Translations under genes and position numbers: made by a program
Shown here: positions 1 to 64,000 of the stretch, in pieces
Position numbering within the stretch: the stretch's first letter is position 1
Layout of the letters: the number at the start of each line of letters is the position of its first letter
NCBI RefSeq assembly: GCF_006345805.1
Contig: NW_021836132.1
Span: 1-64,000 of the forward strand
From: Octopus sinensis
Taxonomy: Eukaryota
Direction: 5' to 3'
DNA length: 64,000 nt
Notes under the pieces: model-generated
The model's input: the letters and a program-made list of their open reading frames with translations, nothing else
Databases searched by the model: none
What the model was told of the DNA's origin: nothing

Positions 1-129
1 TATTTCTGACCATCGTGGCATATTAATAACTGGACAGACTCCTAACGACTGACATAAAATAGGGTGTAAAAATATCTTATTTATTAAATCTTGAAAATAC
101 AAAATTCTAATATATATAATCAGTCCTTG

Positions 130-786
130 AGATGTATTCAATAAGCAAAGAGCAGGCGAATACTACTCTATTATTTGACATATTGCGGGTAGATCACGTG
201 TCTATTCCAGGTTATGAGTATGTCATTGACCACTAGGGAGAGCGTGATTAGTTTTTTTGAAAAATCCAAATTGTCCAAAAATTTGTTGGCCTTCATTTTG
301 GAGACTGCCGACAAAGACCAAGACGAGGGCGACTAATAAAGCGGAATTTGTGGTGCACACACATGGTAGTGCTCTTCATTCATGGATATTCTGTCGACCC
401 ATCGAATGCACTAATTATTCATAAATATGCCAATGAACTATTTTCGAATTCAATTGACTTATCCAACCATTCTTCTGTGAACAAAGAACAGGACACTTCT
501 AACAGTTTTATACTACACTTTTTTAAACATACTTTATTTTATAGAAATGAAACCTCTGGGTCAGTCTTCGGACGACAGCGTTTCCAATCGACCCTCCGGG
601 ATATCTTCACATATGTCCAGTTTGGGCGGGAAAGGCTGGAAGGAATACATGGAGGACTATTTTCGATCCCCAGAGGGTGTTGCCACAGACGAAAAACTCA
701 AAAAACTTTCAAAAATTTTAGCCCAAGTGGAGTTTGAAAGGATTTATTTGAGCAATAAACTAAAGAAATATAAACTGTTTGAGTAA
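130..786 (+). pseudogene. Degenerate EH-domain (Eps15/intersectin-like) gene fragment
   Basis: Manual translation gives ESVISFFEKSKLSKNLLAFILETADKDQDEG then, after a frameshift, KAEFVV..HMVV. This matches the EH/EF-hand pattern (S.L....L..IW.LAD.D.DG.L...EF..A.HL). Frameshifts and stops are present. Confidence 0.5.
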
Positions 787-1139
787 TTAGCATTTCTTGT
801 GTTCTAATACAGGAAGATAATGAGACGTAGAAATACTCGACATAGTCAGATTAGTGTAAAGTCAGAGTTTTAAGAACAGATCAAAAAACTTAGTAAATTA
901 ACTTGGAATCAACTGCGTTGAGCAAAAATAATTTCATAACCATTTTTTCTAGAAAATCAGAGAAATGAATTTATTAACGAATCCTGGTTTGTATTCTTTT
1001 AATGCACTAAATTAGAATTTCATGGTGGCTTAACATTTATGAAAATCATTTTATCATAACGAATTTTAGTAAATGATTGTTTACAGTTCGACTTGTTTTA
1101 ACAATCGCCGTTTTGTCCAGTATCATTAATTTTTTATTT

Positions 1140-3011
<1,872 letters not shown>

Positions 3012-3244
3012 TTTTTCCCTTTCTATTCTTTAAATAAATGGCTTCATTTTGTTTATTTTTAAAAATATAATTGTAAAGTTTACCGAAGATATGCGTGCGA
3101 TCATCTCGAGTGAATTTAATAGATGGAAATAATATTGTAAAGTTTATTTTTTAATTATAACGATCAAATGATTAAATTTTTGACATTGCGCTGACAAATG
3201 AATAATTAATACTGTATTAAGGAGAAAGGATTAACTAAAACCTT

Positions 3245-3700
3245 AGTTCAAATTTCTTACTTAAAGAGCTTTTTTACCTCAACTTGTCTCAGGCATTCTT
3301 AGGAGGTGATCCCGATCTTGATTTTGTCTATAAGCATGATTTTGATTTTCATTTTGTCGAGTACGAAGATGTTCGCTTTGTTATTCCCGATTTTCGTATT
3401 TTATTTATTGTTGTGTCAACACGAATCTCACATAGTTATTTGCATCACTGATTCAACAGAGTGAGTTGTTAGCCTTTTGGATTTCTTAATTCCATATTTT
3501 CTGCTTAAATGCAGATGTATACACTTCACTACCTTGTTGTGTCTCCTTAAGTAGTCACTATTTAGCATTCGACCATACCTCGTTGCTTAGTGATCAACTG
3601 TTTGCCTAGGTGAGTTACAGTGAGTACACAATAGATTACTTCATGTATGAAATATAGAACCCTTGCGGTTCTGGATGAGTTATTTTCTTGCGACAACCAA
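3245..3700 (-). mobile_element. C-terminal fragment of an REL-endonuclease (R2/NeSL-like) non-LTR retrotransposon
   Basis: Minus strand reads CTHCNSPRQTVDH*ATRYGRMLNSDYLRRHNKVVKCIHLHLSRKYGIKKSKRLTTHSVESVM, a CCHC finger plus RHN motif preceding the restriction-like endonuclease. Degenerate. Confidence 0.7.
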
Positions 3701-4089
3701 TTTGTTTTGCTTTGTGCTCATTTTCCAGTTGTTAACATGAAGCCCAATCTTGTTTTTATTTTAGTTTATTTTATTGAACCAGAAAACCAGAAAAGCCCAA
3801 TCTTGTTGAATCCAAGTAAAAAAACTAAATGTATTTGATTAAATTAACACAAATTTTATACTTCTTTGGATGGATATACTGTTAACCACTTTTTTGTTAA
3901 TCTAAATTTTTTAATGCTGCCAGGTTATTTAAAGTCAATTGAACCAAATTAGCATCGAAAATTTCTCAGTTCTGTAAAGAAACATCTCAATTGTATACAT
4001 AATTACAATCTCATGCATTAATTTGTTCATTAAAAATAATATTAATAGTATTAAAAAATCGAAGTATTTATTTTTCACCGCACATTCCT

Positions 4090-5330
4090 CGACTACGGAG
4101 TGATCAGTCCTCTATGAGACGAGAAGATTCCGGTCATTCTATTAAGAAATTTTGATATCGAAGGAATCACGTTTCTAGCGGCTATCTTAAACTACACGAT
4201 CAACAATAATGTAATTCTTTCACTATGAAAATAAGGCCGATACCGAAACCTGGAAGACTAAGAGACGATCCGGCATCTTTAAGGCCGGTTTCCCTGTTAT
4301 GCTTCTTGTCAAAAATGCTGGGAAGGATGGTTCTTGAAAGAATAGAAGAGTATTTACTCAAAAGGTCTATTCAACATGGATTCAAGAAGGCAAGGTTCAC
4401 GACTTCATACTTACAGTCATTGACGGAATTCATTTGTACCGGTTTTGCAAGCAAACTGAGACACCAAAAGACCGTGTTTTGCTCCTTAGACAAACCTTAG
4501 ACTCTGTCTCGAAAAAGCTCCTATCAAAAAGATATTCCAAGCTGAATTTTCCCGAAACCTAAACTATAGATCACCAATCTCCTAAATGGACGAAGGGGAA
4601 GGGTGTGCCTCGGAGGCCTGAAATCCAAGTCTCGACTCCTGGCCAACGGAGTACTCCAGGGATCCCCCTTATCCCCGGCCCTTTCAACCTTTTTCTGGAA
4701 GATCTCCCTCCCTAATAATGATGTTGTCCTTTCATATGCGGATTGGTCTCACAGGACATCCAGAAGGACTCTGAAAGGCTCCAGGTTAACGTGGATAGAC
4801 TCAACCTATGGCTAACTAACAACCGACTCGTGGTAAACGGGGCCAGGTCCTTTCACATCTTTTCATATCTGATTGGGAAGTGTTTCAGCCAACTTGAACA
4901 ATGTGTTCGCACCCTTCTACAGAAGTCAGACGGTTCTACGAATAACCTTCGAAATGCACCTCTGCTTCTCCCCCTTCTTCTTCGTAAATGTGAGAAAAAA
5001 TTGAACATTTTCAGAACCCTATCCGGTTTATGGAAAAACAGTTCCCACCAGGTATTGGCAAATACTTAACCATCAATACTTTGAACCGTCTATTTCATAC
5101 GCCTACGGATCGTGGGGTCCGCGGTTATCGTGGTCCAACAAGAGGCAAATGGAACAAAGGGCCCACAGATTAACCGAACATTGGTTGCACGATAACAATC
5201 CCCTCTGGAGGACCTGATCAAGCAGAACTTCAGTCTGTTTGCAAATGCCGATGCGATCTTGTGTGGGCTCGTTGAAAGATCACAGAGCGAGGTCCCTGGT
5301 TGAGTGCATCTGAATCACGTGACGTTTTTT
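4090..5330 (+). mobile_element. Degenerate LINE reverse transcriptase with 3' end
   Basis: PIPKPG..DPASLRPVSLLCFLSKMLGRMV, QHGFKK, GVLQGSPLSP and LSYAD motifs split over several frameshifted ORFs. Confidence 0.85.
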
Positions 5331-6201
5331 AGGTTTTTACCGTGGTCTTGGTGTTTTAATAATAATTAAATCTTAACTTACATTTTAAATATGAGAAACT
5401 AAAGTTAAGACAGTACTAAGATGCTCTCTTGGTTCCTTGAGTAACATTTCTTTTCAAGTTAAATCAAAGCTCACTCCAAGCATAAGTTAACAAAAAACTC
5501 ATTTCAAAAAAATCAAATTTCATTAGTTATTAGCAAACGAAATAATCAGAGAATTAGCACAATTTGTACCATACTTAGAGTCACAGTATACGCTTTTTCT
5601 TATAAGTATTTAATTTTTTTAATTACTGAATGATATAAGTAAAAAGATAGTTAAACTAATTAATGGCCTCACGAGACACCCGGCTAGCCTCGCGAATGGC
5701 GAAGCCGTTCCCTCGGATCACAGCAATCGACAGACGTTCCAGGAGCCAAGATGACTCGTCCTTGAAATCCATCGATGAAGCGAGCGAAGGAAGCGAAGTG
5801 TCTTTGGGCCGAAGACCCCGGAAGACTCCAAGGCGATTGGAGTAAAGAACAGCGAGTTGGAAAGGTGACCGTACTTGAGAATCTTTCGATCCTAGGCCTG
5901 CCTCGAAGCGACTCTCTGTATGATCGAGTTGAGTTCACTCAGACGGCAGGCGAGGGGCTGCAAACCGACTCAACAGTTTCCATAGCGGCATTAAACTAAA
6001 TATTAGTAAATTTGTACCGCTGGAGCTGCGGGAAAGGAGACTGACTCTTTCCTCAACGAGGTCGGGCAGTCCATCGGGAGGAGGCTCAAAGACACGAGAG
6101 AGGGCCTCTGGTTCCGCCAGCGCATCGGCCTGGCCATTGTTCGGGGCAACGCACACTGCGTTCTTGCCGCTGGGACTTAACGTTTTTCGTTGTCCTTTAT
6201 A

Positions 6202-7428
6202 CAGTCCGACCTCGATTTGGAACAGACCTCGGGGCTGGAACACCTCAGTTTTTGGAACACTTTGTAGGATCTCTGCCTAGAATAAATAATTCTGTTTTAA
6301 ATGAAAACCTCGATTTGGAACAAACACATTTGGAACATATTTTTAAAACATTGGATAGTAAAGTTCTCGACGTTTTTCAACAATTACGGCTCCAAAATAT
6401 TCAAAAAAATTGGTAATTTTACTTTTTCTCACATTGTTTTAAGGTTTGAAAATTGCGGGTAAATTGAACATTACAAGCTTTAAAGCATCGAATGGTTGGT
6501 TAATGAATTTTAAAAAAAGACATGAACTCAAATTCAAAATCCTTAGCGGCGAAAAAAACTCATGTAATCGTGATGGAATTCAATCATTTTTAAAAGTTTT
6601 CCATGAAAAAATTGATCAATTTGGAAAAAATAATATCTTTAACATTGATGAAACTTGTCTTTTTATAAAAAAGACCCCAAAAAATCATTCGTACAAAAAA
6701 TAAAAAAGCGTCAGGGTCTAAAATAAATAAAAAAAAATTTATTTGCTCTTTTGCTGCAGTTATTCAGGCCAAAAATTTGATCCTTTAATAATCGGGAAAT
6801 TTAAAAATCCCAGATGTTTCAGAAATTTTAACCCTGAGGATTATGGTGCTATGTACTCATCTTCCAAAAATGCCTGGATGACAAGAGATATTTTTATTCA
6901 ATGGCTATTCTTAGTGAATGAACGAATGAAAATGGAAAAAAAAATTTAATAATTCTTGATAACGCTTCGTGTCATGAAAATAAATCGCTCTCAAATATCG
7001 AATTGCTGTTTTTACCCAAAAATACAACTCCAATTCTTCAACCATTGGATAATGGGATAATCAAGTTGGAAAATACGGAAAGCAGCGATAATGAAGAAAT
7101 TTTTTACAGTGGTATGCAAAATAAACAGACTACGGTCAAAGAAGTAGTAGCAAAAGTGAATGAATTGGAAAAATCAGTTCTAGACATAGCTCCAATTTTG
7201 TTAAATGATTTTTACTGTTTCAGACAAAATTTGTTCAGTAGTTTGAAGAAAAACTATGGTTATGAAAAAGGATCGATGACTATTTTTCAATAAATAATAA
7301 TATTTAAGACTTTTTTGCATTAATTAAATTATTAAATTTATATTGATATTAATTTTTTGACAAAACCTCAGTTTTTGGAAAAACCTCAGTTTTTGGAACA
7401 CTTAGTGTTCCAATTCAAGGTCGGACTG
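6202..7428 (+). mobile_element. pogo/Tigger DNA transposon, degenerate transposase
   Basis: 23-bp imperfect TIRs (CAGTCCGACCTCGATTTGGAACA / TGTTCCAATTCAAGGTCGGACTG) flanked by TA at 6200-6201 and 7429-7430. CENP-B/DDE_1 motifs FKASNGWL..FKKRH, IFNIDET, KNAWMT, LDNASCH, FLPKNTTPILQPLD. Confidence 0.92.
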
Positions 7429-7622
7429 TATTGTTAATTAAAAAAAAAAGTAAATTTGTATAATTTATTTACATAAATGTACATTTAAATACACTTGATT
7501 ACACTTCTTGTCAAAATTACAATTTTATAGTTAATTAACATTAATCTTGATAAATTATTGAATTTTAAATAAGAAATTAAAAAATCAATTTTTTATTGCA
7601 TTAGGAGTTAATTGAGGGCCTT

Positions 7623-9290
7623 ATGTTTTTTTTAAATATTTTATTTTTTAATTTAATATTTTTATATTTTATGAATAAAAATTGTCACGTTTTTTTATTT
7701 GTTGTTGTGATGTTGGATTCTAAACGTTGTCGAAAAATTTCCGAGGAAAATAGGATTTTTCAACACATCTGGGAAGAAAAATATTTCATTATTGAGGTCA
7801 ATGGAAAGGCTCTTTGCCTAATATGCAATTCTATCATTGTAACTCTAAAAACGTATACAATCGAACGGCACTATCGTTCCCACTCTATTCTTTATGACAA
7901 ATTCACTGGTGTTTCTCTGACGAAAAAACTAAAACAAATGAAAGAAGAGTATTTAAAACGATCATCCACTTTCAAAAGTGGCACATATTCGTCTAATATT
8001 AACCTGGCATCATACAAAATTAGTTACCTATTGGCTAAAAATATGAAGCCTTATTCTGATGGCGAATTAATATAAAACGGCAATCGAAATATTTGCATCG
8101 GAATGTTGTTCGCCCGCTGTTTTCGATATTGCACACAAGTTACCTCTAAATAACGATACTGTTACTAGAAGAGTCAGCGATATATCAGATAATCTGATTA
8201 ACGAACTTTCACAGTATGGAATATAAGTCTATATCTACAGGTTTCCTAAGGGCTTGATTGTTCCAAAGATATTTCAGATATCGAACAATTAGTAGTGTTT
8301 GTACGGGGAGTAACATCTGACTTTCGAATATACGAAGAATTTTTTTCATTGTATTCACTTCACGGAGAAACTAAAGGAACACAGATTTTTTCTCCAATTG
8401 TGAAATTAATTGAAGATTATCAACTGGATCCAAGGAAATTAGTCTCAATTTCACCTTTATATGATTGGCAGTAAAACTGGTTTTCGTGGACTTATGAATA
8501 AATGGAGATGTGATAATAACTGGACTCCAGTATTATGGCATCATTGCATTATTCATCAGGAAAACCTAATTTCAAAAATATTAAAATGGAAAATGTCTCT
8601 GAAGTAGTGATAAAAATTGTCAATTGGATTCGGGCGAACCCTTTGAATCACCGAAAATTTAAAACATTTTTAACTGAAACCGATTCGGATTATGGCGATG
8701 TCCCTCTTTTTCAGTAGTAAGATGGTTAAGCCGTAGCTCTTGTCTCAAAAGGTTAATTTCTTTTATTTTTATATGTAGATTTTATCCACTTCTTCCTGAA
8801 ATTATTTTATTCACTTAAAATAAAGTGCACAATGCATTATTGAAAGATGTGTAGCAGATTTAGCATTTTATGTGGATCTATCGGTGCATCTGTCTGCCCT
8901 AAATGTCGAACTACAAGGGGAAAATAAACTAAATTATCAAATTTATGGATATTTCAATGCATTCGTTAAGAAATTAATTTTATGGAAAGCGCAGATAGCA
9001 AATAATGATTACACATATTTTCCTTATTTGTCAGAAAATTCCGAAAGTGGCTCAACTGATAAATATCTAAAAATAATTGAAGATTTAAGTTCGCAATTTG
9101 ATGCAAGATTTCAGGTTTTTAGTATTTAATTTAACCTGACAGAGCTTTAAAGAAGGTGCAAATTCAATGAGATTATTTGCATCTCCATTAATTATGAAAA
9201 GTGAGGAGGTTTCCGGCATTTACCAACTGGAATTGATTGATTTGCAAAATGATGTTGAACTGAAAAGTTTGTTCGATAGATTCAATCAAA
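7623..9290 (+). mobile_element. hAT transposase (GTF2IRD2/SPIN/Buster-like), degenerate
   Basis: KRCRKISEENRIFQHIWEEKYF..ALCLIC zinc finger, LDCSKDISDIEQLVVFVRGV, HPLNHRKF-type and VRWLSR motifs, ELIDLQND. Many stops and frameshifts; TIRs not found. Confidence 0.85.
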
Positions 9291-11105
9291 TCTATCCATT
9301 CAACCAATTCTGCATCAAGTTCAGGAAACTTAAGATTTGATACTTTTTTGAGGCTAGATTTTGTATCTTGCTATCTATGAGAAGAGAATCTTTTTTCAAA
9401 AGAATGTTAATTGTTTTTCGAGAAATTTTTTATTGAACAAAAAAGAAAATCTTTCGGCCAAATTCTGACAAGAAAATGAAGATTCTTTCTTTATAAGATA
9501 AAATTTCTATTTTCTGATTAAAATTCAGACGCGTATAATTATGAGACAAATTTTATTAATAAAATTAAAATTTATTAAAAAAATATTGAAACATAAAAGC
9601 CAATTTGAGAATTGGCTATTTTGCAGAGTTTTTTCAATTTTCCAGAGATAAATAGTTAAAAATGGCCAATTTGAGAGGGTTGAGTGTATTAACATTCTTT
9701 CTTATACTAATATTCATTCCTGTACTTAATTAAGCTCATTTCCATATTACATTCTTAATTAATCTTTCTCTATTCAAAACTATGTACTCGTGGTGTCTAT
9801 ATCTACAGGTTTCCTATAATGTGCAACTAATCACCTACAAAACCATTTATCCTGAGTAGCCAAAAAGGAGAGTTGGAAATGAGACGATCGACGGATTTAA
9901 ATACATGACTATTTAAATAAGTGATAATTAATGAAAATACTATTCTTCTAAAAGGGTGTGGATTAAACCGAATGAATCAACGTGGATCCCCAGGTGAAAC
10001 GTCTTTGGGGTCTATGGAAGAGCAGATCGCGCGTCTGCGAAGTCTTGAGCCATTTTGTTTCCCGTTTGTGGACTTTCTTGACGAAATGAGACGTGCCTGA
10101 TTGGAAGCTGAAGTCTATTCTGGGTTAAACAATTTGCGTGAGCTATTTGTTTGTATGTGTAGACTCATCGGTCAGGGGAGAAAGAATGAACTGTCAGTGA
10201 TTTTTTTATATTTTGTAGAGACGTGGGATTCTTTTTTTGTTCACTCTCTATTTGTTGTAATAAAAATAATATCCACATTATTTCCTCTGCAAACTGATAG
10301 GGACACTTGTGATTTGATACTTTTACACACCATTACACGCAACTTTTACTTGTGAAATTGGACAAGTGATATGAATTAAAATTTACATTTGTAACCGCGT
10401 TTTTTTTGCTACCATATATTAAATACAAAACAATACGTAGCCTGAAATGACACAACTATGCAATAATGGAATTGCCGCGATTGGAGATAGTGACTCCTCT
10501 AAGACTGATTTTATAATTGCACCATCCGTCCAATTGACTATGCCATTTTCAGTTCAATTTTGACAATGCGATATTCAATTTTGACACTTTTTGCATCAAT
10601 TTTAGTAACCATGAAACTGTAAAGCGAAGAAAAATGTGCTCCAAAACAATCGTTCTTGAATTGTCCAAAAAAATTCAGTAAATTTATATAAATAGTAACT
10701 GATTCTTAGTATAGGATTGAAACAATTCTAATTTTTTGAGATTTGTGCATCCTCGGTAGTGATGACATCTTTCTTTAAAACAATGAGTCGCAAAATTCCT
10801 CCTCTATTTAAACAAAATTTGTTTTATGTTTCAAAGTCACCAAAAAAATAAATGGGAACTTTTTCTCTTTATAACTTAGTGACTTCAGACCTCTTCCGAA
10901 TTTATTTCTTGAAATAAAAGTCATTTTAGCCGGGTAGAAGTGAATATGATTGACTCGTGATGTCTATATCTACACATTTCCTATAATATCCAGACTAATG
11001 AGCTACAAGACTCAAAAAAACATTTTCCGAAAATCCAACGGAAAGAAATTGTTAGTAAATATATCAATTAATGCCAGAAATATTAAAAAACAAAAAAATG
11101 CCAAT

Positions 11106-12139
11106 TTAAACACAAAAATTAGTACAAATCCAGGCATCGACAGTTTCCCTCAACTCAGCACTCGCATGCTGTGCTTGCTAAACTAAAAATAAGGAGAATA
11201 CATCAATGATATCAAACACACTGTCGACTGACAACCCTCCGTCCTTCAACTTCTTCATTGCGACCACATTTCCCTCCAAATCAAAGGCCAGGACGACACT
11301 CAAACATATTTTCCCCTCAAAACTACCTCCCGACTGAACACAACTCTTCCTCCACACACCCATCCAACACATGACTCTCCCCAATCTACAAAACACACAG
11401 AATACTCCACTTTGCACGTGGTCACCACTGTGGGACACTCCTTCACGTCCAGACGGGATCCCTCCCCCACCGGCTCCACCTCACCCTCCGCGGAAACTGA
11501 GACCAACGGGAGAATTGTGTCCGCCAAGGCTACTTTTATGGCCAGGGATGTGACGTCATATATATTCCCGCCAGATTCCAATAACTGAGGTGAGGTTAAC
11601 CACCGTGAATATAACCAAAATGTCAATATGGAGTAACCAGCATATTTTTGACGGAATTATGCAGAGGGAAGGATTATGGTGGTAATTCGAAAACGCGGAG
11701 TTAATGAAGCCCACGACTTCCGCTGACATTTGGCTGGAAAAATCATTATCGTTTTCGGAAAAGACATTTTTTGAACTAAATAAAATTTATATTATAATAT
11801 AATTATATTTAATTTAATTAATATTTTTTAAATTAAATAAATTACCATTCAAAATTAAATTCAATTCTCCCTGATGTGGGTGTCGATTGGTTTGGAGTAG
11901 AAAGCTCGCATTTTACCCCAACAATGACCTCAGTATTACCCTGAGTGATTACCACGATGGAAATACCTGTCTAACACGAGCTGATCCATTAGCATTGACA
12001 AGTATTCCACTCTCAATGCCTATTTCTCTTAAAGAACGGCAGTCTCTACCATCAATTCGCACATTGTTCTAAAAATTGGTATATTTTGATATACCTTTAT
12101 TCCTTCTAATATAAACTGCTTTTCTAAATAACTTAACAT
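11106..12139 (-). CDS. EXOSC7: Exosome complex component RRP42 (multi-exon)
   Basis: Spliced translation MLSYLEKQFILEGIK|NNVRIDGRDCRSLREIGIESG..NANGSARVRQ|GNTEVIVGVKCEL..LLESGGNIYDVTSLAIKVALADT..PTVVTTCK|IGESHVLD. RNase PH fold RRP42 motifs; introns include 12069-12094 (26 nt) and 11178-11201 (24 nt). Confidence 0.9.
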
Positions 12140-12225
12140 GTCCCACAACAGCAATTATTATTAATAATTTATTTAATAATAATATTAAAAAATAATAATA
12201 AAATAATTAATTATTTAAAAACAAA

Positions 12226-13144
12226 TCAATCAGACCAAACCCCCTCAGACTCATTATCAGAACAATTAATAGACACCCTTCTCTTTTCCAAAGCAGTGTT
12301 GAGAGCAGATATCATTCCACAGGCAGGCTGTACCCCCCTCTTATCCCCCACAGGATTGAGTTTAACCCCCCCAGCCCGAATAGCCTCCATTAACACACTC
12401 CTCTTGCCCTCCTCAGCCGGAGACTTGCCTTGGCCGTTTTTGTCGACTTTGGGAGGGTTTCGGCTGGTTTTTGATACTTTTATGCTCAATTCGGCCATCA
12501 ATCCTTCAAAGGAGACCTTTCGGGGAGATATAGGCGAGATATTCTCGTCTTTTTTGGCATTTTGGACTACCTGAGGGAAATCCTCGGGGATTTTCCGGTC
12601 AGAAAAAACCGCGTTTTTTTGTTCCACGGTCATTTCACGGTTTTTATTGCTCATAAATGTCCTCATAATCTAAAATATATTAAAACTAGTTAATATATAC
12701 ATAATTTATATCATCAGAATCTTCTAGATTACGAATTATTGATTTTCTGAGTGATATTTTGACAGAGGAGTCCAGAATTTGAAATTTCTGGGGCTTTTCG
12801 CACGTGTTGAGTGCTTCTTTTAAGGGTTCTGGAATTTTCTCGAACGGATTTGGCGGGCTTTTAAAATTGATGTTCATTTTAGTCCATTTAGGACTGAAAT
12901 TGTGGATTTTTTGTGTTAAATTTTGTTGTTTATTGCCAAGTGAGTTTGTGATGTTTGATATTTCAGTAATTTCGAGTGATATTTTAGTGAATATGTCACG
13001 AGAGCGTGAGGATAGGTCACTGATTTGTCTCATTAGGTTGACAAATGCACATCCCGTCATGAAATTGAATGAATTTTGGGCAGATTCGGGGACCTCAGGG
13101 TCATATAGCTGCGCATTCTTGATTGTATTTATGTTTAAAGGCAT
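12226..13144 (-). CDS. WASF: WAVE/SCAR-like actin nucleation-promoting factor, two exons, about 295 aa
   Basis: N-terminal MPLNINTI..FVNLMRQISDLSSRSRDIF resembles the WAVE homology domain. C-terminal RSVLMEAIRAGGVKLNPV (WH2), LNTALEKRRVSI (C) and SDNESEGVWSD (acidic plus Trp). In-frame 31-nt intron at 12670-12700. Confidence 0.75.
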
Positions 13145-13402
13145 GCCACACGTGAAATAATCAGAATATAAATAAATTTAAATATTTATAAAAACTAAAT
13201 TATTATTAAATTAAATATAAATGTATATTTAATATATAAAAATTTGAATAATTTTATTCTTTTTATATTAAAATCATTTTATATTATAATAAATTTTTAA
13301 TTTAAATTAATTATAAATATAGTTATATTAATTCGCGTAATAATTATAATAACATAAATAATAAAATATTAAATATATTCAAATATATTTGCTGTGGTGT
13401 AA
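13145..13402. promoter_or_regulatory. Probable bidirectional promoter between WAVE-like and MED17
   Basis: 258-bp, almost purely A/T interval between two divergent start codons. Function is inferred from position only. Confidence 0.45.
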
Positions 13403-15283
13403 ATGGATACCCCACCTATCAATCCTCATGTTAGTCTAGAAGTCTCGCTAGAATGTGACGTACAAGAAATACTGCCAGAAGGAGAGGAAATATATATTAA
13501 GTTAATTCAAAATATTATTTCCCAGACCATCCACATTCGCCGAAAAAGTAGGGACACAAAACATTCAAATAATCAACCAAAAAATTAAGGAAAACAACAA
13601 AACTATTCCAAACACAACTCATCTGTCCAGAATAAACCAAAATTTAAAGTAAAACACAAAATAAACTAATTTCAGACTCGCCTACCAAGAAGTTGTCGTC
13701 CTCGGCGATTTGCTCAAAATATCCTCCATAAAAAACGATAAATATATCACACTTCAAAAAAGTCATAATTTTCCCGCCAATACTTCAAATGGCGGCATAT
13801 CCTTTGATCTTCAAAGCAGAAAATTTGTATGAAAATGAATATCATTTTTAGGCTTTAAGTCGGGCATATAATGCCCTAATTGACGGTGCAGAAAAACTCG
13901 AGCGTGAAAGATTCGGCAAAGATCAAAGCAAGCGAAGTTGCCTTGATGTTAGCCGCGAAATTCTGAGGCTGAGGACCCTCTGGCATTTGAAAAGGACCCC
14001 CAGTGGGATTACAGGAGAATTAGACATTAATCCACAAGGTTATTTATTATTATATTAAATATAAAAAATATATTTAAATTAATTATTTTAAATAAATTGT
14101 TTAGTGTCAAATGATTCTTGTGGTGCCACTACATTTAGTTTAATCTGCGACGAAAACGGTGTGTTTACAGTGTCCCTTCCAGACGAACTAAAGTGGCCAT
14201 TATCCCTTAAACTCTCCTCCACAAAAACGTGTTTCAACATTGATCTTGTGGGTGATTATACAACAAGAACAAACCCTGCTTCAATAATCCTCCAAAGAGC
14301 TCAGAATACTATAATTGTTCAAAAACTATTCCAAACTGTATTTTTGACTATTCAAATATACTAGTTGTGTCTGGAACATGTTGTTTGTGATACTGCAAGA
14401 GTGTTTGGAGATCGGATTGTACTCGATATGGCTAATCTAGTATATTCATTACCAGTAGTTGATTCTCTGTAGTCTGTGTTGGACAGTCCTCTATTTACTG
14501 CTACATTTGAATACATACTTTATTACATATATGTGACCCATATGACAAGTATTGTTTAATATTTTATTATTAATTAATTAAATAATATTTTAATTAGAAT
14601 TTAAATCAAAAATTAATCTTTTGAATAAAGTGATTATTCTTTTAAAGAACTGCAATTTGAGACATTGGTTTGACTGATTTGTTATTTCAGCCTAATTGAG
14701 TGTCTAAAGTCCACAAAATTGACTGATGGAGTCAAAACAAAGGCTGTGGAGGACTCCTCTCAGTCCTTTGACTTCATTCGAATGCAGATTGTCATGAAAT
14801 TGGCCAATGTCCCATTCCAGTGAGAATTTGTGGGGATTTTGTGGTAGAAACAAGTTTTTTGTCAAGATTTGTGAAGGGAAAATACGAGTAGTCACCAGCA
14901 GGCATAAAATGGTGGATAATTTGACTCAAATTGGCCATATTTTGCACAGAGAAGTAATTTTTTGTTGATTTTTGTAGGCAATGTTATTCAAGTGTGATAT
15001 TGTTGCATTATTTGCTGCCAAATTTGGATTTATTGAATGCAGTCCACGTGTGTTAGAAAATTGGTCAGGTGAGACAATTTCAAAGGACGAGGCTGTATGT
15101 GTATTCCATAGGAAATTAGTGTAGTGTGTGATTAAGGAGTGTAGGTGTGTGGTGGTGGTTGTGTCCCCCAACGAGGATGTCCGTGTGTTGAGGACAAGGT
15201 GGCCTTTGGTTGAGAAAAATGTGCCCGAATTGTCAGCACGTGACTTTGTGTCCACATTGGAAGCTGTCTTTTATTTGGAATGA
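13403..15283 (+). CDS. MED17: Mediator subunit 17 (multi-exon; 3' exon boundaries approximate)
   Basis: VSLEVSLECDVQEILPEGEEIYI, NLKLAYQEVVVLGDLLKI..DKYITL, DVSREILRLRTLWHLKR..ITGELD and LQRAQNTIIVQKLF match remembered MED17 blocks. Introns 13501-13525 (25 nt) and 13649-13675 (27 nt) keep the frame. Further GT-AG micro-introns allow an open reading to TGA at 15281-15283. Confidence 0.75.
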
Positions 15284-15369
15284 TATATATTGATCTGTAG
15301 AGTTGTTAAATTGGATTAATTAATAGTATAAGTATATATGTAGACAATGCGGACTAATTAGGAAGCCAA

Positions 15370-17077
15370 ATGGAGATGTTAGACCAAGCAGTAAATTCAA
15401 ATAAATCACAAAAATAGAAATTTAAATCAAAATGGGGAATAAAAAACCGTGGATTAAACTCATTAAAAATGTACCCAGTTAGTTTAAGTTGGCTGAAAAC
15501 ATTTGTAATCAACACGTCAGGAAAGTTGTACTTTTATTGGCTGTCACTCATGTTTTTGGTGGTGTTGTACAACACACTCATTCTGACAGCCAGATGGTCA
15601 TTCTGGCGACTGCAGGAGGACTTTTCAGTGGCTTGGACTGTGTTGGATGTGTTTTCAGATGTGGTTTATGTGATTGACATATTCCTCAAGTCCAGGGAAG
15701 GTGAGAGTTGTCCGCAATGTAGGCTTCCTTGAACAGGGAATTGTGGTGACTGACATTACAAAGTTGGGACAAAAATATAGGGCGACTTTTCAGTTTAAAT
15801 TGGACATTATTTCAGTCATCCCTCTGGACTATCTCTACTTCACAAACCGAGGACTATTCGATAATTATTTCCCCGAAATGCGAGCAAATAGAATTCTAAA
15901 AATATATGTAATCGTCAAATATTTCAACTTGGTGGAAAACAAAACCAAATTTCCTAACATTTTCCGAGTAATCGAACTAGTGGCTTACATCTTGATTATA
16001 ATCCACTGGAATGCCTGTGTGTATTTCTCAGTCAGCAATTCGATTGGATTCTGTTCTGACCGATGGGTGTACGACATGTGTGGGTCAGGGAAGGACCAGT
16101 TGATATATATGTATATATACAGCTTCTATTGGTCTACTCTCACTTTGACTACAATTGGAGAAGTCCCTCGACCTGTCACTAATTTTGAACATTTTTTTGT
16201 AGTCCTCGACTTTTTAATCGGGGTCCTCATCTTCGCAACCATCGTGGGGAATATTGGGAGTATGGTCACCAACATTAACTCTTCGAGGATCGAGTTCCAA
16301 CAGAGTATGGACGGGGTTAAACAGTACATGGAATTACGCCATGTTGACAAATCACTGCAAATTAAGATCCTCAAATGGTTCAACTATCTTTCCGCAAATA
16401 AACAGTCTCTTAATGATGACAAGGCTCTCGATATTCTCCCAAGCAGACTCAGGGCTGAGATTGCTCTTAATCTTCATTTTGAGACACTCAAACAAGTCAA
16501 ATTATTCAAAAATGTCGAGGCTGGTCTTCTCATGGAAGTTGTTCTTAAACTCCGACTTCAAGTCTTCAATCCCGACGACTATATCTGCAGAAAGGGGGAC
16601 ATTGGGCGGGAAATGTATATTGTCAAAAAAGGGATCCTCAACGTCGTCTCCGAGGACGGGAACACAATTTTTGCCACCCTCAAGGAAGGTGCTATTTTTG
16701 GGGAACTGAGCATTATGAATATTCCTGGGAATAAGACTGGGAATAAGCGGAGTGCTAGTATCCGCAGTTTTGGGTACAGTGATCTGTTTGTGCTACAGAA
16801 GGATGACTTGTGGGATGTCCTTAAGGAATATCCCGAGGCTGAAAAAACTTTCATAGCCACGGGGGAAGAGATTCTTAGAAAGGATGGTCTTTTGGACGAG
16901 GAATTGGCCGAACAGGCCAAAATTGATAGAGAAAATGAAAAATTGCAAATTTTGGCTTTGTCGAGTAAAGTTGATAAATTGGAGAGGACTCTTGTCTCCT
17001 TTATTGGGACATTTGAATCACGACAAATTCAACTAAAAAATAGATTGGATTTGCTTGAGGGTCGAATAAATATATAA
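15370..17077 (+). CDS. CNGA: Cyclic nucleotide-gated cation channel alpha subunit (CNGA/TAX-4-like)
   Basis: SREG|FLEQG junction across a 22-nt intron (15701-15722), IIIHWNAC, pore YWSTLTLTTIGEVPRP, C-linker, and CNBD GDIGREMYI..FGELS..RSASIRSFGYSDLF. A probable first micro-intron lies at 15391-15417; start codon tentative. Confidence 0.92.
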
Positions 17078-17240
17078 TTCTATTTTAATGTCATTTTTTA
17101 AATACATTTTTGAATAACAATTTTTCTTTTGTTGAATTAATAAGTTTTTTCGAACTAAATAATTTGTTATTTCTATCAATGTTAATAATTTATAAAATAT
17201 ATTTTAAACATATTTTTTAAATATTTTTAAATATATCACG

Positions 17241-18192
17241 TTGCGTGAATTCACGTGCAACGTCGGTACCCCTCAGGGAGACGCCCTCTCGCCGTTGCTA
17301 TTCGTGATCTATCTGGAGACGGCACTACGAGACCTTCGAAAATTCTATGCTGGCAATATCGTCGAAATTGTATATGCAGATGACGTCGACTTCGTGTCAG
17401 ACGACAAATCGGCCTTACTTCGACTCCTTGAAGTGGCACCTGCTGAGCTGAACAGATGGTTCCTTAAAATGAACGTTGGAAAAACCGACATCGTTGAAAT
17501 CATGAGGATGGAGAGCAGCTCAAGTGAAGCCTGGCGCAAAACGAACAAACTCGGTTCTCTACTTGGGGACGGCCATGATATTGTCAGAAGAAAGGCTCTC
17601 GCTTGGGCCACGATGAACAAGATAAAGAAAGAGTGGATCGGCAAACGACGACTCTGTACGTCACTTCGTCTGAGGATGTATGAAGCCTTTGTCAAACCAA
17701 TCCTGACATATAATTCGGCGACCTGGGGAATGTCTAGTACTGAACAACGTGGACTCGATTCTTTTCACCGCAGGCAACTTAGATCCCTACTGGGATTGAA
17801 CTGGCCTATAAGAATCAACCAGGAATCGCTATACAATAGATGCAGAACTGGCCCTCTGAGTGTGGAAATCGTTAATATGCGGTGGAGGTTATTTGGCCAT
17901 ATTCTACGAATGGACATGCTTGCCCCAGCTAACATAGCAATGGAGGGCTACTTCCTGAAAGAGGGATCGAGCTTCCGTGGACGTCCACGTGTTACGCTGC
18001 CGGAAACACTTGACGGAGACCTGAAATGTGTGAAGAAAAGGCTAAGGAGTGGTGAGGATCTGGACGAGCTGAGGAAACTCGCTCACGACAGAGGAGGTTG
18101 GAGGAGGCTGGTTCAAAGGATTGTTTTTAATGCTGCACGAGTAAAATTATAACTAATATGATTCTACGTATGTTGCAAATAATAATAATAAT
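17241..18192 (+). mobile_element. 5'-truncated RTE-clade LINE with (TAA)n tail
   Basis: GTPQGDALSPLLF, YADD, LDSFHRRQLRSLLG, WRLFGHILR and GRPRVT in a 303-aa open frame; TAA repeats at 18178-18192. Confidence 0.88.
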
Positions 18193-18194
18193 TT

Positions 18195-19332
18195 ATGATA
18201 AGAAAGCAGATTCTATTTGGCTTGTTTCTTGGCCAGTTTGTGTCTTTAGCCATATTCGGGACCTCAATAACAAGCGAATATTTGCAAGAAAAAAATTTTA
18301 ATGTTCCTTTAAGTAACATATTTATTAAAAATTGTCTTTCTAGCTCAAAATGTTTTCTTTTATTTGATCATATCAATTTTTACATGTTCATACAGTCTCT
18401 ACAAAAAGTTAAATTCAAAAATTTGGATTGTTTTTAAGTAAGTTTGGTCTCAAACCCTAAGAGAAAATTGGATAGCTTTTTTACTAGTTTCAGTAACAGA
18501 CGTCGAAGGCAATTATTTGGTAGTGAAAGCCTACAGTAATGCAAATATAACAAACATCCAAGTTAACTTATTTCTATATTCTAGTTAATGGATTCACTTA
18601 TCATTGTCACTGTGTTTATAATCTGTTCTACATTACTCAAAGTTAAATATAAAATTGTGCATGGAATATGTATAATTGCTGTCCTTTTTGGTTCGAGTTG
18701 TCTTGTTGTTGGGGACATTTTATTATATGGATATTCAGGTTTTTTGGTACAAAAATATTTTTTAGGTTTTAAATCTATTTCTGGACTTGTTTTTGCTTTT
18801 TTTGGTTTTGTTAGTTATGGTATTTCTAATGTCATCCAAGAATATATTGTCAAGACTACTAATACGCTACAATTCATGACAATTTTTAGCACATTTGGGT
18901 TACTTATAACAGCCGCACAAATGTAGTATATATATCTAATGCCAGGGGTATTTTAGAGTATGAAACACTTAAAAAAGTGCCCTTCAATGGATATATTGGA
19001 GGGGCGATTGTCGGATATACCAGTTGTATGATCTTTATATATTCTCTTGTACCTTACGTAATGAAATACAGCGGAGCTTTGATGTTAAATATAGGTGTAT
19101 TGTCGTCGGATATATTTACGCATATCTATGGGTATATACGACTTCATTATAAAGTATGTATAGGATTAATTTTTAGTTTCATTATTTACATGTTTTTGCG
19201 TTTTTTGTTGTGACGTTTGGAGGTGCGACTTATGCTTTTTATGAACCCGCATCCGAACCTGATTATACACTTTTTAAAAAAATAACAACAGTGAAACAAA
19301 AAGAGAACATAAATGAAATTGATCTTATTTAA
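18195..19332 (+). CDS. SLC35F: Solute carrier family 35 member F1/F2-like (multi-exon)
   Basis: LFLGQFVSLAIFGTSITSEYL, VTDVEGNYLVVKAYSN, Q|LMDS, YGISNVIQEYIVK, LVPYVMKYSGALMLNIGVLSSD motifs joined by 23-31 nt introns. Confidence 0.85.
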
Positions 19333-19797
19333 AAAATATATTTTTATGCTAAGCAAAAGTACATATCTTAGGAATTTTTAAGTTACAAGTCCATTTTATG
19401 TTGTCTAACTTGGACCCACACACAAGAAAAAGAAAAACAAGTAAAGATAATTTCCCAGCCCTACCTACGATTAGTTAAAAAATTAACTCTTTGCTTAAAA
19501 TAAAGTGTGTATCCTGCCAGTGGGGAGTTATAGAATACTCTGGCTCTGCGGAAAAGGCTATATTATTATAGTTCCATCCCATGTTAATATAATACGTACT
19601 ATTTTCACTCATTTAGGATAAATTAATTCCAACTCTTTCAAAAAGATTCAAAGAATAATATCCCGAGCGGATCCCTCCGTAGTTCCAACTATTAACAATT
19701 CCAACTAACATTTCGAGGATAATATTTGGATACATTAGCAAATGGCTTCCAAAAAACAAATTCGTTGTGGTCCGAGATAGAATGAACAAGAATTAAC

Positions 19798-19853
19798 GAA
19801 ATTTAAAAGAATTAACAAAAGGACGCCACCGGGAGTGGAGCTTGCGGATCAAT
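19798..19853 (+). pseudogene. Decayed 18S rRNA fragment (56 nt)
   Basis: GAAATTTAAAAGAATTAACAAAAGGACGCCACCGGGAGTGGAGCTTGCGGATCAAT aligns ungapped at 45/56 (manual count) with the conserved SSU stretch GAAACTTAAAGGAATTGACGGAAGGGCACCACCAGGAGTGGAGCCTGCGGCTTAAT. Confidence 0.65.
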
Positions 19854-20029
19854 AGAATATTTTTCTACATTTTCTACACTAAACAATTATAAAATTTATA
19901 TTTTTAAAAAGAATGATTCAATAATCGAAGAAATTAAACAAAATTTTGAAAAATTCTGAAGAAATACTTACTTTTCAAGCTGACCAAAAAAAGAAGAAAA
20001 TTTACTTGCCCAAGTCTCATCCATTCGAC

Positions 20030-20500
20030 AGAGATTATTTCTCAGAATGGCTTATAGAATTGAACAAAAAATGATTTTGCAAAAAAATTCTAATTTTATT
20101 TGATAATGCTACTGTACACTTACATGATTTTGAGTTTAGTAACATCGAACTCTTTTTTTCCTCGAAATACAACATTGAATTTATACTTATGATGGCAACG
20201 TAGATCACAAAAAAAGTTACGGAAAAGTAGAATAAATTTACTCTATTGAATTGCTTGATATTCATAAATCAAGCTTGGTTAGAAGTATCGTAATTGACAA
20301 TTACAAATTGTTTCAAAAAAGCATTTGAAAATGCGTTAATATAGAACCTGACAGAAATAGAGGAAATAGATGATAAAAATTTTTTGAATCATGATCAAAT
20401 TGACGACGAAAACTTTATACAAAACTTTTGAAAAAACTAAAACAGCAAGACCAAAGTTAGAGAAGAAGATGAAAAAATTTATATTCCGATACTATATGAA
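20030..20500 (+). mobile_element. pogo/Tigger transposase fragment
   Basis: LFDNATVH, NIELFF, NQAWLEVS and ITNCFKKAF DDE_1 C-terminal motifs; degenerate. Confidence 0.6.
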
Positions 20501-20884
20501 GCTAGTGAATATGCGAAGGCGCATGAATTGTGGTTTCTTGAAAATGATTATGAACTAAGAGGAAAAGTATACGAAATACAAAACATTAAAAAAACTAATC
20601 ATTCTCAAAAAATCACCGATTACATGATTAATTTGATTCCATGTTCTATTTTTTTGTTTACGGAAGTCATTAATCCGGATAATTATGTTATAATAGTACG
20701 CTGGAACTCTTTTTTGATCGCGTCAGCCTCTCGTCCAGTAAAGAATCAGCCTTTTTAATTCACTAAATTAATTAATTAATCGCTACCTACAAAACCTTTA
20801 TTCATTAAAATTATGTTAATTCCAGGCCATTAATGTTAATTTAATTGGACAAACTCATCATTTGATTCTATTCTCCCGTTATAA

Positions 20885-21560
20885 GTGCATAGAATGTCTG
20901 GATTTGAAATTCAAAAATTTCTTTTTACCAAAAATGTTGAAAACTCGAAATCTAATCGAAAAAATCAAATTTTTAATGAATATTACAATTTTTTACAGAA
21001 AATGGAGGAAATAAAAACAAAACTAACTAAAGATACTCTAAGAGAATATCGATGGCTACTTCGTTATGACGTATTATAAATTTCAGAAATTAAAAGATTG
21101 ATTGTGCCTATTAAAAGCACAAATGATACAATTAAATATTATTCTTATATTGAACAAAACTTCAAAATTTTGCACGAATGCCATTCATCATTGGGTCATC
21201 GAGGTCAAAATAGAATGATGTATGAGATTAAACAAAAATATAACTAAAGAAATGGTTATGATTTATTTGAATTTATGCGAAATATGGCAGAAAAAAAGCG
21301 AAAATCCCTTAAAAAAGAATTGTAGTTAGACCTATTCAAAATGAACAATTTAATTCAAAATGTCAAGTCGATTTAATTGATATGAAAACTCTACCCGGTG
21401 GAGAATTTAAGTTCATTATGGTTTACCAGGATCATTTAACAAAATTTTTTCAACTAGGAGCATTAAAATCCAAAAAAGCTCAAAAAAGAGCTTCTAATTT
21501 ATTGGATTTACTTACAAAATTCGGTGTTCCTGATATAGAGTGTACAAAAATAAAAACTGA
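20885..21560 (+). mobile_element. Degenerate rve integrase (KRBA2/SCAND3/Ginger-like)
   Basis: ILHECHSSLGHRGQNRM zinc-binding motif; NSKCQVDLIDMKTLPGGEFKFIMVYQDHLTKF..LKSK core start. Confidence 0.75.
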
Positions 21561-21911
21561 ACATGCTTTTTCTTATAAATTTACAATGGGACAGTTGTTT
21601 TGAAAAACATATATTTATGCACTTTTCATGAAATCGAAAATTCAAAACCAAAAAAACTGAACAAATTTAATTTACCTAAATATATCAAGGAAAAGATTTT
21701 ATTTTTTTTAATTTTTCAAATTTAATCATTTGTAATCTCGATACATGTTTAGTCATACAACATCTGAAGAAAAAGGCATAATAATTTTGAATTTATAAAT
21801 TGCAGCATATAGATTGCTTGTGATGTTATTTCATCTTGTCCAAACAATTGCTTTTTATTCTTCTCAACAATCCTATTCTATCAATTATTCGTTCTGTTCT
21901 TATTCCTTCGT

Positions 21912-22100
21912 ATGGAGGTCTCTCATCCCACTCTTAATCCCGTTTCCCCCTGCTCAATCTGCAACATGATTAACAAAAGAAAGAAGGGCCGTCCCTGTTC
22001 ATCGTGTTCTCTGTTCTTTCATCTTTCTTATGTCTCCCTTTCTCGCTGCACTTCGGAACGTATTCCATCTTGGGTAAATTTGGAAAAACATACAGTGAAA
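21912..22100 (+). mobile_element. PHD-finger-like remnant, probably LINE ORF1
   Basis: PCSICNMINKRKKGRPCSSCSLFFHLS(Y)VSL..IPSW fits a C4HC3 spacing. Homologous decayed copies occur near 51630-51780 and 55170-55320. Confidence 0.5.
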
Positions 22101-23494
22101 TACAAGATATCGCCAAAAGATTGCTCGGCACGATATCGAAAATAATCAGAAGCTATTTAAACGACTGCTCGACGGACAAAAAACCCGGGTCTGGTTGACC
22201 ATCGTTGCTTAATCGCTAAAAAATATTTCAAAGGAATGAGGTTCGAAAAGTGAATGTCCATTTCAACTGTGTTAAATATGCCAAAACTTTTACCAAAAAA
22301 CAAGAAAATCAGTAACAGCTCAGACAATAAAAAATACAATAAAAAATTGGTCTGAATGCTTATCCGCCCACAAAAAGGCCACTTCTTACCAAAAGCAACT
22401 ATTTGTGGTCCTCAGAAGTGGTTTTTGATGACCTCCGGAGTATCCGTATAATAAAATGTTTGTATCATCCAATAGACCACATAAAATGTCTAAACCTACC
22501 TACCAACTCTAACTAAGGATACACGACACGTCATCTCAAGATGTGAGGCCTACTAGTCCAGAAATCAATATGCGAGTTCTCCACATGTATGTAACCAATC
22601 TAGGAAGACGTATCATGAATCCTTAGTTTAAGATGGTAGGAAGACTGTAGAAAAAAAGTCGAACAAGTTAATATAGTCGACAATCAGCCTAACTTGTCCA
22701 CAGACGTGGAAACGAGTAAAGTGATTGGACCAAATGGAAAAGGAATTTTTTCGGTAATTTGGAAGCTCATTGGAAAGGAGACCATATTGTTTACTGTTTA
22801 ATAAATCATTATCAAATGATGTCATGAAAACGTCCAAATTATTGAATCATATTACAGTCCGACCTCTAATTGGGGCGCACCTCCAGGGGTGGGGCACCTC
22901 TTTTTTTGGGGAAAACTCTGTTTTGGGGCATTATAAATTTTTTTAACCAAATTATAAAAAATCAATTAATTTTAACATCTCTATTTGGGGCATTGATTTT
23001 TTATTAAATAAAATTAATTATACCAATTTAAAAAATAAATATTTTAAGACACGTTTCATTTCAAATTTCTTGTGTAATGCCTTTGAATTATGAAACCAAG
23101 TTGAAGATTGCTGATCATCTTTTGAAGAAAGAACATTCTGAGAGGAGATTATCCATAATGTACAATACTAGCAAGGGAACTATTTTTCGTATAAAAAAGA
23201 ATATTCTTCCATTTATCAAAAAAGGATTTCTTTCCTCATCATTAAGTGAAAATAAAAACGGATTTGATGAAAAAGTCCTTGATATTTTTCAGCGTCTAAG
23301 GGATCAGAATGTTCCAGTTTCTGGAACTCTTTTAAAAAAAATTTGAACCATTAATAATCGGAAAATATAGAAATACTAGATGTTTCAAAAAATTTTCCCC
23401 CGAAATTTATGGAATTTTATACTCTTCGTCCAAAAATGCGTGGATGACAAGAGACATTTTTATATCCTGGCAAAAAAATTAATGAAAAAATGAT

Positions 23495-25502
23495 TGTCGC
23501 AGTAAATAGGGATTCCAGGAAATAGCGATCCGTAGTAAATAGAGCGCATAGTATTCAAATATAAATAAATTAAGCAATTTATATGTCTATTTAGTAATAA
23601 TCATTTTTATTTTTGAAAATGTTTTTATTTTTTGCAAAAAATAATAAATTTTTATTTGAGCATGGGATATCTATCGATGTGCAATTATGAAAGGGATCAG
23701 ATTATTGATTATCTAGTCAATGCGAATTTACCGTCAACACTCAGTACCGCCAATGAAATTCGTTCCTTCAGGCTCCGGGCGAGTAAGTTTATTCACTTTC
23801 CGCCGAATCTTATGTTTAAACGTGGAGTTGATCATTTTGTCCGATTTTTTACTGTTGAAGAACAAGAACAACTTTATGATTATGTCCGGTTGTGTCACCT
23901 GGATACGGGGCATCCAGGTCGAGATAAATTATTCAATCATATGAAGAACTTGGCATATGGAATTAGCATAGAACATGTGAATCATGTTCTAAGTGCATGT
24001 ACAACTTGCATAGCTCGTCGTACGCTCGCAACCAGGAGACAAATTACTCCAATAATTGCCAAGTTTTCACGAGAAAGGCTGATTATCGATCTTGTGGACC
24101 TAAGATATTACAGCGATCAAAATAGTGGCGAAAAATGGTTGCTGGTGATAATGGACTCGTTTACGAAATACTGTTGGACTTCAGCACTGAAATCAAAGAA
24201 CTCGGCTGATGTGATACCGAGGATACGAAGTGTTGTTCTTTCTTTGGGGGAAGTATTCATAATACATACCGACAATGGACTTGAATTCTGCAACTCGCGG
24301 ATGACGCAGTTGTGCGAAGAATTTGGAATTCGCCATGTCAGGGGGAGGGCCCGATGTCCCTGGATACAGGGTCAAGTGGAACGACTTAATCAGACACTCA
24401 AATGGATGCTCAGTTCGACGTTATTAACCAACGGGAATGGATTTCGTTGGATTGATATCCTCGAAAATATAACATACGCATATAATACAAGGATACACTC
24501 TACAACGCGCTTTTCTCCTGTTCATTTGATGTATGGCCCACGGATTAGAGAACAAATGGCTCGAGGTCATACTCAGGCACTCATTGAATATATTGATTCC
24601 ATCAATCAACTTGACTACAATGAAGAGCCAAGAACCGAGCAAATTCAACAAGAACTACATGGACTTGATGTGGAAACAAACGACAACGAGATGGATCGAC
24701 TTGTAGTAGCTTCTGCAGCAGCCGAAGATTTACGAGATATTGCGAGGAGGAATACTAATAGTGCTGCTGAATCCATGAGGAGACGATCTAATTGGAGGAA
24801 TGATATCCTTGACTTTCCTCTGGGGACGAAAGTGGTCATCCACACCGACACAGATACGAATACAACAACACGCCGTCGACCATTCCACGAACATTTGGAT
24901 TGTACTGAATATACTGTCGTTGGGATTTTACAGCACGACAGGGTCCAAATTAGTTCGACGAATATGTTGATCAATCATGAGGCCCCTTACGAGATCGATA
25001 TTAATAGACTAGCTATCGTTGGAAAACTATAAAAATTTTGTTTCGGAATAAACTTCTTTATATCTTAAATTTTTGTTCTTTTATGATTGCAATCGAAAAT
25101 AGACAACTATTTGCTATTTCAAAAAAAAAAGAATTTGAATTACTTTTCCATATTTTCATTTTTGTTTAAATAAAATGAAATCGAAACTAAAATACACTCC
25201 ATAAAGATTTAAACGCGAAATTGACTAAATTGTTAACAAAAAGCGTCATTTAAACATTTAAAAAAATTAACAATTCAAACAATAAACGAATCTATTCTTA
25301 AGCAAATATTTTCATTATTCCTGTACGATTTTAAAGCAGATTTTGTAGTAAGCTATTTATTAATTTATAAAATTATCAAATTAACGAAAAAATCGTCCTG
25401 CACAGTATTTGTCTTTATAGATTTCTCTATTTGGACAATATAAAATTTTATAATTATTTTACTTCGGATCGCTATTTCCTGGTATCTCTATTTACTGTAA
25501 CA
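23495..25502 (+). mobile_element. Complete Ginger-like (retroviral-integrase) DNA transposon
   Basis: TGT..ACA termini with about 45-bp imperfect TIRs (TGTCGCAGTAAATAGGGATTCCAGGAAATAGCGATCCG), perfect 5-bp TSD ATGAT at 23490-23494 and 25503-25507, single integrase ORF, no LTR or RT. Confidence 0.9.
23632..25032 (+). CDS. Intact integrase-type transposase (HHCC + rve DDE), first ATG at 23662
   Basis: CHLDTGHPGRDK..CTTC zinc-binding domain; IIDLVD, HTDNGLEF and QGQVERLNQTLK catalytic D,D,E; YNTRIHSTTRFSP. Confidence 0.92.
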   Translation: MQKIINFYLSMGYLSMCNYERDQIIDYLVNANLPSTLSTANEIRSFRLRASKFIHFPPNLMFKRGVDHFVRFFTVEEQEQLYDYVRLCHLDTGHPGRDKLFNHMKNLAYGISIEHVNHVLSACTTCIARRTLATRRQITPIIAKFSRERLIIDLVDLRYYSDQNSGEKWLLVIMDSFTKYCWTSALKSKNSADVIPRIRSVVLSLGEVFIIHTDNGLEFCNSRMTQLCEEFGIRHVRGRARCPWIQGQVERLNQTLKWMLSSTLLTNGNGFRWIDILENITYAYNTRIHSTTRFSPVHLMYGPRIREQMARGHTQALIEYIDSINQLDYNEEPRTEQIQQELHGLDVETNDNEMDRLVVASAAAEDLRDIARRNTNSAAESMRRRSNWRNDILDFPLGTKVVIHTDTDTNTTTRRRPFHEHLDCTEYTVVGILQHDRVQISSTNMLINHEAPYEIDINRLAIVGKL

Positions 25503-27930
25503 ATGATTATTCAAAAAAGAAAAATCTTAATGTTATTAGATAACGCTGCTTGCCACAAAATATCGACATTTAGCAACGTTGATTTTTTATTTTTACCAAA
25601 AAATACGATACCAATACTTCAACCATTGGATGCTGGAATCATTAAAAATTTCAAGGATAATTATTTGAATTGTCTAATTGATTTTTTATGTTTTCAAGAC
25701 GACCAGGATTTGTTTATAGAGTCTTTATCCAAATTAAATTTGCGGCAAGTGGCAACAATAATCTCAGATGCTTGGAATAATGTATCCGCGGATATTATTT
25801 ATAACTGCTGGCAAAAGGTTTTTCGACAATCTCCATCAGACTCGAGTTGCATAAATGAATCATCTGAAGAAATATTTAATAATGTTATTGATGAATGTTT
25901 TGATGAAATAGAAGATAATGATCCAAATATCTATGAGAATATAAGCTGCGAACCATCAATATCACAAATTTTAAGTTTGATGGAAAACTTAGAGACAAAC
26001 ATCTTTGATTTGATTCCAAATTCTCTTCATGATTTTTATGAATTCAGAAAGAAAGTGTCGTTAGGAATTAAATATAAATATGGAGAAAAATTAACTGATT
26101 ATTTTAAAAAATAATGTTCTTTTTCTTTATTTATTGAGCTTTTTGAAAAACCTCTTTTTTGGGGAAACCTCTGATTTGAGGCACTTAGTGCCCCATTTAG
26201 AGGTCGGACTGTAGATGTAAAAAAATTCGATAAAAAGATAAACCATTAAAAAACTTTGAGGAATTAAAGAATTTTCATACAATAAAATTTCAATAAATAT
26301 AGAAATAGTAAAGAAATAGGGTCTGTAAAAAAGTCAAAACAAAATTAAATAGTTAAAATGTACAAAAAGATTAAATTATTGTGAAAATAAAACCAATTCA
26401 ATTACAAAATATCGAATATTATAAGAAATTCTGTAAGTCAACAATATATTTAATCAGTTTTAATACAGACTTTAACCATTAGAAAATAAACTTAAAAAAT
26501 AAACAACAACAAAAAGAATTGTAAATAACAACGTGCTAATATTTTATTATAATATATTTAAAATTTCAATTTATTTCTTTCATAATTTATTAGTTATGAA
26601 AAATTAAAAGTCTTAGAAAAGTCTTATTCTATTATTTCATGGTGAAATATTCAAATAAAAAGCTTGCCGTAACCAGTTTATTTTGATTGAGGTACTGTCA
26701 GTCTAACTACAGCAAAGCCCTGCTAGCATGCGATTACGTACTAGACCAACTACAAGCTTTTCAAAAATAACAAAATCAGTATAATTGCGGATGCTTGAGT
26801 ATCCATAACAGGATCTGATTCGGTCATAGTTAGGCGAAACTTTTGTGGCAGTTATTAACCAATTTGCCCTAACTATAAACATAAAAATTGCTTCCCCCAG
26901 TTTTTTTGCCAATCATTTGAATATAAAATTTGAAATGCACCGCATTCACTAAAACTTCAGAGGTAGAAGAAATTATAATGAAACAGCTATGCGTAGTTTA
27001 AACAACCCCCAAAACATATGAAGACGTGGTTAGGACAGAAAAACAAAGATCAGAATGACGTGAGTTCAAATTTACAATCAGATTGACTATATACATGTAA
27101 GAATTAATTGAAATATATATTGGTATTCTGCAAGGCGTCTTCTTATCGCCAATATTCTTTGATAAAAAGTCGTATTTCTATTTTTCAATCTCATCGACAC
27201 AAATAAAAAGTGAATGTATCTCACTAGCTTATACCTTCTGACATAATCAAATGACTTAATTCGAAACTTTGTCAGGAATTCTAATTAAATGACGTATTTT
27301 TTGCAGTCTGTAGCTTTATAATATGTCGCAAAATACGCTTCCAACAATCCCATGCTGTGAATCATGGTGACCTTCATAGTTGACAGGGTTGATATGGTGA
27401 CCTACATAGTCAAACACTAATTACTAACTTTTGTATTCACAATCGATAAATAAATACAATCATATTATTAACTAAAATCACCCTGATCGTATGGCGGAAT
27501 ATAATAACGCATATACATAGAATCAGACGGCTGAGATTTGACAAGCGTGCACGCTAGCGGAGCGTCGCGTTTCTTTTTGTGTTCATTTCTTTCATGAAAC
27601 TAAACCAAATATAAGAGCTATTTATCTGGTCAACGTAGACATCAGATCTGTATCTACAGAAGAATTGTCCCACAATAGTCCCCTGGGGTAACACTCCTAG
27701 GCGGCCACGACTAGAAAGCCAGCAGATCCAAAAAGATCACACCATTACAGACACTAATTACTAACTAAAGTAACCCTGATCGTATGGCGCAATATAATAC
27801 TAAATCAGACAGTCTGGAAAATACAAATCAAAAGTAACTAACATATTAAAACCATCTTAATCTAACCACGTGAAAAACCATAGTTGATAACGTTTAATTA
27901 TAGAGTATTCAAAACAAGAAAGAGAACGAG

Positions 27931-29184
27931 TTAATTTAAGAGTATATTTTTCTCGTAGGGCACCCCAGTGTCACTAGGCTCGAGAGCAGATTTTCTAATC
28001 TTGAAATTTTCATACATAGCACTGACAAGATCAGTAACGACAATATCCGTAGAATTATGTGAAATAAGTCTCATGGCAAAAACCCCATCAGACCTCAAAT
28101 AGTTGAGGACAAAGTCCCTAAGAGTGGAATACATATCCCCCTCATCAATCAGTTCATCCCGAATGTGCTTCCTGATGTAGTTAATACTGTCACTTTTGAA
28201 CAGCGAATACCAAACCCACTTGCACAAACTAAAGGCATTGAAACAGACTGCCATTATCAGCCAAAACCAATAAAATGCAAAAATTGCCTCTGAGAATAAA
28301 TTTATCGACAACACACATTGCACTGTGTATCGATGACCTATGACTTCATATCCCATCTCCCTCACGTTAAAGTCACACAATGTGATTCGTGGGAAGTAAT
28401 AGGACCCCTTAAAACTTTCCCCATTTATGAAATTCTGGACCAATCTGATTCCATACCCATTTACTACTCCATTTGACAAAAGCATGTCGATCAATATGAA
28501 CTGTGCCACTGTATTTAATAGGTACATGCTCTTTGTGGTAACGTACAACAATGTGATGTAGTTTCCGTACTTCCGGCCTGTACAAACGCAGGCAGCCCGC
28601 ATTATTTCCTTCACAAAATCAACCCTCCTGGTGTTAGGCCTGTTCCACCGCTTCCTCATCTCCAAATAACGGTCAAAATGTTTAGTAAGCATCTTCACAC
28701 AGTTGTCCTTAGTGTCCATATTCCCTGCATCGATGTACTGGATTGATATGTTTATTATGTTGTCCAAATTCATTCCACTGCTCTCGTTATTCGCCCTCCA
28801 AAATAAACATGGGAGTTGGTAAAAAAGTGCCAATCCGAGTAGAATGAAAGGCATCCATTGGTAGTACCGCAGTTGAGGCTTGTCCTTCAGGCTGTTGGTC
28901 TCGGGGACCATTTCGTCCATGGATATGTAGTAAGTGTTCTTTACCCAGCAGATGTTGCTTGTATAACGAATATAATTTCCTAATTAATTTGTTATTAATT
29001 AATTTAAACCTGTGAATTGTGCTGGGCACCAACATTCTATTGGTTCGCCGACATATTGTTTGGTGGTGACCACAACTGCGAATAAAATTAGAAGCATGGA
29101 TGTGTAGATGTGGTTGAGACGGTCTGTCGCGTCGTCGTCCTTTCGGTTCCCTGCACTGCTCCTTATCACGTTTAAGAGATCCAT
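27931..29184 (-). CDS. inx: Innexin (gap-junction protein), two coding exons
   Basis: DDDATDRLNHIYTS, KQYVGEPIECWCPAQFT|G, YYQWMPFIL, YFPRITLCDF and QCVLSINLFSE..F.WFW; 30-nt intron at 28980-29009. Confidence 0.95.
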
Positions 29185-30029
29185 CTGGCAGAAGAAATGC
29201 GCAACAAAGTGTATTTATATGAAAATAAATCGTTAATTGATATTAAATCAATTTACAAAATAATCTTATTAATTTATTTAAAAAATTACTTTTTTTGGCA
29301 AATAATACTAAAAACATTTCATTTGGGAAGAGATTTTATTTATGTTTTAAATTTGTATAAAAATTGATTATTTTGCACGTTTTAAATTTCCCCGCAAATC
29401 GATATTAAAATTCAATAAAGAATTTTTTATATAAACAATGATCTTCAATATGAATTTGATTTCTTTTCATGGACTTGGTAGAGCATCGAGAAAGTGCATT
29501 CTGAATATCAGAAAGTGACTAGATTAATTATTTATGTTTTAAATCCGTATAAAAATTGATTATTTTGCACTTTTCAACTTTTCCTCAACTCGATATTAAA
29601 ATGCAATTAAAAATTGATTTTTCAATTTCTTATTCAAAGTTCAATAATTTATCAAGATTAATGTTAATTAACTATAAAATCGTTATTTTGATAAAAAAGT
29701 GTAATTAAGTGTATTTAAATGTAGATTTATGTAAATAAATTATACAAATTTACTCATATTTAATTTCAGTTTTATATTTTTGAAATTTAAAATTCTGAAA
29801 GTTTTTCCCGGAGCTGAAATTTAGACAAAACCGAATCTCTTAACATTTTAAAAGCAAATTATTTACAAATTCTATAAAAGAATTTTTTAAATAAATTAAT
29901 GACCCATCAATACGAATTTGATTTTCTTTTCTTCGACTCGGCAAACCATCAAGAAAGTTGTAATCTGAATATCAGAAAGTTTAAAAAAAGAAAGTGACAA
30001 GATTAATTAGTTTGAAAGCTATCAGGAAG

Positions 30030-30452
30030 AACTTATTCAAAGTACTCGTGTGGTTGTTAATGACAAACCGTCCAATTTCATCACACATTGAATGTGGTTG
30101 TCTGGTGTAAATCCAATTTTGTGGATATACAGTCAAACCCTTCTAAACCGACTTCCTGGTATATCGGAATTCCTTTACAACATGACTTAACTTCTGACTC
30201 CGATTCACCTCATGGACTATCACTGCTATTTCACTAAGTATTTGAAGATCGGAAAACTTTTCCGTTTTGTCCCAATCTCGATAGAGAAGTATGGCGTAGT
30301 GGGTTTCAAAGCTGTGGAATTTCTTAAGGAAATAGGGACGATGTGGACTAAACAATAAAGAGACAGTCACGAGGGATATTGGCTTCGCCAACACATTGAA
30401 ATTGCAGTTCTTCGTGACAAGAAACATGCAATACTGGCTGCCGGTGCGTGAC
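30030..30452 (+). mobile_element. CRE-like non-LTR retrotransposon REL C-terminal fragment
   Basis: YWLRQHIEIAVLR terminal motif with preceding degenerate KY/FVP-type region; homologous to 32357-32720 and 42200-42505. Confidence 0.55.
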
Positions 30453-30499
30453 AATTTAATTATTGCTTAAATGTGTTTATTGTACCAAATGAAAACAAA

Positions 30500-30765
30500 T
30501 TAAGTTAGGAATGGGCAGAGGGGAAACTCTGGGGGGCTAAAGCACGCACCCTCCTGCGGAAAGTACCGCATGCGTGTTGCCACGGAGAATAGCGATGAAT
30601 ATCCGCTGCAATAGCTACGAAACCTCCCGTGGCTCTTTCATCCTGTGAGCCAGTTTCCTCCCGATGTCGCTGATGAAGGCCGAGGTAAGAGGCCCGGCGA
30701 CGCCCGATGTCTCCAAAGCGATTGGTACGAAAATAAAGCGGCGTCCAAGTTCTTGGTATTTTTTA
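30500..30765 (-). mobile_element. CRE-like REL C-terminal fragment on the minus strand, tail-to-tail with the previous fragment
   Basis: Reverse strand reads QELGRRFIFVPIALETSGVAGPLTSAFISDIGRKLA..PREVS*LLQRIFIAILRGNTHAV. Confidence 0.8.
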
Positions 30766-31949
30766 ATTTTGGTCGTCTCAGCCTTTTTCGCAGCGGACCC
30801 GGGGAAATTGCTTAAATTGATAAATTTTTCAAAAATTTAAAAAATGAACAAAAAATTTAGATTCTTGTTTTAACAACACTTTTTTATGTAATTAAAGTTG
30901 ATTGACTGTTAACTCAATCATATGATTAATTTCTCAAACTCTTGTTTTTAACCCAAAGATGGCCTTTTTACATTCTTGTAGACAATTCATTCGAACAACC
31001 TCATTTCCGTCAGAATACTTCATATTAGGAAATTCGGGATATTTATAGCAGGAACGTGCATAAAAAAGTCGATGGACTGTTTTTATTGCTCTACTGTACA
31101 TGCAGTAAGGTTCTACGTTTTGAAGCACTTTGGTATTTGAAGTAGAATTTGTTTACATTATTTAGTAAATAGATCTTTGCAGATTTGTTCATATTTTTAT
31201 AAATTCTACGCATTTCAGCGATACAGCAATATTTGAATAAGAATTTTATAATCGTTAATGAGTAAGTTTCATCTTCTACTTGAAAAACACTGTCAGAATG
31301 AGGAAAAAGTTCAAATATGCTTTGGTGCTTAAATCCGATAAGAAAAGCAGTTGTATGGCCCAAAAATGCTGAATATATTTTTTCTCGTAACTCGCGAGTT
31401 TGGATCATCTAAAATCTTGCAGTAATTATGCATCCATAGCTGTGAGTAAAAAGGGCAACATGCACGTTATAAGTTGTTTTTCATCTGATCTTAAAATGAA
31501 TAAACGGTGTTCAAGATTAGCACCTAGATAATCTGACCCGAAAGTCGTAAGAAATCTCATTTAATAGTCAGACCTCTTTAATTTACCACCTCTCTGATTT
31601 GCCACTGACATTCTGTTTTTTTCTATTTTTACCATCTTTCTATTTTTACCACTTTTTTCAGGTTTATTTAAATTTTTTATTAATTAATTTAGTGCTTAAT
31701 TATTGATGTTAATTACTGTCAAAACAAGTGTTTGAATTCGTTGCACGTTGTTCTTGCGGTTCGTGATTATATCATTGTTCTATCATTGTATTTCATTTTC
31801 CTGGACTGGTGCCCCAGCCAATATAAGTCTATTCTTACATTTTAAAATCTTGAAAGCCCGGGAAATCTATTGTATTTAAAAATAACATAATAAACTTTAT
31901 TATTTGGATTTCTTACGACATGTCTTTTATCCAATATACAAAAGTCCCA

Positions 31950-32720
31950 CTCAATCTGAAAAACACTTTGAATGAACGTGTCAGTATCAAAATAGTCGAA
32001 GGTGACGTCCTCTGATGTACGACCTCGCCCAAATCACGTACCCTGCCGATCGTCTGCACAAACTACTTTACTCTTTCAATAGTTATATTTGGAACATTTC
32101 TCATCAAATCTGCAAGTGGACTTCATCAATGTGATTCTTTTTAGGAACTTTTATTCTCTCTAAATTCAAAAAAACCGAAAAATCATGGATGTTAATTTAT
32201 GGTCTCTGGAGGATCTAAAAAACCCCTAAAAACATCCTGGGAACGCTCGAATCACTTTTTAAAATTTTTAAACTTGAATTCAGCTATCGTTAACATCAAT
32301 ACAGACGAATCTATCTTGTCCACGCTATTCCCGTTCAAGGGGGGACTCGCTCTCGTTTGGGACGTCACCTGTGTCGACTCGTTTTCCTCGTCATTTCTCA
32401 TGGACTCTGCCTCCCGCCCTGGCTCAGCCTCCGCACATGCCGAAGCAAAAAAATAACAAAGTATGCCTCATTGGAGAACACCTGCCTTTTCGTCCCTTTG
32501 GCTTTCGGGACGAGCGGGATAATCGGCCCAAAAGCTCTGGAGTTCCTTTCGGAAATCGGCTTGATGATCTCAAGGAAGAATCACGAGAGACGTGAGTCTA
32601 GCTGGCTTTTTCAGCGCATTTCGCTCGCGATATTGCCTGTTTATTCGCTCGTCCTCTCAATCCAAGAATTAACGTGGATCATTTTATTATTATTACTGTT
32701 ATCTAAAAAAATCTATCTTT
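31950..32720 (+). mobile_element. CRE-like non-LTR retrotransposon fragments
   Basis: VSIKIVEGDV; PFKGGLALVWDVTCVDSF..PGSASAHAEAKK, then KYASL..FVPLAFGTSG..SWLFQRISLAI. Confidence 0.8.
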
Positions 32721-32828
32721 AAGAAGTGGAATACTGAATTCAACATACTGCTGTTTGGATGGACTTTCTCACTAACGAACTTCTTATCAATCCCAAAGCT
32801 AACCTATAAGAGACGGAACCACGCCGGA

Positions 32829-33054
32829 GGCGGAACCTGGAGGCGGAATTTTTCAAATTTTTTTTTTAAAATTAAAATTGTACACTAAAATATTTATTAA
32901 AACACTCAAATATACATTTTTTGCTCAACTTTATTTCACTTTTTCCCAAAGTGAAAAACTAACCCTAACCGTAACCCTAAACCTAAATGATTTTCCAATG
33001 AAAATTAAAACAAAAAATTATTGTTTATTAAAAATTCCGCCTCCAGGTTCCGCC
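32829..33054. mobile_element. MITE-like element with 25-bp inverted repeats and an internal telomere-like tract
   Basis: GGCGGAACCTGGAGGCGGAATTTTT at 32829 and its reverse complement ending at 33054; internal AACCCTAACCGTAACCCTAAACCTAA near 32961. Confidence 0.65.
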
Positions 33055-33119
33055 TTTTACCTGTCACATAGTGCTATAAAAAAATCAATTTACTATAAGA
33101 TTACGCTGAATTTATAAAA

Positions 33120-34283
33120 ATCTGGCAGGAAGCATTCTTTGTTCTGATACACGTGCATGGTGTCAAAATATCCTAGCAATTTCTTGTAGAGATTAGTTTG
33201 GCCACTCCAATTGACTCAGCGCCCGAGGAATAGATCCTCTCGTCCAGAAAGATGATTGACATTGTTCTTTCTCAATGCAATACATAGAGAATATTTTTTG
33301 ATATTGATGCTTGGCTTGCTGCTTGTGGAAAACTGGGGCTGTCTATTTCATCTAATTATTAGATGGATTAAATGAAGCCATAAAATAAAGACAGCTACTT
33401 TGCTTAGAAGTAGCTTGGATGAAATTTTACCCCTGTAAGACAACTGGCTGGCTTCTGGACGACAAATCAGTGAGAATCGGAATCTGCCTCGGCTTGTCCT
33501 TTTCGGCTAAACAAAAATGTTTTTTGGCCGACGAGTTTAGCCAACATTCCCTCTCATGTCGCAGCAGAATTTGACGCTTCTCACGACACGCCGAACTAAA
33601 CCAGATTGTCTGTCGGTCTCTCTGAAGATCGACTTTCAACTGAATCATGCAGGGATCTTTGCCGAAGACGGGAGAAGATCTGACAGGATGAAAACGTTTC
33701 CATTTCTAAAGTGTCTAATCTGGGAAGTCATTTACGTAAACTTCTATTTTCCCCAGAACATAAAATCGGAGGATTGGCTCGATAATAGATAAAGTAATCG
33801 GGGACCTATCTGAGCACCGGTATTTAGACGAACGAATCTCTTTAGCTATAGACAGGACAATGCCCTCCTATTCGCCAATAAACATTTCTGGTTTGATGTA
33901 ATTAAGTCACGTTAATAAAGCTCCTAAGAAATATATAATTTTATCTTTTGGGTTTTAGTCATAAATTCTTTTAGTGATTTAAATAATAATAATAATAATA
34001 TCGCGAAAGATTTAATATTAAACCAAAAACAAAAATTAAACAAAAATTAATTGATATTCTCTCTTCTCTTAGGGGAACTACTCCGTTGACCGGTCATGTC
34101 TTGACACCTCTCCTCTTCGTATTGCAGTAAGAAAGCAGACTCCTCTGGCAAGTCAACTGACACTCCCAGTTCTTCTCCTCTAGCGATAAGACTATCCGTT
34201 TCCTTCTCAATTTGGTAGTTGTCGACCTTCATGCCATGTTTGTATTCAACGACCATGCTCTCCAGGGTTTTCTTGATTGTCAC
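33120..34283 (-). pseudogene. Degenerate host-gene remnant, possibly the KDM5/JARID1 PLU-1/PHD region
   Basis: SLIARGEELGVSVDLPE and RCSDRSPITLSIIEPIL loosely resemble KDM5 PLU-1 and post-PHD segments. Several stops; weak similarity only. Confidence 0.3.
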
Positions 34284-34363
34284 TGATTGAATGTACGCGA
34301 AATATACATAATCGATATAAACTTGTGATTATTCAAATGGTTATATTTCATCAGTCGTTCATC

Positions 34364-34960
34364 TTATAACTCATCTGTGCCTTCCACTCTCAAACCCTCA
34401 GAAGAAGAAATTAGAATTTCATTCAAATTATTCGGGAAGAGCAGCAGCTGCAGCGGACTCGATGGATTACGCCCGGGCCATATCAAGAACCTCTCTTTGA
34501 CTGGAGAGGCAGGCAATACCCTGATATCCGCTATAACCCCTCTAGTCGGTAGGATATTGAGCGGTGAGATCTCCAACTTTGCGAGGAACATGGTCTTCTC
34601 GGTACATCTATTTGCATTAAGCAGTTGGAAATTACTTCCGCCGCTTGAAGCCTTTCTTTTCTAACGGAGCACTTAGTTCTCTCCACGTAGCTATGAAACT
34701 AGATTTACGCAATGCTTTTAACAGTGTGTGGACGCTTGTTTTAAAAGGGCTTCGGAAATCGCCCAGTTGGTTTTGCTTTTTTACGGAGAAGAAAGCACGT
34801 TTATCTTCGGGAACCAAGTCGTTTACTCACGGACAGGAATTCAGCAGGGCGACCCATTCGGGAAGCTTTTCTTCGTTCTGGCAATCGATGATGCCGTACA
34901 CTCCTTAAACTCTACTTTCAATTTATGGTAATGGGATGATGAACTTTTGAATATCAACTA
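34364..34960 (+). mobile_element. CRE-like reverse transcriptase fragment
   Basis: SGLDGLRPGHIK, KLDLRNAFNSV and GIQQGDPFGKLFF motifs, frameshifted. Confidence 0.8.
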
Positions 34961-35263
34961 TCCTCAGGAAAATTTTTTCGATTTGAGAAAATAAATAACC
35001 GATCTCATCTCCGGAGTTCAGACTACCATGCCGAAACTGCTATACACGATCCGCTGCGTGCCATGCTACTCTCATCCTGACATGTTATCTCCCATGGAAA
35101 CCTCCCTCAACGGGGTCTTTTTGGATGAAGAGACCTTCCGGATCTGAGTTGCTCTCCGGTTTTTGTTAAGCTAGAAAATTTTTCGAATGATGCTTAGTTG
35201 TATTGAAGACAATTGAAAACATACTAAAAAAGGAACGGAAAAAAGAAAAACAACATTATTAAA

Positions 35264-36524
35264 TGTCACCGTCCAGACCGGCCGAGGCGCCAGATCGGTC
35301 AGGTCAATTATCTAAATACAAAACAAATATTTTTCCTACAAAACATTTCATCGCAAAAAAATATTGATAATAAAAAAATAAAATCTTATTAATAAAAAAG
35401 TTATAAAAAGTTGAAAAGATTAGCATTAATCAATGGTTTTAGTTGAATTAATTCGAGACACCCTCGAAAAAATTAGGGAGTATTTGGAATCAGGCCACCT
35501 TGATGATTCCTTGAGTTCGGAAGAAAGGGCACGAATACGGAGATATGCAAAAAATTTAGTTTCAAGGAGAACAACACCTACATTTCTAAAAATGGCTCAA
35601 AGTTGCGTTTTTTTGTATCGAAGACACTGAACTTAAGTTAAAATTCATTGAAGTAGTGTATTTGTTTATTTAAATTAGGCTCAACACAATCTTAATCACT
35701 TTGGACGTGATAAATTTAATTTATACAAACAAGACAAAAATTACAGATAGCTAAGTTAGTTAAAGGCCTCACAAATTGTACAGTTTATTGACACTCATAT
35801 TGTAAAATCGGGAGAAAAAATGAAAAGGCGGAGAAAATGGAAATATGATGAAGCTGAAAGTGGCGATGAAATTTTAATACGCCATGATGGGGATGCAAAC
35901 CCGGGTAATAGAAAATACCCATTATACGACGAGATATCTGCACAAAAATATATTGTGAAAATTAGGGATCGAGAACTCGTAACGATAATTAATGAAGAGG
36001 ATGAAAAAGATCAAAGGATACATATTACCAGAGTAAAAAAACTTTAACTGCAAATATTCATGGGGTTCGTTCTGTGTTTTTTCTTGTGTCATATTTACCT
36101 AATTGTGAAATAATTGTCCCATTGTTACAAATTCGACGCGGCCGAAGGCCGCATAGGGAAAAATATTCACATTGAATCATCCGGCCGTAGGCCGGATTGT
36201 ATTTTAAAGTTTTAATGATACAAATAGAAATTTACAACATTTTTAAAAATTAAAAATGGATTTTTCTAATAAACTTTATTGTTGAGAATTGTTTGGCTAA
36301 CCTTGGTTAAAGCGTTTTTAAATAAAATGCAAAATCAATACGGTAATTATCTGGAAATGACTGATGTTGGTTTTTTATGAACTCGTAACTTCAATATTTT
36401 GGCAAAAATAATATTAAAATCAACGAAAGAATGAACAGAAAAAGAAAATAACTTCCGAAAGGTAGTTTTATTAAAAATTTTATACATAACCGATCTGGCG
36501 CCCCGACCTATCTGGACGGTGACA
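35264..36524 (+). mobile_element. Non-autonomous Ginger-like element (internal deletion derivative)
   Basis: TIRs TGTCACCGTCCAGA..GGCGCCAGATCGGT at both ends; TSD TTAAA at 35259-35263 and 36525-36529. Retains integrase N-terminus, HNLNHFGRDK after a 26-nt intron (35653-35678), and a C-terminal GDEILIRHD segment; the DDE core is absent. Confidence 0.88.
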
Positions 36525-36839
36525 TTAAATTATCTAACGGTTTTTACGAAAAATGTGCTCAAATAAAAACTTATTTTCTTTATTTTGACAAAAAATAACA
36601 AACTAATTAAAAAAGAAGATGAGAGGACATTCAAGCTTTAAACCTCCTTTCTTATCACTTCTCTTTTTTGCAACTATTTTGGTTGGTCCCGTTAGTGGCA
36701 ATAAATAGAGGGCTGATTGCATTTATAAAACTATTTTCAAAAATTTAGAACTTTAGGAACTGGTAAAAAATAACCAAATTAGGCTATTAATGGCGTTTAT
36801 ATTCCCAGAATAAATGGGCACTAAAATCGTAATTCAATT

Positions 36840-38453
36840 ATGTTTAAAACATTATTTATTTTTTTCGTCAGCTGTCTATTTTCATCTCTTTCTGTCAAGA
36901 TTTCTGTACAGGTCAAAAGAGCCTTTCAGACACAAGTCAAATTGTACAAACAACAGCTGGAACTGATCAATCTAACTCGTAACTTTTCTCACATTGTACA
37001 TCTCATGTACGTGGGGCCCTACATTGGTGAATGTCTGTAATGATTTTTAGCTCATCAAAAGTTCAACCCATTTGACCCCCGAGTTGGAGATGGAATCGAT
37101 CTCATCAAAAATTTTTCCAGTATAATCAAAAACACGACTGGAAATCTTAAAGACATGCTCTTGGCTGAAATTGAAGATCACAAAGTTCTTAAAAAATCTA
37201 AATCTTTTATCGAGAATTCACTAACTTACAAAATTGGACTTTTTGCGGGAAAAGCAGTCCACAAAACAGCTCGATGGCACTTTTCAAAATACAAATTGGA
37301 CTCATGTCCCAATCAAAGGACAGCTTTTCCCGCTAATACAGTTGATCAAATCTTTACTCTTGTTATTATTTTATATTCATTTATAGCTGGAAGACAATTG
37401 TAGAAATTCAGCTCTGAATTGTTTGATTTTCATGTCGACCTTACTTTCGATGCGAGAAGTAAACAGCTACAAAACTTATCGTCAAATATTTTCACTTTTT
37501 GACCTTTCAAATCCCAAATTGGATAAAGATAGCTTAAAGAAATTCTTCGATCTCCAGGATTCTCTATTTGCTTCAGCACGAGAGAGAAATGTTTCCATGA
37601 CTTATTCAGAAGAATTTAAGGTTATTGTTAATCCATCATTTTAGTTGCTTGTCCGAGCTCGTTACTACCTGTGTTGGTACACGATAAGAAACGACGAGGC
37701 AATGCGGATGCCTTCCTCTGAGTTTTGTTCGCTAATTTTTGCGGAAGACGAACATCTTCGAGTTGGAGATTTTCGAATCAAACCAGAAAATGAATTTTCA
37801 TGTGCAGAACGGTGGTTCTGTCCCGACATTTGTTATGGGACCATCGAACCAAAAGTACTCGAGGACGAGGAAAGAGTTCTCAGTTTAGAAAATGACTTGT
37901 GTGGGTATATTTATTCCTTCATTCCAGAAATAACGAATACGACGAACACTACATTGATACAGCCCACGAAATGTATGCATATATTCTAATCTGGTCAAAG
38001 TATTAGGAAACATCGTGCTTGCAGTCTCCAATACAACCCAGAAATTAACCTGAAGAATATTATTAGCAATAAATTGACTCATACCTGCGAATGTGAGAAG
38101 GGTTTTAAATGGAATAAAAATGTATTAATGTCTTTTATATGTAGATTCATGCATGTTTTGACATTGATGAATGCTCGACTAATCTCCACGATTGTCCATT
38201 GGGGAAAATATGTCGAAACACGAATGGGTCGTACATTTGTGTCTGTCCTTTTGGGTTTTTGATTGATCCTATCAGTGGGGATTGCATTCTCGCCTCAGGG
38301 CTGGAAAAACATCAAATCCACGAGTTTCCTGCCGCTCCGCCTATTTTGTACTTCAATGACGAAGAAAATCTTTCGCTCTTTGAAAATTTATTGATTCTCA
38401 CTGGAATAAGGGATTTTCTGGAGTCTCTTGACTTTTTGTATACAAAAACTTAA
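36840..38453 (+). CDS. Secreted protein with a calcium-binding EGF domain (multi-exon; internal boundaries approximate)
   Basis: Hydrophobic N-terminus MFKTLFIFFVSCLFSSLS; C-terminal CECEKGFKWN|..CFDIDECSTNLHDCPLGKICRNTNGSYICVCPFGF cbEGF consensus; micro-introns. Confidence 0.72.
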
Positions 38454-39049
38454 TACTTTGAGTTAAATAAAATCTGAAATTTAACAGTAAAAAATGTAAA
38501 TTATGCGATGCAGATAAATTTGTTTATTCAAGTTTAAAACGTTGATCGTTTCAAAAAAAACTCTCGTTCATCGGTTTTTTCGGAAAACATCGAACTAATT
38601 TTATTACATACAACCAACTTTCTAATTAATTTTTTTTTCTGAAAAACGAAAAAGATTAATTTTATGATTGAATTATTTATGTTACTGGAAACAGTGATAG
38701 TTTCCAACAATCTTGTCAAATTATTAGTTATATTTGAGCAAGGGAAGATTGGTTGCCTCTTTGAACACATCGATTCAATTAAATTAACTACTCTACTAAT
38801 CTCAACCTTTAAAACACACTATTTGGTCCAATTCAGCGACACGCAAAACTCTCAAGTTTGTTCCAACAGCATTTCTCTCCGGTGCAGAAACACTAACAAG
38901 TTTGACAAAACATTCGAGTTTGACAAGACATTCAAGCAAAGTCATTCGAAATTGTGAAGTATGTAAATTTGCCTGTCTATTAAAAGTTTTAATTCTTTTT
39001 AATAATTTATGTAAGTTGGTGATATGAATCATCATATTTTTGCTTATTT

Positions 39050-39584
39050 TCCTGATAAAAGGTTTTAGCTTTAAATAATGATTACAAATGGATTTTAACA
39101 GTAATCGATGTTTATAGTTTATAGTAGGTTTTTAAACAATTTGTTTAGATTTGCATTCGTCAGACCAGATTTTCATAAATCTTCAAACGAAGTATGCAAC
39201 AACTTAAGATCGCTTTTCTACCTATACGGGGTGGGCAAAATTTTGCAATCAGATAATGGCTCAGAATTAAAAAACGTGTCTCTAAGAAATCTTCGTGAAG
39301 ATTTCAACGCAGTTCATATACATGGAAAACCAAACAATCCTCGTACACAGGGGATTGTAAAACATTTTAATCAAACCACCACAAGAAAACTTTCCAAAAT
39401 GATAGACAAAGATGAAAAAAAGTGGCTGAAAATTTTGAAAAATCTAGCGTACTGTTATAACAAGACTGTACACTCATTTTCAAGTCAGAGTCCTTTTGAA
39501 AGATATCGAGGGATAAGCGGAATAAACACTAATGTTGCAGGTTATAATTATCAAATTATGTTCTTAGAAAATATTAGTGTTTGA
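39050..39584 (+). mobile_element. Ginger-like rve integrase fragment with a 21-nt intron
   Basis: YKWILTVIDVYS R|FAFVRP, ILQSDNGSEL, PRTQGIVKHFNQT and YNKTVHS; intron at 39128-39148. Confidence 0.8.
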
Positions 39585-39675
39585 CTTGGAATTTATATCT
39601 AGGCGCTTCTACTTGTCCAAGTGCAAAAAAATTCAAATTTAATTTAAATCCGATTAATGGAAACTTAGCCTACTA

Positions 39676-40112
39676 TGTGACATGGGCCAAATGATACGTA
39701 TGGGATGCGCGTTACACTGACCTTCAATTAATGTTAATCTGTCAATTTATCGATAAACTTCAAACAATCTTAAAAAAAATCTTATTATTGAATTATCAAT
39801 TATAAAAATAATTAATTTAATTAAGCTTTTTAATCCTGTCCATCCCGACTATAGACTTTTCCCCATTTGAATCTTTAATCTATTAAATAAATAAATTTAA
39901 AACTACCTCTACGCGATAATTCGACAAAATTTCAACATACGCTATTTCCATCTGGAGTTCCAAAATCTTTTTTAATTCGAATCTAGTTATTAATTTTTTA
40001 TTTCTTACTTTATCACCGACATTATAATCATACTTACTATTATGAACATTCATTTTCCTGTTCATAGCTTTGTAATAATTAGAAGTTTCACCAATAGAAG
40101 TCTCATGTCACA
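39676..40112 (-). mobile_element. Small Ginger-like derivative
   Basis: TGTGACATG..CATGTCACA ends; flanks TACTA/TATTA (4/5 TSD match); contains a YNVGDKVR integrase C-terminal remnant on the minus strand. Confidence 0.55.
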
Positions 40113-41157
40113 TATTAAGCTTAATGACCTTCTAAAAATTTAAAAAATAAAATTGTAAGGTTAATTTTTTAACTTTATATTTTTCATTATTTCAACAAAA
40201 AGTCAAGACTAATTAAGATGATGCTCCAGAGAATGAGATATCATCCTTACTTGACAACATTTGAACATGCTGAATTGCGAACAGTGTCTAGCAAGTGTTT
40301 AGAGCGTGATCAAAGTATTACTATGCAGATCTCTACAATGACCCCATCATCCTGAAATAAGGGGTCCAGGTGATTTGCCAACAAGACATCTCCACAACGG
40401 GTATCACGAAGCCCAAGAAGAGAATAGTCATTACACTCGAGAATACACAGTATGCGAACATATTGTCTACAATATTAAAAAGAGAGGCTAGAGGTGACTG
40501 CATTGATGATCATTATCAACAGGGCAATTCCATATCATCAGATAGGGTGATGACGATTCCATACTCCCATTCTTTGATGAGAATGAAAACAATGTTTAGA
40601 AGTGCTCAAAAAGGCATTTTGTTAACTTCACAGGTTGTCCAAGAAACATAAAACTTCCGTTAGTAAGGATTTTTCGATTATATAATACATAGTTTGACAA
40701 CATATCGCCAGCAAAAATTAGATGAATCAGAAATTGATATCTGGAATTTGAAAGTGACTAAGGCCTGTTTAAAATGTGATATTCCACTAACTAAATTATC
40801 GATGCCTTTGTTTATTCAAATGCAACCAGATTTCACTTCCTTCATAATCATAAGCTAAAAATTGTGCTAAATATATTGCTAATGAATATATGGATTCTTT
40901 CATGATCTAATTCGAGTATTCCATCAAATTTTATTAAAAAGAAAACCCTTGAGATTGATTCTTATAAAAACAGAGTTGAACTGTGGGAAAGAACGCTTGA
41001 CCTAAACAAAAGAATAAGCAAGATTTATCACCAAATTAGTATTTCTTAAGGTCCGCCGCTGCCTGTCAGTACCTCGAAGGGAAAGAGGTAAACATGTCTA
41101 TATGAATTACTTTGCAAATAGAGGATATAGCGACCGGAAGAAGTTTAATATTTTGAT

Positions 41158-42225
41158 TTGGAGTTTAATACACTTATTTATTTGAAAAAAATAATCATTG
41201 AAAACAAGTCTAGTGAAATGAAGAGTAATGAAGTGATGGATGTCTTGAAAAGTGAAGCAATTGCAAGGATTAAGAAGCTTGCTAATACAAAGCTAAATTC
41301 TGGAAATTTCTTTAAATCAGTTAACGAATATGCACTATCGATTTATAATTATTATTCATCCCAAAATGTACAGACATTTATTTCTAGTAAACATAATTGG
41401 GCTTTGACGGTCACAAGAACATTTCTAGAAGCCAATATACCTTTATATAAACTGATGCATCTTTCCATAATACGTTTGTTTCAAAATGATACCTTTACTC
41501 TCCCTTCAGAATCTACATGCAGGTCGTGTGTCAAAGAAATCGTTACAGATAAAATTAATCAAATTATGAATTCCTTAAGGTTTTGTTTTAAAGTAAATTG
41601 TAGTGGCGTATATGTTTCCATGGTCATTGATGAGGCTCAAATTAATGGGTCACGTTTTCTGGTATCCTTGATGGGGAATATAGAATTTCCGAAAAAACTA
41701 TATTTAATATCCTGCAAAAAGTTAGACGATCCACCCACTGCTTCTAAAATTTGCGTTGAAGTCGATGAATTGATTAAAAATATGAACATTCACCGTGATA
41801 AATTTGTTTTGTTGGTTTCAGATGCAGCAAGATATATGACAAGTGGTAAAAATTTAATTAATTTTTTAGCTGGAATATCATTAAAAATGATTTATCCAAA
41901 TCTTTTTCATATAACATGCGTATCTCATTTGCTTCATAATTGTGCTTTAAGAATAAAGTCACATTTTGGAGATGTGGATGAATTAATTTCAAAAATCAAG
42001 GCGGCAATAGTAAAAAATAGGGGACAGAAAGAAATGTTTTCAAAAATTTGGCAACCACCTGATGTGGTTGTCACAAGATGGGGTAGCTGGCTATCAGCAG
42101 CTAAATATTATTCCGAAAATCTTCCTGAAGTCATTAAAATTGTATCAAATTTTAGTGGAGACGGAATATTAGTTAATAAGGTGAAAACTAATATGATCGT
42201 TGGTTTGGGATTCAACGTGTGTTGA
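41158..42225 (+). mobile_element. Chimeric ORF: REL-retrotransposon RT segment fused to a hAT (DUF659-like) transposase
   Basis: The first ~68 aa (RIKKLANTKLNSGNFFKSVNEYALSIYNY) are typical of R2-like RT thumb regions. The remainder has VIDEAQ, LLVSDAARYM, HITCVSHLLHNCA and VVTRWGSWL hAT motifs. Confidence 0.7.
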
Positions 42226-42505
42226 CACCCATTCCAAAACTAATATGATCTCTTCTGCTGTTTCTCCAGGTTCTGCAGCAGATGCTGCAGAGCAAAGAAA
42301 AATTGCCAAATACGCAAATCTTGGACAACGGTACCGCTTCGTACCTATCGCTGTGGAGACTTCTGGAATAACCGGCCCTCTTACGACTTCTTTCATCAGA
42401 GAAGTCGGAGGAAAAGTTGCTAGGCGACGTGGGGAGCCTCGAGAAGTGTCATGGTTATTCCAACAAATTGGAATAGCTGTCGTTCGCGGCAATGCACACT
42501 CCATC
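42200..42505 (+). mobile_element. CRE-like REL endonuclease C-terminal fragment
   Basis: VWDSTCVDT..PGSAADAAEQRKIAKY..FVPIAVETSG..SWLFQQIGIAVVRGNAHSI. Confidence 0.85.
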
Positions 42506-42514
42506 AATATTTAC

Positions 42515-42716
42515 ATTTGGGTCAGATCTTATAGACTTAAAAAGATTTTCAACTGTTAATCATGATTTTAAATGGATTTTAACGGTCATTGATGTCAATA
42601 GCAGGTTTGTTAGTTAAAACAATCTTTATAGATTTGCCTTCGCCAGGCCTCTTTATAATAAGTCAGGCAAGGAAGTATCTATAAAAGAAGAAGCGACATT
42701 GTTGGATGCTGTCAAG
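42515..42716 (+). mobile_element. Integrase 5' core fragment with a 27-nt intron, fused in frame to a Myb/SANT-like motif
   Basis: SDLIDLKRFSTVNHDFKWILTVIDVNSR|FAFARPLYNKSGKEVS continues directly into IKEEATLLDAVKIYGKDFDHIS; intron at 42605-42631. Confidence 0.75.
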
Positions 42717-45700
42717 ATTTATGGAAAGGATTTTGATCATATTTCAACAATTTTACATGAGAATCAACGTTCAGCTTCGGCAATAAAGAGAAAATGGGAA
42801 AAGATGTCATGTGATAAAAAGTTGTTAGAAAAAGTGTCCAAATATTTATGGAAAGGATTTTGATCATATTTCAACAATTTTACATGAGAATCAACGTTCA
42901 GCTTCGGCAATAAAGAGAAAATGGGAAAAGATGTCATGTGATAAAAAGTTGTTAGAAAAAGTTTCAAAATATTTATGGAAAGGATTTTGATCATATTTCA
43001 ACAATTTTACATGAGAATCAACGTTCAGCTTCGGCAATAAAAAGAAAATGGGAAAAGATGTCATGTGATAAAAAGTTGTTAGAAAAAGTGTCCAAATATT
43101 TATGGAAAGGATTTTGATCATATTTCAACAATTTTACATGAGAATCAACGTTCAGCTTCGGCAATAAAAAGAAAATGGGAAAAGATGTCATGTGATAAAA
43201 AGTTGTTAGAAAAAGTGTCCAAATATTTATGGAAAGGATTTTGATCATATTTCAACAATTTTACATGAGAATCAACGTTCAGCTTCGGCAATAAAGAGAA
43301 AATGGGAAAAGATGTCATGTGATAAAAAGTTGTTAGAAAAAGTTTCAAAATATTTATGGAAAGGATTTTGATCATATTTCAACAATTTTACATGAGAATC
43401 AACGTTCAGCTTCGGCAATAAAGAGAAAATGGGAAAAGATGTCATGTGATAAAAAGTTGTTAGAAAAAGTTTCAAAATATTTATGGAAAGGATTTTGATC
43501 ATATTTCAACAATTTTACATGAGAATCAACGTTCAGCTTCGGCAATAAAAAGAAAATGGGAAAAGATGTCATGTGATAAAAAGTTGTTAGAAAAAGTGTC
43601 CAAATATTTATGGAAAGGATTTTGATCATATTTCAACAATTTTACATGAGAATCAACGTTCAGCTTCGGCAATAAAGAGAAAATGGGAAAAGATGTCATG
43701 TGATAAAAAGTTGTTAGAAAAAGTTTCAAAATATTTATGGAAAGGATTTTGATCATATTTCAACAATTTTACATGAGAATCAACGTTCAGCTTCGGCAAT
43801 AAAAAGAAAATGGGAAAAGATGTCATGTGATAAAAAGTTGTTAGAAAAAGTGTCCAAATATTTATGGAAAGGATTTTGATCATATTTCAACAATTTTACA
43901 TGAGAATCAACGTTCAGCTTCGGCAATAAAGAGAAAATGGGAAAAGATGTCATGTGATAAAAAGTTGTTAGAAAAGTTTCAAAATATTTATGGAAAGGAT
44001 TTTGATCATATTTCAACAATTTTACATGAGAATCAACGTTCAGCTTCGGCAATAAAAAGAAAATGGGAAAAGATGTCATGTGATAAAAAGTTGTTAGAAA
44101 AAGTGTCCAAATATTTATGGAAAGGATTTTGATCATATTTCAACAATTTTACATGAGAATCAACGTTCAGCTTCGGCAATAAAAAGAAAATGGGAAAAGA
44201 TGTCATGTGATAAAAAGTTGTTAGAAAAAGTGTCCAAATATTTATGGAAAGGATTTTGATCATATTTCAACAATTTTACATGAGAATCAACGTTCAGCTT
44301 CGGCAATAAAGAGAAAATGGGAAAAGATGTCATGTGATAAAAAGTTGTTAGAAAAAGTTTCAAAATATTTATGGAAAGGATTTTGATCATATTTCAACAA
44401 TTTTACATGAGAATCAACGTTCAGCTTCGGCAATAAAAAGAAAATGGGAAAAGATGTCATGTGATAAAAGTTGTTAGAAAAAGTGTCCAAATATTTATGG
44501 AAAGGATTTTGATCATATTTCAACAATTTTACATGAGAATCAACGTTCAGCTTCGGCAATAAAGAGAAAATGGGAAAAGATGTCATGTGATAAAAAGTTG
44601 TTAGAAAAAGTTTCAAAATATTTATGGAAAGGATTTTGATCATATTTCAACAATTTTACATGAGAATCAACGTTCAGCTTCGGCAATAAAAGAAAATGGG
44701 AAAAGATGTCATGTGATAAAAAGTTGTTAGAAAAAGTGTCCAAATATTTATGGAAAGGATTTTGATCATATTTCAACAATTTTACATGAGAATCAACGTT
44801 CAGCTTCGGCAATAAAAAGAAAATGGGAAAAGATGTCATGTGATAAAAAGTTGTTAGAAAAAGTGTCCAAATATTTATGGAAAGGATTTTGATCATATTT
44901 CAACAATTTTACATGAGAATCAACGTTCAGCTTCGGCAATAAAAAGAAAATGGGAAAAGATGTCATGTGATAAAAAGTTGTTAGAAAAAGTGTCCAAATA
45001 TTTATGGAAAGGATTTTGATCATATTTCAACAATTTTACATGAGAATCAACGTTCAGCTTCGGCAATAAAGAGAAAATGGGAAAAGATGTCATGTGATAA
45101 AAAGTTGTTAGAAAAAGTGTCCAAATATTTATGGAAAGGATTTTGATCATATTTCAACAATTTTACATGAGAATCAACGTTCAGCTTCGGCAATAAAGAG
45201 AAAATGGGAAAAGATGTCATGTGATAAAAAGTTGTTAGAAAAAGTGTCCAAATATTTATGGAAAGGATTTTGATCATATTTCAACAATTTTACATGAGAA
45301 TCAACGTTCAGCTTCGGCAATAAAGAGAAAATGGGAAAAGATGTCATGTGATAAAAAGTTGTTAGAAAAAGTTTCAAAATATTTATGGAAAGGATTTTGA
45401 TCATATTTCAACAATTTTACATGAGAATCAACGTTCAGCTTCGGCAATAAAAAGAAAATGGGAAAAGATGTCATGTGATAAAAAGTTGTTAGAAAAAGTG
45501 TCCAAATATTTATGGAAAGGATTTTGATCATATTTCAACAATTTTACATGAGAATCAACGTTCAGCTTCGGCAATAAAGAGAAAATGGGAAAAGATGTCA
45601 TGTGATAAAAAGTTGTTAGAAAAGTGTCCAAATATTTATGGAAAGGATTTTGATCATATTTCAACAATTTTACATGAGAATCAACGTTCAGCTTCGGCAA

Positions 45701-45869
45701 TAAAGAGAAAATGGGAAAAGATGTCATGTGATAAAAAGTTGTTAGAAAAAGTTTCAAAATATTTATGGAAAGGATTTTGATCATATTTCAACAATTTTAC
45801 ATGAGAATCAACGTTCAGCTTCGGCAATAAAAGAAAATGGGAAAAGATGTCATGTGATAAAAAGTTGTT
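42717..45869 (+). repeat. Tandem satellite of about 25 units of 127 bp (a few 126 bp), derived from Myb-domain coding sequence
   Basis: Near-identical units ATTTATGGAAAGGATTTTGATCAT..GTGTCCAAAT; the plus frame encodes IYGKDFDHISTILHENQRSASAIKRKWEKMSCDKKLL. Confidence 0.97.
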
Positions 45870-46203
45870 GGTTGCTGGAATATAAAAAATTATATTATAA
45901 GGTTGTTGTTGCACGTTGTTGTTGTGCAACTCCTCCGCCGCCTCCGACAAATCCCGCACAGAATCCCAAAGGCTGCTCGCATCCCAGCTGCTTCCTCTTT
46001 TTTCATTATAATAACACATTTTTTACAAGCAATCAACAGAATGATTCTTTCTTTAATTGATTTGGTATTTATTAATGTGAGTTGAACTACGAATCCGAGC
46101 GAAAAGAGGATTTGTGCTAATTTTAAACAAAATCGAGGAACAAACCGAGCACTAGACGCGACTTTGACACCTGTCAAGCCTGTCATCAACGTGTCAGTCT
46201 AAT

Positions 46204-46740
46204 TTACTCGTCATTGTGTTCACGAACATTGAAGAAATGAAAAATATTGCTCGAGGGATTCATGAGGCCAATCATTGCGGACACAATGCATTGGAAGCTC
46301 TTTGTAGAAGAAGATTTTATACAATAAAAAGAGAGATCATTCGGGAAGTTGGACTCTTGACTCTGATATTGATTCGGCCCTCGCTTTTTGGAAACGTAAT
46401 TTCTCTGAAGTCCCTTCAGATGTCTTTTCTCAGCGAGACTGGGACAAATTCTTTGCCGTCGATCTTCAACTGACTTGGAACCAAAATCTCGACCAGGGGA
46501 CAAAAATCCTTATCAGGAAAAGAAACTTTCTTAAAAAGAATTCAATTTCTATTCCTGGAGGAAGAAAAGAAATAAAGAACCTAAATGATACAATTTCTAA
46601 GAAACTGAAAGCATCTCAAAGAAGAAGATGGGAAAAACAAATCAAAACGCTTGATAAGGAAAAATCTACCCAACACATGTGGAACACACTCAAAAAGTTC
46701 AGACCCGCCAACTATTGCAAAGACAAAATCGAGGAACAAA
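46204..46740 (+). mobile_element. Ginger-like integrase remnants
   Basis: IHEANHCGHNALEALC zinc-binding motif and a downstream GTKILIRK C-terminal segment; core deleted. Confidence 0.6.
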
Positions 46741-47699
46741 TAAATAAAATTATGTTATAAAATTATAAAGAATATAAATTTTAATTAAAAATAGGATAAA
46801 ATACAATAAATAAAAATGAATCAAAAATTTCAAAATAAATGGAATGAACAGATTGAAGGAATAAACTCACAAATATTACAAAATGATGAAATTTCAGATA
46901 ATTTAACCATTAAAAGAAACTACATCTCGGAATATTTCTTCTGAATCCATTTAAATAAAAAAATAAAGATCGATCAAATAATGTAACAGGACAACAAGGT
47001 ATGTAACAGCGTGCTCACACGTGCCATAATTTATTAGGTTTTCAATTAATAATTGGATAACCAAAAATTAAGATAATTTATTAATAAAAAAACATTATTT
47101 TAATTAAAACACAATTCTACCTTGTCGCTTATAAACAGTGTAAATAACAACGCGCATATCTCAATGATGCTCCAGATAGCTGAAATAATGATACAAAGTG
47201 CAATCAAATAAGACAATACAACCAGCTACATAACCAAAATTGGAGAGCCTGACAATCGACTGTTTTGTTTGTTTTTCATAATTTAAAAAACAAAATAAAC
47301 TTCATTCATTAATTTTCTTGTGATCAAATTCATTTAAAGAATTTTTAGTGTGACAATTTTGTAAATTTTTAATTTTTTTAAACTTGCTTTTCATTCATCG
47401 AGCAAAAAGAAACATCCAAATAACTGTAAGAATTACCAAATGAAAACAATTGGATCCAAAACCAACCTATATCTAAAAAATGTCCACTGAAAATAATAGA
47501 AATAAAAGTTGAATATCTAGGAAATATTTACATTTGGGTCAGATCATTTGTGTGAGCGTAGACTGTTTTCTAATAAGAGAGCGTACAGCTTCGTTAATGT
47601 AAGGAAACAAAATAATGCCCATAACTGGTGCTAATAAATTGATAGATAACTGAATTGTGCAGAGTGTAAAACAAAAATTAAGGGCAAAAATAAAAACCA

Positions 47700-48600
47700 T
47701 AAAAAATTCTGACAATTTAATCGATAAGTGGAATGACGCCTTCTCTACGAATATGTGTTTTTATAGCATTACGAATAATCCATGTTGAATCCTGTTAGTG
47801 TCGTTCATAAGCCATGACTTTTTTGTAAATAGTCCTAAACCTGGAATAGAGATTCAATTTTAACATTTTTACATTAATTTTGACAAAATTGGCCGTTTGT
47901 GCACCCTTCGTTGTTTCCAAATCTTGTAAGCCGGTTTTGTCTGATGTTCGATTAATTAGAAACTTTGTCTCATTTTATGTGTAAAAAATTATAATTATTT
48001 TTGTGCGTATATTTTGACAAATATTTTTATAACATATACACATAAGGACTTTTTCTAATCGGCTAAATCAAGATGAGAGCTAATAAAAATAATTTTATTA
48101 ATCAGGTTAATGGAATCCCAATCGTACAATTTTCAATGATTTTTTCTGCATTTCTGTAGAAACTCCGTATTTTCTCCCGAGTTAGATTTGTCAGAGAATA
48201 TTCTAACGCATTTTGTAATAATAGTGCTCGAAATTTGGTCAATGTTTATTTTTTTAATATTTTCCAGACTATTCCTCGAAATTCGTCCTCTTCGCAGCAT
48301 TTTGTAGATAATCAATCGGCCATCAAGTCGTTTATATATTGTCGCAATACAAATTTTATTATTTACCAAACTGCGCATTTCCTTATAGATTATTCTCAAA
48401 TTTTTCAATTAAAAAAATTCATATCATCATCCGTAAGTTTAATCGTAGCATCCCTTCTACTTCCAGTTTACAAACAGACAGATTTCCACTTTTTACAATG
48501 GCTATAGCTGTTGTTCTCCTAGACCAAAATCCCGAGAAAGCTTATATAATTGCCACCCTTTTCATTCTTATTTATAAGTCCTCTTTATGTAGGTTTTAAT
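47700..48600 (-). mobile_element. Tc1/IS630-like transposase remnant
   Basis: ICIATIYKRL..RNSLENIKK HTH-region motif and degenerate C-terminal segment. Confidence 0.5.
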
Positions 48601-49539
48601 ATTCTTGAATTTGTTCTTGACAAATTTGTACAAGAACGACGAATCAGAAAATATAAAATAAATGACAAATCGTCAAAAGTAAAAATTAACACAAAAATGT
48701 AGAAATTGATGAAAAAGTGTCAAAATTGAATATTGCTCAGTTAAAATTGATATAAAAATGTCAGAATTGAACTGAAAGTGGTATAGTTTTCAACAATATC
48801 AATTTAGGGGTCATCTCGAAGCGATGTTGAGAGAAGTTTTGAATAGATGTCATGTAACACCTCAGACAAGAGACCTGCTATCACTTGAAGGCGTTATGAC
48901 AAGTATATTTTTTCCTCATCGCCTTTCCGAACCCAACGCTACAGATTGTCAACTTTACATCGCTCACTGCGTAATGTATTTAATTTTCCAAGCCCTACAA
49001 AACCAGATGTTTGACCCAGTGATTCAACAAGCATTGGATATGCATAGATAACTAGACATTAACGAGTTGTCCTTCCCCGACGTATTCCTGGAATATATTC
49101 TCGTATAGTCAGACATAATTATTGTTAATATGCGAGACCTAATTCAAGTAACACTTGGTCAGTGCGGTTGGAATTGACTTTTTTTCTAATCAAAATGGAA
49201 AGCTGATGAATTTCAAGCTCAATTACAGCAAAATGCGCTATCATCCCATCGACCTGTCGTCACTACAGTCAGGGATTCGCTTCCATCGAAAATCGGAAAA
49301 GCACGTATCCCGGGTGTGGTCCATCTCAGACAGGACAGCGGTGTTCCGACTCAAATGAGGGACCAACCCCAACAAAATTATCAATGTGTTCCGACTCAAA
49401 CGCGTGTCAGAGCCATTGTAACCCAGAAGAACTTGATGAATTCTACTCCACCCTCACAGATTTATACAACAACCTCAATTCTTCCTACATGTACATCATT
49501 GGCGGAAACAGAAAAGCCAAAGCTGGAAAAGCCTGACTC

Positions 49540-50330
49540 CGAGAAACATTTTTGATTTAAATCAGATTTTCATAAGCGAAAATGTATTGCTTAAATTTTG
49601 CTCTGAGTCGGGAGAGTATATTCATAATGTTAAGCATAATACTTCAAAGCAAGGTCAATCTCGACAGTTGAAAGAGATTTCCCTCCATTAGATTTGCAAG
49701 TAAGTGGAAAAATGTTAATGCTTGATCAGCTCGAGTTTTCACTTTTTCTAAAATAGCCGTAAATTCATAAGTCGGTTCAAGTTCCTTTCAAATTTCTACA
49801 GCATAATTAATCTTCGTAGAATCATTTTGCATTTCGTCTAAACCGACAGCAATTGGTTTAATCAGCTGCAAATATTCTTCAACACGACGTTTTAGGAAAA
49901 TAATTTGGACTTTAGAAGCAAAATCTGAATCAATATCGGATCTGTGTTCTTGACAAATTTTCAAAATTGTAGACCAATTATCCAGATAAGATTTTGCAGA
50001 TTCTAATGCAACAGATTAAGGTATCCACAATGTCAATTATATAGCTTTCTCTATCCGATGTTACAGCCTAAACATAAATAAAAGGTTTAACATGAATAAT
50101 ATGTTTATCGAAGTGAACCCACAAGGAGTCACACTTTCTACCAGACATTTATTCGATTTAAACAATTTTAAATGATTTTTTCATTTTTTTGGATCGCCGC
50201 CAAACTCATAAAAATGATCTGTTGACAAGTGACATGTAGCCAGCATGGGAAGCGACATAATCTATTTGTGCGTGTCTATACCAAAACAACTTTAATTTTA
50301 TAATTCGCAAGTTGCTGCTTTTTGTTGATG
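49540..50330 (-). mobile_element. hAT transposase remnant
   Basis: Minus strand reads LESAKSYLDNWSTILKIC..VEEYLQLIKPIAVGLDEMQND; degenerate. Confidence 0.6.
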
Positions 50331-50399
50331 TCTACCTTAATTATGAAATATGCCGCATTTAATCAAATTTTTTGATTCCAAATACAAATTATATCAAAG

Positions 50400-51022
50400 G
50401 GTCTGAGGCTTTGGAAAAAGGAAAGCAAATTTGTGTCTTGAATATCAAGGAGAGTTGCGAACAATATTATTTGCTGATAAAACAAATTTCAACTTGCATA
50501 TTCGTCGTAAAAAAGGTAAATTAGTTAATTACTTAAAAGTTTGGTCAAAAGTTGGATCACGTCTATTGCATCCACTTCAAAAGGTCCAGATATCCATGTA
50601 ATTGGAGCTATGAGTTTGTCAGGAAGTGTCATCGCAAAATCCATGAAATAAACAACTCCGGGGACGTAGTTATAATTGATAATACCCCATGCCATTCACA
50701 ACTGGAAGAAATCCTTCGTGAAGAAGAGTTCACAATGCATCGAAATCTTCGTTTGCCATCATATATTCCTATGCTCAATCCTATTGAAAATGCATGGTAA
50801 ATTTCAAAGGCAGGAGTGGAGAAAGATTTGTCAACTCATCTTCCATCTATTTTAGAAAATAATCAAACGGACTTAACGCAGAAAGAATATTGCTTACGGT
50901 GTCTTGAAAGGATTATTGAAGAAAACATTGGACTAATAACTGTTCAAAAATGTGTTGTATTTATAGCGAACATTCAGCGTAAACTTCTAAATGCAACTCA
51001 AATGCAGAACATCCAAATTTAA
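50400..51022 (+). mobile_element. Tc1/IS630 (DDE_3) transposase remnant
   Basis: DKTNFNL, VIIDNTPCH and LPSYIPMLNPIENAW motifs. Confidence 0.75.
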
Positions 51023-51385
51023 AAATAACACATATTTTTTTCAAATTTTATACGTTTTCGATTAGTTAAATTGCAAATTATAAAATTGAAGTTGCCAATT
51101 ATAAAATTGAACTTTCGGATTATAAATTTGAAATTTTTTGGTATAATTCGAAGGGTGAAAGAGTTTAAAATTAGAAACGTTAATGAATTATTAAAATGAA
51201 AACATCCATATGTTCTTATATTACGATCATTGTTCGTCTATTTGCTAAAAATAAAATTGCGATTCAAATAACCACTATATTTTGATATTGATGAAAAATT
51301 TTGACGGGAACCGTATTTCCCTAAAAAAATTTTGATCACTTACACTGTACATTTAAAATATATTCGCCAGAGAAACACAGAAATG

Positions 51386-51858
51386 ACCAGGATTGCAAGA
51401 GGGGCGACCAGTAATAAAATGAGCACAACTAAACAGAATTCTATTCAATTATGCCCGAAAAACAAACGTGAATATTCGAGTTGAACACCTATTTTTGATA
51501 TAGAATAAAAATAATTTGCAAATATTGGATAACTTTTTATTTAAAACATAAATTTAATCAAGGAAATAATTACTATTTACGGTATTCGCTTGATTAATTT
51601 TTCATTTTCGCTCCGATTTTCTTTCACATTCCTGTTCACTACCAATCCTACTTCCCTCTGAATAATCTGCAACTTGGTTAACAAAGGAAAGAAGGGCCGA
51701 TATTGTTCATTCCGTTCAGGTTTCTTTCATCTCTCTCGTTTTTCCCTGGCTCGCCGCATTTCGGAACTTCTTCCATCAAATTTAAAAGCCCTCGGCGTCT
51801 TTACCGAATGTTTTAAAAATCTTATATTGATATAACTAAATTTTTTCCTATTTGATAA
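51386..51858 (+). repeat. About 475-bp dispersed repeat, copy 1
   Basis: Highly similar to 54929-55402, starting ACCAGGATTGCAAGAGG; contains a PHD-like remnant. Confidence 0.9.
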
Positions 51859-51959
51859 ACGTATTTTTATTAATTTTAGTGGTTATCCATTACAAATTAA
51901 TTAAAAAATTACTTTTATTTAAAAAAACTACTAAGTTAAATTAACAATATCAGCGTAAT

Positions 51960-52140
51960 TCTAAAAGCCAACCCTAACACTAACCAAACCCTAACACTAA
52001 ACATAATTAAGTTAATTCTAAAAGCCAACTCAAACACTAACCAAACCCTAACGCTAAACATAATTAAGCCTAATTCTAAAAGCCAACCCTAACCCTAACC
52101 AAACCTTAACGCTTTACGTACCCAACCCTAACCCTAATTG
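51960..52140 (+). repeat. Three-unit minisatellite (about 58 bp) with CCCTAA-like hexamers
   Basis: CTAAAAGCCAACCCTAACACTAACCAAACCCTAAC.. repeated three times. Confidence 0.8.
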
Positions 52141-52389
52141 TAACCAATCCAATTAATTTCAAACTTTTACTAAATCCTAATTTTTAAAACCAACTCTAGC
52201 TTGACAGAAACCCCTATTAAGCTCTAACTTTACCAAGCTTTATTTTTAAAAATCAACCAGATTTTGAACTTTATATTCGTAACAAAAAATTTCTAAAATA
52301 AAGTCAACTAAGCTTTTTCAATCTTGAAATATGTACGTCAGTTACAATGTTCCCTTTATCGTCTTCTAGAACATACGAATCTCCACTAA

Positions 52390-52800
52390 CGGTTCTGACA
52401 TAATGGAGTGTAGTGGAGCTCTTGCTCTGCCGAAAACATGTTTTATTGAATACTTTTCGCATAATTCAACCATAGCGGTATTCTTAAATTCCTTACCATT
52501 GTCCGTGTGCAAAATGACCGGAGGCCCTAATAGAACACTTATTGGAATAGACTTACCTCATATTCATCGACCGCAAAAAAACGACGTTCAGTATCTTCAT
52601 GTAAGATGTAAGTTTTTCCGTCTTTAAAGCGGAATAGATTCGAAATTTTTCTTAGTCTGTATCTTTTTTTCTTGTTGACATCTTTAAAAGATGTTGGATC
52701 GCGATCAGAATTAATATAATCCTTAATTTGTTCTATTTCTTGCAAAAAAAGGCGTGGTATATTGAATGGACGGTGACATGATATGTAGTGGAGATACATT
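52390..52800 (-). mobile_element. Ginger-like integrase remnant
   Basis: IEQIKDYI..RYRLRKISNLF N-terminus and GPPVILHTDNGKEFKN..HVFGRAR core. Confidence 0.75.
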
Positions 52801-54714
52801 TTATCTTCCAGAATACAACTTTTTCTAGAACCTTCAACATGAAACAGAGTAGGACGATTGGCCTGTAAAAGCCTGGTTTTTTGTGCTTTTTGTACATTAA
52901 ATAAATTATTAAATTTAGTTTGGTGTTAATTTTTTTGACAAAATCTCAGTTTTTAGATAACAGTCAAATTAAAAAATATTCGGATATAACATAAATATTT
53001 TACCAAGAAATTTAAAATTCCTGCATTTTTGAATTTGACAGACTTTATTAAAAGATATTTATCGACTGTTTCTTAAAGAAGATTTTAGTTTGAACTTATA
53101 AAATTTAATTGTTAATAAAAGGTTTTGATAGTTTTAAACTGATGTTTATATATGTTTCAGTATAAAAAATCAAATGATTTATTTCGAAATTATGTCAAGA
53201 ATTCTAATTAAATTGCGTTCTTATTGCAATATAAATTGAGTTTCTGCAGTCAGTGGCGAGTCATGTTCGTAATCTCACTTCTCTTTATTCCAAATGTGTT
53301 CAATCAAGAACGCGATAAGTTGAAAAAAATGGAAATGTTTTTTACAAAAAACGCGAACGGAAATACAATGAACCTGAAATTAGATCTGTAAATCTGACTG
53401 TTTAATTCAATTAGAACATTTGATAGCGTGATCAGTATGACGATTAATGGTCTTTTTCCCCCAATCTATCGTGTAAAAACTTAATAAAATTAATTTCAGG
53501 ACAACAAACCTAAGTCAATAATATATATATTTACTAATTTTTTAAGTATAAATGTCGCTGGATTAGTTGCTGGAAGTGAACTTGAAAGTAATTGAGTATT
53601 CTAATACGTTGATAGAATATAATGATAATATATCTTTGCTTAAACCAACAATGCAACAATTTTTAGTTAAACTTGGGATAATCACTACTCTAGCTAATAC
53701 AAAAAGAGAAGCCAAAGTCTTTACAGACCATAAAATAAGAAAACGACAAGTGAGATAAATTTTAAATATAATTTTGAAGGGAACCAAACTAGGCTTTGAG
53801 CAGATAACTAAGTGTAAGATTTCTAAGATGACTAAATTAATTATAGACAAAATATCAGTAGTATTAAAAAACAACAATAAAAAATTGGACATCAATATAA
53901 GATAGTATAAATTTCAACTAAGCTAATGATTAGTGGAACTTCAGATCTGGAATCTGCAGGATATTTAACGTATACTAATATTAACTTTCCAGCTAATATT
54001 GTATTAATTTTATTACCTATTTAAGGATTATATATCCAGGGAAAGCATTTATTATTTGTTACTATCATTTGGAGTTGATGAAAATGTATTAGAGCCTATA
54101 AATCTTAAAAAAAAGTTTGTATGATTTTGAACTCTTATAGACGCGACGACAAAAAACAATTGTCCATGTGTTTTGAAGACTGGTACCTTCATATGGCGAA
54201 AAATTTTTTCCTAACTGATGAAAGTAACGTAAAACAGACTATTAAGGATATAAAAATTGGACTTGAAAATTGCATATCACAAAATCCGGCCATTTTACCG
54301 ACTGCACCAACAAATACAACAAAGAAACCCGCAAAACAAGCTAGTAATAGAATGTTTGGCTTTATAATCGGACTTACTGGGAGTTATATAATTCAGGCAC
54401 TTTTATAGTTAAAATAGCTAATAAGACTTTTAACCTTTCATTCGATTACTAATAAAGATAACTTTAATTTTAAATGTTAAAAAATGTTTTAATACTTAAT
54501 CTTAAAGCCCCAGAGAATATCTGACTAGCCTCAGATTGTAATAGGGAAGTCAATGAATACGTTTTACTGACATTTATGGAGAGAACTCAGCACAGTAAAT
54601 AGGTTAGTAGGGTAAGAATTTATTAATTATTTAAAAAATTTATTCCCTAAATATTTTCATAATTAAATAGAATTAATTGGACAAATCCTCCTCAATATCT
54701 AGCCTAAAATCATC

Positions 54715-54930
54715 TGGGGTCCCCGGTTATCGTGGTTTAACAGGAGGCGAATCGATAAGGTTCAACAAAGTGCCCACAGATTAACCGATCGTTGATTACA
54801 CGATAATGAACGCCCCGATCCAGCTCCTCTGGAAGACCTTATCAAGCTGAACTTCTGTTCGTCTGCCAATGCCCCGTCAAAAACAGCCTGTCGCCCGGTT
54901 GGATCTTGTGTGGCCTCGTGGAAAGATCAC
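54715..54930 (+). mobile_element. 3' fragment of the same LINE family as 4090-5330
   Basis: GGGGTCCCCGGTTATCGTGG..CCCACAGATTAACCGA..GAAAGATCAC matches 5110-5290. Confidence 0.75.
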
Positions 54931-55402
54931 CAGGATTGCAAGAGGCGCGACCAGTAATAAAATGAGCACAACTAAACAGAATTCTATTCAATTATTCCCG
55001 AAAAACAAACGTAAATATTCGAGATGAACACCTATTTTTGATATAGAATAAAAATAATTTGCAAATATTGGATAACTTTTTATTTAAAACATAAATTTAA
55101 TCAAGGAAATAATTACTATTTACGGTTTTCGCTTGATTAATTTTTCATTTTCGCTTCGATTTTCTTTCACATGCCTGTTCACTACCAATCCTACTTCCCT
55201 CTGAATAATCTGCAACTTGGTTAACAAAGGAAAGAAGAGCTGATATTGTTCATTCCGTTCAGATTTCTTTCATCTCTCTTATGTTTCCCTGGCTCGCCGC
55301 ATTTCGGAACTTCTTCCATCAAATTTAAAAACCCTCGGCGTCTTTACCAAATGTTTTAAAAATCTTATATTGATATAACTAAATTTTTTTCCTATTTGAT
55401 AA
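54929..55402 (+). repeat. About 475-bp dispersed repeat, copy 2
   Basis: Highly similar to 51386-51858. Confidence 0.9.
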
Positions 55403-55949
55403 GCGTTCCCTGGCTGCACAAGCAATTTACAATTAATGTTTCCAATAATGGTATAAATATAGCATTTTGCGCAGTTTGTCTTTCTCATTTTTGTCTATTT
55501 AATAATCGCCGAAGGGGAAAAAAACAGAAGATGGACTAATGAAATTTTTAGGAGTTTTTATTGTATTTATATTAATTTCTAACATTTAGAATACGACCCA
55601 TTACGTATTAGATAAAGTCCTCAAAGCAAAGTCAAGTTGAGATTTTATTTATTAATTTTAGTAACTTTTCCATTACCCATATAATTTACTGTTTTAAAAT
55701 TATCCATTAATAATTTAATTAAATTGTATCTAACTAACAGATAATACACGAAAATATTAACTGAATTATGACCTGAATTCATCATTAAGCAGGTCTAGGA
55801 ATGTAGTTTTCCTTGAATTTTATAACGCACAGCGAAACGTTGATTCCTCTCTAAAAACTTAACAAGCTGCGAGGTCCTCTTAGCAACATTTGTCATATTC
55901 CCGAACACAATAAGATAAATCTTTTTGTCCGTAGCACTTGACAGCATTA

Positions 55950-56180
55950 AAGATTCTTTCAATGCGAAGCCGAAACAATTCCAAGTTATCTTCAACTTGA
56001 AATAATTGAACTCCAATCAGATAATATTCTAAAAGATAAATATGAAAAACAGAATATTATTCAATTTTATAAATATTTAAATTCTGATCAGTTTCCAATT
56101 TTGAAACGATACGCATGCGGATTTATAACTACTTTTGGTACAACATACCTTTGTGAACAAACATTTTCAAGAATGAAATA
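55950..56180 (+). mobile_element. hAT transposase 3' part, left half (split by the 56181-63173 insertion)
   Basis: YLQLEIIELQSDNILK..FPILKRYA..FGTTYLCEQTFSRMK; continues at 63179. Confidence 0.88.
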
Positions 56181-56579
56181 TGTCACATGGGCGACTATGT
56201 CGCTATGGGCAGCCAGTCCTTTTACGTGTTTCTATGGAAACCGCAGAAAAGGTATTAAATATTGAATATAGCAATTTATATATGGAAGAGTGTAGATTAA
56301 TCAATTATTCTAATTTAAAATTACATTTGAATTATCTTTTAAAAATGGCTTACCCAAAAGTATATTAATTTTAACAGCGTGGTTACTCACACTTTGTGAT
56401 GTCTGGGTTTAAGGGTTACGTCAGAAATATTAACGAATACAATCAAATTAAGGAAGCGTTAATCGGGATATTCCCGGAGGATATGAATGCTCGAAGCAAA
56501 CACCGGTTGGCCAAAAAGGCTTTTAATTTTTGTCAAAAATGTCTGAAGAATCGTCAGCAGAAACATCATTTAATTTCGA

Positions 56580-57662
56580 GTTAGGGTTACTTTAGGGTTT
56601 GGGTTAAGGTTAGGGTTAGATTTTGAATATTTATGTTGTCACTTGCCAACGTTAGGGTTTGGGTTAGATTTTGAATATTTATGTTGTCACTTGCCAACGT
56701 TAGGGTTAAGGTTAGGGTTAGATTTTGAATATTTATGTTGTCACTTGCCAACGTTAGGGTTTGGGTTAGATTTTGAATATTTATGTTGTCACTTGCCAAC
56801 GTTAGGGTTTGGGTTAAGGTTAGGGTTAGATTTTGAATATTTATGTTGCCAACGTTAGGGTTAGGGTTAGATTTTGAATATTTATGTTGTCACTTGCCAA
56901 CGTTAGGGTTAAGGTTAGGGTTAGATTTTGAATATTTATGTTGTCACTTGCCAACGTTAGGGTTTGGGTTAGATTTTGAATATATTTATGTTGTCACTTG
57001 CCAACGTTAGGGTTTGGGTTAAGGTTAGGGTTAGATTTTGAATATTTATGTTGCCAACGTTAGGGTTTGGGTTAGATTTTGAATATATTTATGTTGTCAC
57101 TTGCCAACGTTAGGGTTTGGGTTAAGGTTAGGGTTAGATTTTGAATATTTATGTTGCCAACGTTAGGGTTTGGGTTAGATTTTGAATATTTATGTTGTCA
57201 CTTGCCAACGTTAGGGTTAAGGTTAGGGTTAGATTTTGAATATTTATGTTGTCACTTGCCAACGTTAGGGTTTGGGTTAGATTTTGAATATTTATGTTGT
57301 CACTTGCCAACGTTAGGGTTTGGGTTAAGGTTAGGGTTAGATTTTGAATATTTATGTTGCCAACGTTAGGGTTAGGGTTAGATTTTGAATATTTATGTTG
57401 TCACTTGCCAACGTTAGGGTTTGGGTTAAGGTTAGGGTTAGATTTTGAATATTTATGTTGTCACTTGCCAACGTTAGGGTTAGGGTTAGATTTTGAATAT
57501 ATTTATGTTGTCACTTGCCAACGTTAGGGTTTGGGTTAAGGTTAGGGTTAGATTTTGAATATTTATGTTGTCACTTGCCAACGTTAGGGTTAGGGTTAGA
57601 TTTTGAATATATTTATGTTGTCACTTGCCAACGTTAGGGTTTGGGTTAAGGTTAGAGTTAAA
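56580..57662 (+). repeat. Satellite of telomeric hexamer blocks alternating with a constant AT-rich spacer
   Basis: 21 blocks of TTAGGG/TTTGGG/TTAAGG separated by 20 copies of AGATTTTGAATATTTATGTTGTCACTTGCCAACG or its minor variants. Confidence 0.95.
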
Positions 57663-57870
57663 GTTGTTACAAACTTTGCAAAAAATTTGATGTAAATTAT
57701 AATTTGCTAATGTTGCAATTTATATTATCAAAAATAAAAATAATTCACATTATAATTTGCTAATGTTGTAAATAATTTTACTATTTTAAAGCAAGCATGG
57801 TTCAAATATAAAACATCATTTTCTCAAAAATTTAAAGTTCAATCATTAGTTCGGATCGCTTGCCTTTATC

Positions 57871-59666
57871 TATCTGGAAACATATTCTACAAAAATCGTC
57901 TCAAACAATAGGAAAACTCACATGCCAAACATGAATGTTGAAATCCTACTAAGGAAAAAACAATGTCTAAGGAACAAACTCCGGCGCTGCGCAGATTTTC
58001 GTGACCGGTCCGTTTTGGAAAGTGAAATCTTCACCATTACGGAAGAAATAAGAAAATCGGCGAAGGTGGCGAAGGATAAAAAATGGAATACTGAGTGCAA
58101 AAAGCTACATAAAGGAAGTCCAAATTTTTGGAAGGTCTACTCGAAATTAACCTCGACGTCTGAGAAAACTATACCTAAACTGCTAAAACAAGATGGATCC
58201 CCTGCATCTCATGAAGAAATCCCGAACATATTTGCTGATAGTCTCAAAAGAATACAAGAAGTCAATCCGGATACAAATCTATCTGATTCAGCTTTGTTTG
58301 ATATGGAAAAAGAGTTGGAAGACAATCTTAGCTCATTACCAATGTGCTCGGAATCTATAACGTGCAAAGACGTGGAAAATGCAGTTAGATACTCCAAAAA
58401 TAACGCTCCGGGAAAGGACAAGATAACCATGCGCATGTTCAAAGAAGCTCCCAAGCAACTTTACGAATATTTGGGATGTCTCTTCTCCCGCAGTGTGAGC
58501 TTGGGATACGTCCCTTCTTCATGGAAACTGACGGAGGTAAGGATGATACGGAAGCCTGGAAAACCTGGTTACTTGGCGACAAGTTATAGGCCTATAAGCC
58601 TAATTCCTACCATCAGTCGAATAATGGAAAGGGTAATGTTTGAACGACTCTCTGAACACGTCGAGAGAAATGGTTATCTCAAAGACGTGCAGTGGGGCTT
58701 TCGGAGGGGTCGTTCCTGTGCTGACTGTCTTTATACACTCAATTCGTCGATTGTAAAGGCTCTGGATTTCAAAGAGTGTCTGACAATTGTGTCTCTAGAC
58801 ATCTCAAAAGCCTTTGATATGGTTTGGCACCTCGGTCTCCTTAGACATCTGGCGAAGTGTCACATAGACAAAGGACTATTCCTATGGCTAAAAGACTTCC
58901 TCCGCGACAGGCGCTCTGTGATAAGCTTTCTGAACTATGACTCGGATGAACTGAAACTTAAAAGAGGCGTCCCTCAAGGATCAGTCCTCAGTCCTCTATT
59001 ATTCAACATTGTGATGAGCAATCTGCCGTCTCCTGTCAACACACGGACGGAAATTTTGATATACGCCGATGATGTTGTAATCCTTGACATTTCATCGAAA
59101 CCTGCCTTATCCGAACAAAGGATTATATCATATATGAATACAGTGGAGCAATGGTGCGATGAAAATATGTTCATTATTGCGCGTGAGAAGTCCGCATTAC
59201 TGAGAATCACAGAAAGCAGAAATTTAATAAATTTACCGTGCCTGATCAAGAACATACCTCGACAAAACTCAATTAAATATCTTGGCTTGTTCATCGATGA
59301 AAAGGGAAACTATCTCGAAAACGCAAAATTAAGTAAAAGGAAAGCAACTAATGCTCTGTTCTGCCTGAGGAAGTTAAATTTGGAGCCTGATACTTTCCTC
59401 TACGTTTTCAATACGGTGATCCTACCGGGACTACTATACGGAAAAGAGGGATGGTACTTCTCTAAAAAGAAGGACACCATCTTAACTAAATTTGAAAAGT
59501 CTCGCAGGCTCGCTTTGAAGCTTGCTTACCACCAAAAAGTTGAAGATCCAATCCCCCTGTGGCTTGAAAGTAAATCCTCCATGGTCGGTGAAACTGTCGA
59601 AAAAGCTATAAGTGGTTATAAATCCAACTCAATTGTCACTGGGACGTACCTGCAGAGGTAGAAAAG

Positions 59667-59706
<40 letters not shown>

Positions 59707-59830
59707 ACTTGAGGGGGTCTCTTTTTTTTCTGGGAAGAAGTCGATAGGGTAGTCCTATTGTTTCATTATACAAACTCCCCCCTAACCTTTAACCCTTCTC
59801 TGTTTCCAATAAAACTTCCTTCCTTCCTTC
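57871..59830 (+). mobile_element. LINE copy B (5'-truncated within ORF2)
   Basis: Appears identical to 61123-63069 apart from homopolymer lengths and one base; flanked by CTTGCCTTTAT at 57859-57869 and 59831-59841. Confidence 0.93.
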
Positions 59831-59842
59831 CTTGCCTTTATA

Positions 59843-60286
59843 TGCCCGATTAAAGGAAAAACTGAGAAAAAATGTATAAACTGCGGTCTGAGTGGGCATT
59901 TGGCTTGCTACGGTGGCTGCTCTTCAGCTAAGGCAGCCACTGAACAACTAAAAAAGCAGCTCAGTGCCAGGGACAGACTGGCCAAAGCAGAACACTCAAA
60001 AACTGTATGGTCAAAAGCGGAGGCCGTTGAATCTGTATGGCGAAAACCCACAATTTCCCGCTGTTTTGACTCCTCAACGCAAACAGATGTTAGTGAAGAC
60101 GCAACTTTGCCTCCCAATACACAACACACAGAGCCTCCAACCCGCTTTAAGAGGAAAGCACCAACTATCGACGTTGAGCTTACCTCTATGATTCGCAAAA
60201 TAATCGCTATATGCGGTGAAAAAGGCCTCGATATCAACAATCTGTTGTCCCTTTCTCTTGGAAGGGAAAGGATTGATCAGGCGTGA
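59843..60286 (+). CDS. LINE ORF1 C-terminal part (gag-like zinc knuckle)
   Basis: CPIKGKTEKKCINCGLSGHLACYGGC knuckle; frame open to TGA at 60284-60286. Confidence 0.8.
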   Translation, partial: CPIKGKTEKKCINCGLSGHLACYGGCSSAKAATEQLKKQLSARDRLAKAEHSKTVWSKAEAVESVWRKPTISRCFDSSTQTDVSEDATLPPNTQHTEPPTRFKRKAPTIDVELTSMIRKIIAICGEKGLDINNLLSLSLGRERIDQA

Positions 60287-63069
60287 GCCCCTTTCTGTCT
60301 ATTATCGCTGTGAACGCACGTTCTCTAAAGAGAAGGCGTTCAGAGATTGAGGATATGTTATCCCATAACCCCGTGGACCTTTTGATCGTAAACGAAACAA
60401 AAATCAAAAAACATGATGATTACTACTTGGATGGCTATCGTTCCCTTGATATTAAGTGGAAGCCGGGCTCGATCGCTGGAACAGGCACTTCTATCTACTA
60501 CAAATCAACTCTAAGGGTGAAAAATCTAAAAATTGTGTCCGAGGAATTGTGTGAATTCCTCACAATCGACGTCCTTCTGGAAAAAGGGTGGGTAACAATC
60601 GGAGGGATGTACTCAAAATCCCTTTCCAATTATTCATCGCTTATCAAGGACTTTTTTGCCGATAAACACAATCATTTGTCAATACTCCTCGGGGATCTAA
60701 ATGCCAAATGCACATCTTTTGGCTGTCTGAGAACCAACAGGGATGGCATCATTCTTAAGAAGCTTTCAGAATCTCTCAGTTTCTCGGTCATCACATCAAA
60801 AACCCCAAATCATTACTCACCAGGAGGGTGGGACTATTTGGGCGTAGCATTGGTCTCTATGTCTACTCTTCAATTTATGGAACAACCGTACACCTTAAAT
60901 GATATTGGAAGTGACCATCTACCAATTTTATACAAACTCAACCTTGGACCTTTAAAGGGTAAACCAACTTTTATACGATATAACCTCTCGACTATAAACT
61001 GGGAACACTACCGAAAATGTTTTACACTTTATCTGAGCAATTTCGCTCCTAAACTTGACGAAAATTCTTCATCTGAGGACCTCGAGAAGTCTAGCAATTC
61101 CCTTATTGGATACATAAAGTCTTATCTGGAAACATATTCTACAAAAATCGTCTCAAACAATAGGAAAACTCACATGCCAAACATGAATGTTGAAATCCTA
61201 CTAAGGAAAAAACAATGTCTAAGGAACAAACTCCGGCGCTGCGCAGATTTTCGTGACCGGTCCGTTTTGGAAAGTGAAATCTTCACCATTACGGAAGAAA
61301 TAAGAAAATCGGCGAAGGTGGCGAAGGATAAAAAATGGAATACTGAGTGCAAAAAGCTACATAAAGGAAGTCCAAATTTTTGGAAGGTCTACTCGAAATT
61401 AACCTCGACGTCTGAGAAAACTATACCTAAACTGCTAAAACAAGATGGATCCCCTGCATCTCATGAAGAAATCCCGAACATATTTGCTGATAGTCTCAAA
61501 AGAATACAAGAAGTCAATCCGGATACAAATCTATCTGATTCAGCTTTGTTTGATATGGAAAAAGAGTTGGAAGACAATCTTAGCTCATTACCAATGTGCT
61601 CGGAATCTATAACGTGCAAAGACGTGGAAAATGCAGTTAGATACTCCAAAAATAACGCTCCGGGAAAGGACAAGATAACCATGCGCATGTTCAAAGAAGC
61701 TCCCAAGCAACTTTACGAATATTTGGGATGTCTCTTCTCCCGCAGTGTGAGCTTGGGATACGTCCCTTCTTCATGGAAACTGACGGAGGTAAGGATGATA
61801 CGGAAGCCTGGAAAACCTGGTTACTTGGCGACAAGTTATAGGCCTATAAGCCTAATTCCTACCATCAGTCGAATAATGGAAAGGGTAATGTTTGAACGAC
61901 TCTCTGAACACGTCGAGAGAAATGGTTATCTCAAAGACGTGCAGTGGGGCTTTCGGAGGGGTCGTTCCTGTGCTGACTGTCTTTATACACTCAATTCGTC
62001 GATTGTAAAGGCTCTGGATTTCAAAGAGTGTCTGACAATTGTGTCTCTAGACATCTCAAAAGCCTTTGATATGGTTTGGCACCTCGGTCTCCTTAGACAT
62101 CTGGCGAAGTGTCACATAGACAAAGGACTATTCCTATGGCTAAAAGACTTCCTCCGCGACAGGCGCTCTGTGATAAGCTTTCTGAACTATGACTCGGATG
62201 AACTGAAACTTAAAAGAGGCGTCCCTCAAGGATCAGTCCTCAGTCCTCTATTATTCAACATTGTGATGAGCAATCTGCCGTCTCCTGTCAACACACGGAC
62301 GGAAATTTTGATATACGCCGATGATGTTGTAATCCTTGACATTTCATCGAAACCTGCCTTATCCGAACAAAGGATTATATCATATATGAATACAGTGGAG
62401 CAATGGTGCGATGAAAATATGTTCATTATTGCGCGTGAGAAGTCCGCATTACTGAGAATCACAGAAAGCAGAAATTTAATAAATTTACCGTGCCTGATCA
62501 AGAACATACCTCGACAAAACTCAATTAAATATCTTGGCTTGTTCATCGATGAAAAGGGAAACTATCTCGAAAACGCAAAATTAAGTAAAAGGAAAGCAAC
62601 TAATGCTCTGTTCTGCCTGAGGAAGTTAAATTTGGAGCCTGATACTTTCCTCTACGTTTTCAATACGGTGATCCTACCGGGACTACTATACGGAAAAGAG
62701 GGATGGTACTTCTCTAAAAAGAAGGACACCATCTTAACTAAATTTGAAAAGTCTCGCAGGCTCGCTTTGAAGCTTGCTTACCACCAAAAAGTTGAAGATC
62801 CAATCCCCCTGTGGCTTGAAAGTAAATCCTCCATGGTCGGTGAAACTGTCGAAAAAGCTATAAGTGGTTATAAATCCAACTCAATTGTCACTGGGACGTA
62901 CCTGCAGAGGTAGAAAAGAAAAAAAAAAAAAAAAAAAAAAATTTACTTGGGGGGGTCTCTTTTTTTTTCTGGGAAGAAGTCGATAGGGTAGTCCTATTGT
63001 TTCATTATACAAACTCCCCCCTAACCTTTAACCCTTCTCTGTTTCCAATAAAACTTCCTTCCTTCCTTC
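59844..63069 (+). mobile_element. LINE copy A (5'-truncated within ORF1), intact ORF2, (TTCC)n tail
   Basis: ORF1 end plus APE-RT ORF2; 3' UTR with an internal A-run, AATAAA and TTCC repeats; flanked by CTTGCCTTTATAT at 59831-59843 and 63070-63082. Confidence 0.95.
60283..62913 (+). CDS. LINE ORF2: APE endonuclease + reverse transcriptase, 876 aa
   Basis: AVNARSL, VNETK, LLGDLNAK and GSDHLPI (APE); SYRPISL, QWGFR, LDISKAFD, GVPQGSVLSPLLF, YADD and KYLG (RT). No stops. Confidence 0.96.
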   Translation: MSPFLSIIAVNARSLKRRRSEIEDMLSHNPVDLLIVNETKIKKHDDYYLDGYRSLDIKWKPGSIAGTGTSIYYKSTLRVKNLKIVSEELCEFLTIDVLLEKGWVTIGGMYSKSLSNYSSLIKDFFADKHNHLSILLGDLNAKCTSFGCLRTNRDGIILKKLSESLSFSVITSKTPNHYSPGGWDYLGVALVSMSTLQFMEQPYTLNDIGSDHLPILYKLNLGPLKGKPTFIRYNLSTINWEHYRKCFTLYLSNFAPKLDENSSSEDLEKSSNSLIGYIKSYLETYSTKIVSNNRKTHMPNMNVEILLRKKQCLRNKLRRCADFRDRSVLESEIFTITEEIRKSAKVAKDKKWNTECKKLHKGSPNFWKVYSKLTSTSEKTIPKLLKQDGSPASHEEIPNIFADSLKRIQEVNPDTNLSDSALFDMEKELEDNLSSLPMCSESITCKDVENAVRYSKNNAPGKDKITMRMFKEAPKQLYEYLGCLFSRSVSLGYVPSSWKLTEVRMIRKPGKPGYLATSYRPISLIPTISRIMERVMFERLSEHVERNGYLKDVQWGFRRGRSCADCLYTLNSSIVKALDFKECLTIVSLDISKAFDMVWHLGLLRHLAKCHIDKGLFLWLKDFLRDRRSVISFLNYDSDELKLKRGVPQGSVLSPLLFNIVMSNLPSPVNTRTEILIYADDVVILDISSKPALSEQRIISYMNTVEQWCDENMFIIAREKSALLRITESRNLINLPCLIKNIPRQNSIKYLGLFIDEKGNYLENAKLSKRKATNALFCLRKLNLEPDTFLYVFNTVILPGLLYGKEGWYFSKKKDTILTKFEKSRRLALKLAYHQKVEDPIPLWLESKSSMVGETVEKAISGYKSNSIVTGTYLQR

Positions 63070-63173
63070 CTTGCCTTTATATTAGTTGGCCTTTTAGTAA
63101 TATTTGCTATGTAGTTGCCATGGAAACACGTAAAGGCCAGGTTGCCCATAGGGGTCTGATCACCCATGTGACA

Positions 63174-63464
63174 AAATATGTAAAATCCAAATATCGAGCA
63201 AACTTGTCGGATGAGCACTTACACTTTCTTTTGATAATCGGGACAACAGACTTGACGCCTGATTACAATAAAATATATAAAACGAAAAGTCAGTTTCATC
63301 ATTCTCATTAAAAGCTAATGTTTAAATCTTTTTTTGTTATTCTGTCTTAGTCGTAGTTAAAAAATTAGGAACATTATTAAATCTAATTGATTTTACACTA
63401 TGGCCCATGGTCATCTACCAAATATTCTATCCGGCCCGCGTTGTCAAAAGTTTGGAGACCCCTA
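63174..63464 (+). mobile_element. hAT transposase 3' part, right half, with terminal repeat
   Basis: KYVKSKYRANLSDEHLHFLLII..PDY; ends GGCCCGCG..AAAAGTTTGGAGACCCCT, a typical hAT right end. Confidence 0.85.
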
Positions 63465-64000
63465 ATATAGCGAATGAAAGGAGATGTACAATTATAGTTG
63501 TTTGTTGGTAGAAAAACGCTTTTTCTGGAAGAATCTACAAAAATTGTTGTTTATTTCATTTTTCAAATAAAATTCTCACTAGAGGTAAAAAGTAATTTCC
63601 AGTGGGTTGAATGAACGTAGTTGACTTCTTTTTAATTTAGATTTTTTTATTTTATAAAAAAACTATTTTATTTACTGAAATATTCTAAATAAATTATTGT
63701 TTTTATGCTGTCGTTGTGGTCGTGATATGGTTGTCTTTATAATTGGACAATTTTGTGAATAGTCATAAGACGACGACAACCAGAAATGATCGAGTCAAAT
63801 ATTCTTAAAATTAATTTGGCGGGAAAATTTTAATGGTTAAATTATCTGAAATTTCATCATTTTGTAATATTTGTGAGTTTATTCCTTCAATCTGTTTATT
63901 CCACTTATTTTGAAATTTTTGAAAAATTATTTTCTCCTTGATTTTTATTTATTGAATTTCATCATATTTTTAATAAACATTTCTATTCTTTATAACACAA

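Follow-up and report, generated by a model that had tools for sequence, protein, structure and literature searches.

Tandem LINE copies separated by a putative target-site duplication within a Ginger-like transposon of Octopus sinensis

Several retroelements are found within DNA transposons, specifically Tx1L in Tx1D of Xenopus, and Tx1-Mar and SINEU-3 in the crocodilian transposon Mariner-N4_AMi (PMC4494074, PMC1919474). For SINEU-3 and Tx1-Mar, ‘tandem insertions sandwiching a TSD’ (target-site duplication) were taken as sequential insertions (PMC4494074). Other LINEs with an APE-type endonuclease home to microsatellites: Kibi to (TC)n, Koshi to (TTC)n, Waldo to (ACAY)n and Mino to (AC)n (PMC3812793). 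Stringent-type LINEs, e.g., UnaL2 of the L2 clade with its (TGTAA)n, have a 3' stem-loop and a repeat tail that is not poly(A) (PMC3747384). LINEs homing to DNA transposons have been reported before, as have tandem LINEs that sandwich a target duplication, and the locus presented here is, as it stands, a clean example of nested transposon insertions carrying this known signature.

The analyzed window comprises the first 64,000 nucleotides of Octopus sinensis contig VCDQ01011809.1 (one assembly). A search of the whole window located the 11-mer CTTGCCTTTAT on the forward strand at positions 57859, 59831, and 63070, i.e., at all three borders of two LINE copies, and at no other position even with one mismatch allowed, which bears out an earlier note on this DNA. 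The middle and right copies have the extended 13-bp form CTTGCCTTTATAT, giving the overall head-to-tail order target (11 bp), LINE B, target (13 bp), LINE A, target (13 bp). The left copy (57859–57869) is preceded by unique DNA of the host element and separated from LINE B by a single extra C (57870). The first base of the middle copy (59831–59843) doubles as the last base of the LINE B tail, and the right copy (63070–63082) runs on into host-element DNA. Joining the LINE flanks results in continuous host sequence. The calculated chance that the 11 bases immediately upstream of the 5' junction of LINE B equal the 11 bases immediately following the tail is about 3e-7, given the base composition of the window. 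Since the first three bases of the repeat (CTT) stay in the (TTCC)n register, the true duplications may be 8–11 and 10–13 bp long, and the single left edge that they were said earlier to share holds only within 3 nt. We rejected the 13-mer as the LINE's own 3' end because the left copy lies outside LINE DNA and the homologous 3' UTR of a sister family contains neither the 13-mer nor TTGCCTTTATAT. Judged from this comparison, the 11/13-bp repeat is target DNA and not LINE sequence, consistent with its earlier reading as a target-site duplication.

LINE A (59844–63069, forward strand) is 5'-truncated inside ORF1. It contains an ORF1 fragment with one CCHC-like knuckle (59846–60286), an intact ORF2 of 876 codons with APE and RT domains (60283–62913), a 3' UTR that includes an A23 run and a predicted hairpin, and a (TTCC)4 tail (63055–63070). 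Its ORF2 starts with GTG within a GTGA stop/start overlap, where the sister family has ATG. LINE B (57871–59830, forward strand) is 5'-truncated at ORF2 codon 281 and retains the RT part of ORF2 (stop codon at 59659–59661), a 3' UTR that includes an A37 run, and a (TTCC)4 tail (59816–59831). The different 5' truncations described earlier are thus confirmed, and each 5' end adjoins its own target copy. Alignment of B (57871–59843) with A (61123–63082) yields 1974 columns with one mismatch and two gaps. Over its 1.96 kb, LINE B is therefore the same as the 3' part of LINE A save one substitution (GAGGGGG versus GGGGGGG) and two homopolymer length differences (an A-run of 37 versus 23 and a T-run of 8 versus 9), all three in the 3' UTR. 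The identity claimed for the overlap applies to the 596 shared ORF2 codons but not to the 3' UTR, and the copies are better described as nearly identical. Both tails consist of exactly four units of a 4-nt microsatellite. The identical number of tail units and the identical coding parts are also compatible with duplication at the DNA level. The near-identity of the copies suggests that the LINE family may be currently active; both copies are 5'-truncated and LINE A has GTG in place of the ORF2 ATG.

The ORF2 product (876 aa) combines an APE and an RT domain without RNase H. The RT domain reaches to residue 753; among the final 120 residues there is a single Cys but no CCHC motif, i.e., no C-terminal zinc knuckle. 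Comparison with the PDB gave generic RT matches only (L1 ORF2p, 1.8e-19; R2, 1.4e-17), while the endonuclease domain matched bacterial ExoIII only, at E > 1, and no solved LINE endonuclease, with no similarity to those of R1Bm or TRAS1 at E ≤ 10. The closest non-octopus relatives in a representative search are unnamed APE and RT proteins of 880–900 aa with 26–30% identity; every relative is annotated as ‘uncharacterized’ or ‘hypothetical,’ so that database names provide no clade label. The tail is not poly(A) but consists of 4-nt repeats, with AATAAA located 2 nt before it. In the 3' UTR hairpin, five of the 24 predicted pairs keep pairing through two-sided changes in a comparison of only two sequences from two families, and the single-sequence fold of the 3' UTR is no better than that of shuffled controls (z = -0.09). 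Lacking both RNase H and a C-terminal zinc knuckle, this LINE resembles the CR1/L2 type more than R1 or Tx1 in its domain content. The R1/Tx1-type comparison drawn in the earlier note holds as an analogy in behaviour only; ORF2 has no C-terminal zinc knuckle, and its endonuclease matches no solved LINE endonuclease.

Searches with tblastn and blastn found no further copies of the LINE in the window or in the fetched loci. Neither did searches of 5.8 billion protein clusters with the full ORF2 and with its C-terminal 350 aa (chosen to catch truncated gene calls), nor an exact DNA scan with the 3' end and a back-translated scan of metagenome contigs. An exhaustive search of 1.84 billion representatives returned only a 74% sister. 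The only relative found is one copy of a sister family (L002) with about 76% nucleotide identity. It encodes a complete ORF1 with three CCHC knuckles and an ATGA stop/start overlap between ORF1 and ORF2, and its homologous 3' UTR ends directly after a (TACC)3 tail. This sister copy lies in an unrelated target with the candidate duplication CAATAAAGAA, unlike CTTGCCTTTATAT; the same target is not kept in this one copy of the related family.

The host element (56181–63173) starts with TGTCA... at both ends and is flanked by a 5-bp duplication, AAATA (56176–56180 and 63174–63178). The left terminal inverted repeat (TIR; 56181–56250, forward strand) starts with TGTCACATGGGCGA, and the right TIR occupies 63105–63173 on the reverse strand. 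The arms are about 65–70 bp long and only about 80% identical, indicating that this copy is old. There is no ORF in the host element, which is thus non-autonomous at best, and the only cargo of its own is an internal satellite (56592–57660, forward strand) of 48/203-bp units with TTAGGG-like motifs and about 20 unoccupied TCACTTGCC sites. The element interrupts a hAT transposase relic, whose C-terminal frame runs on the forward strand from 55960 to 56180 and resumes at 63179–63311 (...VKSKYRANLSDEHL...HHSH stop). The joined frame matches Dimer_Tnp_hAT with 29.1 bits (cut-off 21.4). The TIRs, the target duplication, and the hAT frame restored on excision identify the host as a transposon. Ginger elements (Ginger2/TDD) are characterized by TGTNR...YNACA termini and TIRs of about 50–180 bp (PMC2836005), and the host agrees with both features. 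Its 5-bp duplication fits the TDD type (TDD-4/5, 5 bp) and not metazoan Ginger1/2 (4 bp), and the Gypsy-integrase-like transposase encoded by Ginger is absent from the host copy. The window contains another Ginger-like TIR element (23486–25511) with an integrase-bearing rve+H2C2 ORF and a 5-bp duplication, ATGAT. The TGTNR-type termini and the 5-bp duplication of the host match this element, which supports the Ginger-like assignment made earlier. The LINE site was previously placed about 40 bp inside the right TIR; it is instead found at a distance of 91–104 bp from the right terminus and outside the TIR, with about 22 bp separating it, on the internal side, from the recognisable TIR arm. The left flank of the LINEs has the 11-mer TTCGGATCGCT in common with the TIR of the integrase-bearing element (25458–25511). 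We treated this as a coincidence, since about one chance match is expected in the search space and the two occurrences lie at different distances from the terminus. Neither the window nor the fetched loci yielded a second copy of the host element or a paralogous empty site.

We consider it probable that the LINEs arose by two distinct target-primed reverse transcription (TPRT) events at one site, through tail-aided, sequence-preferring insertion to which the transposon is incidental. The different 5' truncations, the offsets of 11 versus 13 bp and the unique junction of each copy support two events at one nick, as the earlier note proposed. One young LINE family would have used the same bottom-strand nick in ...GGATCG^CTTGCCTTTATAT... 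twice, at an internal position of an old Ginger-like, non-autonomous TIR element of Octopus sinensis, and the two events would have differed in 5' truncation as well as in second-strand offset (11 and 13 bp), leading to target-B-target-A-target. Such a site would outlive the first insertion, with the left duplicate retaining the upstream context and the right duplicate acquiring a (TTCC)4 run. Re-use of the site implies that only a limited number of sites are acceptable to this LINE. If 1000 copies of a LINE were spread without bias over about 5.6e9 strand positions (genome size 2.8 Gb; PMC13282606), simple arithmetic predicts about 1e-4 same-site pairs genome-wide, so that a double hit needs a target space of at most roughly N squared over 2. 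The re-used site, with two events at one locus, thus points to sequence-directed insertion. One inserted G separates the beginning of the target from the tail register (CTT-G-CCTT versus CTTCCTT), a resemblance already seen earlier. Most likely, two components would combine, an APE endonuclease with a sequence preference and pairing between the (UUCC)n RNA tail and the nicked CTT(G)CCTT strand; we infer both, with stringent-type CR1/L2-like LINEs with microsatellite tails serving as the model. The transposon itself probably just chanced to contain a sequence of this kind. In the window, there are only two other CTTGCCTT 8-mers in addition to the approximately 20 TCACTTGCC sites, all of them empty, and there is no other (TTCC)≥3.

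The re-used site could alternatively reflect dedicated homing to the transposon, the view favoured in the earlier note, with a LINE strictly specific for the Ginger-like family (comparable to Tx1L for Tx1D or Tx1-Mar for Mariner-N4_AMi) and most copies expected at the same position in paralogous hosts. LINEs of this kind are known to leave a same-site double insertion with a sandwiched duplication (PMC4494074; PMC1919474 for Tx1L/Tx1D), TIRs, target duplication, and restored hAT frame mark the host as a transposon, and LINE families including L1-Tx1 have been recently active in O. vulgaris (PMC13282606). We nevertheless consider this explanation unlikely: no second LINE or host copy that could show enrichment was found in our searches, the host copy is old, and the sister-family LINE lies in unrelated sequence. 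In addition, the C-terminal zinc-finger-like domain of Tx1L and R1-type ORF2 (PMC1919474) is missing from this ORF2, and its endonuclease matches no solved LINE endonuclease.

The tail itself might also have been sufficient, i.e., B inserted first at a chance site that was not special, after which its (TTCC)4 microsatellite drew A, much like L1/Alu at poly(A) tails or Kibi and Koshi at (TC)n and (TTC)n. Microsatellite-homing APE-type LINEs are known (PMC3812793), tail and target start have the CTT/CCTT register in common, and the tail of the first copy would be the best local match. However, the duplication of A holds the entire 13-bp original target and both tails have exactly four units, which places the nick of A at, and not within, the tail of B. 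Annealing at any point along a repeat would predict less precision, and a tail-like sequence had already been chosen by the first insertion, making this scenario rather improbable.

Absence of a second retrotransposition is harder still to sustain. The arrangement would then go back either to a faulty assembly or to a tandem duplication of A and one target copy at the DNA level, in which the 13-bp duplicates underwent unequal exchange and 1.28 kb was deleted afterwards. We rejected simple assembly or tandem duplication on geometry: it predicts target-A-target-A-target, while the observed left unit lacks the first 1281 bp. The break lies at most 2 bp from the end of a target copy, with an extra C; it has the form of a TPRT 5' junction, and would otherwise require a second, precisely placed deletion. 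Even though the coding sequence is identical, the tail lengths are equal, and the homopolymer differences are typical of long-read errors, we regard this explanation as very improbable. Least credible is a single event in which the RT, having copied RNA A, continued at the 3' end of another RNA that carried 12–13 nt of donor read-through, the donor occupying the same target sequence; LINE reverse transcriptases are known to jump between templates end to end (R2), and with AATAAA 2 nt before the tail donor transcripts could end in the flanking 10–30 nt, but polyadenylated read-through should leave an A-run between the middle target and the 5' end of A, where none is present, and more assumptions are needed while a donor in the same target is still required.

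If a narrow target held genome-wide, a mollusc LINE with a microsatellite tail would join the short list of sequence-directed APE LINEs and would offer a simple natural system to apportion site choice between endonuclease and tail-target pairing, a question that bears on the engineering of LINE-based insertion tools. The locus also bears on the debate over recently mobile LINE families in octopus genomes. A further-reaching and doubtful reading is that a CR1/L2-like octopus LINE lineage outside R1/Tx1 has evolved to home strictly to a single subterminal sequence in one family of Ginger-like DNA transposons, guided by RNA-target pairing in which the (UUCC)n tail or read-through RNA may pair with the nicked target. 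If true, no transposon-homing LINE of such a type would have preceded it in a mollusc, and a stringent-type LINE would naturally exemplify RNA-guided site choice.

The organization of the octopus locus is similar to that of Tx1L/Tx1D, Tx1-Mar, and SINEU-3 in that a retroelement lies within a non-autonomous DNA transposon, with tandem copies sandwiching a target duplication. The Tx1-type preference is, however, known over hundreds of copies, while the octopus LINE represents one locus. Tx1-type ORF2 is L1-like with a C-terminal zinc-finger-like domain, which the 876-aa octopus ORF2 lacks, and the octopus LINE differs further in its microsatellite tail and in having no detectable similarity to the L1 endonuclease. 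As in Kibi, Koshi, Waldo, and Mino, the target resembles a short pyrimidine-rich repeat and a related repeat is found at the LINE 3' end, but the octopus target consists of just one imperfect unit (CTTGCCTT) within unique DNA and not of an array. Moreover, these four families belong to the Tx1 and R1 clades. Precise re-use of a nick, a duplication of 10–14 bp, and ORF1 CCHC knuckles are features shared with the R1 clade (R1Bm, TRAS1, SART1), and the ATGA overlap in the sister family recalls the UAAUG coupling of SART1. Unlike the R1 clade, the octopus LINE has a microsatellite instead of a poly(A) tail; its ORF2 is without a C-terminal zinc-finger-like domain, and its endonuclease shows no similarity to the solved ones of R1Bm or TRAS1 (E ≤ 10). 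Stringent-type CR1/L2-like LINEs are generally regarded as dispersed and not site-specific, whereas here two copies in head-to-tail tandem stand on either side of a single copy of the target duplication, a hallmark of target-specific LINEs; the three CCHC knuckles of the octopus ORF1 (complete in the sister copy) also set it apart from stringent-type LINEs. With UnaL2 and CR1, the octopus LINE has in common APE and RT domains without RNase H, 4-nt repeats instead of poly(A) directly after AATAAA ((TTCC)4 in both A and B, (TACC)3 in the sister family), and possibly also a 3' UTR hairpin, predicted here with compensatory changes between the two octopus families compared.

The LINE pair comprises two copies of one family in the same orientation, LINE B (57871-59830, + strand) and LINE A (59844-63069, + strand), bordered by an 11/13-bp repeat (TTGCCTTTAT, GGATCGCTTGCCTTTATAT). 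Reading of positions 57000-64000 together with a pattern search bore out, with minor corrections, the order target-B-target-A-target described in the earlier note. The sequence CTTGCCTTTAT is located at 57859, 59831 and 63070; no further site, exact or with one mismatch, was found in the 64 kb. In the middle and right copies the repeat extends to CTTGCCTTTATAT, and an extra C at 57870 separates the left copy from LINE B. LINE A contains an ORF1 fragment of 146 codons, open from its first base, and an intact ORF2 of 876 codons (60283-62913, + strand), while LINE B starts at the equivalent of A 61123, corresponding to ORF2 codon 281. Over the shared 1.96 kb, the alignment contains one substitution and two gaps, all three in homopolymers of the 3' UTR (A37 vs A23, T8 vs T9, GAGGGGG vs GGGGGGG). 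The tail of each copy is exactly (TTCC)4, a motif absent from the rest of the window. The initial CTT of the repeat is in register with this tail; since these first three bases extend the TTCC register, the nick position is fixed only to within 3 nt. Directly after the ORF2 stop there is a pure A-run, which measures 37 nt in B (59664-59703) and 23 nt in A (62916-62941). It may represent a lineage-specific expansion, or the two lengths may differ through a homopolymer error of long reads.

An exhaustive search returned one protein with more than 50% identity, XP_029653915.1 from Octopus sinensis, which led to a sister-family LINE at O. sinensis locus L002 with about 76% nucleotide identity to the window LINE. 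This sister copy (L002 6713-15342) appears to be full length and has a 5' UTR and an ORF1 in which there are three CCHC knuckles. Two insertions (around 7751-9643 and 11332-14150) interrupt it, and its APE part has been annotated by Gnomon as a 397-aa ‘uncharacterized protein’. The A-run seen in A and B is missing from its homologous 3' UTR.

The repeat had been taken as target DNA, and the left flank, the joined flanks and the sister-family UTR agree on this. Unique non-LINE DNA (...TTCGGATCG) lies before the left copy, and the two outer flanks, joined through a single repeat, form a continuous sequence. The sister 3' UTR, homologous to that of A, terminates in ...AAATAAAG TTACC TACC TAC and passes directly into flanking DNA, with nothing resembling TTGCCTTTATAT within the element. 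The repeat is thus target DNA; that it is part of the LINE 3' end is ruled out by the non-LINE left flank and by the sister UTR, which lacks it. The 11 bases upstream of the B 5' junction would equal those that follow the tail with a chance probability of about 3e-7.

Two sequential target-primed reverse transcription (TPRT) events at one site, as proposed earlier, are well supported by the separate 5' truncations, a TPRT-type junction and the offsets of 11 and 13 bp. LINE B lacks the first 1281 bp of A, and the break, no more than 2 bp from the repeat end and with one untemplated base, corresponds in form to a TPRT 5' junction. Two such events need no extra assumption and also explain the different second-strand offsets. 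Either order fits, with A first and B inserted into the left duplicate, or B first and A inserted into the right duplicate. We give a small probability to a tandem duplication of ‘A plus one repeat’, whether true or an assembly artefact. It predicts the order repeat-A-repeat-A-repeat, but the left unit lacks its first 1281 bp and begins at a TPRT-like junction, so that a second, precisely placed deletion would be needed. Had one event included template jumping to a read-through RNA, an A-run would be expected at the internal junction, but none is present.

By our calculation, 1000 copies of an unbiased LINE in about 5.6e9 strand positions would be expected to yield about 1e-4 coincident pairs genome-wide. 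A double hit at one phosphodiester by an unbiased LINE is thus essentially impossible, and the effective target space of this LINE must be small. Apart from one inserted G, the target start (CTT-G-CCTT) follows the tail register CTTCCTT. If the nick falls left of CTT, the bottom-strand 3' end that it exposes (...AAGGCAAG-3') would be able to pair with the UUCC repeats of the RNA. The remaining CTTGCCTT 8-mers in the window, two in number, and the roughly 20 TCACTTGCC sites of the neighbouring satellite are all empty, so more than CTTGCC is needed for insertion. As judged from these sequence features, integration is most likely directed by sequence, with an endonuclease preference and tail annealing acting together. 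The site would survive an insertion, because the left duplicate would retain its upstream context and the right duplicate would acquire a TTCC run. The preferred sequence may be characteristic of the host transposon family (true homing, as for Tx1L/Tx1D), or it may just happen to be present there. Targeting of this transposon and present-day activity of the LINE, both suggested in the earlier note, are thus possibilities. The sister copy lies in unrelated sequence with a plausible candidate 10-bp duplication (CAATAAAGAA); the wider group therefore does not share one conserved target.

Both LINEs are carried by a TIR transposon (56181-63173) with arms of about 65-70 bp that are about 80% identical, termini TGTCACATGGG... 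and the direct repeat AAATA on both sides. An open frame (...TYLCEQTFSRMKY|VKSKYRANLSDEHL...HHSH) is regained when this element is taken out together with one AAATA; the frame matches the hAT dimerisation domain across the junction, above the Pfam cut-off. The nesting is thus a hAT relic that received the TIR element, which in turn received the two LINEs. The LINE site is located 91-104 bp from the right terminus of the host, just internal to the TIR arm. The host contains no ORF and consists mostly of satellite with TTAGGG-like units (48/203-bp units of TTAGGG/TTTGGG/TTAAGG motifs at 56592-57660); a short array of related, CCCTAA-type units is present on the opposite strand at 51952-52110. 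Its previous label ‘Ginger-like’ is reasonable by analogy, given the TGTNR-type termini, the TIR size and the style of an integrase-bearing element in the window. Ginger elements have TGTNR termini and TIRs of 50-180 bp, with duplications reported as 4 bp in metazoan elements and as 5 bp only in TDD-4/5 (PMC2836005). The host has TGT-type termini; its AAATA is of 5 bp, the TDD-4/5 length and not the metazoan 4 bp. The integrase-bearing element (23486-25511; ORF 23632-25032 with rve and H2C2) has termini and a duplication in the style of the host, with 54-bp TIRs, termini TGTCGCAG...ACA and ATGAT as its 5-bp duplication. This makes it a molluscan Ginger-like element whose duplication has the TDD-type length.

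Two more ends resemble the host TIR, at 39676-39689 (+ strand, TGTGACATGGGCCA..TATGGG), about 90 bp past an rve fragment (39108-39584), and at 14534-14547 (- strand, TGTCATATGGGTCA); no partner ends were found for either. On the + strand, three stretches (41158-42225, 55960-56180 and 63179-63311; weak DUF659 match, Dimer_Tnp_hAT C-terminus) are parts of a hAT-type transposase and may come from a single large hAT element, much interrupted, that extends over about 40-63 kb. At 42717-45869 a 127-bp unit is repeated in tandem, with 24.9 copies at 98% identity. Cellular gene pieces lie among the transposons: a WH2/WAVE-like ORF pair (12226-13144, - strand), a cyclic-nucleotide-gated channel exon (15674-17077, + strand), followed by an unrelated RT fragment (17241-18152), and an innexin exon (27931-28920, - strand) 100% identical to an Octopus sinensis protein. 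The innexin gene spans 27931-29184 of contig VCDQ01011809.1 (GCA_006345805.1), with the same coordinates as in the window, which is thus the initial 64 kb of this contig.

ORF2 encodes Exo_endo_phos/Exo_endo_phos_2 and RVT_1 domains, with no RNase H and no zinc knuckle in the 120 residues after the RT. In the whole ORF1 of the sister copy, the stretch upstream of the three CCHC knuckles has no Pfam match and looks RRM-like by eye. The overlap between the ORF1 stop and the ORF2 start reads ATGA in the sister (L002 9929-9932) and GTGA in LINE A (60283-60286), where an in-frame stop lies three codons upstream; ORF2 of LINE A thus has no AUG before the catalytic Asn. This reflects either non-AUG coupling or an A-to-G start-codon change in LINE A or its master, for which an octopus RNA-editing footprint is a conceivable source. 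The 3' UTR contains AATAAA 2 nt upstream of the tail and a predicted hairpin (CGATAGG/CCTATTG in A, CGGTAAG/CTTACCG in the sister) whose pairing is kept via compensatory changes; this is suggestive of a conserved structure, from two sequences compared and with a single-sequence fold no better than shuffles.

The RT is about equally similar to L1 ORF2p and R2, the endonuclease has no match among solved LINE endonucleases, and the other relatives are unnamed APE+RT proteins of 880-900 aa with 26-30% identity. R1 and Tx1 LINEs have a C-terminal zinc-finger-like domain (PMC1919474), which the window LINE ORF2 lacks. Stringent-type LINEs, UnaL2 among them, are marked out by a non-poly(A) repeat tail together with a 3' stem-loop (PMC3747384); the window LINE has a repeat tail and a putative stem-loop. 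This architecture argues for a CR1/L2-like type rather than R1 or Tx1. In O. vulgaris, CR1 and L1-Tx1 families are reported to have been recently active (PMC13282606).

Kojima described Tx1 in the piggyBac-type Tx1D, and crocodilian Tx1-Mar LINEs and SINEU-3 in Mariner-N4_AMi, with ‘tandem insertions sandwiching a TSD’ (target-site duplication) explicitly interpreted as sequential insertions (PMC4494074). Microsatellite-homing APE LINEs (Kibi, Koshi, Waldo, Mino) have also been reviewed (PMC3812793). The pattern and its sequential-insertion reading are thus established. The octopus pair, known here from one locus, shows the same TSD-sandwiched tandem as Tx1-Mar and SINEU-3; it is at most a further case of this pattern, with ‘target-specific’ as a putative description, and possible novelty lies in the LINE type and the host.
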